This document shows positions 1 to 64,000 of a DNA stretch of 64,000 nt, piece by piece. The DNA comes from an uncultured Rikenellaceae bacterium. GTDB taxonomy: Bacteria; Bacteroidota; Bacteroidia; Bacteroidales; VadinHA17. The stretch is taken from assembly GCA_964514725.1 (NCBI GenBank), contig CAZEUL010000004.1, positions 66,881 to 130,880 of the forward strand, given 5' to 3'. The notes under the pieces are model-generated. The model saw nothing but the letters and a program-made list of their open reading frames with translations. It did not search any database and was not told where the DNA came from. Position numbers and translations under genes: made by a program. Positions within the stretch are counted from its first letter, which is position 1, and each line of letters starts with the position of its first letter.

Positions 1-2668
1 TGATGACAGATAGGTTCTTGTTTGCCGATAAAGGTGCCCCGTTTTCAGTTACCTGTAAAGCAGACTTTGCAGGTAGCAAAATTGTGGCTTTTGAATTTGC
101 AGGAATTTCGACCTTAACAATTATTGATTCTCCCTTTCTTTCCCATCCGGAATAAATATGTCCATACTGGCTTTCGAAAGAAGCTCTGGCGAAATCGAGT
201 TTATTGGTCGGGTGGGGTTGGATTAGAAGATTTCGGTACCCTGGAGTTAATGTTTCCAGTCCTGCAGATACCCTGTACATCCAGTCACCGATAGCTCCGT
301 ACGCATAATGATTGAATGAGTTCATTCCGGCATCCTGAAATGTACTATCAGGTTTCTGGCCATCCCATCGTTCCCATATTGTTGTTGCACCCATTTTTAC
401 CGGGTACAGCCAGGAAGGATATTTTTCCTGAACAAGCAGATCATAAGCAACATCTGTATACCCGTTTTGTGTTAGCACGTGGCATAGATATATTGTGCCA
501 AGAAATCCGGTTGAAAGATGATTACCTCTGCTTTTAATATCCTCAACAAGAAACTTAGCCGCTCTTGGTTTGATTCCATCAGATAAAAGTCCAAACATCA
601 AAGGAAGTACATAAGAAGTCTGGGAGTTAGTACCAATCCTTCCGGCTGGTGTTACATATTCATAATTGAATACTTTTTTAATTTTCTCAAAGATTTCAAG
701 GTAGTATTTTTCATCCTCTGCTTTACCAAGTTCTCTGGCTGTTTTGGCCAGGAGATTTGCTGAATATGCAAAATATGCGGTAGCAATAAAATCATGTTCC
801 GTATGACCGTCCGGTTCAGGGTGATTGTTTACCGGAGGATGGTAAAAAAGCCAGTCCCCATAAATGCTGCCCTTTTCCCAGATCATTTTTTCACCAGCCT
901 GCTTCACTATATAATCCACCCAGGCTTTCATGCTTGAATACTGATTTTCCAAAATCTGTTTATCACCATATACCATATACATAGTCCACGGTCCGATTAC
1001 TGCAACATCGCCCCAGCCGGCTGAGGTTTCCACTGTGGGTGATCCCTGCTTGTTAAGGACATCAGGTATAACTACGGGAACCTCCCCTCCGGGTCTTTGA
1101 TCAGCAGAAACATCCTTTAACCACTTTAAAAAGAATGAGTAAACATCATAATTAAATGCTGCAGTCCTGCTGAACGCCTGGGCATCACCAGTCCATCCAA
1201 GGCGTTCGTCACGCTGAGGACAATCGGTTGGGACATCAACGAAATTACCTTTCTGACCCCATTGTATATTATGCTGCAATTGATTAATAAGCGGATTTGA
1301 ACACTCATAGTTACCGGTCCGATTCATGTCTGAATGTACAACAACTCCCGTAAGATTGTCAACTGTAAGTTCTCCAGGAAATCCGGAAACTTCTGCATAT
1401 CTGAACCCCATAAATGTGAAGCGGGGCTCATATACTTCTTCGCCATCCCCCGACAGAATATATGTAAGCTGAGCCTTGGCCGTCCTGTAATTCTCAGTGT
1501 AGAATTCCCCATATTTATCGAGGACTTCTGCATGTCTTATAGTAACTACTGTACCCCTGGGTCCTTTAACTTTCATCCTCAACCATCCTACCATATTCTG
1601 CCCCATATCAACAACCAGGCTTCCTTTGGGGGTACGGAAGACTCTTAAAGGCTTGATCTCTTCAATCTTTCTGATCGGAACTCCCTCTGAAGAAACTATA
1701 TTGTTTAAAGCATAATTACCAATGACAACAGGAAACCAGCTTCTATCGTCATAACCAGGCATGTTCCAACCTGTTAGTTTTCTATTAGCATCATAAGTTT
1801 CACCATTATAAATGTCATTCATTACTATGGCGCCACCAATTATCCCTTTCCATGAGCCATCAGTAATTATCAGTGATTCTGAGCCATCGTTGTAAATTAT
1901 CTTAAGTTGCATAAGCAACCCAAGTCTCTTTCCATAAATTCCCCAGTTATTTCGCCATGCAAGTGTTCCTCTGTACCAGCCATCTCCAAGTATCGCTCCG
2001 ATCGCATTTTTACCGGTTGTAAGCATTGATGTCACATCATACACCTGGTACTGGAGACGTTTGAGGTATGATGTCCAGCCGGGTGTTAAAACCTGGTCTC
2101 CGACTTTTTTACCATTAAGATGCAACTCATAAAATCCATGAGATGTTACATAGACCCTGGCTGATTTCACAGGTTTGTTCAGTGTAAATTCCTTTCTCAG
2201 GTGTGGTGAAGGAGAGTAACGGTTTGTATCTGAACTGAGTTCAATCCATTGTGCTTTCCACCCTGTTGGAGATAATAATCCAGTTTCCCAGTAAGCAGTT
2301 TCACTCCACTTTGATTCCCGTCCTTTATTGTCCCAAACCTTTACCTGCCAATAATATCTTTGCCCGGGTTTAAGTACCTGTCCGTCATACCTGATAAGAA
2401 CGGATTCATCCGATTTCACTTTTCCAGACTGCCACACCAATTTTGAACCGGCCATTCTCTGATCAGTTCCGACACGGATTGAATATGCTGTTTGCATGAC
2501 ATTATATCCGCTTCCTTTAAGTTTCCATGAGAGACGTGGATTTAAGACATCAATCCCAATGGGATTCTTTTTATGCTCACAGGAAAGATCATACACCGAT
2601 AGTTCTTTTTGTGAATATACTGGTGCCGAAAAAATAAAGACGAGGGAGATTAATAAGAAAGACTTCAT
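1..2668 (-). CDS. alpha-L-rhamnosidase (glycoside hydrolase family 78); C-terminal end cut by the left window edge
   Basis: Absent from the ORF track because no stop codon lies in the window. Manual minus-strand translation from the ATG (complement of 2666-2668) reads MKSFLLISLVFIFSAPVYSQKELSVYDLSCEHKKNPIGIDVLNPRLSWKLKGSGYNVMQTAYSIRVG...YYWQVKVWDNKGRESKWSE, a signal peptide plus the GH78 N-terminal domain. The two stretches translated by hand (about 2260-2668 and 2-1020) share one frame. Between them only the absence of any competing long ORF was checked. The second stretch contains SAGWGDVAVIGPWTMYMVYGDKQILENQY, KMGATTIWERWDGQKPD and MNSFNHYAYGAIGDWMYR, the six-hairpin catalytic-domain pattern of bacterial GH78 enzymes. 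Confidence 0.9.
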   Translation of the reverse strand, partial: MKSFLLISLVFIFSAPVYSQKELSVYDLSCEHKKNPIGIDVLNPRLSWKLKGSGYNVMQTAYSIRVGTDQRMAGSKLVWQSGKVKSDESVLIRYDGQVLKPGQRYYWQVKVWDNKGRESKWSETAYWETGLLSPTGWKAQWIELSSDTNRYSPSPHLRKEFTLNKPVKSARVYVTSHGFYELHLNGKKVGDQVLTPGWTSYLKRLQYQVYDVTSMLTTGKNAIGAILGDGWYRGTLAWRNNWGIYGKRLGLLMQLKIIYNDGSESLIITDGSWKGIIGGAIVMNDIYNGETYDANRKLTGWNMPGYDDRSWFPVVIGNYALNNIVSSEGVPIRKIEEIKPLRVFRTPKGSLVVDMGQNMVGWLRMKVKGPRGTVVTIRHAEVLDKYGEFYTENYRTAKAQLTYILSGDGEEVYEPRFTFMGFRYAEVSGFPGELTVDNLTGVVVHSDMNRTGNYECSNPLINQLQHNIQWGQKGNFVDVPTDCPQRDERLGWTGDAQAFSRTAAFNYDVYSFFLKWLKDVSADQRPGGEVPVVIPDVLNKQGSPTVETSAGWGDVAVIGPWTMYMVYGDKQILENQYSSMKAWVDYIVKQAGEKMIWEKGSIYGDWLFYHPPVNNHPEPDGHTEHDFIATAYFAYSANLLAKTARELGKAEDEKYYLEIFEKIKKVFNYEYVTPAGRIGTNSQTSYVLPLMFGLLSDGIKPRAAKFLVEDIKSRGNHLSTGFLGTIYLCHVLTQNGYTDVAYDLLVQEKYPSWLYPVKMGATTIWERWDGQKPDSTFQDAGMNSFNHYAYGAIGDWMYRVSAGLETLTPGYRNLLIQPHPTNKLDFARASFESQYGHIYSGWERKGESIIVKVEIPANSKATILLPAKSALQVTENGAPLSANKNLSVI

Positions 2669-2793
2669 AGTGTAAATATTTTAGTTTAGGAAATTCGAGA
2701 ATTGAAATTTATCTATTTTTATCCGATTTCTGAAAAGTAAAATAACTAAATTTATACTTTTCATTGAAACATATTAAACAAATAGAACATTAA

Positions 2794-3822
2794 ATGAATC
2801 CAATTGCGGGGATATTGTTGATAGCTCTTGGCAGCATAGGTGCTGCAAGTTTCTATGTACCATTCAAAAAGGTAAGGGATTGGGCTTGGGAATCATATTG
2901 GCTCGCTCAGGGTATTGCTGCATGGCTCATAGCACCCTGGCTCTTTGCACTGATATTCATACCCAGTGGTGAACTTATACCTATCATTAAAGAAGCTCCG
3001 GGGTCTGCTAAATTTATGTCTGTTGTTTTCGGAATCCTATGGGGCTTTGGAGGATTGACATTCGGTTTGACCATGAGATACCTTGGTGTCGCCCTTGGCC
3101 AGAGTGTGGCACTTGGACTTTGCGCTGCATTCGGAACATTGATCCCCGCAGTAATCCAAGGTCAAAACCTCTTATCATCCAGACCTGGAATTCTTACACT
3201 TATAGGCGTTTCACTTACTGTTGCCGGGATAGCAGTAATAGGTTTTGCCGGAGCCCTCAAAAGCAAGGAGATGAGTGAAGAGGAAAAGAAAGCTGCAGTT
3301 AAAGAGTTTGCCCTTAAAAAGGGAATCCTGATTGCTGTTTTTTCAGGTATTATGAGCGCCTGTTTCAATTTTGGATATCAGGCCGGAAAACCTATTGAAG
3401 AAATTGCTTTAGCCCATGGTACAAATCCATTATTTCAGAAAAATCCAACTCTTATTTTCATTCTTTTAGGAGGATTTCTGACAAATCTGATATATTGCGG
3501 TTATCTTAACATCAAAAACAAAACTTATAAGGATTATTACTCATCATCAGGAAGAATATTTTTGAATAATCTCTTTTTTACTTTTCTTGCAGGCTTCCTG
3601 TGGTTCCTTCAGTTCCATTTCTTCGGTATGGGTTCAAGCAAACTGCCCCAGGGAATGGCAGTATTCGGATGGAGCATCTTAATGGCTCTTAATATCGCAA
3701 TAAGCAATATATGGGGAATAATCCTACATGAATGGAAGGGAGTAAGCAGAAAAACAATTGTTGTTCTTATTATCGGAATTGCTGTGCTTATACTTTCAAC
3801 TTTTGTAGTAAAACTAGGTTAA
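2794..3822 (+). CDS. rhaT: L-rhamnose/proton symporter RhaT
   Basis: 342 aa and polytopic (about 10 hydrophobic helices). The N-terminus GSIGAASFYVPFKKVRDWAWESYW parallels E. coli RhaT as I recall it ([24 protein letters not shown]). It is followed directly by rhaM and rhaA. Confidence 0.9.
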   Translation: MNPIAGILLIALGSIGAASFYVPFKKVRDWAWESYWLAQGIAAWLIAPWLFALIFIPSGELIPIIKEAPGSAKFMSVVFGILWGFGGLTFGLTMRYLGVALGQSVALGLCAAFGTLIPAVIQGQNLLSSRPGILTLIGVSLTVAGIAVIGFAGALKSKEMSEEEKKAAVKEFALKKGILIAVFSGIMSACFNFGYQAGKPIEEIALAHGTNPLFQKNPTLIFILLGGFLTNLIYCGYLNIKNKTYKDYYSSSGRIFLNNLFFTFLAGFLWFLQFHFFGMGSSKLPQGMAVFGWSILMALNIAISNIWGIILHEWKGVSRKTIVVLIIGIAVLILSTFVVKLG

Positions 3823-3832
3823 ACACATTATC

Positions 3833-4147
3833 ATGAAGAGATTTGCTTTTAAAATGAAATTATATCCTGGATTCAAAGAAGAATACATAAAAAGACATAA
3901 TGAAATATGGCCAGAGTTAGTCAAAATGCTTAAGAATGAGGGCATTGGAAACTATTCAATTTTCTTTGATGAGGAAACAAATATTTTGTTTGCATATCAG
4001 GAACAGTCAGGTGAAAGTTCCTCCCAGGATCTTGGTAAAACGGAAATCGTACAAAAATGGTGGGAATATATGTCAGATATAATGGAGACTAATCCTGATA
4101 ATTCTCCCGTTACTGTGCCACTCGAACAGGTCTTTTTTATGGAATAG
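3833..4147 (+). CDS. rhaM: L-rhamnose mutarotase RhaM
   Basis: 104 aa, the size typical of RhaM. It contains the pattern FKMKLYPGFKEEYIKRHNEIWPELVKMLKNEGIGNYSIF. It sits between rhaT and rhaA. Confidence 0.9.
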   Translation: MKRFAFKMKLYPGFKEEYIKRHNEIWPELVKMLKNEGIGNYSIFFDEETNILFAYQEQSGESSSQDLGKTEIVQKWWEYMSDIMETNPDNSPVTVPLEQVFFME

Positions 4148-4182
4148 ACTTATTTAAATAAATTATCTTATAAACTCAACTG

Positions 4183-5454
4183 ATGCTTATGAAAAAGGAA
4201 CATATTAAAAAATCATATCAGCTGGCAAAAGAACAGTATGCTGAAATGGGTGTAGATACCGACAATGTTCTTACTCAAATGGAGAAGCTCATCATTAGTC
4301 TTCACTGCTGGCAGACAGATGATGTGGGAGGATTCGAAAAAGAAGGAGCTGAACTTGGAGGTGGCGGTATACAGGCAACCGGTAAATTCCCCGGTAAAGC
4401 AAAGACTATCAAGCAGATGAGGGATGATCTTGATAAAGTTATGTCTTTACTTCCGGGAAAGCAGAGATTAAACCTCCATGCGATATACGGGGAGTTCGGA
4501 GGGAAAAAGGTCGACAGGGATCAGATTGAACTCAAACACTTCCAGGGATGGATTGACTGGGCAAAGAAAAGGGGAATTGGTCTCGATTTCAATTGCACAT
4601 GCTTTTCGCATCCTCTTTCTGACGACGGTTTTACATTATCAAGCAGGAATCCTAAAATCAGGAGATTCTGGATTGAACACACTAAGAGATGTCGCGCCAT
4701 TGCCGCAGAAATGGGAAAACAGCTTGGAACACCATCCGTTCATAATATTTGGATACCTGACGGATCAAAAGATACACCTGTCGATAGGTACACTCTCAGA
4801 AAGCTCCTTAAGAAATCTCTTGATGAAATCTTTGAAGTCAAATTTCCCAAAAAATACCTTAAGGATGCAATTGAAAGCAAACTCTTTGGGATTGGTTCTG
4901 AATCGATGGTTGTAGGATCGTACGATTTCTACATTGGTTATGCCGTGCAAAACAACAAAATGATAACTCTGGATAACGGACATTTTCATCCGACAGAACA
5001 GGTGGGAGATAAAATATCCTCAATACTTCTGTATATTGATGAAATTCTCCTTCACCTTACACGAGGCGTACGCTGGGACAGTGATCATGTTGTGATCCTG
5101 AATGATGAACTTATGCTGATAGCCCAGGAAATAGTTCGTGCACGGGCACTCGAAAGAATTAATGTCGGGCTTGATTTCTTTGATGCAAGTCTCAACAGGA
5201 TAGGAGCTTACGTAATAGGTACCAGAGCAGCCCAACAGGCTTTTATGAACGCTCTTCTCGAACCCACTGAAACTCTGATAAAATATGAGGAGAAAGGTAA
5301 AAACTTTCAAAGACTCTCGTTACTTGAACTTATGAAAACAATGCCCTTTGGAGCAGTGTGGGATTATTACTGCCTGATTAATAATGTCCCCGTGGGTCAG
5401 GAATATATTGAAGAAGTAATTAAATATGAAGAAGATGTTTTAAGTAAAAGATAA
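4183..5454 (+). CDS. rhaA: L-rhamnose isomerase RhaA
   Basis: 423 aa, colinear with E. coli RhaA (419 aa, recalled). Shared blocks are HCWQTDDVGGFE, GGIQATGKFPGKA, RLNLHAIY, GLDFNCTCFSHPLS, GTPSVHNIWIPDGSKD, ESKLFGIGSES, DNGHFHPTE, VRWDSDHVV and GLDFFDASLNRIGAYVIGTR. An alternative ATG lies at 4189. Confidence 0.95.
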   Translation: MLMKKEHIKKSYQLAKEQYAEMGVDTDNVLTQMEKLIISLHCWQTDDVGGFEKEGAELGGGGIQATGKFPGKAKTIKQMRDDLDKVMSLLPGKQRLNLHAIYGEFGGKKVDRDQIELKHFQGWIDWAKKRGIGLDFNCTCFSHPLSDDGFTLSSRNPKIRRFWIEHTKRCRAIAAEMGKQLGTPSVHNIWIPDGSKDTPVDRYTLRKLLKKSLDEIFEVKFPKKYLKDAIESKLFGIGSESMVVGSYDFYIGYAVQNNKMITLDNGHFHPTEQVGDKISSILLYIDEILLHLTRGVRWDSDHVVILNDELMLIAQEIVRARALERINVGLDFFDASLNRIGAYVIGTRAAQQAFMNALLEPTETLIKYEEKGKNFQRLSLLELMKTMPFGAVWDYYCLINNVPVGQEYIEEVIKYEEDVLSKR

Positions 5455-5496
5455 CAATTACTAAATCAAATCAGAAGAAGTTGGCAAAATCATAAT

Positions 5497-6864
5497 ATGA
5501 AGGAGAAAGTCATAGCGGTATTTGATATTGGAAAAACCAACAAGAAGTTACTTTTATTTAATTACAGCCTCAAACTTGTTTTAGAAAAAGAAACCAGATT
5601 CCCAGGTGAGCTTGATGATGATGGCTTCGAATGCGATAATATTGTCCTGATAGAAAAATGGGTTCAGGAAACCATACGTGCATTAGTTCGGTCCGATAAA
5701 TATGACCTGACTGCTGTAAACTTTGCAACATACGGAGCAACAATTGTTTATCTTAATTCTACAGGGAAGAGGTTCACACCGGTTTATAATTACCTGAAAC
5801 CGATGGATGAAAGGATACCTGAAAAGATTTACAAAAGGTACGGCGGACAGGATGAATTCTGCAGGAGAACAGCTTCACCAGCACTCGGAATGCTTAATTC
5901 AGGAATGCAGATCCTTTGGCTGAAATCAACAAAACCATCAGTTTTCGCACAGGTTACCCATATATTGCATTTTCCTCAGTATATTTCCTATCTTTTTACA
6001 GGAAAAATCTGCTCTGAACATACCTCTATCGGCTGTCATACGGGCCTGTGGGATTTTGATAACATGCAATACCATCCCTGGCTTGCTGATCAGAATATAT
6101 CGCTTCCCTGGCCTGTACCTGTAGAAACCAGTTACGATATTGAAATTGATGGTAAAATCATTAAGGTCGGAATCGGAATCCATGATAGCTCAGCATCACT
6201 GGCTCCTTATTTTACCGGTAAAAGGGGAAAATTCCTTCTTGCCTCAACTGGCACCTGGTGCATAAATATGAATCCTTTCAATTCCGAAAAGCTGACCACA
6301 ATGCAGCTTGATAATGATTGCCTTTGCTATATGAGTGTTAATATGGAGCCGGTTAAATCATCAAGACTCTTCCTCGGTAATATGCATGAGACCGGTGTCA
6401 AAATGCTTAATGAACACTTCAGAATTTCAGGAGAATATTATAAGGAAGTAAAATTTGATGCTGATCTGATCAGGATACTTAGGCAAAGATACAGCGGCGA
6501 TAAAAGGGTATTTTTTAACAGCGGACCCGGTTCAAGGGAATTCAGAGACAGAATAGATCTGTTTGAGTTCCGATCGTTTGAAGAAGGATATCACCAGCTA
6601 ATGATTGAACTGTCTGAACTTACTTACGAATCAATCAGACTGATACTTGCAGAAAATGATGAAACAGAAAACATTTATATTACAGGCGGATTTGCCAGGA
6701 ATCCTATATTTTTAAAGCTGATTGCAAAAGCATTTCCTGCAAAAAAGGTATATACTTCCGTAATAAAAAATTCAACCGCCCTTGGAGCAGCTCTGGTGAT
6801 GTTCAGCTCCCTCGAATCTGAACCTCCTCAACTTAATCTTGGATTGACCGAAATAACAATCTGA
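5497..6864 (+). CDS. FGGY/ASKHA-family carbohydrate kinase; by context the rhamnulokinase of the locus
   Basis: 455 aa. The N-terminal phosphate-1 loop is AVFDIGKTNKK and the C-terminal block is ITGGFARNPIFLKLIAKAFP...STALGAALV, typical of FGGY kinases. The rhamnulose assignment rests only on position after rhaT-rhaM-rhaA. Confidence 0.7.
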   Translation: MKEKVIAVFDIGKTNKKLLLFNYSLKLVLEKETRFPGELDDDGFECDNIVLIEKWVQETIRALVRSDKYDLTAVNFATYGATIVYLNSTGKRFTPVYNYLKPMDERIPEKIYKRYGGQDEFCRRTASPALGMLNSGMQILWLKSTKPSVFAQVTHILHFPQYISYLFTGKICSEHTSIGCHTGLWDFDNMQYHPWLADQNISLPWPVPVETSYDIEIDGKIIKVGIGIHDSSASLAPYFTGKRGKFLLASTGTWCINMNPFNSEKLTTMQLDNDCLCYMSVNMEPVKSSRLFLGNMHETGVKMLNEHFRISGEYYKEVKFDADLIRILRQRYSGDKRVFFNSGPGSREFRDRIDLFEFRSFEEGYHQLMIELSELTYESIRLILAENDETENIYITGGFARNPIFLKLIAKAFPAKKVYTSVIKNSTALGAALVMFSSLESEPPQLNLGLTEITI

Positions 6865-7139
6865 ACATATATAAGGTACCTGCGGCAAACTGATATGCCG
6901 AAAACTTTTTTCATGGTAGAGATATTATAATAATACCTGTATTAAAATAAATCAATGCTTGGTGAAAGAGCTATAAGGTATCTGTTTTTAAATTTTATTT
7001 AGAATCGTTAAAATGGATAGATTAACCTGTCAATCAAACAATTTGAAACCCCATGACACGTTACTGATAATAACCTGCCGAAAGCAGAGTAATTGGTTAA
7101 AACGATTAAATACATCAACTTGCAGAAATTCATATCCTC

Positions 7140-7574
7140 ATGAATGAGTCTAAAAGCAAATTAATTATGAAAACATCGTATTGCATTTTGTTTCTTGTAA
7201 TATCGGCTATATGTTTTGCCAGGACACAAGCACAGGAGTCAGTCCGTGACAACAAGGTAAAAAGTATTATAGTATATCAGGAAAAATATGATATGCTTGT
7301 CACCAGGAAATACAAAGAACTTGAACAATATTTTGACTCAAAAGGGAATCTGATTGAAGAGATCAATTACAAACAGGGCAAAATCACAAAACATTTTAAG
7401 TACCAATATGATGCTGATAACAATAAGATCAGGGAAGAAGAGTTTGATCCTTCAGGCAGAATAGTTGAATCGTCTGAATATAAATATGAAAAAGGACTTC
7501 GGATTGAAAAAACAGTTTATGATCAAAACAAGAAAATGAAATCAAAGAAGATTTACCAGTATACAACTTTTTAA
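7140..7574 (+). CDS. hypothetical secreted protein with YD/RHS-like short repeats
   Basis: The signal peptide is MKTSYCILFLVISAICFARTQAQ. Repeats of the Y-x-Y-D/E...G-x-I type are present (FKYQYDADNNKIREEEFDPSGRIVESSEYKYEKGLRIEKTVYD). Its stop codon (7572-7574) abuts the next ORF. Confidence 0.5.
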   Translation: MNESKSKLIMKTSYCILFLVISAICFARTQAQESVRDNKVKSIIVYQEKYDMLVTRKYKELEQYFDSKGNLIEEINYKQGKITKHFKYQYDADNNKIREEEFDPSGRIVESSEYKYEKGLRIEKTVYDQNKKMKSKKIYQYTTF

Positions 7575-7580
7575 TTGAAA

Positions 7581-8360
7581 ATGTTCACAGAACTAAACCA
7601 CTTATTGGATTGCTTTGATCCTCTCGGTCTTGATGATATTGACAGGGTGAGGCTTATGGACAGGATTGACACAAAATACGTCTTTCCGGTAAATAAAGTG
7701 GCAGATCTGCTTGATCTTATGAAACCTGACTACAAAATCCTTGAAATTAATGGACTCAGAATCTCTGAATATGAGACCATTTACCTCGACACTCCCGACT
7801 ATGTGTTTTTCAATCAGCACATAACAGGCAGAACCGGAAGATTAAAGGTAAGGTTCAGACAATATAGTTCAACGGGAATAACTTTTCTTGAGATTAAGAA
7901 GAAGACTAAAAAGAACAGGACAATAAAATGGCGCATAGAAAGTAAATTTTCTGATAGAGGAATTGACAATGCAGCATCTGAATTTATCGTTAGACATATA
8001 CCGGAATATAATGGCAAGCTCAGTCCGGTCCTGAGAAACAACTTTAAAAGAGCAACATTTGTAAACCTTAATGCACCTGAACGTCTGACCCTTGATATTG
8101 ATTTATCATTTGACAGAAACGGTAATATGAATGTTAATATGCCATACATCGCTATTGCAGAACTGAAAAGTGAAGTATTTGCTTCCAGGTCTTTCTTTTC
8201 ATTAATAACAAAGCAGCTTGGTATCTATCAGACAGGATTCAGTAAATACTGCATCGGCTCTGCATTTTTGTATGATCTGCCACGAAAGAATATATTAAAA
8301 CCAAAAATATTGTTTTTAAAAAGAATTGAAAATGAATGCAATGAATCTTTTTTTGCCTAA
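7581..8360 (+). CDS. VTC-domain (polyphosphate polymerase domain / CYTH-like triphosphate tunnel) protein
   Basis: Contains DRIDTKYVF near the N-terminus, then YETIYLDTPDY, RLKVRFRQY and TFLEIKKK. These are alternating basic-residue beta-strands, as in bacterial VTC-domain (PF09359-type) proteins. No TM segment is present. The ORF track starts at TTG 7575; the first ATG is at 7581. Confidence 0.75.
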   Translation: MFTELNHLLDCFDPLGLDDIDRVRLMDRIDTKYVFPVNKVADLLDLMKPDYKILEINGLRISEYETIYLDTPDYVFFNQHITGRTGRLKVRFRQYSSTGITFLEIKKKTKKNRTIKWRIESKFSDRGIDNAASEFIVRHIPEYNGKLSPVLRNNFKRATFVNLNAPERLTLDIDLSFDRNGNMNVNMPYIAIAELKSEVFASRSFFSLITKQLGIYQTGFSKYCIGSAFLYDLPRKNILKPKILFLKRIENECNESFFA

Positions 8361-9033
8361 ATCGATAAGTATTGCCGGTATAGATATTATTGACCTCCCC
8401 GGATTTTTCGAATTTGTTTTGAGGTTTTTTCTGAACATAGCAGTCATAATGGTACTTGTAAGATGGCTTTACTACTCAACAACACGTCGTAAAGATTACC
8501 TTTTTACCTATATCCTGATATCAACTGTGGTATTCCTTTTGTGCTTCCTTCTTGAAAGTGTCAAACTTCAGATAGGATTTGCATTAGGTATGTTTGCAAT
8601 TTTCGGAATTATCCGATACAGGACCGATGCATTGCCCATAAAGGAAATGACTTACCTTTTTCTTATTATAGGTGTTTCCGTGATTAATGCTCTTACAAAT
8701 ACCGAGACCAGCCTTGTGGATCTGCTATTTACAAACATTGTATTAGTTTTTATCACTTATGGACTTGAAAAACTCTGGCTTCTAAAACACGAATCTTCAA
8801 AGCTTATTATTTATGAAAAAATTAATCTCATTAAAGAAGATAAGCATGAAGAGTTGATTAAAGATCTTGAGGAAAGGACAGGCATAAAGAAAATCAACAG
8901 AGTGGAAGTCGGCAAGATAAATTTTCTCAGGGATGTATGTGATCTGACAATTTATTATTATGCCGACACTTCTTACAGAGGTAATGTATCAGAGAAAAAC
9001 CATCAGACAAATGATGATGAGGATGATGATTAA
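8326..9033 (+). CDS. DUF4956-like integral membrane protein
   Basis: Has four or five hydrophobic helices and the block IGFALGMFAIFGIIRYRTDALPIKEMTYLFLIIGVSVINAL, which I recognise as DUF4956, the usual partner of bacterial VTC-domain genes. The C-terminal tail is acidic (NDDEDDD). It overlaps the VTC gene by 35 nt; alternative ATGs lie at 8332 and 8341. Confidence 0.7.
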   Translation: MKMNAMNLFLPKSISIAGIDIIDLPGFFEFVLRFFLNIAVIMVLVRWLYYSTTRRKDYLFTYILISTVVFLLCFLLESVKLQIGFALGMFAIFGIIRYRTDALPIKEMTYLFLIIGVSVINALTNTETSLVDLLFTNIVLVFITYGLEKLWLLKHESSKLIIYEKINLIKEDKHEELIKDLEERTGIKKINRVEVGKINFLRDVCDLTIYYYADTSYRGNVSEKNHQTNDDEDDD

Positions 9034-9694
9034 AAAGGCAGCTTTATTTCTCTTTCTTCTTGGCAGTTATTGCCTTGCGTATTCCCGCAATGACGATTTT
9101 GGCATCTGGTACAATGCTTCAGGTGAAATAAAGATAATGAAGAGACTTGACCTGGAAATAACGGGCTGTGTAAGAACATTTAAAAATGCTTCTAAAGTTG
9201 ATGAACTCTTTGTTGAAGCAGGACTTGGATATAAACTAAATAAATATATTGCCGTAGGAGGGGCCTACAGGTTTGGAGAATTTTTTGAAGACGATGATTC
9301 ATACCATCCCAGGCATAAATGGTTTGCAGACGTCACCGGGAAACTGCCTATTGGTGATTTGAAGATTTCGGGCCGATTCAGGTTCCAGCAGCGATTCAAA
9401 ACATACTTTGAAGATGAAGAGGATAAAATCCCGGTGTCACATGCAAGAATAAAGGTTAAAGCATTGTATAACATTTCGTCCTTTCCTGTAAATCCCTATG
9501 TATCTGCAGAGGTATTTTGCCCTATGTTTACCGGGGCTGAAAGAAATATCGACAAGAACAGGTTTTTGTTAGGACTTGAATACAATATCTCAAAGAAGCA
9601 TTCAATTGATATTGAATATATGTTTCAGAGAGATTTTCTACCTCATATTAAGGATATTAATATTATTTCCGTAGGGTATAAGATTAATTTGTAA
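9023..9694 (+). CDS. putative outer-membrane beta-barrel protein (DUF2490-like)
   Basis: The signal peptide is MMIKKAALFLFLLGSYCLAYS. About ten amphipathic beta-strand segments follow (LEITGCVRTF, VEAGLGYKL, AVGGAYRF, ISGRFRFQQRF, IKVKALYNI, FLLGLEYNI, SIDIEYMF, IISVGYKINL). The ORF-track start at 8960 lies inside the previous gene, so I trimmed it to the Met run at 9011-9026. The family name is a weak recollection. Confidence 0.55.
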   Translation: MMIKKAALFLFLLGSYCLAYSRNDDFGIWYNASGEIKIMKRLDLEITGCVRTFKNASKVDELFVEAGLGYKLNKYIAVGGAYRFGEFFEDDDSYHPRHKWFADVTGKLPIGDLKISGRFRFQQRFKTYFEDEEDKIPVSHARIKVKALYNISSFPVNPYVSAEVFCPMFTGAERNIDKNRFLLGLEYNISKKHSIDIEYMFQRDFLPHIKDINIISVGYKINL

Positions 9695-9764
9695 CCCGGG
9701 CCATTATAATTTTATCAGAATCGTCTTATTTCATAATTTTATACAGACCATTAAAAGTTGAATT

Positions 9765-11120
9765 ATGAAAATCATTAGAATACTGGCCATTTTCATTTCA
9801 TCCTTCACAATTGCAATCAATAGTCCTTCACAGGTTGTCCCTGAAAGACAATGGCCCGGATACAGGGGCTATATGTTATCAGGTGTTCTGGATAATGCCG
9901 GACTACCGGAAACATTTGATTTTGAAAAAAATCTGAATATAAAATGGAAGATCAGTATCCCGGGGATGGGATTGTCAAGCCCGTCAATTTGGGGCGACAG
10001 ATTATTCATCACTTCCGCTGTAAGTGAATCAGATAAATCAGGAATTAAACCAGGAATTTATGGTGAAGTTATCCCTGTTAATGATTCCTCAATACATGAA
10101 TGGAAGGTCTACTGTATTAATAAATATACGGGAAAGATTATCTGGGAAAGAACAGCCTGCAAGGGAATACCTAAAGTAAAAAGACATCCCAAATCGACAC
10201 ACGCAAATAGTACTGTTGCCACTGACGGGAAACATGTTGTTGCATTTTTTGGATCTGAAGGTCTGTACTGCTATGATACTGATGGTAATCTTAAATGGCA
10301 GAAGGATTTCGGTGTCCTGAAATCAGCCTTCTTCATCATGAAGAATGCTGAGTGGGAGTTTGCAAGCTCTCCGATTATTTATCACGGGGTGCTTGTAATC
10401 CAGTGTGATGTCTTGGAAAATTCATTTCTTGCCACATTTGATGCTGAGACAGGGAGAGAAATATGGAAAATGAGCAGAGATGAATATCCAGGATGGTGTA
10501 CTCCAAACATTTACATGTTCAATGGAAAAACATATATAGCAGTGAACGGTTTTAAGCACAGAGGCGGTTACGATTTTCTGACAGGAAGGGAGATATGGAA
10601 AATGTCAGGAGGAGGGGATATTCAGATTCCATCTCCAATAACAGGGAATAATCTGATCTTTTTTAATTCTGCACATGGAAAGTATTCTCCCATCATGGCA
10701 ATAAAGACAAACGCAGCAGGTGATATCACCCTACGGGAAAATGAATTATCGAACTCAGGTGTTCTCTGGTATCTGCCGCGCGGAGGATCCTACCTTCATA
10801 CATTGCTGCTTTACAGAGATCGTCTCTACAACGTAAATTGGAATGGAACAATCATGTGCCTTGATCCATATTCAGGTAAGGAGATTTATAATGCAAAACT
10901 GGGAAAAGCGGGTAGCTTTGTTGCATCACCCGTTGCTTCCGATGGCCGTATATATATTGTAGATGAAATGGGAACAATATATATAATTCAGGATGGTGAT
11001 AATTTTAAATTGCTTGCAGAAATTCCAATGAATGAGGTATGTCTGACGGCTCCGGCCATAACAGACGGCTTTATTTACTTCAGAACACAAAATCATTTAT
11101 ATGCCGTAGGAAATCAATAA
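9765..11120 (+). CDS. PQQ-like (BamB-type) beta-propeller repeat protein, secreted
   Basis: Has a signal peptide, then WPGYRG, then repeated blocks of the form G.(I/L)(Y/F).....G.L.(C/A).D..(T/S)G...W. It is a paralogue of the propellers at 16394, 17506, 22303 and 23828. Confidence 0.8.
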   Translation: MKIIRILAIFISSFTIAINSPSQVVPERQWPGYRGYMLSGVLDNAGLPETFDFEKNLNIKWKISIPGMGLSSPSIWGDRLFITSAVSESDKSGIKPGIYGEVIPVNDSSIHEWKVYCINKYTGKIIWERTACKGIPKVKRHPKSTHANSTVATDGKHVVAFFGSEGLYCYDTDGNLKWQKDFGVLKSAFFIMKNAEWEFASSPIIYHGVLVIQCDVLENSFLATFDAETGREIWKMSRDEYPGWCTPNIYMFNGKTYIAVNGFKHRGGYDFLTGREIWKMSGGGDIQIPSPITGNNLIFFNSAHGKYSPIMAIKTNAAGDITLRENELSNSGVLWYLPRGGSYLHTLLLYRDRLYNVNWNGTIMCLDPYSGKEIYNAKLGKAGSFVASPVASDGRIYIVDEMGTIYIIQDGDNFKLLAEIPMNEVCLTAPAITDGFIYFRTQNHLYAVGNQ

Positions 11121-11130
11121 AATGAGTTTG

Positions 11131-14100
11131 CTATTCCTTTCTGATACCTGCAATCAGCAGTTCACTTTTTATTGATTCAAGCGAGACATACAAAGCCGTA
11201 AAACCTGTGACAATTATCAGGCTGATCATCAGCAGAATGGTCATCCATGGAATTTCCGGATTATTCTTTAATGAAGGTAAGGTTGAAATAATTGCTGAAA
11301 TAAATCCTATAGCAACTCCTGAGATAAGAATCCTTACGTGTTCCCTGAAAACCATATTTCTTATATCTCTTAGTGAAAAACCTGTCGCCATCATTATTCC
11401 GAACTCCCTTTTCCTATGAGTGAAGTTCCGGAGAAGAACAAAACCGAGTCCGATAACTCCAAGGATCAGACCTATACCTCCAAGTATCAAAAAAACAGAT
11501 AGATATGTATTGGTGACAACAAAAAAGGATGCCAGCCTGTCACTCGCCTTTTCAAAATAGACACCATAGCTGGAAAGTCTATCCGTTAATGTATTCTTAT
11601 AATACTCTGACAATTCTTCTTTTCCATTGACCAGAAAAATCTGATTACCAGAAACTGAAGGGAAGTACTTTTTAAAGTTTTCTCTACTAATTAATACAAA
11701 CCCCTGAAAGACAGAGGCTTTTAATCCTGCTGCAATAATTATGTTTATAGACTGCCCTGTTTCAGCTCTAAACTTAAGTGTATCACCTGGTTTAAGTTTT
11801 AGTCCGTATTGCAAGACTGTCTGGTCGGCAATCCCGTATAAAGTATTATCTCCTGCCGTTTGATGCAGAAAATCCCAAGAATTTTCAACAGATTGATTTT
11901 TCAATTTAGTTGAAAAGGAAAATGATCCTCTTGCAATGAATTCTGAAGGATCAACACCCAAAAGGGGAGGAGCAGTAATATGATTCAAATTCAGGCAACT
12001 GGCATCATTCCCATAATACTTCAATGCCTGTACAAAGTCAAGATCTTTCAGGCTGTCTTCTTTTAAGCCAAATTCTTTAATACCCTCTTTTCCTTTAAGG
12101 TCATAAACAACAGGAACAGCTGTCTCTCCCCAAAGAAGGAATCCTCCCGTCCCACCTGAAGGCTTCAGCATACTGTCGCTGATGGTCATTCTATTTACCC
12201 CAGTAATAATGACCGCAAACAGACCTGCCGCAATAAAAACAATCGGTGTGACTGCCTGTGCTGAATTGTAAGTGTAGAACCTTGAAGAAATGTGTTGATT
12301 AATTCGTATATCTGATAACTTTTTATTGCCAGACCCTATATATAAGTGTCGGGTAATTAAAACCATTGAAACAAAAAGAAATACACCTCCAGCAAATGAC
12401 AAAGAAGTTGAATAGGAAGGGAAAAATATAGCGCAAAGGAGGCATGAAACAGTAATTATTGAAAAAATGAGGAGTAAATTACGACTCCTTTCTATTGAGG
12501 GTCTTTGCATTTTTTCACTTTTAAGAGTGTTAAGGCTCTTTAAGAATGATCCTGACCTTAACCCGATAATTACCATGATCAAAGCTTCTGAAATGATGAA
12601 CCCGGCGGTGAGGATACCTGGATCAAAAGCAGCATTAAGCGTGTCCGTCTGAACCGTGCCCTGCCATACAGAATTAAGAGCTTTGATAATAAGCAAGTTA
12701 AATAACCATCCCGTAAATGTACCAACAGAAACCCCGATCAGTGATATCAGAAATGTTTCAAGATAGATATATTTCCGGATCCATTTATTTGTAAATCCAA
12801 GGTAAAAAAAAGCTGATAAATGATTCGATTTTGACTCGTAATAGGTTCCTGTTACAAGAGTCAATAAAATTAATGCTGACAAGATAAGAAAGAAGCCAAG
12901 GCCAAGAAATAAAGTACTGAAATCTACACCTTTACTTGCAGCTCTTAAAGTTTCAGCCCTGAGGTTGGTAATTGAAAATCCCGATTTATATGGGTCAAGC
13001 CGACCTGTAAGTTTTGTTCTTATTTCATTTTCTGTGACACCTTCGGGAAATCTGATCGCTGTTGCAGGTCCGAAGTTGCTTCCCCACAGTTTTTTTCCTG
13101 TTTCATAATTTATGAAAGCCTTTGGTATTCCTCTGTACTTGTTCCAGTAATCTTCATCTTTTCTACGTATCTGATTAAGGTCGATATTAACTCCGGCATC
13201 CCAGTCTGAGCATGACTCTCTTCCTGAGATACCTGGAAATTCTGGCATCAAAAGGGAATCAGACCAGACATCCTGGATCTTTTTTATTTCATAAACAACA
13301 AATTTACCGGAAATCTCCTCAAGTTTGTTCAATGGATCAGGTGAATACCACGTTAACGTGAGCGTATCGCCTCTTTCTGCTGACAGATCATTTGCCAGCC
13401 AATTGTTTATTATTATACCATTTTTATCAGGGATGGCAGGATATAATGAAGTATCAAGGGCCGCAATAAATGAATATGGAGTTGTCTTGCCTTTATTACT
13501 GATCCTGTTGGCGAGATATGTTATTACAGGACTTCCCGATGGAAATATTCCTCTGATTTCATCAATTGTTACCTGGTCAATGAATATTCGTTCTGAAATT
13601 ATTTCATACTCTTTTGTAGCTGGTATGTACCTTATCTTTAGACCTATATCATCTGGCTTGAGTATCTCAGCAAGACCTTTATGTATCTCTGATTCATCTG
13701 AGCCACTTTCTTTGTCAATAATTAGTCTGTTAATTTTAGGAATCTTACCATCTGATGTCAGCAGATCAGATCGGTTAATAAAAACATTCATAGGTTCTAT
13801 CTGGCTGATTCCAAGGGAAAAATTACCTGCCCGGACCTGGTCAGCAATTTTTGATATTTTAAGAACAACATTGCCGGTATTTGTCCTTTCTGGTGCAAAT
13901 GGAGCATCGGCAGGCAGGTCGCTTATTCCGTTGAAACGAATCACTATATCGTCTCCTGCTTTCAGGTCAAGATATCTGGCAAGCTTTTCATTAACAACTG
14001 CTTCCCCTTTACCGATTTTAAGGTTTTCAATACCATTAAAGTGCATGAAATCATCACCAATTCCAAAAATCCTTACATCAAGGGCAGACTGATTGGTCGT

Positions 14101-14397
14101 TAGTTTGGTACAAAATCCTGTTAACTCCAGCAATCCGATGCAGGCTATTCCGGTTTTTTGACTTAGTCTGGCCACTAAACCTGGTTCAAAATATCTGTTT
14201 GAGGAACTAATGACAATTCCAGCATTGCCAAGCTTTTCCAGTGATGTTCTTTTCAAACTGCTTCTCACTGAAGTTCCTGTCATCAGCGAACCTGTAATTA
14301 CTGCTGTCAGCAGGATAATAACAAGATTCAGATAAAGGACTCCTCTCTTGTTATATAAAATTGACTTTCTGACTATATGAAACAAATTCAATTTCAT
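11131..14397 (-). CDS. ABC transporter permease with two FtsX domains (YbbP/MacB-like)
   Basis: 1088 aa. An N-terminal TM is followed by a large extracytoplasmic domain and a four-helix FtsX-type bundle, and this unit repeats once more. The final block is REFGIMMATGFS, typical of FtsX permeases. It lies 10 nt downstream of the ATPase gene. Confidence 0.85.
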   Translation of the reverse strand: MKLNLFHIVRKSILYNKRGVLYLNLVIILLTAVITGSLMTGTSVRSSLKRTSLEKLGNAGIVISSSNRYFEPGLVARLSQKTGIACIGLLELTGFCTKLTTNQSALDVRIFGIGDDFMHFNGIENLKIGKGEAVVNEKLARYLDLKAGDDIVIRFNGISDLPADAPFAPERTNTGNVVLKISKIADQVRAGNFSLGISQIEPMNVFINRSDLLTSDGKIPKINRLIIDKESGSDESEIHKGLAEILKPDDIGLKIRYIPATKEYEIISERIFIDQVTIDEIRGIFPSGSPVITYLANRISNKGKTTPYSFIAALDTSLYPAIPDKNGIIINNWLANDLSAERGDTLTLTWYSPDPLNKLEEISGKFVVYEIKKIQDVWSDSLLMPEFPGISGRESCSDWDAGVNIDLNQIRRKDEDYWNKYRGIPKAFINYETGKKLWGSNFGPATAIRFPEGVTENEIRTKLTGRLDPYKSGFSITNLRAETLRAASKGVDFSTLFLGLGFFLILSALILLTLVTGTYYESKSNHLSAFFYLGFTNKWIRKYIYLETFLISLIGVSVGTFTGWLFNLLIIKALNSVWQGTVQTDTLNAAFDPGILTAGFIISEALIMVIIGLRSGSFLKSLNTLKSEKMQRPSIERSRNLLLIFSIITVSCLLCAIFFPSYSTSLSFAGGVFLFVSMVLITRHLYIGSGNKKLSDIRINQHISSRFYTYNSAQAVTPIVFIAAGLFAVIITGVNRMTISDSMLKPSGGTGGFLLWGETAVPVVYDLKGKEGIKEFGLKEDSLKDLDFVQALKYYGNDASCLNLNHITAPPLLGVDPSEFIARGSFSFSTKLKNQSVENSWDFLHQTAGDNTLYGIADQTVLQYGLKLKPGDTLKFRAETGQSINIIIAAGLKASVFQGFVLISRENFKKYFPSVSGNQIFLVNGKEELSEYYKNTLTDRLSSYGVYFEKASDRLASFFVVTNTYLSVFLILGGIGLILGVIGLGFVLLRNFTHRKREFGIMMATGFSLRDIRNMVFREHVRILISGVAIGFISAIISTLPSLKNNPEIPWMTILLMISLIIVTGFTALYVSLESIKSELLIAGIRKE

Positions 14398-14407
14398 TGT
14401 CTTTCAG

Positions 14408-15088
14408 CTATGAACGACCACCAGGTTGCAGCAAGCCATCAGTCAATGTTAATCGTATGGACATCTTTTCGGCAAGGCTTAAAGAGTGGGTAGCCAGAAT
14501 AAGGGTGATCCCATAATCCTTATTCATTCTTAGGAGAATGTTTCCAAGATTTTCTGAGTTTTTTTTGTCAAGCGATCCGGTTGGTTCATCCGCTAACAGC
14601 AATGATGGCTTATTGATCAAAGCTCTTACAAGTGCAACTCTTTGAGCTTCTCCACCTGAAATTGTTGAGGGATATTTGTCAGACAATTCTCCAATTCCGG
14701 TATCTTCCATCAATCTGGCAGCATACTCATTTCTTTCCCTGAATTCATTTTCATTCAACCGCGCCGGAATCAGAGGTATCATTATATTTTCCTTTACGGT
14801 AAGGTAGGGGAGAAGCAGATGGTCCTGAAAAACAAAGCCTATGTGCCTGTTTCTGTAAGAGGCAGATTCATTGATATCATAGCTGAGAACCGATTTACCT
14901 TTAAATAATATTTCACCATTATCAGGTCTGTCAAGAAGTCCAATAATATTGAGCAAAGTTGTTTTGCCGGAGCCTGAAGGTCCGGAAATTGAAATCAGAT
15001 CTCCCTCTTTAACCTCAAGTGAAAGATTATTAAGGACCAATCCCCTCTGTGGATATGATTTTGTCAGGTTAGTTACCTTTAACATCAT
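14408..15088 (-). CDS. ABC transporter ATP-binding protein (LolD/MacB/YbbA type)
   Basis: Walker A is GPSGSGKTTLLN, the signature is ISGGEAQRVALVRAL, Walker B is LLLADEPTGSLD and the H-loop is ATHS. Confidence 0.95.
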   Translation of the reverse strand: MMLKVTNLTKSYPQRGLVLNNLSLEVKEGDLISISGPSGSGKTTLLNIIGLLDRPDNGEILFKGKSVLSYDINESASYRNRHIGFVFQDHLLLPYLTVKENIMIPLIPARLNENEFRERNEYAARLMEDTGIGELSDKYPSTISGGEAQRVALVRALINKPSLLLADEPTGSLDKKNSENLGNILLRMNKDYGITLILATHSLSLAEKMSIRLTLTDGLLQPGGRS

Positions 15089-16382
15089 TATTATTCATAG
15101 TTTTATTATATACCTCTGAAAGTCCTTCAGACATTTTATCCAACGAAAGCTCCTGTTTTACACCTTCGCGTCCACGGTTTCCTAACCTGGAAAGTAATTC
15201 CCTGTCTTTTAATAACTTACAAATATTCGAAGAAAGTTCCTCAACCGTATCAGGCATATATACTATTCCTCCTCCAGTTTTTTCAATTATTTCAGGGAAT
15301 GCTCCAGTTGCAGGTTGTACCACAGGGACCCCAGCGCTGTTTGCTTCAAGAATATATAAACCATAACCGTCATATTTACGAACAGGGACGCTTATGATAT
15401 CAACGTCCTGAAAGAATTCAATTTTCTTTGTGCCCTGAAACTCAGGATAAATCTTTATTGATTTCTCAAGATGGTGTTCTCTTATTTTCCTGATTTGCTT
15501 GGAAATAAATGGTTTGTCGGCTCCCGTATAACCGCCGCACACCTTAAGTGTCAGATCAGGGATCAGTCCTTTGGTTTTTATATCTATGAAGGCATCCACA
15601 AGTTTATCAAACCCGTTATGATGATTCACCCGACTGAAATAACCCACTGAAGGATAGTGTAAATCATTTTTAGTAATAGTAAACTGTTCAGGATCAAAAC
15701 CAAGCGGTACCACTATCAAATTGTCACCTTTAAGCCCGGTTTTGCTTATGAAAAGGTTTTTATAATAGTTGCTGGGAGTGATGAATGTATCGACATATAC
15801 AGCCTCCCGTGCTATCATCTCCCAGGCTCGGGAACGATAAGGTTCCGCCATATCATCTATCCAGTCATCTTCATTGAGTAGTGAACAGACGATTTTAACC
15901 TTTATTCTTTTCCTGAGCTGTCGGGCAATTCCAAGAATCAAAGCATTGGATAAATGTATTATGTCAGGCTTCCCTTCCTTCATCAGGTATTTAACGAGTC
16001 TGTCTACTTCTGTTTTTCTAAAGGCATTATCACCTTCAATCATACTGATTGTGAGTTCCTCATAGCCTTCAGTGCTGGTTGTGCCAGCCTGTTTTGCTGC
16101 CAGCTTCAGAAAAAGAGATGAATCAAGGAATTTGTCAAAAAACGATGGCATGTTCCTTAGAAGCCTTACCTTTTCACGCAAATACATTGATATAGCTCCA
16201 AAAAATAAATTCCTGTCGAAACTATTATCAACAGACGTCCTGTCAGGGGGCAAATAGAGCGGTATTGCTTTTACCACTATTTCGGGAACTTTCCTTATAG
16301 CCCTGACATAAAGCATGTCACGGTAACAGTTTCCACAATAGAATGATCCTCCAGAACCAGTAATGAGATATACAATTTTCAT
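15069..16382 (-). CDS. glycosyltransferase family 4 (GT-B fold) protein with an unusual N-terminal FYCGNC motif
   Basis: The C-terminal half has the GT4 retaining-transferase block YGLYILEANSAGVPVVQPATGAFPEIIE...GGIVY (E-x7-E region). The N-terminus is MKIVYLITGSGGSFYCGNCYRD. Confidence 0.8.
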   Translation of the reverse strand: MKIVYLITGSGGSFYCGNCYRDMLYVRAIRKVPEIVVKAIPLYLPPDRTSVDNSFDRNLFFGAISMYLREKVRLLRNMPSFFDKFLDSSLFLKLAAKQAGTTSTEGYEELTISMIEGDNAFRKTEVDRLVKYLMKEGKPDIIHLSNALILGIARQLRKRIKVKIVCSLLNEDDWIDDMAEPYRSRAWEMIAREAVYVDTFITPSNYYKNLFISKTGLKGDNLIVVPLGFDPEQFTITKNDLHYPSVGYFSRVNHHNGFDKLVDAFIDIKTKGLIPDLTLKVCGGYTGADKPFISKQIRKIREHHLEKSIKIYPEFQGTKKIEFFQDVDIISVPVRKYDGYGLYILEANSAGVPVVQPATGAFPEIIEKTGGGIVYMPDTVEELSSNICKLLKDRELLSRLGNRGREGVKQELSLDKMSEGLSEVYNKTMNNNDVKGN

Positions 16383-16393
16383 ATCGATTGAAG

Positions 16394-17524
16394 CTATTTC
16401 CCGAAAGCCAGAAGCCTCCCGTCGTCTGTTAAGAAATAAAACCTGTCTTTTGTTACAGCAGGAGAACTGCTTACAGGCGAACCTGCATTAAAGCTCCAGA
16501 CCTTTTTCCCATCAACTATCCTTAGCATATACAAATTACCGTCATTGCTTCCAAAAAGCACATGAGCGGATCCCGCCACTGCTGAACCACTTATTCTCCC
16601 ATTGGTCCTGAATTTCCATTCAGACTTGCCTGTAACTGAATTATAACAATAAAGATACTTATCCTCGTTCCCAATCATAACCCTGTTGCTACCAACAGCG
16701 GGTGATGCAACAAATGACCCTGACTCCTCATTTGCAGATACTTTCCATGCAATTTTGCCCCTTGCTATATCGATACAATAAAGATTTCCTTCATAGTCAC
16801 CAAAATACGCTTTCTTATTAAACAGAGCCGGGGAGGCAGCAATGTAAACACCAATCTCTATGGTGTCTTTCTGCCTTCCTGTCAAAGGATCAGTTAACCT
16901 GACAATACCATCACACCCTCCAAAAACAATACTATTATCAGCAATTGCAGGTGTTCCGTTTACATAGTTTTGAGTTTCAAGTTTCCATAGCATCCTGCCT
17001 GTAGCGGGATCAACACAATGAAGGAAATAATCGTAACTTCCAAAAACCAGCCCGGCCCTTTTACCTGTAGTCCATACATTTGCTGATCCGGCAATTTGAT
17101 TTTCAGTTTTATAGGTCCAGACAAGTTTTCCTGTTAATTTATTAACAGCACGCATAATACCATCAGATGAGCCCACAAATACTTTATCATCAAATACCAC
17201 CGGAGGGGCTTCTATTGAATTACCCGTATCTAATTTCCATTTTATTTTACCATCGGCTGAAACAGCAAAAAGTGTTCCTTTATCATTACCAAAGAATATA
17301 AGGTTATCACTTACAACAGGAGAGGATTTTGATCTGGATCCTGAAGAAAGGCTCCAGATAAGCTTTGGCACCGATGGAAACTGTACCGAAGTATTTCCCG
17401 ACAGATCAGCTTTTCCTCTGAAAAGAGGCCATTCGTTATCATTCACCTGTCCTTCTGCATGAAGAAAAAACAGGATCAACAACAGGATTAATGTGTTTAT
17501 TCTTTTCAATCTGCAGAGATACAA
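16394..17524 (-). CDS. PQQ-like beta-propeller repeat protein, secreted
   Basis: Has a signal peptide and WPLFRGKADLSGN. Eight repeats of the type G.(L/I)(F/Y)A(V/L)...G...W follow. Confidence 0.8.
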   Translation of the reverse strand: MYLCRLKRINTLILLLILFFLHAEGQVNDNEWPLFRGKADLSGNTSVQFPSVPKLIWSLSSGSRSKSSPVVSDNLIFFGNDKGTLFAVSADGKIKWKLDTGNSIEAPPVVFDDKVFVGSSDGIMRAVNKLTGKLVWTYKTENQIAGSANVWTTGKRAGLVFGSYDYFLHCVDPATGRMLWKLETQNYVNGTPAIADNSIVFGGCDGIVRLTDPLTGRQKDTIEIGVYIAASPALFNKKAYFGDYEGNLYCIDIARGKIAWKVSANEESGSFVASPAVGSNRVMIGNEDKYLYCYNSVTGKSEWKFRTNGRISGSAVAGSAHVLFGSNDGNLYMLRIVDGKKVWSFNAGSPVSSSPAVTKDRFYFLTDDGRLLAFGK

Positions 17525-19194
17525 AATAGATTGTTTTTTGATCTTATAAAAATTCTATTCTCTGAAAAGGCTGGAGTACAATCGGTCCTTTCTCCCACAG
17601 GCGATTCTGAAATAAGCTGAAACTCCGGCCCGGCTTTGACAATATGCATGACTCCGCTTCTGTCAAGAAAATATACTTTACCATCAGCTATTATTGGTGA
17701 TGCATAAAATTGATCTTCAAAATAATGTGACCATAACGTATCTCCTTTTTCAGCATTATAGCAGGCTACATCCCCATTTCCGGTTGAAAGGAACAAAAAT
17801 TCATCAGTTGCAACCGGACTGGAAACATCCGGAGTAAATGCATTATCTTCCCATACTGTTGATCCTGATTTGCCCGGCTTCAGCGCAATAATCTTATAGT
17901 AATCAGTAACAGCATAAACCATTTTGCTATTTACTGCCAGTGATGGCGCCACATCACCGGATACTCCCTGAAGGCTCCATAATTCCTTTCCGGTAACAGG
18001 ATCAAAAGATGAAACATTCGGATTGCCGTTAATCAGAACCTGCGGCTGACCATCGAAAGCTGCCAGCACAGGTGAGGAATTCACCGGTCGCCCCGACCTT
18101 ATGGTTTCCCATTTTAAATCTCCGGATTTTAAGTCAAATCCCAAAAGCTTTATAATTTCCTGACTGTCGTACTGGACAAGCAGAATGTTCTCATAAATTA
18201 AAAGGGACCCCGAGTAACCGTAGGAACTTTGAGGGACACCAATATTCTTTCCCCAGATCAGCTTGCCATCATGATCAAAACAGACCAGATTGCCATTTCC
18301 GAAAATAGCACACACATATTTCTCATTTACTGCTGCTGTTGGTACCGCCATCCCTGCCTCTGCATCAGATTCAGGAACTTCTTTCGACGATCCGGGAAAC
18401 TCGGATGCGCTTGCAGTCCAGATAATGTTGCCGGCATTCTTATCTATACAATATACTTCACATACTGCTTCATCAGCACCAGTCAGGAATAACTTATCCC
18501 CCCAGATTACCGGCGAGTTTTTACCATGGAGTGGAATTGGAAGTTTCCATTTTATATTTTTCCCCTCTGATCCATTCCACTCTGTCGGAAATCCTGATCC
18601 CCCTGCAATTCCCCTGCTTCCTTCACCCCTGAAAAAAGGATAATTGACATTTCCCGGCAGTGTGATTCCTGAAACATGAGCTGAAGAAACAATTTCTCCT
18701 TTGGCGGATCTTCTTCCTGGTGATGGGAGTTCAGATCTGAGAATAAAAGAGGATATTATTGCAAGAATAGTAACTGCTGATGCAGATATAACAAGATACT
18801 TCTGGTTTTTGACTTTCTCTGCTTTAATGTCGGGCCTGCCGGTCAGTAAAGAACGTGGAGGTTTTTCACTGCCTGCAATCAATCTCTGAAAAAGAACGAA
18901 AATCAATGCACCTGCCAAAAGAAGATAGGAGCCCGTCTCAATCTGCCATCTGGAAGAAAAGTATGCTCTCCTTGCCATTAAGTCTATTGCCCTTACCTGT
19001 TCAGCTTTATCTTTATTATCAGGATCCTTTTCAAATTGTTCCCTGATAGTCTGAAGGGAAGGACTATCGAGTGGTTTAATTGTCTTAAGCTGAATAAGAC
19101 CAAACAGCATTGTCAATGCTATTAAAATGGTAAATACTCCTGAGACCAGGCTTATTCCCTTAAAAACCTTGATATTTTTCTCAGAGAATTTCAT
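17506..19194 (-). CDS. PQQ-like beta-propeller protein with a three-helix N-terminal membrane domain
   Basis: Three hydrophobic helices are present (GISLVSGVFTILIALTMLFGLI, GSYLLLAGALIFVLF, YLVISASAVTILAIISSFIL), then YPFFRGEGSRG and propeller repeats. I place the start at the ATG of MKFSEKN (19194), which overlaps the upstream stop as ATGA. The ORF track begins at 19233. Confidence 0.8.
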   Translation of the reverse strand: MKFSEKNIKVFKGISLVSGVFTILIALTMLFGLIQLKTIKPLDSPSLQTIREQFEKDPDNKDKAEQVRAIDLMARRAYFSSRWQIETGSYLLLAGALIFVLFQRLIAGSEKPPRSLLTGRPDIKAEKVKNQKYLVISASAVTILAIISSFILRSELPSPGRRSAKGEIVSSAHVSGITLPGNVNYPFFRGEGSRGIAGGSGFPTEWNGSEGKNIKWKLPIPLHGKNSPVIWGDKLFLTGADEAVCEVYCIDKNAGNIIWTASASEFPGSSKEVPESDAEAGMAVPTAAVNEKYVCAIFGNGNLVCFDHDGKLIWGKNIGVPQSSYGYSGSLLIYENILLVQYDSQEIIKLLGFDLKSGDLKWETIRSGRPVNSSPVLAAFDGQPQVLINGNPNVSSFDPVTGKELWSLQGVSGDVAPSLAVNSKMVYAVTDYYKIIALKPGKSGSTVWEDNAFTPDVSSPVATDEFLFLSTGNGDVACYNAEKGDTLWSHYFEDQFYASPIIADGKVYFLDRSGVMHIVKAGPEFQLISESPVGERTDCTPAFSENRIFIRSKNNLFCISAD

Positions 19195-20543
19195 TTTTTG
19201 TTTTTTATCGTTACCGGACAGAAGCTGAAACATTTCCCGCAGCTAACACATCTGCTGCGATCTGGCTCATAATCTCTCCGGATATTTCTGATTGTTTTTC
19301 TGTAAAAACTTAATCCTAGTGTAACTCCAAGGAATATGCCAACCCAGGGAGAACCCTTCATGAATCTGGCTTTAATCTGCTGTTCTTCAGCAAACAGCTC
19401 TTCCTCAGTCTTTCCTGATTCATAGAAGGCAATAGCTGCCTTGGATTTAGCTTTAATACCTTTTTCATTCTCAAGCCTTATTTCCCTTGCCAGTTTTACA
19501 TTATTATTTACCCGTGAAAGAACCGGTGCCAGATTATTGAAGATCACTGCAAAACCAGCAGCAAGAACCAGAATCAGAAGTATATAAAGGTAGCTTCTTC
19601 CCTTTTTGTCATTTGGTTTTTCTTTCACTTCAGGTGGATCGGATTGGAGAATAACATCATACGGACATCCTGACTCACACAGTCTGCAGTTCCTGCATTC
19701 GGCAGGAGTAATTGTCAGATGCTTCAGTGAAAACCTTGAAAATATTCCAAGCAGAGCACCATAAGGACATAAATATCGGCAGTAAGGTCTGTTTACAAAA
19801 ATCCCCACAACTAGAAGGAGAGACCCAAAGATAATCATTGTAAATGGTGCATTGATCCTGAATATTCCGACAAATGGATCATAACGGCAAATAACAAACT
19901 GACTTTCTGTGGCTGCAAACAGAACTGCAAGTCCAAGATAAACAAATGGTATTGCGGTCAAAACTTTCTCAACCTTTTCAGGAACTCTAACCTGCCTGAA
20001 GCCTGTAAGTTCCTGAATTGCTCCAAGAGGACAGACACCTGCACAAAAAACTCTCCCGAACAACAGGGCAAAAATCAAAGGTGATATAAAGAACAGAAGT
20101 ACTGACAATGGAATTGCATAGGTGCTGTTGAAAAGTGCAAGGGATACATTCTGAATCGACCCAATTGCACAAATACAACCCTGCCGGTAAAAACCAAAAT
20201 AAGCAAGTGAAAAAACTGATAACCAGATTAATCCACTACGTGATCTTTTTTTAATGGCCAGCCATGCAGCAACTACCATTGCTGCTACGAGAACAGCTAC
20301 ATCCATATATTCCCACATCGGACCTCTCTGATTTAGGAACTGGTGTGTGGGGAAATTGTATCCGCTTTCAAATTCTGGCCGCGGAAATCTTTGAGGCTGG
20401 GCATAAGCTTTCGGCTGCCATATAAAAAGCATAACTATGAGAAGTACCGGCAGATATTTTCTTATCCTTTTCAAATTTTTAACGTTTAAGCTTATCACCC
20501 CTCCAACTTTTTTTATTAACCAAATAACTTTTAAATTTTTCAA
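19191..20543 (-). CDS. integral-membrane polyferredoxin of the NapH/NosH/MauN type
   Basis: Multiple TM helices are present. There are two CxxxCP motifs (FCAGVCPLGAIQE, CRYLCPYGALLG) and two CxxCxxCxxxCP [4Fe-4S] motifs (CRNCRLCESGCPY, CVSCGKCFSFCPV). The start is uncertain: TTG at 20543 in the track, and an internal TTG giving MKRIRKYLPVLLIV is also possible. Confidence 0.8.
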   Translation of the reverse strand: MKNLKVIWLIKKVGGVISLNVKNLKRIRKYLPVLLIVMLFIWQPKAYAQPQRFPRPEFESGYNFPTHQFLNQRGPMWEYMDVAVLVAAMVVAAWLAIKKRSRSGLIWLSVFSLAYFGFYRQGCICAIGSIQNVSLALFNSTYAIPLSVLLFFISPLIFALLFGRVFCAGVCPLGAIQELTGFRQVRVPEKVEKVLTAIPFVYLGLAVLFAATESQFVICRYDPFVGIFRINAPFTMIIFGSLLLVVGIFVNRPYCRYLCPYGALLGIFSRFSLKHLTITPAECRNCRLCESGCPYDVILQSDPPEVKEKPNDKKGRSYLYILLILVLAAGFAVIFNNLAPVLSRVNNNVKLAREIRLENEKGIKAKSKAAIAFYESGKTEEELFAEEQQIKARFMKGSPWVGIFLGVTLGLSFYRKTIRNIRRDYEPDRSRCVSCGKCFSFCPVTIKNKK

Positions 20544-21136
20544 CCCTTTTCAATTTGTCCATCTGGTTTTTTTAAATCCTTTCTTAAGTAAGGCTCGGCA
20601 GCCGGAACCCTTACTATCGCGTCAGAAGGACATATTCGTGCTATTGCACACTGGTTGCAATTAACACATAGGTTATGCATGATTTGAAGATATAAAGAGC
20701 CGTTCCCAAAATCAAAACATGCTTTTACACATTTCGAACAACCATCACACAGATCCTCATCAATTACGTATTCAAAATACGGTTCTTCAACAAACTTCCT
20801 TTTAATGGCTCCTACCGGACACAGCTGGTTTTCAGCCCCAGTGTCATAACGTTTTGCACCCTGTCGCAGATAACCCGGACAAAAATCACAATATCCGCAC
20901 ATTGGGTATGCATTTGTGCACTTTACAGCAGAAGGGGTCATGACACAGGCTGTCTTACATTGTTCACAACTTGTACATTTGTAAGGATCAATCTGCCAGA
21001 CATATCCTTTTATTTTGCTTCTGCTTGCAAGAATGGCAGGGATAGTTAATACCGGAACTGCCATTGCCAGCCTGCCTGCATTCTTAACAAAATCTCGTCT
21101 TGATTTTATCCTGCCTCCCTGATTCTCCATTTTCAT
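20540..21136 (-). CDS. Tat-exported multi-[4Fe-4S] ferredoxin of the NapG/NosG/MauM type
   Basis: The twin-arginine signal is SRRDFVKNAGRLAMA. Cluster motifs are CTSCEQCKTAC, CGYCDFCPG, CDGCSKCVKAC and CVNCNQCAIARICP. I place the start at MKMENQ (ATG at 21136), which overlaps the stop of the small upstream ORF as ATGA. Confidence 0.8.
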   Translation of the reverse strand: MKMENQGGRIKSRRDFVKNAGRLAMAVPVLTIPAILASRSKIKGYVWQIDPYKCTSCEQCKTACVMTPSAVKCTNAYPMCGYCDFCPGYLRQGAKRYDTGAENQLCPVGAIKRKFVEEPYFEYVIDEDLCDGCSKCVKACFDFGNGSLYLQIMHNLCVNCNQCAIARICPSDAIVRVPAAEPYLRKDLKKPDGQIEKG

Positions 21137-21306
21137 TCGGATAAGTAGGTTGAACAATCAGACCTGCCTGAACATATACCTCTTCCGGGGCATGTACCAC
21201 AATCAGCAGCTTTTGCCGCCCTCCTTCCAAGAAAAATTGCAAGACCTGTAATTAGAGTCAATAACAGGTAGCTGATTATTTTATTCAAGAATTCTGATCG
21301 TTTCAT
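21133..21306 (-). CDS. 57-aa Cys-rich single-pass membrane peptide (resembles FeoB-associated Cys-rich membrane proteins)
   Basis: Below the ORF-track size cutoff and found by manual translation: MKRSEFLNKIISYLLLTLITGLAIFLGRRAAKAADCGTCPGRGICSGRSDCSTYLSE*. It has one TM helix, a basic stretch and a tail with five cysteines. Its stop overlaps the ferredoxin start (ATGA). Confidence 0.55.
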   Translation of the reverse strand: MKRSEFLNKIISYLLLTLITGLAIFLGRRAAKAADCGTCPGRGICSGRSDCSTYLSE

Positions 21307-21375
21307 GTTTTATTTGAGTATACAATTTTACTTTTATCCTTCTTTTTCATTGTCATTTAAGCCACATATCTAATA

Positions 21376-22299
21376 TTATTTCTTTCTTTCAAATACGTAT
21401 ATTTTTGAATCTGAAGGATTTGCTGCATAAATAAGATTGTTGTTGAGAACTGCTATATCAAGCGGAACGGAGGCGGGAAATTCATTGGCGGAAGAAATCA
21501 ACTCAACGAATTTTCCACTGTCATCAATTTTCTTTATTCTGTTAATCCCCTTTTCAGCCGTGATAAAACCTCCTGGAATAATTGCAAAGTGAGCAGGATT
21601 ACAACAGCCACAGAAATTCTCAGGCTCACTTCCGGAATCACCGAAGGAGCTCAACAGTTTTCCATTGATATCCCGTTTTTCAATTTTCTTATAACCTGTA
21701 TTAGCTACATAAATGAAATTATCACCTGTTAATGCGACATCAAAATAACCACTTGGAATATTGAATGTTTTGTCCGATTTACCGATGATGCTTTTTATAA
21801 TTCCATCTTTATCAAGGACATATAATGCTTTATTCGCAGCATCAGCAAATACTATATAGGAAGTGCAGGAGGCAACTGATGTTATCAGCGCATTTTCTTC
21901 ATAAGGACCCCAATCATCAACTTTTTTCCCATTTATATCATAAACCATAATGTATGTACCCGTGGCTGCATATACATTGCCAACTGATGATGCCAATGCA
22001 GAAACAGGCTTTTCTGTATTGATTTCCCATCTCATCCTGAAATCATTATCATAACATATTATTCCGGTCTCTCCACCGGCAATGATTAAAGAATCCTCCG
22101 AAACAGCTATGGCATAGAGACTTCCAATTGAAGGTTTGAATGTTTTAATTACATTCCATGCAGGTGAGAGAGTATCATAGATGTCAGATGAGGTCTCTGT
22201 CTTTTTCAAGGTCTTTTTTAATGCCGAATCAACCACAATATATGCGGCAAATACCATAATTAAGACAATAATAGTTATAGTTGCCCACCTTTTATCCAT
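21376..22299 (-). CDS. membrane-anchored NHL-like six-bladed beta-propeller protein
   Basis: The N-terminal anchor is WATITIIVLIMVFAAYIVV. NHL-like repeats follow (IYVLDKDG, IYVANTGYKKIEKRDINGK, INRIKKIDDSGK, IYAANPSDSKIYVF). It also carries an unusual FCGCCNPAHF motif. Confidence 0.65.
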   Translation of the reverse strand: MDKRWATITIIVLIMVFAAYIVVDSALKKTLKKTETSSDIYDTLSPAWNVIKTFKPSIGSLYAIAVSEDSLIIAGGETGIICYDNDFRMRWEINTEKPVSALASSVGNVYAATGTYIMVYDINGKKVDDWGPYEENALITSVASCTSYIVFADAANKALYVLDKDGIIKSIIGKSDKTFNIPSGYFDVALTGDNFIYVANTGYKKIEKRDINGKLLSSFGDSGSEPENFCGCCNPAHFAIIPGGFITAEKGINRIKKIDDSGKFVELISSANEFPASVPLDIAVLNNNLIYAANPSDSKIYVFERKK

Positions 22300-22302
22300 A
22301 AC

Positions 22303-23766
22303 TTAATTATTTTTACCAATATCCAGACAAAGCATATTATGCGCATCTCTCAGAATCAGATATCTTCCTGCCAGGGCCATTGGACTCCATGCTTCAACAG
22401 CCTGCATGACCTTATGACTTGCAACCTGAACCGCCGTTGAATTCTCGATCCTGAAAAGGTAAAGTGTTCCTTCATCGTCAAGAAGAAAAAGCTTATTCCC
22501 TCTTACAATATACGGTCCCATTCCTTTGCCGTATCTGTTTTCTTTACCACTCGACCATACAGGTGTAATAAGGTCAGATGTCTTGTAACATGCGAGTTGT
22601 CTTTTCAAAGGACCTGCATTTTCAGGTAACACGATCCAGAGATTGCCGTTAAGAAGTATGGGAGTCTGCTGTTCACTTGCGATCCCGGCCGACGACTTGT
22701 GCTGCTCAGTTACTGTTGCTTTAAAACCTTGTCCTTCTTGAGTTATCTTAATTCTGGCTGCCCCTGCTCCGTAACTTCCGAATACCGCTATTTCACCATT
22801 GCCAAGATAAACAGGAGATGCTACGGTAATGGCCGGATTCCATTCATTAGTCGTCCATAGTATTCTGCCAGTATCGTCACCTTCAGCCGACACACCAATA
22901 ACTCCTCCCAGCGCAGCATATACATACATCTTCTTTCCGTAGATAGTCATTGGCATTATAGATGTATGGGACATTCTCAGTGAATCAGGATTAGGCGCCT
23001 TCCATAGAACTTCACCGGATGCGCAGTCAACCCCAATCATAATAGATTTTCCGCCTGGCGCAAATATTGCCACATTATTATCGATCAATGGACACTGGCC
23101 GCAATAGAATTCAGGGGTTATTTTGCCCTTTATTGTTCCCGGTATCCCGTATTCTTTTTCGAGATCAATTGACCAAAGAAGCTTTCCATCAAGTGGATCT
23201 GCACACATAACATGTGAACGTGGTCCGATAGTAATAATATACTTATCGGTTATGGCAGGAATGGTCCGTGAGTACCCGTGATTTCTCTTAAATTCCACAG
23301 TATACCATTTTCTCCAGAGCTCATTACCTGACTTAAGTGAAAAACATCTAAGCATATCTGCTTTTCTTTTCTCATTATAGTCAAGAATATAAACCCTTCC
23401 ATTCCTTACAGCAGGACCGGCATAACCCTCTCCAAGCGTTATCTTCCATAAAACCGGCGGCCCGGATGTATCCCAGCCTTCAGTTAATGGCGTCCTGTCC
23501 TTGCTTATATTGTCAAAATCCTCTCCTCTGAAACGCGGCCAGTCACCAGGCAAAATGTCCATCTCAATCGTACCAAGTGAATCAAAGTATTCACCAATGA
23601 TAACTGAATCTGATAATTGTTTTTGGGGAGGACGATCATCCATCCCCGGGACACGTTCAACAACTTTATAAGACGGAGTTGCAAAAATCCACCATAGAAA
23701 TGCTGCTATGAACAGAAAAGCCGTTACACTTAAGATCAATATGTTATTCTGCTTTAATGTCGGCAT
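22303..23766 (-). CDS. membrane-anchored PQQ-like beta-propeller protein
   Basis: The N-terminal anchor is ILILSVTAFLFIAAFLWWIF. WPRFRGEDFDN and propeller repeats follow. It contains the motif FYCGQCP. Confidence 0.8.
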   Translation of the reverse strand: MPTLKQNNILILSVTAFLFIAAFLWWIFATPSYKVVERVPGMDDRPPQKQLSDSVIIGEYFDSLGTIEMDILPGDWPRFRGEDFDNISKDRTPLTEGWDTSGPPVLWKITLGEGYAGPAVRNGRVYILDYNEKRKADMLRCFSLKSGNELWRKWYTVEFKRNHGYSRTIPAITDKYIITIGPRSHVMCADPLDGKLLWSIDLEKEYGIPGTIKGKITPEFYCGQCPLIDNNVAIFAPGGKSIMIGVDCASGEVLWKAPNPDSLRMSHTSIMPMTIYGKKMYVYAALGGVIGVSAEGDDTGRILWTTNEWNPAITVASPVYLGNGEIAVFGSYGAGAARIKITQEGQGFKATVTEQHKSSAGIASEQQTPILLNGNLWIVLPENAGPLKRQLACYKTSDLITPVWSSGKENRYGKGMGPYIVRGNKLFLLDDEGTLYLFRIENSTAVQVASHKVMQAVEAWSPMALAGRYLILRDAHNMLCLDIGKNN

Positions 23767-23827
23767 AGTGGTTTATCACTAACGTCCAAATTTATTATTT
23801 AAAACAGGACTAAAGCAAGAGTAATAA

Positions 23828-25081
23828 TCATTTGGCTTTTATATTATATACCGCCATATAATCTCCGTGTCTGAGAAACAATCTTCCTTTGTTAATTACC
23901 GGATGTGACCAGTATGGCCCTGAACCTTTTGTAATTCTGAAAGAGCTTATTATGTCAAGCTTTTCGCTGTTTGGTCTAACCAGCGCGACATTACCGTTCT
24001 TTTCCTCATATATGTATATTAAACCATCAGCTGAGACAATTGATCCCTTATTGTTCCAGTCGGTGATCCACATTGTTTTTCCTGTGGTCCAGTCAGCACA
24101 AACCCATCTCCCCTTAGAGTTATTGTCATGCGTAGAGCTGTAAATGTAATTCCCGATTAGGACCATTCCACCTACATGAGGATTTATATCAGGATTTTTC
24201 CAAACCAGTTCGGGATCTTTTCCATCAGCCATAATCCTGATCTTTGCTGATGTCTGTCCGTAACCATTTGCAGCAAAAATAAATCCATCCTTATAAATTG
24301 GGGTATGAATGTAATTTTTTCCACCTTTCTGATCGGCATTGACTGATCCGAAGTTAAATTTCCAAAGTATTCTCCCATTTGAGGCATTAACACCAATTAT
24401 CCATGTTGGAGTATGAGTCACGATTGTCTTTATTCCTTTATCCTCAATAAGCAGGGGATTCACATATTGTGAGCCTTCATTTAATGAAGGAGTCTCCCAA
24501 ACAACCTTCCCGTTATCAACATTGAAAGCGACCATTGCTGCAATATTGCCTCCGGGAGTAACAATCACCTTGTTGTCAAAAACCAGAGGTGATTCAGATA
24601 TGCCGAAACGGGGAACAGTTGCATTGTATTTCTTGTAATAATCTACCATCCATAGGATTTTACCTTCTGTTGAAATACATGAAAGTTCACCCATGCCGCT
24701 GACAACAAATAATTTGCCGTATGCAAATGTAGGAGTACAACGACTCTCCGGCGCACTGTTCACCTTCGACATATTCCCGTATTCAACATCCCACTTCTTT
24801 TTACCGTCCTGCGTAAAGGCGGTCAGCACATCCTTATCACCCCTTATGCCAGTGATATATACGGCATCATTTGTAACTGTGGCACTCGAATAACCCATAC
24901 CAATTCCGGTTGCTTCCCATATAAGTGCCGGCCCCCCTGCAGGCCATGATTTCAGTAATCCGGTCTCATTATAAATTCCTGTCCGCCCTGGCCCTCTCCA
25001 TCCTATTTCCTGACCTGATGAAGTGCCTGTTGACAAAAGAAATAAAACTGCAAATGAGAAAATAATATGACTGCTTTTCAT
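23828..25081 (-). CDS. PQQ-like beta-propeller protein, secreted; first gene of the operon
   Basis: The signal peptide is MKSSHIIFSFAVLFLLSTGTSSGQ. GWRGPGRTGIY and propeller repeats follow. A 390-nt AT-rich region lies upstream. Confidence 0.8.
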   Translation of the reverse strand: MKSSHIIFSFAVLFLLSTGTSSGQEIGWRGPGRTGIYNETGLLKSWPAGGPALIWEATGIGMGYSSATVTNDAVYITGIRGDKDVLTAFTQDGKKKWDVEYGNMSKVNSAPESRCTPTFAYGKLFVVSGMGELSCISTEGKILWMVDYYKKYNATVPRFGISESPLVFDNKVIVTPGGNIAAMVAFNVDNGKVVWETPSLNEGSQYVNPLLIEDKGIKTIVTHTPTWIIGVNASNGRILWKFNFGSVNADQKGGKNYIHTPIYKDGFIFAANGYGQTSAKIRIMADGKDPELVWKNPDINPHVGGMVLIGNYIYSSTHDNNSKGRWVCADWTTGKTMWITDWNNKGSIVSADGLIYIYEEKNGNVALVRPNSEKLDIISSFRITKGSGPYWSHPVINKGRLFLRHGDYMAVYNIKAK

Positions 25082-25379
25082 AGTGCGATTATTGATTTTT
25101 GATTAATAAATCTTGCAATATAAAAAAACAAAATTGACAATCTGCAAAAACTTAATATATACCATATTTAATGATGAGTATTTAATTTTTTTTAACATCT
25201 GTCCGACCTTCATAATAACTCCGGCTAAATATTATGACACCTCATTATACAAATTAATATTTTTCACAATTTATCGAATTTATCTTATATTTTGTAATTG
25301 TTACAATAAATATTCTATCATATTTTATATTTTTACAAATATTTTTTAATAATTTATTTTTGTATTTGATGTTATTTCT

Positions 25380-25387
25380 TAGCTTTG
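25380..25387 (+). promoter_or_regulatory. candidate Bacteroidota -7 promoter box (TAGCTTTG) for asnB
   Basis: Matches TAnnTTTG and lies 85 nt upstream of the asnB ATG in an AT-rich divergent intergenic region. Confidence 0.4.
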
Positions 25388-25471
25388 CAGGCTGTTTGTT
25401 TAATACAAATATGCTCAAGTATATCAAAAGTTTTATATTAAAAGCTATTCATTTAAAATGCAAAAAAGGTT

Positions 25472-27139
25472 ATGTGCGGAATAGTTGGAGTGTTTGACCT
25501 GAAGGTCAGCCATCTTGAATTGCGAACAGAAGTTCTTAAAATGTCTAAAAAAGTCAGGCATCGCGGACCGGACTGGTCGGGAATTTTTTATTGTGACAGA
25601 GCAATCCTTGCTCATGAGAGATTATCAATTGTCGATCCGCAATCCGGCAGGCAGCCGCTGTACAGCAAGGATGGCAACCTTATTCTGGCGGTCAATGGAG
25701 AAATTTATAACCACCAGGAAATAAGGCAGAAATATATGGGGTCTTATGAGTTTCTTACACAGTCTGATTGTGAAGTAATTCTGCCCCTTTACCGTGAAAA
25801 GGGACCTGCCTTTCTTGAAGATATGAACGGAATTTTTGCGTTTGCACTTTACGATAAGGAACACGACTGTTATCTGATTGCCCGTGATCACATAGGGATT
25901 GTGCCACTATATATGGGATGGGATAAGTCTGGAAACTTTTATGTTGCCTCTGAGCTCAAAGCTCTTGAGGGTGTATGCAACAAGATCCAGGAATTCCTCC
26001 CGGGACATTACCTTTACAGCAGGGAAGGAGTAATGAAGAAATGGTATTCACGCGACTGGATGAATTATGAAAACGTTGAGAACAATATAACTTCAATTAA
26101 TGACCTGAGAAATGCGCTTGAAGCATCAGTGCACAGGCAGCTAATGTCCGATGTCCCCTATGGAGTTCTGCTTTCGGGAGGTCTCGATTCATCTGTCATT
26201 TCAGCGGTAGCAAAAAAGTTTGCTCCTAGAAGAATTGAATCAGGTGATAAACTTGAAGCCTGGTGGCCTCAGTTGCATTCATTCGCTGTCGGACTTGCCG
26301 GATCACCTGACCTTGCAGCAGCAAAGAAAGTGGCTGACCACATAGGGACAGTGCATCATGAGATAAACTTTACTGTCGAAGAAGGAATTGACGCCATAAG
26401 GGATGTCATTTACCACATTGAAACTTATGATGTTACAACGGTCCGAGCCTCAACTCCAATGTACCTGATGGCAAGAGTAATCAAATCTATGGGCGTGAAA
26501 ATGGTCCTTTCGGGTGAAGGTGCCGATGAAGTATTCGGTGGCTATCTTTATTTCCATAAAGCCCCTGATCCAAAAGCTTTCCACGAAGAGACCGTAAGGA
26601 AACTTGACAAACTTCACCTTTATGATTGCCTTAGAGCAAACAAATCTCTTGCTGCATGGGGCGTTGAAGGCCGGGTACCATTCCTTGACAAGGAGTTCCT
26701 CGATGTGGCAATGAGACTTAACCCAAAAGACAAAATGGCAGGCTCGGGCCGTATCGAAAAATGGATTCTCCGGAAAGCTTTCGAGGACTATCTTCCTCAA
26801 AGTGTGGTATGGAGACAAAAGGAACAGTTTTCTGATGGCGTAGGTTATAACTGGATTGACACCCTGCGCACTCTTGCCTCAAAGGAAGTTTCGGATAATC
26901 AACTGGCAAATTCCAGATACCGGTTTCCGATAAATCCACCAATGTCAAAAGAAGAGTATTTTTACCGATCAATATTTACAGAACATTTCCCTTCAGATTC
27001 TGCTGCTGCATGTGTTCCTTCAGTTCCTTCGGTTGCCTGCAGTACCGCAGAAGCGCTCGCATGGGATGCATCTTTTAAAAATATGATAGATCCTTCGGGA
27101 AGAGCAGTTAAAAATGTCCATGTAAACTCTTATAAATAA
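25472..27139 (+). CDS. asnB: asparagine synthase B (glutamine-hydrolysing)
   Basis: 555 aa, colinear with E. coli AsnB (554 aa, recalled). It starts with MCGI (Cys2 nucleophile). Shared blocks are RHRGPDWSGI, LAHERLSIVD, AVNGEIYNH, the SGGLDSS PP-loop, WWPQLHSFAVGL, GTVHHEI.FTV.EG.DAIRDVIYHIETYDVTT and WRQKEQFSDGVGY. The C-terminus is DPSGRAV. Confidence 0.97.
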   Translation: MCGIVGVFDLKVSHLELRTEVLKMSKKVRHRGPDWSGIFYCDRAILAHERLSIVDPQSGRQPLYSKDGNLILAVNGEIYNHQEIRQKYMGSYEFLTQSDCEVILPLYREKGPAFLEDMNGIFAFALYDKEHDCYLIARDHIGIVPLYMGWDKSGNFYVASELKALEGVCNKIQEFLPGHYLYSREGVMKKWYSRDWMNYENVENNITSINDLRNALEASVHRQLMSDVPYGVLLSGGLDSSVISAVAKKFAPRRIESGDKLEAWWPQLHSFAVGLAGSPDLAAAKKVADHIGTVHHEINFTVEEGIDAIRDVIYHIETYDVTTVRASTPMYLMARVIKSMGVKMVLSGEGADEVFGGYLYFHKAPDPKAFHEETVRKLDKLHLYDCLRANKSLAAWGVEGRVPFLDKEFLDVAMRLNPKDKMAGSGRIEKWILRKAFEDYLPQSVVWRQKEQFSDGVGYNWIDTLRTLASKEVSDNQLANSRYRFPINPPMSKEEYFYRSIFTEHFPSDSAAACVPSVPSVACSTAEALAWDASFKNMIDPSGRAVKNVHVNSYK

Positions 27140-27157
27140 CAAAATATCCTTACTTTT

Positions 27158-27188
27158 AAGGTGCCGGATCACACACCTTAATTTTTTT
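27158..27188 (+). terminator. intrinsic terminator after asnB
   Basis: AAGGTG-ccggatcaca-CACCTT followed by aaTTTTTTT, 19 nt after the asnB stop. Confidence 0.6.
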
Positions 27189-27296
27189 AAGATGGAAAAG
27201 GATGAACTTGTTATTCTCAAGATTCTCATATATATAATTATTTTTCTTCTGTTTGGAATTATAATAATAACCTGATTCACATTTTACATTATCAGG

Positions 27297-28736
27297 ATGA
27301 AAAATGGTGTTCCAATTGCAATGTGTGCAGCCTCAATAGCTGTCCTCTCATGTTCACATGAAGGTGAAAAAAAACAGCCGAATATTGTGTTTATTCTGGC
27401 CGATGATTTGGGTTATGGCGATCTTAGCTGTTATGGACAACAGAGGTTCTCAACACCTAATATCGACAGACTTGCCCGACAGGGCATGATGTTTCGGCAG
27501 CATTATGCAGGATCTACAGTAAGCGCTCCCTCACGTTCATGTCTGATGACAGGATTGCATACCGGCCATACACCCATTCGCGGAAACAAAGAATGGGATC
27601 CTGAAGGACAATGGCCCTTGCCGGCTGAAGCAGTAACTCTTGCAGAAATGCTGAAATCGAAAGGATATGTAACAGGGGCCTTCGGAAAATGGGGACTTGG
27701 ATTTATTAATACAGAAGGAGATCCAAATTCGCAGGGATTTGATGAGTTTTTCGGATATAATTGCCAGCGTCTTGCCCATAACTATTATCCCGATCATCTG
27801 TGGCATAACCGGAATAAAATACTTCTGCATGAAAATGATTCAGGTAAGAAAGGAATCTACAGCCCCGATATAATTCACAGCAAAGCTCTGGAATTTATAA
27901 AAAGAAACCGGGACAAATCATTTTTTCTTTATTATCCCACAACACTTCCCCACGCTGAACTTTTTGCAAAAGAAGAATACATGGATCTCTTCCGCGGAAA
28001 ATTTGAACCTGAAAAGGTTTATAAGGGAACGGATAACGGCCCGGATTTCCGCCTTGGTCCTTACGGATCACAAACCGAATCTCATGCTGCCTTTGCTGCC
28101 ATGATAAAAGAACTTGATGACTACGTTGGCGAATTGATTAATCTCATTTCAGAGTTAGGACTCGAGAAAAATACTATCATCTTCTTTGCTTCTGATAACG
28201 GACCCCATCTCGAAGGAGGAGCCGACCCGGAATATTTCGATAGCAACGGCAATCTGAGAGGCTATAAACGAGACCTTTATGAAGGGGGAATACGAACACC
28301 TTTCATCGTAAAATGGCCCGGGAAAATCAGATCCGGCTCTGTATCAAACCATATTTCTGCATCTTGGGACATTTTACCTACAATCGCAGATATAACAGGT
28401 TGTCAGGCTCCTCCCAACGACGGGATTTCATTTCTGGCAGAATTAACTGGCAAAAACCAGAAAAAACATGATTTCTTATATTGGGAATTCCACGAGCAAG
28501 GAGGTAAAACTGCAATGAGAATGGACAATTGGAAAGTTTTAAAATTCAATACATTGCAAACATCGGACGGCCCGGTTGAAATGTATGACCTCTCAAAAGA
28601 TATCAGCGAATCTGCTAATGTCGCAGAATCAAACCCGGAGATATTAAAAAGAATGGAAGAACTGATGAAAAAGGCTCATTTACCCTCACCTGTCTTCCCT
28701 TTGGAATTTGAAAAACCACCGGAAAGTATCCGGTAG
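27297..28736 (+). CDS. sulfatase (S1 family, arylsulfatase-like), Ser-type, lipoprotein
   Basis: The lipobox is VLSC. The metal-binding start is NIVFILADDLGYGD and the formylglycine motif is S-A-P-S-R-SCLMTG (Ser codon at 27522-27524). The later GKWGLG and SDNGP blocks are present. Confidence 0.9.
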   Translation: MKNGVPIAMCAASIAVLSCSHEGEKKQPNIVFILADDLGYGDLSCYGQQRFSTPNIDRLARQGMMFRQHYAGSTVSAPSRSCLMTGLHTGHTPIRGNKEWDPEGQWPLPAEAVTLAEMLKSKGYVTGAFGKWGLGFINTEGDPNSQGFDEFFGYNCQRLAHNYYPDHLWHNRNKILLHENDSGKKGIYSPDIIHSKALEFIKRNRDKSFFLYYPTTLPHAELFAKEEYMDLFRGKFEPEKVYKGTDNGPDFRLGPYGSQTESHAAFAAMIKELDDYVGELINLISELGLEKNTIIFFASDNGPHLEGGADPEYFDSNGNLRGYKRDLYEGGIRTPFIVKWPGKIRSGSVSNHISASWDILPTIADITGCQAPPNDGISFLAELTGKNQKKHDFLYWEFHEQGGKTAMRMDNWKVLKFNTLQTSDGPVEMYDLSKDISESANVAESNPEILKRMEELMKKAHLPSPVFPLEFEKPPESIR

Positions 28737-28799
28737 GATTACTTTCTTAACTACCTTAACCCCTTGCTTCTCATAAAACCATTCAGAATCTACAAAATA

Positions 28800-30329
28800 A
28801 TGTTAAAATATCCCGGAAAATCATTACTGATCCCAGCTTTAATCAGTGCTGCTTCCACCTCATGCGCATCATCAAAATCAAATGATAAACCCAATATAAT
28901 AATCATCTACGCCGACGACCTCGGTTATGGAGATGTAAGCTGTTATGGTGCAAAAAGTTTACTTACTCCAAATATTGATCGTCTTGCCAATCAGGGACTA
29001 AAATTCACAAATGCTTATTGCACATCCGCAACAAGCACACCTTCAAGATATTCCCTGCTTACCGGAGAATACGCATGGAGAAGAAAGGGTACGGGGATTG
29101 CCCCAGGTGATGCTTCTGCAATCATAAAACCTGGAAGAGTTACGATTGCTTCAATGCTGAAATCTGCAGGTTATACTACAGGAGTTGTCGGTAAATGGCA
29201 TCTAGGACTTGGTCCTGAAGGAGGTCCTGACTGGAATGGTGAAATAAAACCAGGTCCGGAAGACATAGGATTTGATTATAGCTTTATAATTCCAGCAACT
29301 GGCGACAGAGTCCCATGTGTCTATGTTGAAAACAGAAGGGTGGTGGGGCTTGACCCCTCAGATCCAATAATGATAAATTATGAAAAAAAAATCGGTAACT
29401 GGCCAACAGGAAAGGAGAATCCTGAACTATTGAAAATGCATCCAAGCCATGGTCATGATATGACAATCGTAAACGGTATAAGCCGGATAGGTTATATGAC
29501 CGGTGGAAAATCTGCCCTGTGGACTGATGAAAATATGGCCGACATGATAACAGGCAAAGCGGTAAACTTTATCAGGGAAAACAAAGAAAAACCTTTTTTC
29601 CTATATTTTGCCACACACGACATTCATGTCCCAAGAGTTCCGAACCAGCGATTTTCGGGCGCAAGTGGTATGGGACCAAGGGGTGATGCTATTGTTGAAT
29701 TTGACTGGTCGGTCGGACAGATTATGAAGGTTATCGATGATCTTCGGCTTTCGGACAAAACATTGATCATTGTGACCAGCGATAACGGTCCTGTTATTGA
29801 TGACGGATATAAGGATTATGCAGTTGAACTGCTGGGAAATCACAAACCGGCCGGGCCACTGAGAGGAGGTAAGTACAGCGCTTTCGAAGGAGGAACAAGG
29901 ATCATCTTCATTGTAAAATGGAAAGATCACATCAAGCCGGAATTATCCAAGGCCCTGTTCAGCCAGATTGATCTTATAGCATCATTTGCTGAACTTGTGA
30001 AACAAAAACTTCCGGAAGGATCAGCACCCGACAGTTTTAACCAGTTGTCAACATTACTTGGAAAGAATAAAGTTGGCAGGGAATGGATAGTGGAACAAGC
30101 ATTAAATAACAGGCTGTCCATCATTAAAAATAACTGGAAGTTTATTGAACCCGGACCGGGTGAAAAACTCTACACTCTTACAAACACTGAATCGGGAAAT
30201 GATATGCTGCCTCAGCTTTATGACTTAGCCTCCGATATCGGAGAGAAGAATAACGTTGCGGAGCAGCATCAGAATGTTGTTAAAGAATTAACAGAACTGC
30301 TTTTCAGGATAAAAAATAATAAAAACTGA
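28800..30329 (+). CDS. sulfatase (S1 family), Ser-type
   Basis: Contains NIIIIYADDLGYGD, the FGly motif S-T-P-S-R-YSLLTG, and the GKWHLG and SDNGP blocks. The start is trimmed to ATG 28800 (MLKYPGKSLLIPALISAASTSCAS); the track starts at TTG 28764. Confidence 0.9.
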   Translation: MLKYPGKSLLIPALISAASTSCASSKSNDKPNIIIIYADDLGYGDVSCYGAKSLLTPNIDRLANQGLKFTNAYCTSATSTPSRYSLLTGEYAWRRKGTGIAPGDASAIIKPGRVTIASMLKSAGYTTGVVGKWHLGLGPEGGPDWNGEIKPGPEDIGFDYSFIIPATGDRVPCVYVENRRVVGLDPSDPIMINYEKKIGNWPTGKENPELLKMHPSHGHDMTIVNGISRIGYMTGGKSALWTDENMADMITGKAVNFIRENKEKPFFLYFATHDIHVPRVPNQRFSGASGMGPRGDAIVEFDWSVGQIMKVIDDLRLSDKTLIIVTSDNGPVIDDGYKDYAVELLGNHKPAGPLRGGKYSAFEGGTRIIFIVKWKDHIKPELSKALFSQIDLIASFAELVKQKLPEGSAPDSFNQLSTLLGKNKVGREWIVEQALNNRLSIIKNNWKFIEPGPGEKLYTLTNTESGNDMLPQLYDLASDIGEKNNVAEQHQNVVKELTELLFRIKNNKN

Positions 30330-30349
30330 CAAATAAAATTATAAGAATT

Positions 30350-31855
30350 ATGTTTATCACCAGGCTAAAACCAGCCATCGGAATAGGAGTTGCAGCTTCT
30401 GTACCGCTTTCTTCATGCCACCATACAATGAAGACAGAAAAGTCGTTACCAAATATTGTATTTATTCTTGTTGACGATTACGGTTACAGTGATGCAGGCT
30501 GCTACGGCAGTAAATTCTATGAAACGCCAAATATAGACAGGCTTGCAAGGCAGGGAATCAGGTTTACAAATGCCTATGCAGCTTGCCCTGTCTCTTCTCC
30601 AACAAGAGCTTCAATATTGACAGGGAAATATCCGGTAAACACCGGGATTACTGAATGGATACCAGGTAGACAGGCCACAAATTACGGTGCACCTTATGAT
30701 AAACTTCTCCCTCTGCCTTTTAAACAGCAACTCGATCTTGAAGAGGTAACAATTGCAGAAATGCTGAAGACCAGAGGCTATGCAACAATGATATCAGGCA
30801 AATGGCATTTAGGTGAGGATTCGCTATTCTGGCCTGAAAATCAGGGCTTTGACATTAATAAAGGTGGGTATAAAGCCGGACAACCATTCATTACCTCAAA
30901 GTCAAACGGATATTTCTCCCCTTATGGAAATCCCAGACTCGAAGATGGACCTGTTGGCGAATATCTCACAGACCGTCAGACAGATGAAGCTGTCAAATTC
31001 ATTGAAACCCATAAAAACAAACCTTTCTTCCTGTACCTTTCTTATTATGCGGTTCACAATCCTTTGCAGGCAAAAGAATCGCACATCAGAAAATTTTCTG
31101 CCAAGGCCGATTCATTGGGCTTGAATAAAATTGAAGCATTTACAAGAGATCGGGATTGGATCAAACCTTCTATGTCAGATAACTTCAAGGAGCGTATAAT
31201 ACAGAGTAATCCTGTATATGCAGCTATGATCTGGAGTATGGACGAAAATGTAGGAAAGGTTCTTGCGAAGCTTGATGAACTTGGAATTGCAAAGAATACG
31301 TTGGTTATTTTTACATCAGACAACGGAGGGCTGTCAACTTCAGAAGGTTCTCCTACTTGCAACTATCCGCTTAGAGCCGGAAAAGGATGGCTTTATGAAG
31401 GAGGGATACGCGTACCTCTTATTGTCAGGGCACCCTGGATAAAGACTTCTCTGACAGAAATAAGCTGTCCCGTCTCATCTATAGACTTCTTCCCAACAAT
31501 TGCTGAATTGACAGGCTCAAGTATAAATGATGAAAATATCGACGGTGTAAGCTTCCTGCAGACCCTGACTACCGGACAGCTTAAGGAAAGACCGCTATTC
31601 TGGCATTACCCTCATTATTCCAATCAGGGTGTTGAACCCGGCAGTGCAGTGAGAATTGGTAAATACAAACTTATTGACAATTTTGAAAAGGAAAGGCAGG
31701 AGCTCTATGATCTGGAAAATGATGCCTCTGAGACTACTGATATAGCATCATCAAACCCCGACATAAAAGAAGAATTATATAAAATATTGAAAGATTGGAG
31801 GTTAAAAACTAGGGCAAAAATGATGGAACCAAATCCAAACTGGAATAAAAATTAA
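30350..31855 (+). CDS. sulfatase (S1 family), Ser-type
   Basis: Contains NIVFILVDDYGYSD, the FGly motif S-S-P-T-R-ASILTG, and the GKWHLG and SDNGG blocks. Confidence 0.9.
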   Translation: MFITRLKPAIGIGVAASVPLSSCHHTMKTEKSLPNIVFILVDDYGYSDAGCYGSKFYETPNIDRLARQGIRFTNAYAACPVSSPTRASILTGKYPVNTGITEWIPGRQATNYGAPYDKLLPLPFKQQLDLEEVTIAEMLKTRGYATMISGKWHLGEDSLFWPENQGFDINKGGYKAGQPFITSKSNGYFSPYGNPRLEDGPVGEYLTDRQTDEAVKFIETHKNKPFFLYLSYYAVHNPLQAKESHIRKFSAKADSLGLNKIEAFTRDRDWIKPSMSDNFKERIIQSNPVYAAMIWSMDENVGKVLAKLDELGIAKNTLVIFTSDNGGLSTSEGSPTCNYPLRAGKGWLYEGGIRVPLIVRAPWIKTSLTEISCPVSSIDFFPTIAELTGSSINDENIDGVSFLQTLTTGQLKERPLFWHYPHYSNQGVEPGSAVRIGKYKLIDNFEKERQELYDLENDASETTDIASSNPDIKEELYKILKDWRLKTRAKMMEPNPNWNKN

Positions 31856-31867
31856 AACAAAATATTT

Positions 31868-33346
31868 ATGATAAAATTAAGTACCTCATTGGCTGCAGGA
31901 GCAGTGTCGATTGTCGCTATTAATGCTTCCGCACAAAAGCCATTGGCTTTTAAGGTTTCCACTCCGAATATCATCATTATTCTCATGGATGACATGGGTT
32001 ATGGTGATATTGGCAGGACAGGAGCAAATCAGTATGAAACACCAAATTTGAACAGGCTTGCAAATCAGGGAATGCAGTTCACCTGGTATTATTGCCCACA
32101 AGCGGTAAGCAGCGCCTCCAGAGCAGGTCTCCTGACCGGTTGTTATCCCAACCGGATTGGGATTTCAGGCGCTTTAATGCCCTGGTCAGTTAACGGAATC
32201 AATCCTGAAGAAACAACAATTGCAGAAGTATTGAAAACAAAAGGCTATCATACGGGAGTAATTGGGAAATGGCATCTTGGACATCAACGCGAATTTCTTC
32301 CTCTTCAACATGGTTTTGATGAATACTACGGTTTACCATATTCAAACGATATGTGGCCGGTAGACTACGATGGGATCCCTATTCGCCTGAAGGATACTGC
32401 CAGCACTAAGATGAAATACCCGCCTCTTCCCCTGATTGAAGGCAATGATAAAATAGGAGAGGTTAAAGATTTATCAGGGCAGGACAAGCTCACAACTGAA
32501 TATACCAGGAGAGCAGTAAAATTCATAGAAGATAACAGAAAAGAACCTTTCTTTCTTTACTTCCCTCAGTCGATGGTGCATGTCCCATTGGGAGTATCAG
32601 ATAAATTCAGGGGAAAAAGCAGGCAGGGAATGTATGGGGATGTAATGATGGAAGTAGACTGGTCAGTCGGAGAGATAATGAAAGCAGTCGAAAGAAACGG
32701 TCTGGAGAAAAACACTCTGATTATCTTTACAAGCGACAACGGACCATGGTTGAACTTTGGTAATCACGCCGGCACAACTGGCGGATTGCGGGAAGGCAAA
32801 GGTACAACCTGGGAGGGCGGTCAGCGGGTACCATGTATTATGAAATGGACAGGCGTTATACCAGCTGGAGAAATCTGCAACAGACTGGCATCTTCAATTG
32901 ACCTTCTCCCAACCATAGCTGCCATTACAGGCGCCAAGCTTCCAGAGAAGAAAATAGACGGGGTCAATATTCTGCAGCTGTTGCTGGGAAACAAAGAAGC
33001 TGTTCCCAGGCACGAATTACTTTACTATTACAGGGAAAACAGTCTTGAAGCCGTTCAAATCGATTACTGGAAACTTGTGCTTCCTCATACGAGTTACCAA
33101 TCATACAGGTACATGAAACCGGGAAAAGATGGATGGCCTGGTCCTGTTACCACAGAGACTGTTTATACCACTGAACTTTACGATCTCAGAAGAGATCCAG
33201 GAGAATGGTATGATGTTGCAAATCTTTACCCGGAAAAGGTAATGGAACTTGAGGCTCTTGCAAATAGGGCACGTCTTGATCTCGGGGATGAAAACACCGG
33301 AGTAAAAGGTGCAAACAGAAGAAAAGCCGGATCATTAAAACAATAA
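31868..33346 (+). CDS. sulfatase (S1 family), Ser-type with an S-x-A-x-R variant motif
   Basis: Contains NIIIILMDDMGYGD and the FGly motif S-S-A-S-R-AGLLTG, with Ala in place of the usual Pro. The GKWHLG and SDNGP blocks are present. Confidence 0.9.
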   Translation: MIKLSTSLAAGAVSIVAINASAQKPLAFKVSTPNIIIILMDDMGYGDIGRTGANQYETPNLNRLANQGMQFTWYYCPQAVSSASRAGLLTGCYPNRIGISGALMPWSVNGINPEETTIAEVLKTKGYHTGVIGKWHLGHQREFLPLQHGFDEYYGLPYSNDMWPVDYDGIPIRLKDTASTKMKYPPLPLIEGNDKIGEVKDLSGQDKLTTEYTRRAVKFIEDNRKEPFFLYFPQSMVHVPLGVSDKFRGKSRQGMYGDVMMEVDWSVGEIMKAVERNGLEKNTLIIFTSDNGPWLNFGNHAGTTGGLREGKGTTWEGGQRVPCIMKWTGVIPAGEICNRLASSIDLLPTIAAITGAKLPEKKIDGVNILQLLLGNKEAVPRHELLYYYRENSLEAVQIDYWKLVLPHTSYQSYRYMKPGKDGWPGPVTTETVYTTELYDLRRDPGEWYDVANLYPEKVMELEALANRARLDLGDENTGVKGANRRKAGSLKQ

Positions 33347-33348
33347 CT

Positions 33349-35028
33349 ATGAAAAGGCTTACATCAGTAATTGGAAGCATAAGCTTAATATCACATCTGG
33401 CAACAAATGGAGCATGCCAGCAGCCGCAGAAACGCCCCAACATACTCTGGATCTCCACTGAAGATATGAGCCCCCACCTGGGATGCTATGGAGACAAGGT
33501 TGCCAAAACCCCAAACATAGATCGCCTTGCTTCACAGGGTATCCGCTATACTAACGTATTCACAACTGCCGCTATCAGCGCTCCGTGCCGAGCCGGAATT
33601 ATTACCGGAATGTACCAGACGTCAATTGGGTGCATGCATATGAGGACCACTTCATACAGAAGATCGGTGGATAATCCGATTGAATTTACAGCAGTTCCAC
33701 CTCATTATGTAAAAACCTTTACCGAATATCTCCGCACTGCCGGCTATTATTGTACAAACAATGCAAAAACTGATTATCAGTTTGCCAAAGATCCTGTTCC
33801 TGTAAGTATCTGGGACGAATGCGGCCAAAAGGCACATTACAGAAACAGGCCTGACAAAAATCAACCTTTTTTTTCTGTGTTCAATTACCTTGGTACCCAC
33901 GAAAGCCAGAACTGGGACATAACAAATGTCAAAACTGATCCCCGGAAAGTAATTGTTCCCCCTTATTACCCTGATAATGAAATAATCAGAAAAAACATTG
34001 CAAAAATGTATGACAATATTGCACGTCTCGATTCTATTGTCGGCGTATTGCTGAATGAACTTGAAAAGGAGGGAGAACTAAAAAATACAATAATCTTTTT
34101 CTGGGGTGATCATGGAGATGGCCTGCCCAGATCCAAAAGATGGCTTTACGATTCCGGATTAAATATCCCGTTAATCATTAAATGGCCTGATAATTCCAAT
34201 TCCGGAACTGTGGATGATCGCCTTATTAGTTCCATAGATTTTGGACCAACAGTGCTGTCTCTGGCAGGAGTTCCCGTCCCTTCACACATGCAGGGTATCC
34301 CCTTCCTTGGTAACCAGGCAGGCAAACCACGGGATGCTGTATTCGCTGCCCGCGACAGAGTCGATGAATCCTATGATATGATACGGTCAGTAAGAACAAA
34401 AAGATATCTCTACATTCGTAACTTTTATCCGAACGAACCATTCAATATCTGGGTTCCCTATCTGAACAATATGCCTATTTATAAGGAAATGCTGAGGCTT
34501 GATGCGGAAGGCAGACTTTCTGGCCCTCAGAAAAGCTGGATGGCCTATAGTCGTCCTCCTGAGGAACTTTATGATATTAAAACAGATCCTTATCAGATAA
34601 ATAATCTTGCAAACGATCCGAAATTATGCGGGATCCTTGAAGAAATGAGGAAACGCCAGATTGAATGGACAATAGAGACTTCTGATATGGGACACCTTAA
34701 TGAACCCGAGATGATTGAACAGATGTGGCCGGGAGGGATTCAGCCTGTAACTGACGTACCATATTTTATAGTTAACTCTCCTGAGGAACGGGCATCAAAA
34801 AACTCTAAGACCGGAGGAACCTACTCCTCACCAATGACTTTAAGCTTCTATTGCTCTACTCATGGCGCTTCAATTGTTTATACACTTGAAGAGGTAGCGG
34901 ATCCTCACTGGAACCTCTATTCCGGACCCTTGCATCTTAAACCTGGCACTTACAATTTCAGGATAAAGGCAGTAAGATACGGTTATAAGGATAGTGGAGA
35001 AATAACCGGCTCATTTATAATTAAATAG
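33349..35028 (+). CDS. sulfatase (S1 family), Ser-type, with an extra C-terminal beta-sandwich-like domain
   Basis: Contains NILWISTEDMSPHLGCYG, the FGly motif S-A-P-C-R-AGIITG and GDHGDGLPRSKRW. A C-terminal extension of about 90 aa (YSSPMTLSFYCSTHGASIVYTLEE...YNFRIKAVRYGYKDS) resembles chitobiase/FN3-associated C-terminal domains. Confidence 0.85.
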   Translation: MKRLTSVIGSISLISHLATNGACQQPQKRPNILWISTEDMSPHLGCYGDKVAKTPNIDRLASQGIRYTNVFTTAAISAPCRAGIITGMYQTSIGCMHMRTTSYRRSVDNPIEFTAVPPHYVKTFTEYLRTAGYYCTNNAKTDYQFAKDPVPVSIWDECGQKAHYRNRPDKNQPFFSVFNYLGTHESQNWDITNVKTDPRKVIVPPYYPDNEIIRKNIAKMYDNIARLDSIVGVLLNELEKEGELKNTIIFFWGDHGDGLPRSKRWLYDSGLNIPLIIKWPDNSNSGTVDDRLISSIDFGPTVLSLAGVPVPSHMQGIPFLGNQAGKPRDAVFAARDRVDESYDMIRSVRTKRYLYIRNFYPNEPFNIWVPYLNNMPIYKEMLRLDAEGRLSGPQKSWMAYSRPPEELYDIKTDPYQINNLANDPKLCGILEEMRKRQIEWTIETSDMGHLNEPEMIEQMWPGGIQPVTDVPYFIVNSPEERASKNSKTGGTYSSPMTLSFYCSTHGASIVYTLEEVADPHWNLYSGPLHLKPGTYNFRIKAVRYGYKDSGEITGSFIIK

Positions 35029-35097
35029 CCAATAAAATTTCAGATAATAGAATGCTCTTGCCCAAATTTGCACATAAAGAACTTAATTTAGTGATCA

Positions 35098-36669
35098 ATG
35101 CGATTAAATTTTAAATTTACCTCAGCTGTAGGGATCAGTGCTGCTTTAAGTCAGCTTTCTCTGTCACAATCTCTCCAGAATCAGCATCCGAATATAATCT
35201 GCATAATGTCGGACGATCACGCTTACCAGGCCATCAGTGCGTATGGAGGTATTTTAAAGGATTATGCACCAACACCAAATATCGACAGGATCGCAAGGAG
35301 TGGCATGATCTTTAACAGATGTTTAGTAACTAATTCTATATCAGGTCCTTGCAGAGCAGTTATTCTGACTGGAAAGTACAGTCATAAAAACGGTTTTCTT
35401 GCAAATGAACACCAGAAGCCCTTTGATGGATCTCAGCAGACCTTTCCAAAACTCCTTCAAAAGGCTGGCTATAATACAGCGATTATTGGAAAATGGCACC
35501 TTGGATCTGAGCCAACAGGATTTGACCACTGGGAAATACTTCCCGGCCAGGGCCATTACTACAACCCTGAATTTATTAACGAACAGGGGCAGCATACCGA
35601 AAAGGGTTATGTAACAGAACTGATTACCGAAAAATGTCTGAAATGGCTCGACGAGGCTAAAAGCGCGGGCAGGCCATTTATGCTTTTGATGCATCATAAA
35701 GCTCCTCATAGGGAATGGCAGCCCGGTCCTAATGAACTTGCATTGTACAAAAACGTCATATTTCCAGAACCTCCCACACTCTTCGATGATTATTCAGAAA
35801 GAGGTGCTGCAGAAAAAGAACAGGATATGACAATATCCAAAACAATGCGTATCGAAGAGGATCTTAAGCTGTACAAAGACAGGTCAAAAATGAAAAACAC
35901 AGGTCTTGACAGAATGGATCAGAAACAGATGGCAGATTGGGACAAGGCATATAATCCGATTATCGCCAGATTCTATGGAGCTAATTTATCGCAAAGAGAC
36001 CTTGTTCGGTTCAAGTATCAGCGTTACCTCCAGGATTACCTTGCATGCATAGCCGGAGTTGACAAAAGTGTCGGTCAGATCCTTGATTATCTTAAAGCCA
36101 ACGGCCTTGATAAAAATACCATTGTAATTTACACCTCAGATCAGGGCTTCTATCTTGGAGAACATGGCTGGTTCGATAAGAGATGGATGTTTGAGGAATC
36201 ATACAGAACTCCTCTGCTTATTCAATGGCCGGAAGTTATCAGGCCGGGAACCATTAATAATGACATGGTTTCAAATATTGACCTTGCTGAAACTTTCCTG
36301 GAAATAGCCGGTGTTGAAATTCCAACAGACATGCAGGGTAGAAGTCTTGTTCCGGTTTTAAAAGGAAAAACTCCTTCAAACTGGCGCAAGGAACATTATT
36401 ACCACTACTATGAGTATCCGGGATCTCACATGGTAAAACGTCATTACGGAATATGCACTGAACGTTACAAGCTAATTCATTTCTATTACGACATTGATGA
36501 ATGGGAATTGTTTGATCTCCAGACTGATCCGATGGAATTGAGAAATGTTTACAACCAGCCGGGATATGAAAGAATTAAAAAACACCTCCACACGAGATTA
36601 ACAAAACTGATGAGGAAGTATGGTGACAGTGATGATCTGGCCAGATCATTCATTCCACAAAAGAACTGA
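35098..36669 (+). CDS. sulfatase (S1 family), Ser-type; resembles N-acetylglucosamine-6-O-sulfatase / mucin-desulfating type
   Basis: Contains NIICIMSDDHAYQAISAYG, the FGly motif S-G-P-C-R-AVILTG and GKWHLG. The C-terminal block HYYHYYEYPGSHMVKRHYGICTERYKLIHFYYDIDEWELFDLQTDPMELRNVY is one I associate with S1_11-type GlcNAc-6-sulfatases. The subfamily call is recollection only. Confidence 0.8.
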   Translation: MRLNFKFTSAVGISAALSQLSLSQSLQNQHPNIICIMSDDHAYQAISAYGGILKDYAPTPNIDRIARSGMIFNRCLVTNSISGPCRAVILTGKYSHKNGFLANEHQKPFDGSQQTFPKLLQKAGYNTAIIGKWHLGSEPTGFDHWEILPGQGHYYNPEFINEQGQHTEKGYVTELITEKCLKWLDEAKSAGRPFMLLMHHKAPHREWQPGPNELALYKNVIFPEPPTLFDDYSERGAAEKEQDMTISKTMRIEEDLKLYKDRSKMKNTGLDRMDQKQMADWDKAYNPIIARFYGANLSQRDLVRFKYQRYLQDYLACIAGVDKSVGQILDYLKANGLDKNTIVIYTSDQGFYLGEHGWFDKRWMFEESYRTPLLIQWPEVIRPGTINNDMVSNIDLAETFLEIAGVEIPTDMQGRSLVPVLKGKTPSNWRKEHYYHYYEYPGSHMVKRHYGICTERYKLIHFYYDIDEWELFDLQTDPMELRNVYNQPGYERIKKHLHTRLTKLMRKYGDSDDLARSFIPQKN

Positions 36670-36759
36670 AAAACTTTCCATGGAATATAATTCTCCAGGA
36701 ATATTCGGGTGTCACCTATTTGATGTTAGTTAAGTTATTAATTTACAATAATACAAGAT

Positions 36760-37692
36760 ATGAAAAGAATACTTCTCCCACTAATCCTGATGGTTTTTTA
36801 TATGCAGATGCCTGAGATAAACGGACAGGATTTTGTCCTTCCCCTCTATGAAGGTACTGTACCTAATTCAAAAAACACGGGCCAGTCTGAAAAAATCGAA
36901 AAAGGTGATATTATCGTGGTCAGCAACGTACAGACACCTGATATTTCAGTTTACCTCCCAAGTAAAAAGTTTGCAACCGGACAGGCTGTAATAATTTGCC
37001 CTGGAGGTGGATACCATATTCTTGCCTTTGATTATGAGGGTTCAGATATAGCAAGATTTTTTAACAGCATTGGGGTGGCTGCAATTGTACTGAAGTACAG
37101 GTTGCCTGTTTACGGTAATACAATTGAGCCTCATAAAGCTCCTCTGATGGATGCCCAACGGGCAATGAGACTTGTCCGCTTCAATGCCTCAAAATGGAAT
37201 ATCGAACCTGGTAAAATCGGGATTATGGGATTTTCAGCCGGAGGACATCTTGCTTCCACTCTTGGCACCCACTTTGACTATGGTAATAAGGATTCTTCTG
37301 ACCCTGTTGAAAGGATAAGCTGTCGTCCTGATTACATGATACTTATGTATCCGGTCATTTCTTTTACCGATCCGTCGGCACATGCAGGTTCTAAAGAAGC
37401 TCTCCTTGGGAAGAACGCAGACAACAGGTTGACAAAGTACTATTCAAATGAGCTGCAGGTAAAAGAAGATACTCCTCCTGCATTCTTTGTCCATGCTGAT
37501 AATGACAGCGGCGTTCCTGTAGAGAATACTCTTCTGATGTACAAGGCTCTCCGTGCAAAAAAGATCCCTGCAGAATTGCACATTATCTCAGAAGGTGAAC
37601 ATGGATTCGGCCTGGCAGTAAATAATGAACATATTGGTTCCTGGACTCAAAACCTTAAACTATGGCTCAAATGGATGAATTCAAGAAAATAA
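36760..37692 (+). CDS. alpha/beta-hydrolase esterase (carbohydrate-esterase/lipase-like), secreted
   Basis: Has a signal peptide. The oxyanion region is ICPGGGYHIL and the nucleophile elbow is GFSAGGHLAS. A late D...H pair is present (HADNDSGVP, GEHGF). Confidence 0.8.
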   Translation: MKRILLPLILMVFYMQMPEINGQDFVLPLYEGTVPNSKNTGQSEKIEKGDIIVVSNVQTPDISVYLPSKKFATGQAVIICPGGGYHILAFDYEGSDIARFFNSIGVAAIVLKYRLPVYGNTIEPHKAPLMDAQRAMRLVRFNASKWNIEPGKIGIMGFSAGGHLASTLGTHFDYGNKDSSDPVERISCRPDYMILMYPVISFTDPSAHAGSKEALLGKNADNRLTKYYSNELQVKEDTPPAFFVHADNDSGVPVENTLLMYKALRAKKIPAELHIISEGEHGFGLAVNNEHIGSWTQNLKLWLKWMNSRK

Positions 37693-37713
37693 TCAATAAC
37701 AAAACATTCTCAG

Positions 37714-40407
37714 ATGAAAAGAGCTGCTGTTTTAATTCTCCTGCTGCTGGTACCCATCTTTCTTGCTAATCTGTTCCCCAGGAATAATGATGAGCTTAAA
37801 AGCATTATCGTCAAATGGAATGATGAAAAAGCCAGCGGAAATATCAGAGTTTTAAACGGTAAACTTACCGGTCTTTCAATTCTTGAAGGTAAGGGAAAGA
37901 CAAATTATGACAGCTACCTTTTCAGTTCGGCCGGTCCAAACTCACTCAATATCAAACTTGATGAGATAAAAACCGATCCGGGGAGCAACCCTACGCTGAT
38001 TTCAGTTACAAACGGAGAACACTCATTTTCATTTTTCCTTCGCGATGTTTCCTGTGAGTATCCTATTTATATTCCGGAGTACAATGTTATAATCAGCATA
38101 AGCAGCGATAAAAGGACATATAAGCAGATTGAAAGTGAGATACTAAGCAGAAAAACCACAACAAAAACAGATAGGATTGAAAATGAAATTGAAGAGTCAT
38201 TTGATTCGGCAGCTGTCCATACCCGAAATCAAAAATGCCCTATCCTGTTAGGTATCGGTCGCGATGTAAGGGTCTTTGAACTCGGAATCCCTGGAGAAAT
38301 GGAAATGATCTCTCCAAAAATGTGTTCTTCTGATCTAAACCTGCCTGAGATGAATAATACCTCTGCCGATTATTGCTTTCTTGCCGGAAGGGGACAGGGT
38401 GTTGTACAGGAGGAAAAACGATGGCTAGATGAGGACATAATCCCTGTTTATCATAAAATGATAAAAGATGATGATATCCTATACTCTATAACTGCTTTTG
38501 CATCACTTGAATCATCTCTGCTTACTGGAAAAGAAAAATATGGATCTCACTTTTTAGTTGCCGACAACTACAGTTACGGGCATACATTCACTGAAAAGCA
38601 GAAATCAGAATTGGAAGTTCTTCTAAAAGAAGAGTCGGACAAGCCAGAGGAAGCAGTCCTTTTCCTGAAAACCGAAGCTGTAAACTTATCATCGGTACCA
38701 TGTTATGCATATTTCAGGACCTTAAGACCTGGCTCAGGCTGGTGGGAAAAATACAATTACCTGTACGACAACAAAACAGGTTTGTCATCATATTCTTCCG
38801 ACAGGGTCTTTGGAATTTCCAAACTTAATGGCCATCCATTACCTGATGAAGAAATTTCAGTTTTGCTCAGACCTGGAGAAAAGGCAGTATTTGAGTTTTT
38901 CCTCCCTCACAAGCCAATTTCAAAGGAGAGGGCAGTCAAATTATCGGCCCAGTCATTTGAAAGCAGACTTGCAGATTGCAGGGAGTTTTGGAAAACTAAG
39001 CTTTTAAATACAGCTCAGTTAAATCTTCCTGAAAACAGAATCAATGAAATGGTAAAGGCAGGTCTGCTTCATCTTGACCTGGTTACCTACGGACTTGAGC
39101 CGGATGGTATCCTTGCAGCATGCCCTGGAGTTTATTCTCCGATAGGAAGCGAATCTTCTCCTATTATCCAGTTTTTCTGCTCAATGGGGTTATTTGACCA
39201 GGCAAAAAGATCCTTGAGATTCTTCCTTGAAAAACAGTATGATGACGGTATGATCAGCAGTTTCGGGGGCTATATGATTGAAACAGGAGCCGTCCTTTAC
39301 ACTATTGGAGAGTACTTCCGCTATACCCGCGATACAACATGGATTAAAAGTATAAATGAAAAACTTATAAAGTCTTGCGATTATCTGATAAACTGGCGGA
39401 ATCGCAGCAAAAAGCCCGACCTGATCGGCAGGGGTTATGGTATGATAGACGGGAAAGTGGCTGATCCCAATGATCCTTATCATCAGTTCATGCTCAATGG
39501 CTACGGATATCTCGGTTTGAAAAGAATGGCTGAAGTTTTTGGATATATTGATGAGGCTGTTTCAAAAAAATATAATTCTGAAGCCGATGCCTGGAGAAAA
39601 GATATCCGCGAATCATTTTTCAAGGCTATGGGTGGCTCGCCTGTCGTTCCTGCAGGAGATGGCACCTGGTGTCCGACTGTTCCGCCATGGACTGAAGCAA
39701 AAGCCCCAAGATTACTTTATTTCACACCTGAAACATTTTTATCACATGGAACATTTACAGTCTCGGATGTACTTCTGGGACCTCTTTATCTTATATTCTG
39801 TGAGGTTCTTGACCCTATGGAGCCTGTATCCAAATTTTTGATGAAATATCACAGTGAACTGTTTTATCAGCGTAATGCAGCTTTCAGTCAACCCTATTAC
39901 AGCAGGCATAATTTTGTTCAGCTGAAACAGGAAAAGATCAAGCCATTTCTTAAAACATATTATAATACCGTAGCAGCCCTGGCTGACAGGGAAACCTATA
40001 CCTTCTGGGAACACCTTTATCATGTAAGTATCCATAAAACCCACGAAGAAGCATGGTTTCTGATGGAAACCAGATGGATGATTTATATGGAGGAAGGAGA
40101 AACCCTTAAACTTCTTTCAGGTGTGCCAAGGAATTGGCTTCAGAATGCTAAAACAATTGAAATAAATAATGCGGCCAGTTATTTTGGACCAGTTTCATTC
40201 ATAGTAAAATCAGAGCTGAACCGGGGAATTATTTCTGCAAAAATAAAATGCAATTCAACCCGTATGCCGAAACAGGTAATAATCAGGATACCTCATCCTG
40301 AAAATAAAAACCCTGTTAAAATCACTGGCGGCACTTTTAACAAAGCAAAGGAAACCGTGACAATAAATAATTTTACCGGCACTGCAGATATCACGATTGA
40401 ATATTAA
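37714..40407 (+). CDS. hypothetical 897-aa secreted protein; possible (alpha/alpha)6 six-hairpin glycoside-hydrolase-like core
   Basis: Has a signal peptide. The central region (DGILAACPGVYSPIGSESSPIIQFF...DDGMISSFGGYMIETGAVLYTIGEYFRYTRDTTWIK...LINWRN...GYGMIDGKVADPNDPYHQFMLNGYGYLGL) has the helix-rich, aromatic/acidic pattern of toroidal glycosidases. I cannot assign a family. Confidence 0.4.
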   Translation: MKRAAVLILLLLVPIFLANLFPRNNDELKSIIVKWNDEKASGNIRVLNGKLTGLSILEGKGKTNYDSYLFSSAGPNSLNIKLDEIKTDPGSNPTLISVTNGEHSFSFFLRDVSCEYPIYIPEYNVIISISSDKRTYKQIESEILSRKTTTKTDRIENEIEESFDSAAVHTRNQKCPILLGIGRDVRVFELGIPGEMEMISPKMCSSDLNLPEMNNTSADYCFLAGRGQGVVQEEKRWLDEDIIPVYHKMIKDDDILYSITAFASLESSLLTGKEKYGSHFLVADNYSYGHTFTEKQKSELEVLLKEESDKPEEAVLFLKTEAVNLSSVPCYAYFRTLRPGSGWWEKYNYLYDNKTGLSSYSSDRVFGISKLNGHPLPDEEISVLLRPGEKAVFEFFLPHKPISKERAVKLSAQSFESRLADCREFWKTKLLNTAQLNLPENRINEMVKAGLLHLDLVTYGLEPDGILAACPGVYSPIGSESSPIIQFFCSMGLFDQAKRSLRFFLEKQYDDGMISSFGGYMIETGAVLYTIGEYFRYTRDTTWIKSINEKLIKSCDYLINWRNRSKKPDLIGRGYGMIDGKVADPNDPYHQFMLNGYGYLGLKRMAEVFGYIDEAVSKKYNSEADAWRKDIRESFFKAMGGSPVVPAGDGTWCPTVPPWTEAKAPRLLYFTPETFLSHGTFTVSDVLLGPLYLIFCEVLDPMEPVSKFLMKYHSELFYQRNAAFSQPYYSRHNFVQLKQEKIKPFLKTYYNTVAALADRETYTFWEHLYHVSIHKTHEEAWFLMETRWMIYMEEGETLKLLSGVPRNWLQNAKTIEINNAASYFGPVSFIVKSELNRGIISAKIKCNSTRMPKQVIIRIPHPENKNPVKITGGTFNKAKETVTINNFTGTADITIEY

Positions 40408-40674
40408 GTTAGTTAATCCTGCTTATCCTGAAAATCTTTGTAATATCCACCGAATCTTTTTGACTGTATCAGTAATAAGTTTCCAGATTACAGGTCGAAC
40501 GTAAATGCATCCCTGATGAGCTCCTGGCTCTTAGGAACTGCAACTGGTTTTTCTTTTTAATTTAATACTAATTCCCGAATAAAATTGAAATCAACCGATA
40601 ATCGGTCTGTCTTCCGAACAAAATTCATTTTTCTCTTCTAATTTGGATTAACGAATAATTATTTAATCTGCCTT

Positions 40675-40842
40675 ATGAAAAAAATGAATCCGGTTGTGCA
40701 TTTTGAGTTACCTGCCTATGGCAGCGACAGGATGGCCGATTTCTATGCAAAAGCCTTTGGATGCCAGGCTAATAAACTGGGATCCGAGATGGGCTTTTAT
40801 GCCTTGGTTTTAATATTGATTAAGTTAATTATATCAAAATGA
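40675..40842 (+). pseudogene. truncated VOC/glyoxalase-family gene fragment
   Basis: Manual translation gives MKKMNPVVHFELPAYGSDRMADFYAKAFGCQANKLGSEMGFYALV, the usual N-terminus of roughly 130-140-aa VOC proteins. It then runs into an AT-rich repeat and stops after about 55 codons. Confidence 0.5.
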
Positions 40843-40900
40843 TATCATAATTATATCTTTTTGATATAAAATTTATTCAATATGATATCATTTAGATATC
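40831..40900. repeat. cluster of six GATATC/ATATC half-site repeats
   Basis: ATATCaaaaTGATATCataattATATCtttttGATATaaa...tatGATATCatttaGATATCag. Several copies are arranged as short inverted pairs. The cluster begins where the VOC homology breaks off. Confidence 0.6.
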
Positions 40901-40957
40901 AGATCAATTAAAAATATTATTATCCGCTTTATACGATTAGACCACCAGACCATCAGA

Positions 40958-42313
40958 CTAATTAAACATTGGCTTCCCCATACAGCAGTGTTTAAATTTC
41001 TTTCCCGATCCGCAGGGGCACGGATCATTCCTTCCAGGTATTGAAGGTTTTATCACCTGGTTATCTTTGTTTCTTATCCATTGCATAACATTTGCAGGAG
41101 GCCGTTTATTTTTAAGCTCATTCGCCATGAACTCCATATATGGTTCAACATGCTTAAAGAAAAGTTTGTAACCTTTGCACAGGTAATTTAAACCCGGTTT
41201 ACCGTCAGGAGTCAGGATAAATCTGTGTTTCGGGCATTCGCCATGGCAGGCATACCTGACATCGCATCTGAGGCAAAAGGCTGGCAATTTGTTTCTTTTA
41301 TCTATGCCAAAATCAAATTGTTTTTGTGATTTAACAAGATCGATCAGATAGGTTTCCGAAATATTGCCAAGATAATAATCGGGATAAACAAAATGATCGC
41401 ATGAGAACAGGTCTCCATTATGCTCCATTACCAGGGCATCGCCGCAGGTATCATTGAAAACACACAAGCCGGGGTTCTCACCCACATAATTTGCAAGTGT
41501 TGCATCGAATATCTGGACAAAGTATCTTGACACATCATTCCTTACCCACTCATCAAATATCGTTATGAGGAATCTGCCATACTCTTCAGGATCGACAGAC
41601 CAATGCGTAACTGCTGCCTTTCCGGGAAATGAAGGATTAACCAGCTCCAATTCGCCAGAACCTTTATTACCAATGCTTCTCTCAGCCACCGGAAGGAACT
41701 GGATAAAACCGCTCCCGATTTTTTTAAGGAACCTGTAAGTTTCTTTGGAATAATGTACATTATAATCATTAACCACGCTGAGGGTGTTGAATTCAACTTT
41801 GTTCTTATGAAGAAGTTCAATTCCTTTCATTACTCTCCTGAATGTTGCTGCACCTGAAACAGTCTTTCTGTAATGATCATGATTATGTTCTTCTCCATCG
41901 ATTGATATTCCGACAAGTATATCATTGTCAGTGAAAAACTTACACCAGTCATCGTTCAAGAGTATTCCGTTTGTCTGAAAAGCATTTTCAATTTTCCTGT
42001 CTCCTGAATATTTTTTCTGCAGATCGATGGCTTTGCGGTAAAAATCAAGGCCGAGAAGCGTCGGCTCACCGCCCTGCCAGGTAAATGTTACTATCGGAAC
42101 TTCATGGGCCTCAATGAATTGTCTGGTAAAAGTTTCAAGAATATCCTCACTCATTCTGAATTGCTTCGTATTCGGATATAGCTTCCTTTTTTCAAGATAG
42201 TAACAATATGTACAATTCAGATTACATATTGGTCCCGATGGTTTTAGCATAACGTGAAAAGCATTCGGGCGCCGAAGCTTAAGTGCATCTGTGAAAAGAA
42301 GATTTGCTTTCAT
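40958..42313 (-). CDS. anaerobic sulfatase-maturating enzyme (radical SAM/SPASM, anSME) with a C-terminal SEC-C-type tail
   Basis: The radical-SAM motif is CNLNCTYCYY and the SPASM motif is CLRCDVRYACHGECP (Cx2Cx5Cx3C). GGEPTL is present. The C-terminal tail is DPCPCGSGKKFKHCC. The start is trimmed to MKANLLF (ATG at 42313); the track starts at 42385. Confidence 0.9.
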   Translation of the reverse strand: MKANLLFTDALKLRRPNAFHVMLKPSGPICNLNCTYCYYLEKRKLYPNTKQFRMSEDILETFTRQFIEAHEVPIVTFTWQGGEPTLLGLDFYRKAIDLQKKYSGDRKIENAFQTNGILLNDDWCKFFTDNDILVGISIDGEEHNHDHYRKTVSGAATFRRVMKGIELLHKNKVEFNTLSVVNDYNVHYSKETYRFLKKIGSGFIQFLPVAERSIGNKGSGELELVNPSFPGKAAVTHWSVDPEEYGRFLITIFDEWVRNDVSRYFVQIFDATLANYVGENPGLCVFNDTCGDALVMEHNGDLFSCDHFVYPDYYLGNISETYLIDLVKSQKQFDFGIDKRNKLPAFCLRCDVRYACHGECPKHRFILTPDGKPGLNYLCKGYKLFFKHVEPYMEFMANELKNKRPPANVMQWIRNKDNQVIKPSIPGRNDPCPCGSGKKFKHCCMGKPMFN

Positions 42314-42436
42314 TACTATTACACTGCCGTAAAAATAACATTTAGTTAATATAATGAATGCCTGGATAGACGGATTAATGATCAAAAATTATATCTTAGA
42401 AAATTATTCTCCGCACGTAAACTAAGGGTATAAAAT

Positions 42437-43708
42437 ATGAAAAGAAGAATATTTCTTGAAATTGCAACCATGGGATCGGCCGCAGCAGTTTCATCACTCT
42501 GGGTTCCGTCAGGGTTTAAAACCAATAAACTAAGAATAGGACTGATAGGAGCGGGTTGGTATGGTATGGTTATCACAAAAGCAGCGTTGAAGACTGGCAG
42601 TGTTGTGGTAACGGCTGTTTGTGACATTGATTCAAAGCATCTTTCGGACAGCGTGGGAGAGATCGAAAAAATACAGGGATACAGGCCGGCTGCATTTAAA
42701 TTTTACCAGGATCTTTTGGCAATGAAGGATCTTGATGTTGTTTTTATTGGTACGCCTCCGCACTGGCACGCTTTACAGTTTATTGCAGCATGTGAGAAAG
42801 GTCTTGACATTTACTGTGAAAAACCTTTGGCTTACGATATAAGGGAAGGAATTGCAATGGTGGAAGCTGCAAAAAAAGCTGGTAATATAGTCCAAATTGG
42901 ATTTCAGCGAAGGCAGAGTGATGCTTTCAGAAAAGCAAAAGATCTGATTGAATCAGGAAAAATAGGAAAAGTAAATCAGATCAGTGCCCAGATCAACTAT
43001 ATACCTGTTCCTGATGATACCACTATCCAGGACCCACCGGCATCACTCGACTGGGATGCATGGTGCGGTCCGGCTCCCAAGCTCGATTACAGACCAAGCA
43101 TTGGCCACAAATCGTGGAGGCTTGAAAAGGAATATGGTAACGGACATCTTGTTGACTGGGGTATACACCATATCGACACTATACGCTATATAATGGGAGA
43201 GGGTATGCCTTCGGAATTTTATACCTCAGGTGGAATAAACGTGTTGAAAGGTAAGATTACCACCCCGGATACTCTTGTTGCTCAGATGAAATTTTTAAAA
43301 TCTCCTGTCCTCTGGCAACACAGATTATGGGGAACAGGCGATGTAACAAAAGAATTCAACAACGGGATATTCTTTTATGGGGAGGATGGAACTATTTTTG
43401 CCGAAGATTCGAAAATTGTTCTGTTTGATAATAAAAACCTAAAGGAAGAGTATCCGATACCCACGCCGCAGATGCAGGAGAAACATGTCGGTAATTTCAT
43501 TGATGCGGTTTTAAATAAAAATAATGAAATAATCACCTGCCCTCCTGAAGATGCTTTTAAATCGACGGCTTCTGTACAGTTGGCCATGATATCATATTAT
43601 ACAGGTTCTCTTGTTAAATGGAATTACAGTTTAAAAGAAATAACAGGAAATCCAGAAGCTTCAAAACTGCTTAAAAGAGAATACAGGGCAGGTTATATTC
43701 ACCCATAA
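42437..43708 (+). CDS. Gfo/Idh/MocA-family oxidoreductase with a twin-arginine signal
   Basis: The Tat signal is MKRRIFLEIATMGSAAAVSS. The Rossmann start is IGLIGAGWYG and the EKP motif is YCEKPLA. Confidence 0.85.
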   Translation: MKRRIFLEIATMGSAAAVSSLWVPSGFKTNKLRIGLIGAGWYGMVITKAALKTGSVVVTAVCDIDSKHLSDSVGEIEKIQGYRPAAFKFYQDLLAMKDLDVVFIGTPPHWHALQFIAACEKGLDIYCEKPLAYDIREGIAMVEAAKKAGNIVQIGFQRRQSDAFRKAKDLIESGKIGKVNQISAQINYIPVPDDTTIQDPPASLDWDAWCGPAPKLDYRPSIGHKSWRLEKEYGNGHLVDWGIHHIDTIRYIMGEGMPSEFYTSGGINVLKGKITTPDTLVAQMKFLKSPVLWQHRLWGTGDVTKEFNNGIFFYGEDGTIFAEDSKIVLFDNKNLKEEYPIPTPQMQEKHVGNFIDAVLNKNNEIITCPPEDAFKSTASVQLAMISYYTGSLVKWNYSLKEITGNPEASKLLKREYRAGYIHP

Positions 43709-43725
43709 CAAAGTATATCTGATTA

Positions 43726-45261
43726 TCATCCGAGTAATTCTCTTTTCCTTCCCGAGAGATCAGAAAGGGTTTTGATGCATATATTAACATCATTTACCAC
43801 CTGAAAATCGAACATTCCGACGCAGATAAAATCAGCGCCATTATCGAATGCCCATTTAAAACCGTCTTCAGGCTTAATAGCACCTGCGGCAAGCACTTTG
43901 AAAGCCATTACGGGGATTTTGGATTTATTTACAAATTCTGCAGTCCTTTCCGGGTATAGGCAGAAGAGATTATCATGAAATCTGTTATGATCAGGGCTCT
44001 TATTTCCGTCAACTTCAAACGGTATCCTGTTCTCACGCGGATGTGCCGACCAGTAATTATCATGGTGCATGGTCTTCATGTAATAATCGGGAATTATTCC
44101 CTTCTGTTCACAGGAAATAAGTGAATCAATTGTGTGGGCTCCAAGGCCGGCTGTATAACCCTGACTCCTTATTTTCTCCAGCATCATGGCAATAATTTCC
44201 GACTTATTGTCGCGTGTGAGCCAGTCACACCAATTCCCCTGAACCTGCAAAATGTCGGCACCAAAATCTATTGCTTTATTAATCTGTTCAAAATAGTCAC
44301 CCTTTTCCATGTTTGGAGCTACCTGTGAAATTACAGTTATTTTGCTGCCGGTCATCCTTTTATATTTGGCCATAAGGGCATTTGTGGGGAACCCGATGTT
44401 TATTGCATTTATTCCCGACTTTTCCGCAATCATTAAAGTCTCATAAATTTTTTTCTCAGTATTATAAGCCTTGAAAAGGTCAGGAACATACAGAAGATCA
44501 CGGGAATGAGCCCAGCCTCCTATAAGGTTGCCACCCAGGACAAGCCTGCTGATTTCATGATTACCGATCTTTCCTTTTGGAAGAACACCTTTAAGGTCAC
44601 TTAAGGCAGCCTTATTGAGCTGAATAGTTGCACCCGACATAACATCCAAGCCATATTTCCTGTTGTTTTCTACAGCCCACCATCCCATAAGGCCAAGAAC
44701 AGGCAAAGAAGCTAGGTTTTTGACCATCTCACGACGGGAATTTGACTGAACAGGCTCACTTCCTGCCTCGGCACCGGTATCAGTTTTGATTCTATAAAAG
44801 GATTTGAGATGTGCATCCAATCCGAATCCTTTCTCTCTGAAAAAAAGAATGAAAAGTAGTGCCATGCACTCGATGAAATTCTTATCAACAATGAAAAGAT
44901 GTCCTTCACTTGCCGAGAACAATGAATCGCCTAAAGGAGGATATGCAAAATAATAAAGTGCAAGCAGCAATGAACCAGAGGCAGCTGCAAGCCTTGTAAA
45001 AATTCCGGTAAAAAGGGCAAGTCCGATCAATATAAGTCCATAAACATTAAGAAGATCAACAACTTTAAGTAATCCTGCTGAATTTGCTATCCAATGGTAA
45101 AAACCTGACAGCGGCCCTGTTGAATTGGCCAGATATGAGTATGAAGTCCAGTTATCAACAAGCACCTTTGAAATTCCTTCATAAAGGAAATGCCAGCCGA
45201 TAGCCATTCTTAACAATGTTAATAATACCTTGGTGAAATTTGTCTTTAAAGTGATTTTCAT
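43726..45261 (-). CDS. fusion protein: N-terminal DoxX-family membrane domain plus a C-terminal uncharacterised (TIM-barrel-like?) domain
   Basis: The N-terminus LLTLLRMAIGWHFLYEGISKV with four helices is the DoxX pattern. Residues about 174-197 (NSRREMVKNLASLPVLGLMGWWAV) look like an internalised Tat signal or fifth TM. The C-terminal domain of about 310 aa is paralogous to ORF 46362-47306. Confidence 0.7.
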   Translation of the reverse strand: MKITLKTNFTKVLLTLLRMAIGWHFLYEGISKVLVDNWTSYSYLANSTGPLSGFYHWIANSAGLLKVVDLLNVYGLILIGLALFTGIFTRLAAASGSLLLALYYFAYPPLGDSLFSASEGHLFIVDKNFIECMALLFILFFREKGFGLDAHLKSFYRIKTDTGAEAGSEPVQSNSRREMVKNLASLPVLGLMGWWAVENNRKYGLDVMSGATIQLNKAALSDLKGVLPKGKIGNHEISRLVLGGNLIGGWAHSRDLLYVPDLFKAYNTEKKIYETLMIAEKSGINAINIGFPTNALMAKYKRMTGSKITVISQVAPNMEKGDYFEQINKAIDFGADILQVQGNWCDWLTRDNKSEIIAMMLEKIRSQGYTAGLGAHTIDSLISCEQKGIIPDYYMKTMHHDNYWSAHPRENRIPFEVDGNKSPDHNRFHDNLFCLYPERTAEFVNKSKIPVMAFKVLAAGAIKPEDGFKWAFDNGADFICVGMFDFQVVNDVNICIKTLSDLSGRKRELLG

Positions 45262-45473
45262 ATCTTTCTTTTAATTGTTACAGTTTATAAAACAAACGAT
45301 TTATTTGCAATAATATTTAATTTATCATGACAACCTTTTAACAGGTGATAAATATCTTTCAAAACAAGCAGTGAATTGATTATTTTCAGAAATAAAAACC
45401 AGTACAAATATTTCCCGATATAGTGTCTGCAAAGGTAGTATGACAGGTAAGGTCAAGAATAAGTATCAATTTT

Positions 45474-46178
45474 TCATGGTCGGGAATTTGAAAGAGAGCT
45501 CAAATATTCGGCCAGTTTTAGAAGATCCTCACGCGATTCGAAACTGATCCTGTTCTTTTTAATAAAATCTTTTACATCTACTTCTTTTCCAGGCAGCAAC
45601 TGTATGGCGTTCTTCCTGATATATGGTATAAAACGGCCATCAGATGATAAAAGGAAATACTCCGATGTCTTCTGAAACACCCAGTCTGCATCAGGTACCA
45701 ACTCATATACATTTCCACCTAAAGGGGCTCGGGTATATTGGTCGACCGAGCTGCCTCGTGCAGTTGTTCCTAAGGCTCCCTTTTTGAGTATGTCCTTTAA
45801 TGCAATTGTCTCCTTAACGAATACTTTTGGATTGCCGCTTCTGATTTGTTCAAGATAGCCATTATTGAAATAAAAAGTATCTTGAGCTATTGTCATGAAT
45901 TTTATGTCTTTTTTGTTTAAAATCGTAAGTGTGTCTTTTGACCTGATAAAATCCATTTCTCCAAGCAAAAAATTGTAATTGAACCTGTCATGTATAATGG
46001 TCCCATTTTTAAGATAGCCGGACCCATCAGTAAACTGAGCATAACGATACCTGATTGAAGGGGGGAAACAGCTTTTAACTGTCATTCCGGCTTTAACTGT
46101 GATCAACTCATTCTTCTGAGCAGTTATTGAGAAAGTTAATAATAAAACTAACAATGACAGTATCAGTAATTTCTTCAT
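45474..46178 (-). CDS. hypothetical secreted protein
   Basis: 234-aa ORF with the signal peptide MKKLLILSLLVLLLTFSITAQ. I recognise no motifs. Confidence 0.5.
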   Translation of the reverse strand: MKKLLILSLLVLLLTFSITAQKNELITVKAGMTVKSCFPPSIRYRYAQFTDGSGYLKNGTIIHDRFNYNFLLGEMDFIRSKDTLTILNKKDIKFMTIAQDTFYFNNGYLEQIRSGNPKVFVKETIALKDILKKGALGTTARGSSVDQYTRAPLGGNVYELVPDADWVFQKTSEYFLLSSDGRFIPYIRKNAIQLLPGKEVDVKDFIKKNRISFESREDLLKLAEYLSSLSNSRP

Positions 46179-46361
46179 AACACAGGATATTGGTTAGCAT
46201 TGGTAAAACTCTCATTGCCTTGGAATAAGGAATAAAAATAATAAAAAACATTCATATATCTTAAGATTATTCCTAAGTGAGGATGAAAAGTAACAATAGT
46301 TCGTGACAAAGTATTATATTAAACGAAATTTTAGATACCAGTTTTATTAAAAAACACCAGA

Positions 46362-47306
46362 ATGAAACCAACTGATTCAAATCCAGGACAAACCGGGCGG
46401 AGACAATTCCTATCACGGATATGTATGGCAGCTGCTGCAGGGATAATTTACCGAGTTGATTCAATTGGCAGATCTGATGAAAATCATTTCAGTTCAGCAA
46501 CTGCAGTCCAGAATTCAATGCCTACCATCAAACTTGGCAATCATGTTATAAGCCGGCTTATTTGCGGATCAAATCCGCTACTCGGATATTCCTATCTCGG
46601 TACTCACACTGACAGGCAAATGAAGGAATATTTTACAGTCGAAAGGATTGTGGATTTTCTCGGCAAATGCGAGAAAGCAGGAATTACTGCACACCAGTCA
46701 TCAAGCAGATCAGATTACTTTGAATCATTGTGGGAAAGCGGATCCAAGCTAAAAATCATAAGTCTTCAATCGGAACGTGAAAAAATAACAGAGACGGTCA
46801 ATTCAGCAAAACCAATAGCCATAGTGCATCATGGTGGAGTAAGTGATCGTTTATTTGCAGAGGGGAAGCAACAGGTCGTGCACGATTTTGTTAAGGCAGT
46901 CAAAGATCAGGGAATCTTGGCTGGTGTATCAGCGCATAATCCGGACGTAATTAAAAAGATTGCAGACGCCGGCTGGAATGTTGATTTTTTCATGGCATGC
47001 TTTTACAATCTCACGCGCAGCCATGGGAAAGAAGATCCTGTATTGGCTTTACCCTATGGCAGCTATCAGTTTTTGAAAGATGATCCCAAAATTATGACAA
47101 GCGTAATACGACAGGTCAAACAGCCATGTCTGGGTTTTAAAATTTTGGGGGCGGGCAGAATGTGTTCCAACCAGGAAGACGTTGAAGCAGCATTCAAATT
47201 TGCATTTGAAAATATAAAACCGACAGATGGTGTGATAGTCGGTATGTTTCCATGGTTTTTCGATGAGATCAGTGCAAATGTTAAATATACCGGGAAGCTT
47301 GGGTAA
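46362..47306 (+). CDS. Tat-signal protein of unknown function, paralogous to the C-domain of the DoxX fusion
   Basis: The Tat motif is TGRRQFLSRICMAAAAGI. Blocks shared with 43726-45261 are GNHVISRLICGSN / GNHEISRLVLGGN, GVSAHNPD / GLGAHTID, LGFKILGAG / MAFKVLAAG and FKFAFEN...GVIVGMF / FKWAFDNGADFICVGMF. Confidence 0.65.
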   Translation: MKPTDSNPGQTGRRQFLSRICMAAAAGIIYRVDSIGRSDENHFSSATAVQNSMPTIKLGNHVISRLICGSNPLLGYSYLGTHTDRQMKEYFTVERIVDFLGKCEKAGITAHQSSSRSDYFESLWESGSKLKIISLQSEREKITETVNSAKPIAIVHHGGVSDRLFAEGKQQVVHDFVKAVKDQGILAGVSAHNPDVIKKIADAGWNVDFFMACFYNLTRSHGKEDPVLALPYGSYQFLKDDPKIMTSVIRQVKQPCLGFKILGAGRMCSNQEDVEAAFKFAFENIKPTDGVIVGMFPWFFDEISANVKYTGKLG

Positions 47307-47354
47307 CAAAAGCATTATTGAAAATCTCTTTTACGCATAATAATTGTTTTTTAT

Positions 47355-48338
47355 ATGAAGTACAGAAATTTTGGAAATACTGAAATAAAACTTTCAGCCA
47401 TAGGCCTGGGATGCATGAGTATGAGTCACGCCTATACCGGAAGAGATGATAAAGAGTCAATTGCCACTTTACACAGGGCCATAGATCTAGGTATCAATTT
47501 CTGGGATACAGCCGATATTTATGGTAATGGTGAAAATGAAACGCTTATTTCCAGAGTACTTCAGCATAACAGGGATAAGGTATTTATTGCTACAAAATTC
47601 GGTTTCAGGGCAACACCTGAAGATCCATTTTATCTTGACACTTCTCCTGTTTATATGAGAACCGCCATTGAAGCCAGCCTTCGCAGGTTGAAAACTGATG
47701 TGATCGATCTATACTATGCTCATCGCATCGATCCGCGTGTACCTGTAGAAGAAATGACAGGAGCAATGAGTGAACTTGTCAAAGAGGGCAAAGTTCGTTT
47801 TATTGGACTCTCAGAAGCATCTGTCAGATCTATTCGAAAAGCTTATGCAGTTCATCCTGTTTCAGCACTTCAGAGCGAATACTCTCTCCTTACAAGGGAT
47901 CCTGAAACAGAATTAATGCCCCTATGTCAGGAACTTAAAATAACCTTTGTCCCATTCAGTCCCCTGGCCAGAGGTTTAATGAGCGCCACTCTTGATACAG
48001 ATAAGCTTGACAAGGATGATTTCAGGTTTACACTTCCCAGGTTTTCAGGTAAAAATCTTAACAATAATCAGCAATTAGCCAAGGCGTTGAGTGATCTGGC
48101 TCATGACAAGAATTGTACTGCAGCTCAGTTGGCTCTGGCCTGGATCCTTTCAAAAGGTCAGTATATTATCCCGATTCCGGGTACAAGGCACAGAAAATAC
48201 CTTGAAGAAAATGCTGCCGCTGCGGATATTGAGATTAGTCAGAGTGATGCAGTTGAAATAGAATCGCTGCTCACTAGGTTTCCTGACATAGGGTTAAGAT
48301 ATCCTGAAACTTATGCCCGGCAGGTTGACAAGAACTAA
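47355..48338 (+). CDS. aldo/keto reductase
   Basis: 327 aa. Contains LGLGCMSMS, the FWDTADIYG catalytic Asp/Tyr region, ATKFG, YYAHRID, IGLSE, the LQSEYSLL block and IPIPGTR. Confidence 0.9.
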
Positions 48339-48394
48339 TGCAAAAAATCAGGCCTGGAAAAATTTATGGCCGGGGATCAGTACCTTTCAAATAG

Positions 48395-48595
48395 TTAATC
48401 CTTATTGCATTGACATTTGTAGAGATATATGAAAAGGGCAATCGTGACAAGAAAGAAGCTGTTTGCCACGTGAAAGTAACTTACTATATGCTCTCCGGGA
48501 AGGAATTTTCCAAACAGAAATTGAATTCCTCCCAGAATAACCAAAATTGCCCCGATTACCAATGAAATCCATGAGGTCCAGTTTAATAATTTCAT
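48395..48595 (-). CDS. hypothetical small two-helix membrane protein
   Basis: 66-aa ORF with two clear hydrophobic helices. There is no other support. Confidence 0.35.
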   Translation of the reverse strand: MKLLNWTSWISLVIGAILVILGGIQFLFGKFLPGEHIVSYFHVANSFFLVTIALFIYLYKCQCNKD

Positions 48596-48854
48596 AGCTC
48601 CAGTTTTTAAAGAATTAATTTTAGTTGATCAAAGTTAAGCTATGAGTATTTAAAAGTCAATAAAAGGTGTTAAGCCAAATTAGTTTTATGCCAACAATTA
48701 ACAGAGATTTTTGAAATGGTTCCGTCCTGCTGTATAGAAAAGGCTATAAAACAACTTCAGCACATTAAAAATAAAATTTGACATTGAACTAATTTTATTC
48801 TAACTTAGATATCAAAATTCCTATAAAAGACCTAATCTATAAATACTTATCCAA

Positions 48855-49280
48855 ATGAAAAAGATTGCTAATGCATTTATTGTTTTTACTATGCTTGCCG
48901 CCCTCATGGTCAGTTCCTGTAAAAAGGACGAAGATGACAGGGTAAAGTTCGTCGGGACGTATTCAATAAGTGAAACCTGGACTCTCGATGGAGGAGGAAC
49001 CGGAACTGATAATTATGTTATCAGCATTTCGCTTTCAAGTATTGATGAAAACCAGGTTATTATCCAGAACCTGGGAAATACAATCACGGTTTTCGGTGCA
49101 CAAATGAACGTAACTGCAAATGTAAGCGGAAACTCTCTTACAATTCCAACCCAGTCCATATCAGTTGGCGATTATTCACTTACAGTTTCCGGAACGGGTG
49201 CACTAAATGACAAACTGTTAACCATCAATTATCTTATTGTTGGTCAGTGGCAGGGGCAGTGTTCGGGATTTAAGCAATAA
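48855..49280 (+). CDS. hypothetical lipoprotein
   Basis: The lipoprotein signal is FTMLAALMVSSCKKDEDD. The mature part of 141 aa is beta-rich. Confidence 0.5.
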   Translation: MKKIANAFIVFTMLAALMVSSCKKDEDDRVKFVGTYSISETWTLDGGGTGTDNYVISISLSSIDENQVIIQNLGNTITVFGAQMNVTANVSGNSLTIPTQSISVGDYSLTVSGTGALNDKLLTINYLIVGQWQGQCSGFKQ

Positions 49281-49624
49281 AGTTGCATTTTATTTTGTTC
49301 CCCAAAAATCAGCCCTAAAACAGGGAGGAAATATTGAAAAATTGTCAATAAAATGGCTGTACGTTCATTATAATCCTTCATAAAACCTTTTTAGCATCAA
49401 CAAATGCGGGATAGTGTTGATCATAAAATAATTAATGAATTAATGCTCATGGGGCCCTTATAAAATGGTCAAGTACATGCCTGAATTAGGTTCGGAATTA
49501 TTTATCAATGCTAAAATTGACTCTAATTGAACTTCAGTAAGTTAATCAAGCCTGTGATTTAAGGAAAGAGAGCCTTTTTATTAATCTCATGCTTGTCGGC
49601 TGTTGATAATAAGGAGAGATAACT

Positions 49625-51028
49625 TTACTTTCCTATGCAAAAATTCCTGAATATGTTTCCCAGTATCTCATCTGTGGTGATCTCACCTGTGATTTCGCCC
49701 AGGTAATGAATTGCATGCCTTATATCTATGGCAATAAGGTCCTCAGGCATACCGTTTTCAAGTCCGGATATTATCCTGCTGACACTTTCGGAAACCCTCT
49801 TAAGGGCTTCATAATGCCTTAAACTGGTAACAATCACATCTTCATCCGAAAGGTGTGCTGCACCCGTGATCTCAAGAAGATGATCCTTAAGCTCATCTAT
49901 TCCTGTGCCATATTTTGCTGAAATAAACAGAACACTTTCGTTTTCTTCTATTCGTATCTTTTCTGACAACTCATTAATTACCCGCTCCGAAGCCTCATCA
50001 GTCTTATTTACAAGTATTATTAATCTGCAATCGGGATCATTGATCATCATTCGTATGCTATCGGCCCTTCTGTTAATATCCTCAACTTTTTCAGAGGCTT
50101 CATCAACCATCAGTACAACTGAAGCCCTGGCAATCACATCAAGCGTTCTCCTGATCCCCATGCCTTCCACAACATCTGAAGTATCACGTAAGCCTGCTGT
50201 ATCTATAAACCTGTAAATCAAGCCACTTATATTCACAGTGTCTTCAATCGAGTCCCTGGTGGTTCCCGGTATGTCAGTAACGATCGCCTTTTCTTCATTC
50301 AGCAGAAAGTTCAGCAGGGTCGATTTTCCCGAATTTGGTTTCCCCACAATAGCCACGGGAATCCCGTTCTTAATGGCATTTCCCATTTTAAAGGATGCTG
50401 AAAGTTTGTCGGTCAGCTCTTTTGTCTTTTGAATTATGGTCATTAACTCCTGCCTGTCAGCGAATTCGACATCCTCCTCTCCAAAATCAAGCTCAAGCTC
50501 AATCAGAGAGGCCAACCTGAGGAACTCAGACCTCAACTTACTTATTTCAGCCGAAAAACCTCCCCTTATCTGATTGATTGCAATCCGGTGAGACGACTTT
50601 GATGCTGAAGCTACAAGATCGGCAACAGCTTCTGCCTGCGAGAGATCCATTTTCCCGTTAAGGAAGGCTCTTTGCGTGAATTCACCGGGTCGGGCACTTG
50701 ATGCCCCTGCTTTCAGCAGAAGTTCCAGAATTCGTGAAACGATATAGGATGAACCGTGACAGGAAATTTCAGCTGAGTCCTCTCCAGTATACGAATGTGG
50801 GGCTTTGAATAATGATACCAGCACTTCATCGATCAATTCATCCTGATCACGGATCTCCCCATGAAGAACTGAATATCCTTTCCTGTTTAGGATATCTGCA
50901 TTTTTATCAGTCGGATGGAAAATCCTGCCAAGTATTCTCAACGCATCCGGTCCGCTGATCCTGATTAAGGCAATAGCGCCGCCATGAGAGGTCGCAGGAG
51001 CACATATTGTCTCTTCACGTCTTAACAT
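49625..51028 (-). CDS. mnmE: tRNA modification GTPase MnmE (TrmE)
   Basis: G1 is GKPNSGKSTLLN, G3 is DTAGLR and G4 is NKTD. The N-terminal block is ETICAPATSHGGAIALIRISG and the invariant C-terminus is CIGK. The start is trimmed to ATG 51028. Confidence 0.95.
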   Translation of the reverse strand: MLRREETICAPATSHGGAIALIRISGPDALRILGRIFHPTDKNADILNRKGYSVLHGEIRDQDELIDEVLVSLFKAPHSYTGEDSAEISCHGSSYIVSRILELLLKAGASSARPGEFTQRAFLNGKMDLSQAEAVADLVASASKSSHRIAINQIRGGFSAEISKLRSEFLRLASLIELELDFGEEDVEFADRQELMTIIQKTKELTDKLSASFKMGNAIKNGIPVAIVGKPNSGKSTLLNFLLNEEKAIVTDIPGTTRDSIEDTVNISGLIYRFIDTAGLRDTSDVVEGMGIRRTLDVIARASVVLMVDEASEKVEDINRRADSIRMMINDPDCRLIILVNKTDEASERVINELSEKIRIEENESVLFISAKYGTGIDELKDHLLEITGAAHLSDEDVIVTSLRHYEALKRVSESVSRIISGLENGMPEDLIAIDIRHAIHYLGEITGEITTDEILGNIFRNFCIGK

Positions 51029-51174
51029 AAAGTAAAATCCTGTAGTCAGCAAATTTAGGAAACTTTAAATCTTCAGGACATGGAACGGTAATAAAAACAG
51101 CTGTTTTCACAGTTTAAAAACGATTTAAATATTATCTTTAAAAGCATTATGCAAATGTAAAACCGGACTCTAAA

Positions 51175-52143
51175 ATGAAAAAAGCAGTTGTTCTGTTATC
51201 CGTATTTTCAATTCTAACAATTAACTATGCTTTCCAGACCATGAAAAATCCAAAGTCAGAAATCAAATCAAAACCAATAAATGCAACTATTCTTCTGCCA
51301 GACGCTCAGAGTGGTTATTACAGGGGCACACGTTTTGACTGGTCAGGGGTAATATCTGATCTTACCTGCAACGGTCACACTTATTTCGGCAAATGGTTCG
51401 ACAAGTACAGTCCGACCCTTCACGATGCAATAATGGGTCCCGTAGAGGAATTCGCTCCCCTGGGATATGAGAAAGCTGCTCCCGGCGGGAATTTTGTGAT
51501 GATAGGTATTGGCTTGCTTAAAAAGCCTGATGACAAAAAGCATGACAGATTCGGTTATTATCAGATTATTGATCCCGGAAAATGGAAAATAAAGAAGAAA
51601 AGTGATGAGATTGAGTTCAATCACAAACTTAACAGCGATGATTTTTCATATGATTATACGAAAACTGTGAAGCTGATCAAGGACAAGCCCTTTATGGAAA
51701 TTGACCACAAGCTTAAGAATACAGGAAAGGAGAGCATTATTACAAATGTTTACAATCATCATTTCTTTGTGATGGACAACCAGCCGGTTGGTCCGGATTT
51801 CACGATAACCTTTCCGTTCAAACTGAAAGGAGAAGGACAGGGATTCGGTACCATTGCAGAATTAAAAGATAACAAGATCATATTCAATCGTATCCTGAAT
51901 AAGGGCGAGACGGTATTTTGCGGGTCCCTCACAGGCTTCAGCAGCAAACCGGAAGATCTTGATGTAAGGATTGAGAACAGGGCCACCGGGGCAGGAGTGA
52001 GGATCACAGGCGACCGGCCGCTTTCAAAACTTATTTTCTGGGCATGTCCGACAACGCCTTGTCCTGAGACCTATGTAGACATCAGGATAGAACCCGGACA
52101 GGAGTTTACCTGGAAATTCATCTATGAATTTTACACTCTGTAA
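51175..52143 (+). CDS. hypothetical secreted protein
   Basis: 322-aa ORF with a signal peptide. It has a weak galactose-mutarotase-like flavour (HKLKNTGKESIITNVYNHHFF) that I cannot substantiate. Confidence 0.45.
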   Translation: MKKAVVLLSVFSILTINYAFQTMKNPKSEIKSKPINATILLPDAQSGYYRGTRFDWSGVISDLTCNGHTYFGKWFDKYSPTLHDAIMGPVEEFAPLGYEKAAPGGNFVMIGIGLLKKPDDKKHDRFGYYQIIDPGKWKIKKKSDEIEFNHKLNSDDFSYDYTKTVKLIKDKPFMEIDHKLKNTGKESIITNVYNHHFFVMDNQPVGPDFTITFPFKLKGEGQGFGTIAELKDNKIIFNRILNKGETVFCGSLTGFSSKPEDLDVRIENRATGAGVRITGDRPLSKLIFWACPTTPCPETYVDIRIEPGQEFTWKFIYEFYTL

Positions 52144-52224
52144 TTGAAGTAATAAAAGATAACCTGTTATGATCCCCTACCCGGGTGCCGGGCGTTAAAG
52201 GGCCTAACGTAAACAAACTGAACC

Positions 52225-53001
52225 TTATCTCTCCAGGTTCTGCAAGCTGAAGAGGGAGTCATCAATTTTTGATCCTTCATTTATCTCGCTGAAGCTGATC
52301 TCCGATTTTCGTTTTGTAATCAGGTTTTCTGCGATCATGTCCGTTATGAGGAACTTGCCTCCCGTAAGATTCTGAATATTCTTTATCTCAATGACCTTAA
52401 AAAGCACATTGTCGAAGTTATAGAATTCCATCTTAATTACCTGGTTATCAGACATTCTGACATAGCTTATTTTTCTTGAGTAACCGTATTCATCAGACTT
52501 TTTATCATCGGCAGGGATGCTTTCGATTATCCATTGTCCGTTCTGTCCTGATTTATCAAGATGCCTGGATTTGAAATCCGAAGGGGCAGGGGAGCTCATA
52601 TCGGCATTTGAGAACTCTGAGCTCATGAAGCTTTTACCCTTTTCAGATGATACGATCCGCCTGGTCTTTTTAAGGGCAGGCAGGTAAATCCACATCTCGT
52701 CGGCGGTGTTTTTATTATCGACCACAAGCATAGCGGTACCTTTGACGTCAGCAGGCTCAATGAATTTGATCAGGCGTTTCTCTGCACCATCCGGATAGCT
52801 CTTACTGATCATTGAAATAGTCCTGTTGCGCATCGATCCATTTTTTTCGGTAATTGCAAGATGTATCTTCGCGCTAAGAGTGCCAGTAATGCTCAGTTCA
52901 CGCGATCTTTCCAGTATCTGGCCGGCATCAGGTTGCTGTGCCGCTGCCTGCAAAAGCGGCAGTAGAAGTACCAATAACAGTCTGTTCAGTTTCATGTTCA
53001 T
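52225..53001 (-). CDS. LolA-like outer-membrane lipoprotein-sorting protein
   Basis: Has a signal peptide. The block IKFIEPADVKGTAMLVVDNKNTADEMWIYLPALKKTRRIVSSEKGKSFMSSEFSNADM is typical of the LolA-like family found next to RND/MMPL exporters. Confidence 0.75.
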   Translation of the reverse strand: MNMKLNRLLLVLLLPLLQAAAQQPDAGQILERSRELSITGTLSAKIHLAITEKNGSMRNRTISMISKSYPDGAEKRLIKFIEPADVKGTAMLVVDNKNTADEMWIYLPALKKTRRIVSSEKGKSFMSSEFSNADMSSPAPSDFKSRHLDKSGQNGQWIIESIPADDKKSDEYGYSRKISYVRMSDNQVIKMEFYNFDNVLFKVIEIKNIQNLTGGKFLITDMIAENLITKRKSEISFSEINEGSKIDDSLFSLQNLER

Positions 53002-55270
53002 TCTTTTTTGCTGTATTTGTTGTGAATCCGATAAATCCGGGCCTGAACCTGATAAGGAAAGCCGGGATCACTATCAGGGCGCCTGCAAGGCAAGATGCTA
53101 TGGAGATAATCACAAGGTATCCGAAAAACCTGATCGATGTAAATCCTGAAAAAATTAGAGCTGAAAAACCAGCCATTACACTTAAGGCATTGATGATTAT
53201 GCTGCGGCCTATGGTTCTGATCGCTGTCTCCGTAGCTTTTGAATATGACAGGCCTGAATTTATCTGCAGATTAAAGCACCAGATATACTGAATGGTGAAA
53301 TCAACTCCTACGCCTATCATTATTGAAGATAGGAGGGCCGTGGCAGCATCGAGGGCTATACCTGTAAAACCCATGGATCCGAACAGGATCATAATTGACG
53401 CAACAAGAGGGATAGAACCTATCAGCCCTCCTTTAAAAGACCTGAAAATAATAGTCAGCAGAAAAAATACTGTTATCACTGCAAAAACAAGCGAGAATAC
53501 CTGTCCCCTTATTATTGAACCGGCAAAGTCTGCCATTATGACCGCATAGCCACCAACCAGAACTTCCGCAGGAATATGTGATGATAACTCCTCAATACGT
53601 TTCTTGACATTGTTAATGGTCCTGTTGTCAGGTGCAGAAAGCCGTATCAGAAGATGTGCTTTGGTGTTGTCCAGATTCATAAGCTGCTCAAAATCATCAG
53701 GATTTCCACTCATATTATAAAGTTCAAACATTTGGGCTATACCCTCACTTGTCTCCGGGATCTGATCGTAACCATCTTCAGTAGCGGTGTAGATAGCCTT
53801 ACTCATCTCTCTTACTACCTGCGATATGGAGAAAACACTTCCCACGCCTTTTTGCTTTTCAAGTTCATTAGTCATCCTGTCAATGCCTTTCATGACTTCA
53901 GGACTTTTTATATCGCCCGAAATCATAACTGAAATTGTCTGGGATCCCCCGAACTTTGAATTGATAATTTCCGAAGCTTTCTTTACAGGATGATTCTTAG
54001 AAAAGAAATTCTCCTGATTTGTATCTGTTTTCAGGAATGCAAAACCTATTGAAAAGACAAGAATTATTGCAAGCGAAAAAACCAGGATCTTCCCGGGTGA
54101 CCTGACCACAAAGCGGGTGAGGCTGAGAAGGAATTTGTCAAAAGTTTTGGTCGCTTTAATGTTTGAAGTGTAATTGTTTCGCCTTGTGCCGGTTATAAAT
54201 ATAGATGCTGGAATAAGAAAGAGACTTAATAAAAGGGCAACTGCAACTCCCGATGCAGCAAGTATACCAACCTGCCTGGCCGGAATGATCGAATGTACAA
54301 GAAGTCCAAGAATTCCTGCAATAGTAGTCAGCCCGCTGAAAAGAATTGGCATGTGGAGAGAACGGATCAGAATCTTTACCAGCTCATTGTCAGACATGGT
54401 CGGGTATTTGATCTTCAATTCCTGAAACCTGGCTACGAGATATATCCCGTAATTGTTTGCAACGGCTATCAGGATAACAGGAACCAGCACTGTGATTACC
54501 GACATCTTCCAGCCGGCGAGAGGCACAAGAGCCATGCTGAATCCGACCGACAGTACTACTGCACTGAAAGGCATGAAAACGCTTCTCCACGATCCAAGAT
54601 TAAGCCTAAGGACCAGGAGCATTATAAAAAGAGCAGCAGGGATAAGGATGATCGCATCTTTTCCCACATCACCGATAAGGATTTTTCTGATATATGGCAG
54701 CCCACCCTTTACCACTGCTGCCCTGCCTTTATTACAGTTAATTACAGAATCAATTCTGCCAAGAATCACATTTTCCGGTGCAGATTTGTTTATATTGGCG
54801 GTAATTGACGCAGTTGTAAGATCAGACGACACTACGACTCCACGGGCAAATTTGTTAGCAAGGATTTTATCAGCCAGTTCGTCTGACCCGGTGAAATCGT
54901 CCGGAATATCGGTAAGTAGTGGCTCGGCTACCATCATTCCATCTTCATCCCTTATGCTCTTGACAGTAAAGGGTGACATTCTGCTGCTAACTCCACCAAT
55001 TTTGGAGATACCCCTGTCTATTTCTTTGATATGCCTGAGATTATCACTTGTCAGAATGCAACTGTCGGTGAACATTATCATCACCATATCCTGTACTCCA
55101 AATTCCTTCTCGATCCTGTCTGTAATAATCCTTGAATCTATCGTGGAGGGAACATAGTTTCTCATCTCGGGGTCAATTTTGACCATCGGAATAATGACAA
55201 ATGAAGCCATTCCTCCCAATATGCAAAGCATTATGATTACCCATCTGTACCTGTAAATAATATCTGTCAT
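52928..55270 (-). CDS. MMPL/RND-superfamily exporter (HpnN-like, 12 TM with two periplasmic loops)
   Basis: 780 aa. The pattern of one TM, a large loop and five TM occurs twice. The Gly/Ala-rich TM blocks (GLTTIAGILGLL, GVGVDFTIQY) are typical of MMPL/SSD transporters. The 3' end overlaps the LolA-like gene by 74 nt. Confidence 0.85.
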   Translation of the reverse strand: MTDIIYRYRWVIIMLCILGGMASFVIIPMVKIDPEMRNYVPSTIDSRIITDRIEKEFGVQDMVMIMFTDSCILTSDNLRHIKEIDRGISKIGGVSSRMSPFTVKSIRDEDGMMVAEPLLTDIPDDFTGSDELADKILANKFARGVVVSSDLTTASITANINKSAPENVILGRIDSVINCNKGRAAVVKGGLPYIRKILIGDVGKDAIILIPAALFIMLLVLRLNLGSWRSVFMPFSAVVLSVGFSMALVPLAGWKMSVITVLVPVILIAVANNYGIYLVARFQELKIKYPTMSDNELVKILIRSLHMPILFSGLTTIAGILGLLVHSIIPARQVGILAASGVAVALLLSLFLIPASIFITGTRRNNYTSNIKATKTFDKFLLSLTRFVVRSPGKILVFSLAIILVFSIGFAFLKTDTNQENFFSKNHPVKKASEIINSKFGGSQTISVMISGDIKSPEVMKGIDRMTNELEKQKGVGSVFSISQVVREMSKAIYTATEDGYDQIPETSEGIAQMFELYNMSGNPDDFEQLMNLDNTKAHLLIRLSAPDNRTINNVKKRIEELSSHIPAEVLVGGYAVIMADFAGSIIRGQVFSLVFAVITVFFLLTIIFRSFKGGLIGSIPLVASIMILFGSMGFTGIALDAATALLSSIMIGVGVDFTIQYIWCFNLQINSGLSYSKATETAIRTIGRSIIINALSVMAGFSALIFSGFTSIRFFGYLVIISIASCLAGALIVIPAFLIRFRPGFIGFTTNTAKKNEHETEQTVIGTSTAAFAGSGTAT

Positions 55271-55273
55271 AAC

Positions 55274-56659
55274 CTAGAAATCAATTCTCAGTGAAACATA
55301 GACACCATTCATGAAATCATCTATCAGAGCGTAAAGTGAATTTTTACGTCCGGTATATATTTCCGCACCTGCAGTGATTGTAAGTCCATCTGTTGGTTTG
55401 GCCTTTATTTCCGGCATAAGCATCAGGTCGCGGTATGAGAAGTTATAAAGAGCCGTGACGGAAGGTAGCAGCCTGCCATAGGCAAATTCGCCCTCGATCT
55501 TCAGGCTCCCTGCATGTGCGAACTCCTTCATCTGATAGTTGTATAGCCTGTTAAATGCACCAACCTGCTGCCGGAAATACTCACGGATATCAAATCCGGG
55601 TGTCTGGAGAAGTGCAGCAATCCTTGAATAGTCGGGTTCCGTTCCTATCAACGGATCGGCCGGGAGGTAAGAGAAGTCAGTAATATATTTTCCGTTGTAT
55701 TCTCCATTAAAGCGCCATATACCTGATGTCCAGTCGATTCCCGCAGCCCATTTTATTTCGGGCATGGGAACATATTCGCTGATAGTGTAATCAGTATATG
55801 GTTTTGTCCATGCAGCCTCCCCTCGCAGGCTTGCAGAATTAAGGGCCGTTTCGAAATCAAATCCGGCCATCCTGATTTTATAAGGTTTTACAGTCAGTCC
55901 GGCCGACATTACAGGCATTGGCTGAGTGAAGTCCATTGAAAATTCCGACAATTCAATTCCAGGCATCGGATCATACCCGTCAAACCATGATATACCCATA
56001 TCGATGCCGCGGAGATGGAAGTCCGCCTTCAGGGCATAACTTATCATTTCTTTATCAGTAATTATGGCGTCAATCTGTTTTATTGTGACATTTTCAGGAA
56101 GGGGTACCGGATCAATTATAAGGGCCGACGACCTGTAATATGGAATGACGACAGCACTGATATCAAGAAATGATGATGGATGAAGGCCAAAAGAAGCAAG
56201 CAGGTTACCCATGTTCATGTCCTCCCTGTCGGGAGAGCGGGAAATCATATTCTGCGGACTCAGCTTTGAGGTGGGATTTGTGAAATCGCAACGGCCCCAT
56301 TTAATTATTTTCTGTCCTAATGAAAGATCCCATCTTTTACCATTCAGCTTCACAAAAGCTTCTCTGATATCTAATCCGGACACCGGTTTAAGAAATTCCG
56401 AACCATACCTGAACCGGATGTCTGCAAAAGCATTAAAGACTGATCCATCGCCTGTTTCAAGCCTGAGTCCAAAGTCTGAAAAAGCACTTGAAACCATTAT
56501 TTTCTTATCCTCATTGTCGGTCCAGGAGTAAAGACCTGCCCTGACAAATCCATTAAATTCTGTCTTCCAGTTTCCTGAATTTAATTGAATAGTATCCTGT
56601 GCGAAACTGGGGATGCTGACAGCCAGGAAAAGTACGACTGAATAATGGACCAGTTTCAT
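55274..56659 (-). CDS. putative outer-membrane beta-barrel protein
   Basis: Has a signal peptide. The sequence is beta-strand-rich with an alternating pattern and ends in the aromatic terminus YVSLRIDF. It is the first structural gene of the MMPL operon, 3 nt upstream of the MMPL start. Confidence 0.6.
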   Translation of the reverse strand: MKLVHYSVVLFLAVSIPSFAQDTIQLNSGNWKTEFNGFVRAGLYSWTDNEDKKIMVSSAFSDFGLRLETGDGSVFNAFADIRFRYGSEFLKPVSGLDIREAFVKLNGKRWDLSLGQKIIKWGRCDFTNPTSKLSPQNMISRSPDREDMNMGNLLASFGLHPSSFLDISAVVIPYYRSSALIIDPVPLPENVTIKQIDAIITDKEMISYALKADFHLRGIDMGISWFDGYDPMPGIELSEFSMDFTQPMPVMSAGLTVKPYKIRMAGFDFETALNSASLRGEAAWTKPYTDYTISEYVPMPEIKWAAGIDWTSGIWRFNGEYNGKYITDFSYLPADPLIGTEPDYSRIAALLQTPGFDIREYFRQQVGAFNRLYNYQMKEFAHAGSLKIEGEFAYGRLLPSVTALYNFSYRDLMLMPEIKAKPTDGLTITAGAEIYTGRKNSLYALIDDFMNGVYVSLRIDF

Positions 56660-56776
56660 CAGTTCATTTTTCCTTCAAAAGAAAGAGATTAAATCGGTGT
56701 AATCGTCCAGACCGCTCTGATAGTACCGGCCAACAGGACAATAAATGTCCTGCCCGCTAAGTCTGGACAAGAAGGA

Positions 56777-57898
56777 TTATTTTGAAATACCGGTAATTTT
56801 TTGCCTATATTCGCTTGGAGTGAGCCCTGTCTGGCTTTTAAATATGGAATTAAAAGCCGCTTTTGAATTAAATCCGGAATCGAACGCGATTGCCAGGATA
56901 GTAAAATTATTGTATTTGGGATTTTCAAATCTTTTCTGTACTTCCTTCACCCTATATTCATTAATGAACGTAAAAAAGTTCCGCTTATATTTTTCATTTA
57001 AGACTTGTGTTATATGATGTCTTGAAATCCCTGTTAGCTCAGACAGGTCATGAATTGAAAGATCACCGTTAAGATATGGTTTATCTTTTTCCATGCAATG
57101 AAGTAGTTTTTGAAGATATTTGTCGGCTTCATCTTCCTTAAGTCCGCTTTTAATATACTTTTCAGGTTCCTTTTTTTCTTCATTATGATTATGAACAAGT
57201 TCACCGAAGATTACAGGTTGCTTTATACCATAGAAGCTGTAAACTATTGAAAAAAGCGCAATAAAACCAAATACCACGAAGTAAGGATCAAAAGGTATAT
57301 AGTTACCGATCATATTCAGACCTCCGAGTATGAACAGGATAAAATAAGACACATAGAAACTTATTGATAATATTTTCAACCAGTTAAGAGTGATTTTCTG
57401 TGATGTATATGAAACAAGGTCTTTAAGTTTTGTCTGGTGTCTCCTGATTTCAATAAAAGCGAGTGTGCTGTAAATGGTTATTGAAAGATAGAAGGAGACT
57501 GAATAAACGATTCTGAGAGGCATTAGTTTATCAGGCTTGAAAAATCCTCTAAGGTCCCTTACCAGCGGTTCAGATCTGAATATGACTGAAATAGTAAAAA
57601 AAGCTACAAATGGTATAAAATGCAATAATGCCAGCCAGTTGAACTTCCTCCCGGGAAGAGTCATAAACCTTACATAAAGATAAAGGAATGGACCGTATGT
57701 AAAAGTGAAGAACGGGAACGAATACATTTCTATTACATTGCTGTTAATCAGAGCAAAGATCATTTCAATGCAAATAATAAACAACCATGCAGCCATCAGC
57801 CTGTTGGCAGTTGTCACAGGTTTCTTTGTCGATATCAGCAAACCGGCAAAAAATGACTGAGAAATGCCAATATACAATACCGGCTCAATATTGACCAT
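56777..57898 (-). CDS. AraC-family transcriptional regulator with a polytopic N-terminal membrane domain
   Basis: About seven hydrophobic helices are followed by a C-terminal AraC double HTH (LSELTGISRHHITQVLN...ILAIAFDSGFNSKAAFNSIFKSQTGLTPSEYR). Confidence 0.85.
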   Translation of the reverse strand: MVNIEPVLYIGISQSFFAGLLISTKKPVTTANRLMAAWLFIICIEMIFALINSNVIEMYSFPFFTFTYGPFLYLYVRFMTLPGRKFNWLALLHFIPFVAFFTISVIFRSEPLVRDLRGFFKPDKLMPLRIVYSVSFYLSITIYSTLAFIEIRRHQTKLKDLVSYTSQKITLNWLKILSISFYVSYFILFILGGLNMIGNYIPFDPYFVVFGFIALFSIVYSFYGIKQPVIFGELVHNHNEEKKEPEKYIKSGLKEDEADKYLQKLLHCMEKDKPYLNGDLSIHDLSELTGISRHHITQVLNEKYKRNFFTFINEYRVKEVQKRFENPKYNNFTILAIAFDSGFNSKAAFNSIFKSQTGLTPSEYRQKITGISK

Positions 57899-58035
57899 GA
57901 AATATATTATATAGATTTTATAACAAATATAGAGAAAAAGACCGGATAAATGAGGTATATTTGGAAAACAGGCAATGTGTTATTTTAAAAAACCATAAAC
58001 TTTTGCCAGGGCAATTCATTAAATATCTTGATATT

Positions 58036-58911
58036 ATGAGCATTCTTGTAAATAAAGATTCAAAGGTAATTGTACAGGGTTTTACCGGAAGTGAAGGAAC
58101 TTTCCATGCGGGTCAGATGATTGAATATGGGACAAGGGTCGTCGGGGGGATTACTCCGGGTAAAGGAGGTCAGAATCATCTTGGCCTTCCCGTGTTCAAC
58201 ACTGTTAGGGAAGCTGTTAGTGCGACCGGAGCTGACGTTTCTGTGATATTTGTACCTCCGTCTGCAGGTGCTGATGCTATTATGGAAGCTGCAGATGCCG
58301 GAATAAGACTGGTAGTTACCATAACGGAGGGAATTCCGGTCTCTGACATGGTTATGGTAAAAGAATACCTCAGATCCGCTTCCTGCAGGCTCATAGGGCC
58401 AAACTGCCCTGGAATAATAACTCCCGGTGAAGCCAAGATAGGTATAATGCCCGGTTTTATACACAGGAAAGGCCATATCGGTATAATTTCACGCTCCGGT
58501 ACTCTTACTTATGAAGCCGTCGATCAGGTTACCAAACTTGGAATGGGTCAGTCTACATGTATTGGAATAGGAGGTGACCCTATTGTTGGAACTACTACAC
58601 TTGATGCTGTAAAGCTAATGATGGATGACGATGACACATCAGCAATAGTTATAATCGGTGAGATAGGTGGAACAATGGAAACAGAGGCTGCCTGGTGGAT
58701 TAAGGAAAACAAAACCAAGCCGGTGATCGGGTTTATTGCCGGACAAACAGCTCCAAAAGGACGCAGGATGGGACATGCAGGTGCAATAATAGGAGGGAAG
58801 GATGATACTGCCGCAGCCAAAATAGCAATAATGAAAGAATGCGGGATTCTTACTGTAGAATCACCTGCTGACATAGGTGCAACAGTGCTTAAAGCTCTAG
58901 AGTACAATTAA
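58036..58911 (+). CDS. sucD: succinate--CoA ligase subunit alpha
   Basis: Contains [37 protein letters not shown] and the phosphohistidine loop GHAGAII. The start is trimmed to [10 protein letters not shown] (ATG at 58036). No sucC gene is adjacent. Confidence 0.95.
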
Positions 58912-58998
58912 TTTGAAAATGACATCATTGATTGTTTAAATATAGAAAAAGCGATTTTCCGGTATTTCAAAAAATCATGATCCTTTAATAACTTTTTG

Positions 58999-59034
58999 CG
59001 GACTTTAGAGACTTTACGGACTTTAGAGACTTTA
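58999..59034. repeat. perfect 18-bp tandem duplication (four 9-mers, sGGACTTTA/GAGACTTTA) just upstream of the fabG -7 box
   Basis: CGGACTTTAGAGACTTTA occurs at 58999-59016 and again at 59017-59034. Confidence 0.9.
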
Positions 59035-59037
59035 TCC

Positions 59038-59045
59038 TATATTTG
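59038..59045 (+). promoter_or_regulatory. candidate -7 promoter box TATATTTG for fabG
   Basis: Matches TAnnTTTG, 23 nt upstream of the fabG ATG. The same cCTATATTTGC string precedes tRNA-Thr. Confidence 0.5.
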
Positions 59046-59067
59046 CAGCAATACAAATTCAATTAAC

Positions 59068-59814
59068 ATGAAACTACTCGAAGGTAAAACAGCTCTTATA
59101 ACAGGGGCATCACGCGGCATAGGAAAAGCGATAGCTCAGAAATTTGCCAGGGAAGGTGCGAATATTGCAGTTACAAATATTGTTGAAGATGATGAATTCA
59201 TCAATACAATTGATGAACTTAAAATACTTAATGTCCAGGTTCGGGGATATGTTTCGAATGCATCAAGCTATGAGGATTCTCAGAGAATTGTGGGGGAGAT
59301 AATCAAAGATTTCGGAAGGCTTGATATTCTTGTTAACAATGCGGGAATTACAAGAGACACACTATTAATGAGGATGACAGAGGAGCAATGGGATACTGTT
59401 ATTTCAGTCAACCTGAAATCGGTTTTCAACCTTACAAAAGCAGTTCTCCAGGCTATGCTGAAGCAGAAAAATGGTTCAATTATTAACATGAGTTCAGTAG
59501 TAGGAGTCTCAGGCAATGCTGGTCAAAGCAACTATTCAGCTTCCAAGGCTGGGATTCTGGGGTTCACAAAAAGCGTAGCAAAAGAGCTTGGATCAAGAAA
59601 CATAAGATGCAATGCTATTGCACCGGGTTTCATTCTCACCGAAATGACTGAGAACCTTCCTCCTGATATTAAAAGTGACTGGATAAACAAAATACCTTTG
59701 AAACGAGGCGGAACACCGGAAGATGTAGCCAATGCAGCTCTGTTTCTGGCTTCAGATCTCTCATCATACATTACCGGACAAACAATTCAGGTCTGTGGAG
59801 GTATGTTAACATAA
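59068..59814 (+). CDS. fabG: 3-oxoacyl-[acyl-carrier-protein] reductase FabG
   Basis: 248 aa. Contains TGASRGIGKAIA, NNAG and the catalytic S...YSASKAG pattern. The C-terminus is GQTIQVCGGM. The start is trimmed to MKLLEGK (59068). Confidence 0.93.
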   Translation: MKLLEGKTALITGASRGIGKAIAQKFAREGANIAVTNIVEDDEFINTIDELKILNVQVRGYVSNASSYEDSQRIVGEIIKDFGRLDILVNNAGITRDTLLMRMTEEQWDTVISVNLKSVFNLTKAVLQAMLKQKNGSIINMSSVVGVSGNAGQSNYSASKAGILGFTKSVAKELGSRNIRCNAIAPGFILTEMTENLPPDIKSDWINKIPLKRGGTPEDVANAALFLASDLSSYITGQTIQVCGGMLT

Positions 59815-59824
59815 TTATTTTTAT

Positions 59825-59927
59825 TATATTTGTGGAACCGCAGGGCGCCTATCCTTTTAGCACGAGGAAATGCAGCGAGACATATTTATTCCACAATTAT
59901 TTTAAACAGGCGCCCTGCTTCTTTTTT
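59825..59927 (+). promoter_or_regulatory. candidate structured leader or terminator between fabG and the M48 peptidase gene
   Basis: A TATATTTG box lies at 59825-59832. GCAGGGCGCCT (59840-59850) and its perfect complement AGGCGCCCTGC (59908-59918) enclose 57 nt and are followed by TTCTTTTTT. The ATG of the next gene is at 59941. Confidence 0.4.
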
Positions 59928-59940
59928 ATGATATTTTGCA

Positions 59941-61167
59941 ATGCACAATACTGTTTATTTCCTGATCCTGATAATTCCTGTTTTCGGATTTCTGCTTGAG
60001 AGATATCTTGAGCATCTCAATTCCGGAATGTGGTCAGATACTGTCCCTGAAAAACTTAGAGGCATCTGCGATGAGGAAGAATATAAAAAAACCAGACTTT
60101 ATGAAAGGGAAAATAAAAAACTTTCATTCTGGTCATCGCTTCTGAATCTTTTGGTAATAATTCTTATGATAACATCCGGAGGATTTGCTTTTATTGATCA
60201 GATAGCCAGATCGGTAAGTAATAACCTTGTGGTTGTATCCCTTGTTTTCTTTGGCATTATTGGCCTTATTTCAGAAATAATTAACATCCCATTTGGCTGG
60301 TATGACACTTTCGTGATTGAAAAACGGTTTGGTTTTAACAAAATGACTACTCATACTTTCATCACTGATCATATTAAGTCGTGGTTACTTGCTCTACTGA
60401 TCGGTATTCCTGTGCTCGGAATCATTACCTGGGTATATTACCTGAGCGGAAATGGATTTTGGCTTTATGCCTGGGGACTTATTACATTGCTGACAATATT
60501 TCTGAACCTGTTCTATTCAGAGTTGATAGTTCCTCTTTTCAATAAGCAGACACCTTTGGAAAAAGGCACCTTAAGAGAAAAAATTGAAAATTTTGCTCTG
60601 AAGACCGGGTTCAAATTGAAGGATATTTATATTATCGACGGATCGAAAAGGTCAACAAAAGCGAATGCGTATTTTTCCGGATTTGGCCCTAAAAAGAGAA
60701 TAGTCCTTTTTGACACACTTCTAAAGGAACTAAATGAAGAAGAGATAGTTGCTGTTCTTGCTCATGAGATAGGACACTTTAAAAAAAGACATGTAATAAG
60801 AAACCTGATAACTTCAGTGATACTGACAGGTTTTATGCTGTTTATTTTTTCAGTATTAGTTGACAATCCAATGCTTTCCAGTGCTCTTGGCTCAGAGAAT
60901 ACCAGCTTTCATCTTGGATTGGTGGTTTTTGGTATTCTTTATAGCCCTCTTTCACTTTTAATAGGTCTGGGAGCTAATAGTATCTCAAGGAAGAATGAAT
61001 ATGAAGCAGACAGATTTGTAAAAGATAATTATGAGCCTGGAATCCTTGCTTCAGCACTTAAAAAACTATCAGTGAATAACCTGACAAATATGTTACCGCA
61101 TCCGGTTTATGTTTTTTTTCATTACTCTCATCCTCCTCTTCTTGCACGACTGGAAAAACTGGAATGA
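59941..61167 (+). CDS. M48-family zinc metallopeptidase (Ste24/HtpX-like)
   Basis: 408 aa, multi-TM, with the HEIGHFKKRH (HExxH) motif and a downstream NEYEADRF glutamate. The architecture matches CAAX-protease-like M48A enzymes. Confidence 0.88.
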   Translation: MHNTVYFLILIIPVFGFLLERYLEHLNSGMWSDTVPEKLRGICDEEEYKKTRLYERENKKLSFWSSLLNLLVIILMITSGGFAFIDQIARSVSNNLVVVSLVFFGIIGLISEIINIPFGWYDTFVIEKRFGFNKMTTHTFITDHIKSWLLALLIGIPVLGIITWVYYLSGNGFWLYAWGLITLLTIFLNLFYSELIVPLFNKQTPLEKGTLREKIENFALKTGFKLKDIYIIDGSKRSTKANAYFSGFGPKKRIVLFDTLLKELNEEEIVAVLAHEIGHFKKRHVIRNLITSVILTGFMLFIFSVLVDNPMLSSALGSENTSFHLGLVVFGILYSPLSLLIGLGANSISRKNEYEADRFVKDNYEPGILASALKKLSVNNLTNMLPHPVYVFFHYSHPPLLARLEKLE

Positions 61168-61172
61168 ATTCC

Positions 61173-61180
61173 TATATTTG
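61173..61180 (+). promoter_or_regulatory. candidate -7 promoter box TATATTTG for tRNA-Thr
   Basis: Matches TAnnTTTG, 10 nt upstream of the first tRNA nucleotide. Confidence 0.5.
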
Positions 61181-61190
61181 CGGTGTGTTT

Positions 61191-61263
61191 GCCTCCTTAG
61201 CTCAGCCGGTAGAGCAGCTCATTCGTAATGAGCAGGTCGTGGGTTCGAGTCCCATTGGAGGCT
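61191..61263 (+). tRNA. tRNA-Thr (anticodon CGU)
   Basis: Hand-folded cloverleaf. The acceptor is GCCTCCT/TGGAGGC with one T-T mismatch at 7:66. The D arm is GCTC-AGCCGGTA-GAGC. The anticodon arm is GCTCA-TTCGTAA-TGAGC. The T arm is GTGGG-TTCGAGT-CCCAT. Confidence 0.85.
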
Positions 61264-61279
61264 CAAAGGTCTTGCTGAA

Positions 61280-61624
61280 TTGAGTTTCTGGGTTTACATA
61301 CTGTATTCTGAATCAACTGATTCATTTTATAAAGGGCAGACTCAAAATATTGAGCAAAGGTTAATGCGTCATAATAATGGTTATTAGAAATCTACCAAAA
61401 AAGGTATTCCTTGGAAGCTGGTCTGGAGAGCAGAAATGGACAGCAGATCTTCAGCATTGATACTTGAGAAAAAGTTAAAGAATCTCAGTCATAGCAGGCT
61501 TCAGAAATTAATCAAAAAGTACAATGGAGGTATTGTCATGGATCCTGACGCCCTGACCGAAGCATCAGGGGTCACGATTCTGACCGAACCGTCAGCATTC
61601 AATCACCTTAAAGACTCAGATTGA
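61280..61624 (+). pseudogene. GIY-YIG nuclease-family gene interrupted by an in-frame TAG
   Basis: Translation from TTG 61280 reads (M)SFWVYILYSESTDSFYKGQTQNIEQRLMRHNNGY*KSTKKGIPWKLVWRAEMDSRSSALILEKKLKNLSHSRLQKLIKKY. This is the GIY...YxGxT...R...H...PW.L core of small GIY-YIG proteins, with a stop at 61385-61387. The ORF track lists only the downstream part (61436-61624). Confidence 0.7.
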
Positions 61625-61635
61625 TTGTGGTTTAA

Positions 61636-61748
61636 GGATTTTGGATTGCGGATTTTGGATTGCAGATTGCGGATTTCGGATTTATTGCTAATTTTGCTTT
61701 GGATCTCAGGACAAATCCGAAATCGGCAATCCGGATTCCGGAATCGGT
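61636..61748. repeat. inverted arrays of GGATTnn heptamers forming a long imperfect hairpin
   Basis: The left array is GGATTTT GGATTGC GGATTTT GGATTGC AGATTGC GGATTTC GGATTTA. The right array (reverse-complement sense) is AAATCCG AAATCGG CAATCCG GATTCCG GAATCGG. Positions 61665-61683 pair with 61713-61731 at 18 of 19 positions around a 29-nt loop. Confidence 0.85.
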
Positions 61749-61752
61749 AAAT

Positions 61753-61808
61753 GCGGGAGTAGCTCAGTTGGCAGTCCGCCGATTGGCGGATCCCAAGCTG
61801 AGGGTCGC
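61753..61808 (+). pseudogene. partial, rearranged duplicate of tRNA-Gly (tRNA fragment)
   Basis: 61753-61774 is identical to 61820-61841 (acceptor 5' strand plus D stem/loop). 61791-61808 is identical to 61852-61869 (anticodon loop through the start of the T stem). The 10 nt between them in the real gene are replaced by a 16-nt hairpin, TCCGCC-GATT-GGCGGA. The T arm and 3' acceptor strand are missing. Confidence 0.8.
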
Positions 61809-61819
61809 TCTAAAGAAAT

Positions 61820-61892
61820 GCGGGAGTAGCTCAGTTGGCAGAGCATCAGCTTCCCAAGCTGAGGGTCGCGGGTTCGAATCCCGTTTCCCGCT
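61820..61892 (+). tRNA. tRNA-Gly (anticodon CCC)
   Basis: Hand-folded cloverleaf. The acceptor is GCGGGAG/TTCCCGC. The D arm is GCTC-AGTTGGCA-GAGC. The anticodon arm is TCAGC-TTCCCAA-GCTGA. The T arm is GCGGG-TTCGAAT-CCCGT. Confidence 0.9.
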
Positions 61893-61961
61893 CTTACCCG
61901 CCGCAGCTTTAGCGAAGGCGGGGCTTACCTGTCAAACCTTTATACAAGGCGGTCCAAAAAT

Positions 61962-61999
61962 AAAAAAGGAGTTAGAGAGATCTTACTCCTTTTTTATTT
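61962..61999. terminator. strong bidirectional intrinsic terminator downstream of tRNA-Gly
   Basis: AAAAAAGGAGT-tagagagatctt-ACTCCTTTTTT is an 11-bp perfect stem with an A-run on one side and a T-run on the other. Confidence 0.75.
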
Positions 62000-62342
62000 C
62001 TAGTTGGTTGAAACATAGTTGAAATATTATCTAAGTGTTTTCATAATAAGTTTTACCTTGAAAATTAATCTCGTAACAAATGGGGTTAATTATAAAATCA
62101 TATTTTTGGTATGCGACCTTATTTGATCTTTTTAACATCAGGAGCTTAAAGTCTTCAGTATGTAATACTGAATAAAGATCCCATATTTGCACTAGTATCT
62201 CATAAGCATCCTTTTAATCCTTAATCTGAGGGCTGTCAAATTCCTTGACCTTTGTTCTGTAGATTAGTTTTACTTCTGTAATTATTTGAATTGATTTAAT
62301 AGTTATTTGGTTAAAATTGTTAATTGGTTGATATATAAACAT

Positions 62343-62370
62343 AAAAGCCTGAGACAATAATCCCAGGCTT
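62343..62370 (-). terminator. intrinsic terminator downstream of the GNAT gene
   Basis: The minus strand reads AAGCCTG-ggattattgtct-CAGGCTT followed by TTAT, about 200 nt after the GNAT stop. Confidence 0.5.
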
Positions 62371-62575
62371 CAATGTTACACGTTGAGGTTTTTCTTTTCT
62401 AAAATGGATGACTTATATACAACCTAACTGCAACCATTTTAGCATGTGGCTTTATTTGTGTAATTTATCCCTCTTTAAGATCTTTAAGGGTACACCGGTT
62501 TAACTTTAATTAACCGGAAACTCTGCTTTTCATAGCAGCTGTCCGTGTTAGGTTTTCGTAGCAATTGTTATCTTG

Positions 62576-62968
62576 TCAATTAGAATTATCCACTTTCTTT
62601 TTCATTTTAATTAAAGCTACGGGTAACGATTTTTTGTCAAATCTTTTCTCAATTTCATAAGGGACATATCCTAATTTAGAGTACAATAATAATCCAGTCA
62701 CGTTCTGATTAAAACAAGAAATATGAATCTCTTTTACCTTGTACTTACTTATTGCTTTCTCTTCCATAATATTGATCAGGTAAGTTCCAACACCTTTTGC
62801 ACGAAATATTGGATTTACAATCACATTTCCAATCGAACAGTACTGGTTCTCTATAACTTCATAAAATGTACATGAAAAATCCCGATTGACACACAAACGA
62901 ATAAAAATCCAGTCCGTGCGTTGTGGCTCCTTCGTGTTCGTGACACATTCGTAAATTGGAGCAAACAA
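62576..62968 (-). CDS. GNAT-family N-acetyltransferase, probably 5'-truncated or altered by the adjacent IS remnant
   Basis: The acetyl-CoA motif A region is IVNPIFRAKGVGTYLINIMEEKA, followed by CFNQNVTGLLLYSKLGYV. Only about 40-50 residues precede motif A. The first residues are encoded by GC-richer DNA shared with the IS110 5' end. Confidence 0.6.
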   Translation of the reverse strand: MFAPIYECVTNTKEPQRTDWIFIRLCVNRDFSCTFYEVIENQYCSIGNVIVNPIFRAKGVGTYLINIMEEKAISKYKVKEIHISCFNQNVTGLLLYSKLGYVPYEIEKRFDKKSLPVALIKMKKKVDNSN

Positions 62969-63591
62969 ATTTTATCAAGATGCACAAAACAAGCGGACTG
63001 GACGTACACAAAGATACAATTTTTTGTGGCGTTTTCGATGACAAGAACCATCAGGAAGTTAAGGAGTTTTCCACATTAACCTCGTCAATTATGGCACTGG
63101 GGGAGTATTTAAAAAGCGAAGAGGTAGAGGATGTAGCTCTGGAGAGTACGGGAATGTACTGGATTGCCGTTTGGAATATTCTGGAAGAAATGGGATTTAA
63201 CCTGACACTGGTTAACCCCTATTTTATAAAACAAATGCCCGGGCGGAAAAGCGATGTAAAAGATGCACAATGGACAGCAACCCTGTTGCATAAAGGGTTG
63301 GTCCGAAGCAGTTTGATCCCGTGCAAAGAGATACGGGAGTTAAGGACATACAGTCGCAAATATATCAGGCTTCAGCAACGAAAGACCTCCGTATTAAAGG
63401 AAATGGAGAGGAACCTGGAGATGTGTGGAATCCGAATCACCAGGTTTGTAAGCAACATATCGGGTAAAAGCGTTATGAAGATAATCCGTGCAATCATAGA
63501 TGAAGAAAGCAATCCTGAGGTTCTGTCCGGGTATATACAAGGACCTTATAGGGGAAATGTGAACCGTCGATCATCAAGAACACAAACATGA
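62956..63591 (+). mobile_element. IS110-family transposase gene remnant (N-terminal DEDD domain only)
   Basis: Contains MHKTSGLDVHKDTIFCGV...VALESTGMYWIAVWNILEEMGFNLTLVNPYFIKQMPGRKSDVKDAQW, the IS110 N-terminal catalytic domain (likely ATG at 62980). The reading frame ends after 211 codons. A possible homologous continuation (QEHKHELMF) appears in another frame and then stops. The C-terminal domain is absent. Confidence 0.75.
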
Positions 63592-63798
63592 GTTAATGTT
63601 CTGCCAATTTCGTGGAACCAAACTCGCAGGAGAAACTCGCTACCCGAAAAGCGAAACAAATTGGGAGAGATTTATAGGAGAAAGTTATTAAATTCCTGTC
63701 CAGTTTTTTAAGACCATTATATTTCTCACTGATGTACTTCTGAATAATTGCTTTCTGAAAAAATAATCTTATCCCAACTGAACTGATAACAAACCGGT

Positions 63799-64000
63799 TC
63801 AATACCTGTCGTATTTGCCGTCAATTATCACCTTCTTCACTGCTTCAAGATAACCGAATCCGTTGAGCATGTCGGGCAACAGATAACTTCCTTCCACCCA
63901 TTCGTTCCAGGCGTTTATAGTTATCAGCCGGGGCTGTCCGGGATGAGTGTCGGCAAACTTTTTTGCCTTAGACAGCAGGGCTTCAAAACTCTGTGGCGTG
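63799..64000 (-). CDS. C-terminal end of a WbsX-type / GH99-like domain protein (5' part outside the window)
   Basis: Manual minus-strand translation gives ...FADTHPGQPRLITINAWNEWVEGSYLLPDMLNGFGYLEAVKKVIIDGKYDRY* (stop at 63799-63801). INAWNEWxEGSYLxPD is the signature block I associate with WbsX-family proteins. Confidence 0.6.
   Translation of the reverse strand, partial: TPQSFEALLSKAKKFADTHPGQPRLITINAWNEWVEGSYLLPDMLNGFGYLEAVKKVIIDGKYDRY

Follow-up and report, generated by a model that had tools for sequence, protein, structure and literature searches.

A run of eleven minus-strand open reading frames (ORFs) in a 64,000-nucleotide stretch of DNA from an uncultured Rikenellaceae bacterium (hereafter referred to as the window) brings together beta-propellers, iron-sulfur proteins, a glycosyltransferase and an ABC transporter, and raises the question of what such a combination does and where its electrons come from. 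An earlier note, made from the sequence alone, had labelled it a NapG/NapH-type quinol-dehydrogenase module with the propellers as clients or partners. The ORF check places the eleven ORFs between 25081 and 11131, with a convergent twelfth, at the coordinates given in that note, and its domain, TM and signal assignments agree with the profile matches obtained for A, B and E to L, the recognition of C as a six-bladed NHL-type propeller and the predictions made here. The ORFs are lettered A to K from 25081 downwards, L being the convergent one:

25082..25471, no strand: AT-rich intergenic stretch separating gene A from the divergent asnB, from reading of the sequence
23828..25081, minus strand: A, Sec-signal soluble periplasmic PQQ_2 beta-propeller, 417 aa (PQQ_2 84 bits)
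22303..23766, minus strand: B, N-terminally TM-anchored eight-bladed PQQ_2 propeller, 487 aa (PQQ_2 85 bits; TM 9-27)
21376..22299, minus strand: C, TM-anchored six-bladed NHL-type propeller, 307 aa (TM 5-23; C-x-C-C-N-P-x-H motif, listed as invariant)
21133..21306, minus strand: D, 57-aa mini-protein (degenerate Tat-like N-terminus KRSEFL, one hydrophobic helix, C-x2-C-x5-C-x5-C)
20540..21157, minus strand: E, Tat-exported periplasmic ferredoxin (multi-cluster Fer4 families; SRRDFVK; 16 Cys)
19191..20543, minus strand: F, membrane polyferredoxin of the Fer4_5 (NapH/NosR/CcoG) superfamily (two Fer4_5, 57 bits, plus Fer4)
17506..19233, minus strand: G, three-TM-anchored PQQ_2 propeller (PQQ_2 114 bits; TM 29-47, 97-115, 147-165)
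16394..17524, minus strand: H, Sec-signal soluble eight-bladed PQQ_2/BamB-like propeller, 376 aa (Beta-prop_ACSF4 182 bits; PQQ_2 139 bits)
15069..16382, minus strand: I, cytoplasmic GT4 glycosyltransferase (Glycos_transf_1 78 bits; Glyco_transf_4)
14408..15088, minus strand: J, LolD/FtsE/YbbA-type ABC ATPase of a type VII ABC system (ABC_tran 120 bits)
11131..14397, minus strand: K, duplicated-FtsX permease, 1088 aa (two FtsX)
9765..11120, plus strand: L, convergent Sec-signal PQQ_2 propeller, 451 aa (PQQ_2 58 bits)

The intergenic distances from A to K were recomputed as 61, 3, 69, -25, -4, -43, -19, 11, -20 and 10 nt (overlaps negative), and the convergent stop codons of K and L lie 10 nt apart. 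Start and stop codons overlap as ATGA at the D/E and F/G junctions and as TTGA at E/F and G/H (an alternative TTG lies at 17509 for the latter), and I and J overlap by 20 nt. The true starts of E and G are probably the ATG codons at 21136 and 19194, which overlap the stop codons of D and F, respectively. The 61-nt (A/B) and 69-nt (C/D) gaps could accommodate internal promoters. The promoter region of the cluster is presumed to be 25082..25471, in which TAnnTTTG has no match and a sigma-70-type scan did not exceed the shuffled expectation.

Conservation was examined in a sample of 40 species-level loci with full flanks. The neighbourhood of the NapH-like gene, for which such a check had been suggested, proved to be strongly syntenic, with E, F and G in 40/40 loci, B and C in 39/40 and H in 38/40. 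Relatives of F occur in at least 587 genomes of the Bacteroidota and Planctomycetota, and 392 representative clusters are found at E<1e-30. The recurrence of the same gene order in dozens of species places the arrangement far beyond chance and supports the cluster genes as one conserved unit. The 'eleven-gene operon' of the earlier note holds as a conserved unit, but two kinds of gene are combined in it: E, F, G, H, J and K are universal, and A, B, C, D, the GT4 gene I and L are lineage-specific accessories. The cross-phylum core consists of E, F, G, a NuoEF/GltD-like module, H and the ABC pair J/K; the distant locus L089 keeps J, K and H and is missing A, B, C and I. The cluster of the window is a trimmed copy of a widespread and previously undescribed membrane system.

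F has about seven predicted TM segments and two CxxxCP motifs, and its ferredoxin domain is made of two CxxCxxCxxxCP halves split by a TM hairpin (C167xxxCP, C255xxxCP, C283xxCxxCxxxCP, C432xxCxxCxxxCP). Its invariant Cys are C125, C167, C171, C255, C259, C283/286/289/293 and C432/435/438/442; seven extra Cys are conserved, and neither of its only two His is conserved. As a NapH or NosR protein F was rejected (napH_ 57 bits against a cut-off of 213; NosR 58 bits against 1000), and E does not belong with NapG/MauM either, its scores of 9-12 bits falling short of cut-offs of 179-269. The 16 Cys of E are arranged for four [4Fe-4S] clusters, with all the cluster Cys at least 93% conserved in 79 orthologues. 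The D ORF, overlooked by gene callers, is a real gene, since it is conserved in 30/30 close loci examined. In distant loci its slot is occupied by ORFs of 67-88 aa that have four Cys and a canonical RRxFL motif (NRREFL in L073, NRRSFL in L078, SRRDFLKK in L087), and D is thus seen as a conserved four-Cys mini-protein with a putative Tat signal in other lineages. CxxCH is absent from all 12 products in the motif scan, and profile and motif searches revealed no haem, molybdopterin or copper signature in the cluster products, as the earlier note had also observed.

F and G are fused in several high-GC lineages, the fusion being present in at least six representative clusters (P0256, P0261, P0264, P0281, P0287, P0344); residues 460-1040 of P0261 align with all of G (35% identity, E 9e-107), and the two fusions seen in context have the order E-F::G-X. 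F and G can therefore be taken to act as one unit, with G an obligate partner of F, and the fusion proteins support the suggestion, already made from the window, that the propellers are partners of the iron-sulfur module. In the fusion, the C-terminal ferredoxin motif of F is joined to the N-terminus of G, which continues through three TM segments into a propeller with Sec-signal paralogues; this order would put the propeller of G on the periplasmic side of the membrane and the two-part ferredoxin domain of F on the cytoplasmic side.

PQQ_2 matches were obtained for A, B, G, H and L. The W-P-x-(F/Y)-R-G-type motif attributed to the PQQ-like proteins is found in B (WPRFRG), H (WPLFRG), L (WPGYRG) and, as YPFFRG, in G, but A has WRGPG only. 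B is the most conserved and most enzyme-like propeller, with 95 positions at least 93% conserved in 71 orthologues, including K160-R-N-H163-G-x-S-R-T-x-P170, Q224-C-P, M265-S-H267 and Q366/T368/P369; its AF2 model (pLDDT 84.6) has tetrathionate hydrolase and BamB as best PDB folds (TMq 0.52-0.55), and B may be regarded as the propeller best placed for a role in ligand binding or catalysis. In the motif of C, C232, C233, N234 and P235 are invariant and C230 and H237 at least 90% conserved, and its AF2 model (pLDDT 85) resembles TRIM2/Brat NHL folds (TM about 0.7). C has about 950 database clusters, none informatively named; a few JGI entries bear generic labels such as YncE or BamB. The cross-phylum invariants of G are mostly structural, plus R81/D84/R88. 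A has no predicted TM segment and a signal-like N-terminus, and its copy number varies from 0 to 5 across loci (1-5 tandem copies in other genomes, absent from L089). L, closest to the G propeller (29% identity, E 2e-56), is specific to the subclade of the window, being convergent only in L001-L003, L005, L010 and L013, all among the loci without a NuoEF gene. None of the propellers scored as a known enzyme, B and C matching generic folds only, and no acceptor or catalytic cofactor was identified from the conservation and folds of G, K, B and C.

I carries a conserved N-terminal motif, G-x-G-x2-F-Y-C-x-N-C-x-R-D. J scores 219 bits on LolD, 186 on FtsE and 173 on YbbA, each under its cut-off. 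The two large periplasmic domains of K have no Pfam match and no conserved Cys or His is present in K, which matches ADOP and MacB weakly and, among PDB sequences, only YtrF and MacB; its homologue in L089 shares 26% identity with it along the entire protein. A duplicated-FtsX ABC system serving a periplasmic partner enzyme has a precedent in PMC12646458. H, which follows J-K in L089 (32% identity), could serve the ABC machine as its periplasmic partner. A Cu/Zn-efflux-type permease adjoins the cluster in 3 of about 89 loci.

A NuoE-NuoF fusion (479 bits on nuoF_fam, 141 bits on the NuoE model) lies between G and H in 35/40 loci, usually followed by a HoxU/GltD-like flavoprotein, and the module also comes directly after G in contigs L086, L087 and L089 and in those of the Pirellulales, frequently at a spacing of 2 nt or with an overlap. 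Its presence in 35/40 loci suggests that the family is fed by cytoplasmic NAD(P)H. The module is missing from the cluster of the window and from 5/15 close loci, no NuoEF or GltD homologue occurs within the 64-kb window, and the module has been lost in this subclade. With the pair deleted there, electrons must come from another source, whether menaquinol, ferredoxin or the same pair encoded at another site.

The cluster is proposed to encode a multi-subunit, periplasm-facing iron-sulfur redox machine, a proposal whose chances, taken in full, we consider evenly balanced. In most lineages, NAD(P)H would be oxidised by the complex-I-N-module-like pair (NuoE-NuoF fusion and HoxU/GltD-like protein); electrons would enter F at its cytoplasmic face and, as F has no haem ligands, cross the membrane via its Cys-ligated centres, to be passed next to the Tat-exported four-cluster ferredoxin E and probably also to D. 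With F physically tied to the membrane-anchored G, electrons at the periplasmic end would be used at or with a propeller assembly comprising the universal G and H, the enzyme-like B, C with its CxCC-N-P-x-H motif, and A and L as variable-copy modules. If it works like all the characterised type VII systems, the universal pair J/K would perform mechanical or extraction work on the same substrate, its periplasmic partner probably being H. Complexes may form beyond F-G, and an outward electron flow is expected from thermodynamic reasoning and the predicted topology. It counts against the proposal that the analysis identified no acceptor or catalytic cofactor, that the window has no NuoEF or GltD homologue, and that no solved structure stands behind transmembrane electron transfer by NapH-type proteins.

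The label of the earlier note implies a different route, in which F and E would act as a NapGH-type quinol dehydrogenase: menaquinol would be oxidised on the periplasmic side and its electrons handed to the propellers as 'client' enzymes, none being supplied from the cytoplasm. The double Fer4_5 core of F does align with NapH residues 53-221, E is built like NapG overall (Tat signal, four clusters), and quinol is a possible and reasonable donor for the variant without the NAD(P)H module. However, the scores given above do not sustain the label; the wiring to a NuoEF-like protein in 35/40 loci and in all distant lineages means that quinol is not the evident donor of the family, and the cytoplasmic ferredoxin motifs of F are invariant even in the lineage without NuoEF, which argues for a cytoplasmic electron partner. 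We therefore judge this route unlikely.

Two further explanations were weighed. The cluster might be an envelope-biogenesis machine, with the BamB-like and NHL propellers as scaffolds, the GT4 and the type VII ABC making and extracting or exporting a glycolipid or glycan, and the iron-sulfur proteins giving reducing power for one step or acting as a redox sensor. The propellers are closer to BamB than to any enzyme, a GT4 and a LolD/YbbA-type ABC are present, YbbAP pulls membrane lipids out for a periplasmic enzyme and, as reported in PMC13041763, a mycobacterial glycosyltransferase has PQQ-like propellers as its scaffolds in the envelope. This seems quite improbable, as the GT4 is accessory (undetected in the Marinifilum, Labilibaculum and Ancylomarina loci and in L089), the universal core is dominated by redox proteins predicted to carry roughly 15 Fe-S clusters in addition to flavins, excessive for a sensor, and the fusion ties a propeller to the polyferredoxin and not to the ABC or GT4. 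Very improbable, in our estimate, is a Nos-like metalloenzyme with its maturation system, in which a propeller, most likely B, would hold a periplasmically assembled metal or metal-sulfur centre. In the nos system NosR and NosDFY play the reducing and building roles for NosZ, and the proposed counterparts here would be F/E, keeping the centre reduced, and the ABC, building it with the accessories. The parallel is formal (propeller, NosR-superfamily polyferredoxin, ABC system), and conserved residues of B, including His163, His267, Cys225 and Met265, stand just ahead of the Pro opening the inner strand of successive blades and would, by our reading of the repeat register, line the mouth of the central channel; the CxCC-x3-H motif of C and the Cu/Zn-efflux-type permease also fit. 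But the permease adjoins only three loci, B has only two well-conserved His where CuZ has seven, neither B nor C occurs in L089, so that they cannot be the universal client, the ABC is of the FtsX type and not ABC-2/NosY-type, and profile searches of the cluster products agree with the earlier observation of no NosZ, NosD or NosL similarity.

The iron-sulfur redox machine proposed above is thus the reading retained. No characterised system of such gene composition was found in the literature searched, in line with the expectation expressed before; relative to known systems, the cluster would be an electron-export module of the NapGH/NosR type, with a hitherto undescribed composition.

Eleven co-directional minus-strand ORFs, designated A to K in the order of transcription, span positions 25081 to 11131 of the window and are met by a convergent ORF (L) at 9765-11120, exactly as the earlier note had placed them. 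The domain types proposed there were borne out by Pfam for A, B and E to L, and by a PDB sequence match together with a confident AF2 model for C. The sequence motifs that it listed were all found, and CxxCH occurs in 0 of the 12 products.

Predicted products of the gene cluster and the basis of their assignment
A: minus strand; 417-aa propeller; PQQ_2 (Pfam)
B: minus strand; 487-aa propeller; PQQ_2 (Pfam)
C: minus strand; 307-aa NHL propeller; PDB sequence match and confident AF2 model
D: minus strand; 57-aa peptide; hydrophobic helix, then C-x2-C-x5-C-x5-C
E: minus strand; Tat ferredoxin; multi-cluster Fer4 (Pfam)
F: 19191-20543, minus strand; polyferredoxin; two Fer4_5 and Fer4 (Pfam)
G: minus strand; 575-aa propeller; PQQ_2 (Pfam)
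H: minus strand; 376-aa propeller; PQQ_2 (Pfam)
I: 15069-16382, minus strand; GT4 glycosyltransferase; Glyco_transf_4 N-domain and Glycos_transf_1 C-domain (Pfam)
J: minus strand; ABC ATPase; ABC_tran (Pfam)
K: minus strand; permease of 1088 aa; two FtsX (Pfam)
L: 9765-11120, convergent; propeller; PQQ_2 (Pfam)

The intergenic distances from A to K are, in order, 61, 3, 69, -25, -4, -43, -19, 11, -20 and 10 nt. The D/E and F/G junctions read ATGA, the stop codon of D overlapping the ATG of E (start at 21136) and that of F overlapping an internal ATG of G, whose start at 19194 agrees with its 561-563-aa orthologues; the E/F and G/H junctions read TTGA, and I and J overlap by 20 nt. These junctions represent classic translational coupling. 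Scans for promoters and terminators gave nothing above shuffled expectation. The only annotations that the products bear are '4Fe-4S binding protein', 'PQQ-binding-like beta-propeller repeat protein' and 'hypothetical', and no named family could be assigned to the propellers, E, F, I, J or K, all of whose NCBIfam matches fell below the cut-offs.

Homologues of F are plentiful in Bacteroidales MAGs, and three long contigs carry the identical twelve genes in identical order with differing flanks. When one genome of each GTDB species was scanned with an alignment of F, relatives of F were identified in at least 587 species-level genomes belonging to at least two phyla. The best 80 loci include those of the cultured Marinifilum fragile, M. 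flexuosum, Labilibaculum sp., Gaoshiqia sediminis and Ancylomarina sp., as well as Cytophagales MAGs and one 61%-GC Pirellulales contig. The window proteins were mapped onto all loci, and the genes were counted in those with full 10-kb flanks.

Occurrence of the cluster genes in the loci with full 10-kb flanks
E, F, G: 40/40
B, C: 39/40
H: 38/40
A: 38/40, in 0-5 tandem copies

D, though missed by gene finders, is present in 30/30 close loci examined. The same gene order in other genomes and the constant presence of E, F and G uphold the proposal that the genes form one conserved unit. Consistent flanking genes or regulators were not found, the flanks varying by genome (glycosidases, sulfatases, AsnB, FGGY kinase, beta-lactamase, DJ-1).

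Two distant loci help to divide the gene set. L087 (40% GC; its F 34% identical) encodes A-B-C-D-E-F-G-X-Y'-H-I with tatA and tatC alongside, X being a NuoE+NuoF fusion and Y a HoxU/GltD-like protein, both located between G and H in relatives. L089 (61% GC) has only E-F::G-X-Y-J-K-H, where F::G is a fusion protein, with unrelated glycosidases upstream. The gene content of the two loci separates a universal core, made up of E to H together with the NAD(P)H module and the ABC genes J and K, from genes added in particular lineages (A to D, I and L). The eleven-gene unit of the earlier note is strongly conserved, but core and accessory parts are mixed within it.

The two extra genes between G and H are found in all but a handful of loci. 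X, of ~780 aa, carries an RnfB-like di-cluster tail and FMN/NADH and Fe-S motifs, scoring 479 bits with nuoF_fam and 141 bits with the NuoE model; in Y, of ~520-550 aa, a 2Fe-2S domain of the HoxU/NuoG-N-terminal kind is joined with a GltD-like FAD/NAD(P)H domain. Of the full loci, 35/40 have the NuoEF gene, as does every distant context fetched (L076 of the Pirellulales, and also L086, L087 and L089). It is absent, despite room downstream of G, from L001-L005, L010 and L013, all of which fall within the group nearest to the window (64-75% identity in F), and tblastn detected no NuoEF/GltD homologues in the 64-kb window. An intermediate group has a GltD-like gene cut down to its Fe-S part. Because the NuoEF gene occurs in most loci, including the distant ones, and is absent from the window and its near group, the cluster of the window represents a pared-down descendant of a system fed by NAD(P)H. 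Foreign genes were also observed within the cluster, between the NuoEF-like and the GltD-like or H genes, in two loci.

Foreign genes within the cluster
L069, 15496-19103 (Gaoshiqia sediminis): inserted McrBC restriction pair (AAA_5/EVE and McrC)
L041, 17845-18804 (Prolixibacteraceae MAG): inserted ThuA-domain gene

An exhaustive HMMER search over 1.84 billion representatives yielded 392 clusters that match the polyferredoxin F end to end at E<1e-30. Nine of the best 150 F clusters are ~975-1136 aa long, and all those tested (6/6) proved to be F fused to a PQQ_2 propeller; residues 460-1040 of P0261, a representative cluster of this search, cover G from end to end, the three-TM linker included, in an alignment of 35% identity (E 9e-107). 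Since such F::G fusions occur, F and G are likely to act as one unit, and the suggestion that the Fe-S module is a partner of the propellers is supported, the gene fusion adding weight to it.

The motifs C167xxxCP and C255xxxCP and the two CxxCxxCxxxCP motifs of F, which begin at C283 and C432, are invariant in 46 sequences, and the protein has ~7 hydrophobic segments. Its two ferredoxin motifs lie ~140 residues apart with a TM hairpin between them, whereas those of NapH are adjacent. Neither of the two His of F is conserved and seven further Cys are (C123, C125, C167, C171, C219, C255 and C259), which suggests that any transmembrane transfer through F would be haem-free. At the fusion point the last ferredoxin motif of F meets the N-terminus of G, which lies on the positive-charged side of the membrane, and both CxxCxxCxxxCP motifs are predicted on this ground to be cytoplasmic. 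Two conserved segments, R-F-P-x-P-E-F-x-S-G-Y-x2-P at residues 52-65 after the signal-like N-terminus and G-C-I-C-x2-G-x-I-Q-N at residues 123-132 on the predicted periplasmic side, lie outside the NapH-aligned stretch (F residues 139-301) and could be candidate partner or cluster sites. F gave no match in a PDB sequence search, and the F-family profile matched generic ferredoxin domains only.

The ferredoxin E combines SRRDFVK with four complete cluster motifs and 16 conserved Cys. In distant loci the slot of D is occupied by 67-88-aa ORFs with NRREFL, NRRSFL or SRRDFLKK, a hydrophobic stretch and four Cys; D of the window has KRSEFL, a degenerate form of the twin-arginine motif. The canonical twin-arginine motifs of the distant ORFs argue for D having been a Tat substrate ancestrally. 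A, H and L carry Sec signals, B and C a single N-terminal anchor and G three TM segments. From these Tat/Sec signals and membrane anchors, all the propellers, E and D are predicted to be periplasmic. A PF03773 permease, nearest to the SO_0444-type Cu/Zn efflux transporters, adjoins the cluster in three distant loci.

PF03773 permease genes adjoining the cluster
L087, 137-2161 (between tatA and tatC)
L089, 17977-18412
L081, about 1717-2463

The adjoining permease hints at metal handling; as a core component it was rejected, being present in only 3 of ~89 loci.

Eight-bladed propellers of the PQQ_2 type are encoded by A, B, G, H and L. The N-termini of the propellers are SPI-type signals or TM anchors, three being TM-anchored, and lack a lipobox Cys. 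The propellers do not score as a characterised enzyme family, every NCBIfam match being below its cut-off. The family level of the PQQ-dependent dehydrogenases (TIGR03075, TIGR03074, PF01011) was not reached (TIGR03075 45-75 bits vs 480), nor were the BamB equivalogs TIGR03300 and NF008351 (26-144 bits vs 285 and 423); PF01011 gave 23-35 bits, the whole-protein scores of H and L being just above or near the cut-off of 26.7, which reflects repeat similarity only. Among the propellers, constraint is by far the strongest on B, where 95 positions are at least 93% conserved; judged from the blade register, the conserved His, Cys, Arg, Gln and Trp residues of B would be grouped around the opening of the central channel. 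The best PDB matches of its AF2 model are tetrathionate hydrolase and BamB (TM-scores 0.5-0.6, identity 12-15%). Tetrathionate hydrolase is the top fold and sole profile match for B; as evidence for sulfur chemistry it was rejected, since the profile alignment is out of blade register with a best-domain i-E of 0.06. C adopts a six-bladed NHL fold (AF2 pLDDT 85), with the NHL domains of TRIM2, Thin and Brat as top Foldseek matches (TMt 0.70-0.77) and 6d69 as its PDB sequence match (E 1.2e-11). It has an invariant CC-N-P motif with Cys and His nearby; the structural search of this generic NHL fold gave no enzyme analogue. In G, the residues that are invariant across phyla are for the most part structural, apart from an R81/D84/R88 loop motif, and no convincing redox residues were seen among them; its PDB sequence search gave BamB at ~1e-7.

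The glycosyltransferase I exceeds the Pfam cut-offs for GT4 (77.9 bits vs 26.4 and 37.8 bits vs 28.5) and reached no NCBIfam equivalog. Residues 9-22 of I show G-x-G-x2-F-Y-C-x-N-C-x-R-D, conserved in 36 orthologues; a CxxC pair at this position is not expected for GT4 enzymes. J matches LolD (219 bits), FtsE (186 bits) and YbbA (173 bits) at the superfamily level, each below the equivalog cut-off. K scores 56 bits for its two FtsX domains and has periplasmic stretches of ~460 and ~220 aa between TM segments; these domains matched no Pfam family, MacB_PCD included, and among PDB sequences K matched only YtrF and MacB (~1e-4). Conserved Cys or His residues were not found in K. By these matches J and K belong to the type VII ABC systems. 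To our knowledge, the characterised type VII ABC systems all act via a periplasmic partner, and H, which accompanies J/K both in the window and in the distant L089, is for that reason the leading candidate and most likely partner. YbbAP, which has a duplicated-FtsX permease, passes membrane-extracted compounds to an enzyme (PMC12646458).

Other features of the window were recorded as well.

Features of the window outside the cluster
2794-6864, plus strand: L-rhamnose utilisation genes (RhaT symporter, RhaA isomerase, FGGY-family kinase)
7575-9694, plus strand: a run of three ORFs, in part overlapping, for a VTC-domain protein, DUF4956 and DUF2490 (the last predicted to be a beta-barrel of the outer membrane); propeller L follows directly downstream
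27297-36669, plus strand: six tandem sulfatase genes
36760-37692, plus strand: BD-FAE esterase
37714-40407, plus strand: 897-aa ORF downstream of the sulfatases, with no Pfam match at E<=1e-5
40958-42385, minus strand: 475-aa ORF opening with a radical-SAM CxxxCxxC motif (CNLNCTYC)
61191-61263 and 61820-61892, plus strand: two tRNA genes (Rfam), unrelated to the cluster

The VTC/DUF4956/DUF2490 genes look like a small conserved trio, possibly polyphosphate-related, and the 475-aa product is probably an anaerobic sulfatase-maturating enzyme. Three sulfatases adjoin the cluster in L002, and rhamnosidase-like six-hairpin genes flank it in Marinifilum and Labilibaculum (L056, L073). The proximity of rhamnose and rhamnosidase genes is probably a coincidence in polysaccharide-degrading Bacteroidota.

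How electrons move through polyferredoxins of the NapH/NosR type, and from which donor, is a long-standing question in bacterial bioenergetics. The best-supported model, to which we give an even chance, is that of a machine which exports electrons, is fed by NAD(P)H (an input that is missing in the window) and is coupled both to the propellers and to the type VII ABC pair. The NuoEF/GltD module would dock at the cytoplasmic ferredoxin motifs of F and electrons would flow outward from NAD(P)H, a direction that thermodynamics and the membrane potential would favour. A more far-reaching reading, tentative and rather doubtful at present, sees here an unrecognised class of envelope redox complexes in which a complex-I-type NADH module, a haem-free Fe-S wire, propellers and an ABC extractor reduce a membrane-embedded or insoluble substrate, the window holding a derived, input-less version. 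The NADH module, possibly flavin-bifurcating with its GltD-like subunit, would dock on the NapH-superfamily polyferredoxin; low-potential electrons would be driven outward via the Fe-S wire to the Tat ferredoxin; and the cofactor-less propellers with the type VII ABC extractor would present the substrate for reduction, for which sulfur/polysulfide, a metal oxide, an envelope lipid or a quinone-like compound are candidates.

NAD(P)H-fed electron export, the preferred model, is of wider significance, as the genetic linkage of a polyferredoxin to NADH-dehydrogenase genes and its fusion with a periplasmic propeller make haem-free electron export from cytoplasm to periplasm directly testable, and the carriers include cultured, probably tractable Marinilabiliales (Marinifilum, Labilibaculum, Gaoshiqia and Ancylomarina). 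The acceptor, once found, could reveal an anaerobic electron sink, or a pathway of envelope maintenance, so far unrecognised in Bacteroidota from sediments, digesters and gut-related settings, and would give a function to many 'empty quinoprotein' propellers and to type VII ABC systems of a fifth functional kind.

The gene set is not described in the full-text literature searched, a coverage that leaves out most subscription journals, in keeping with the earlier statement that no characterised system is known to have such a composition. The nearest known systems, NapGH/NosGH/MauMN, likewise pair a Tat four-cluster ferredoxin with a membrane protein carrying two CxxxCP and two CxxCxxCxxxCP motifs, the membrane polyferredoxin and the Tat ferredoxin serving periplasmic proteins. 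F, a polytopic protein, has this complete NapH-type motif set, and E has the Tat signal and four [4Fe-4S] motifs of the NapG type. The label of a NapG/NapH-type 'quinol dehydrogenase' is nevertheless unsupported at the family level, both proteins being below the curated cut-offs: F scores 57.3 bits vs 213.05 for napH_ and 53.4 vs 234 for NapH PRK09477 (NapH/MauN models TIGR02163, NF007013), and E 9.1 bits vs 178.85 for mauM_napG and 11.7 vs 269 for NapG PRK09476 (NapG/MauM models TIGR00397, NF007012). Quinol sites have no known sequence signature, and the gene neighbourhood in relatives points towards NAD(P)H as the input. In its core F can be aligned with residues 53-221 of NapH, but F has an added cleavable-signal-like N-terminus with a conserved RFPxPEF motif, a ferredoxin domain split by the TM hairpin and extra conserved Cys. 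The partners here are cofactor-less propellers, not NapAB, NosZ or MADH, and most members of the cluster's family have an NADH-dehydrogenase input.

With NosR and NosDFY/NosL the cluster has in common a same-superfamily polyferredoxin, a beta-propeller and an ABC system encoded together. However, F lacks the FMN-binding periplasmic domain of NosR (58 bits vs a cut-off of 1000), the ABC system is of type VII (FtsX) and not of the ABC-2 type, and NosZ, NosD and NosL, already reported as absent, have no Pfam or NCBIfam match in the 12 products. The complex I N-module, the HoxEFU diaphorase and Bfu-type NuoEF resemble the succession of X (NuoE+NuoF) and Y (2Fe-2S) in relatives. Those modules are attached to a quinone module, a hydrogenase or a formate dehydrogenase, whereas that of the relatives goes with a NapH-like polyferredoxin and with a Tat ferredoxin, and adds a GltD-like NAD(P)H/FAD domain; the window is without the module. 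The eight-bladed PQQ_2-type fold of A, B, G, H and L is shared with BamB and other PQQ_2 'empty quinoproteins' and with tetrathionate hydrolase, but unlike BamB the cluster propellers are not lipoproteins and remain below the equivalog cut-offs. Finally, the LolD/FtsE/YbbA-like ATPase J and the duplicated FtsX and large periplasmic domains of K liken the ABC pair to YbbAP-TesA, LolCDE-LolA, FtsEX-EnvC and MacAB-TolC. It differs from these type VII systems in the 1088-aa length and unmatched periplasmic domains of K and in a cluster without an adaptor (MFP) gene; a beta-propeller would serve as its partner, and its genes are tied to those of a redox chain.
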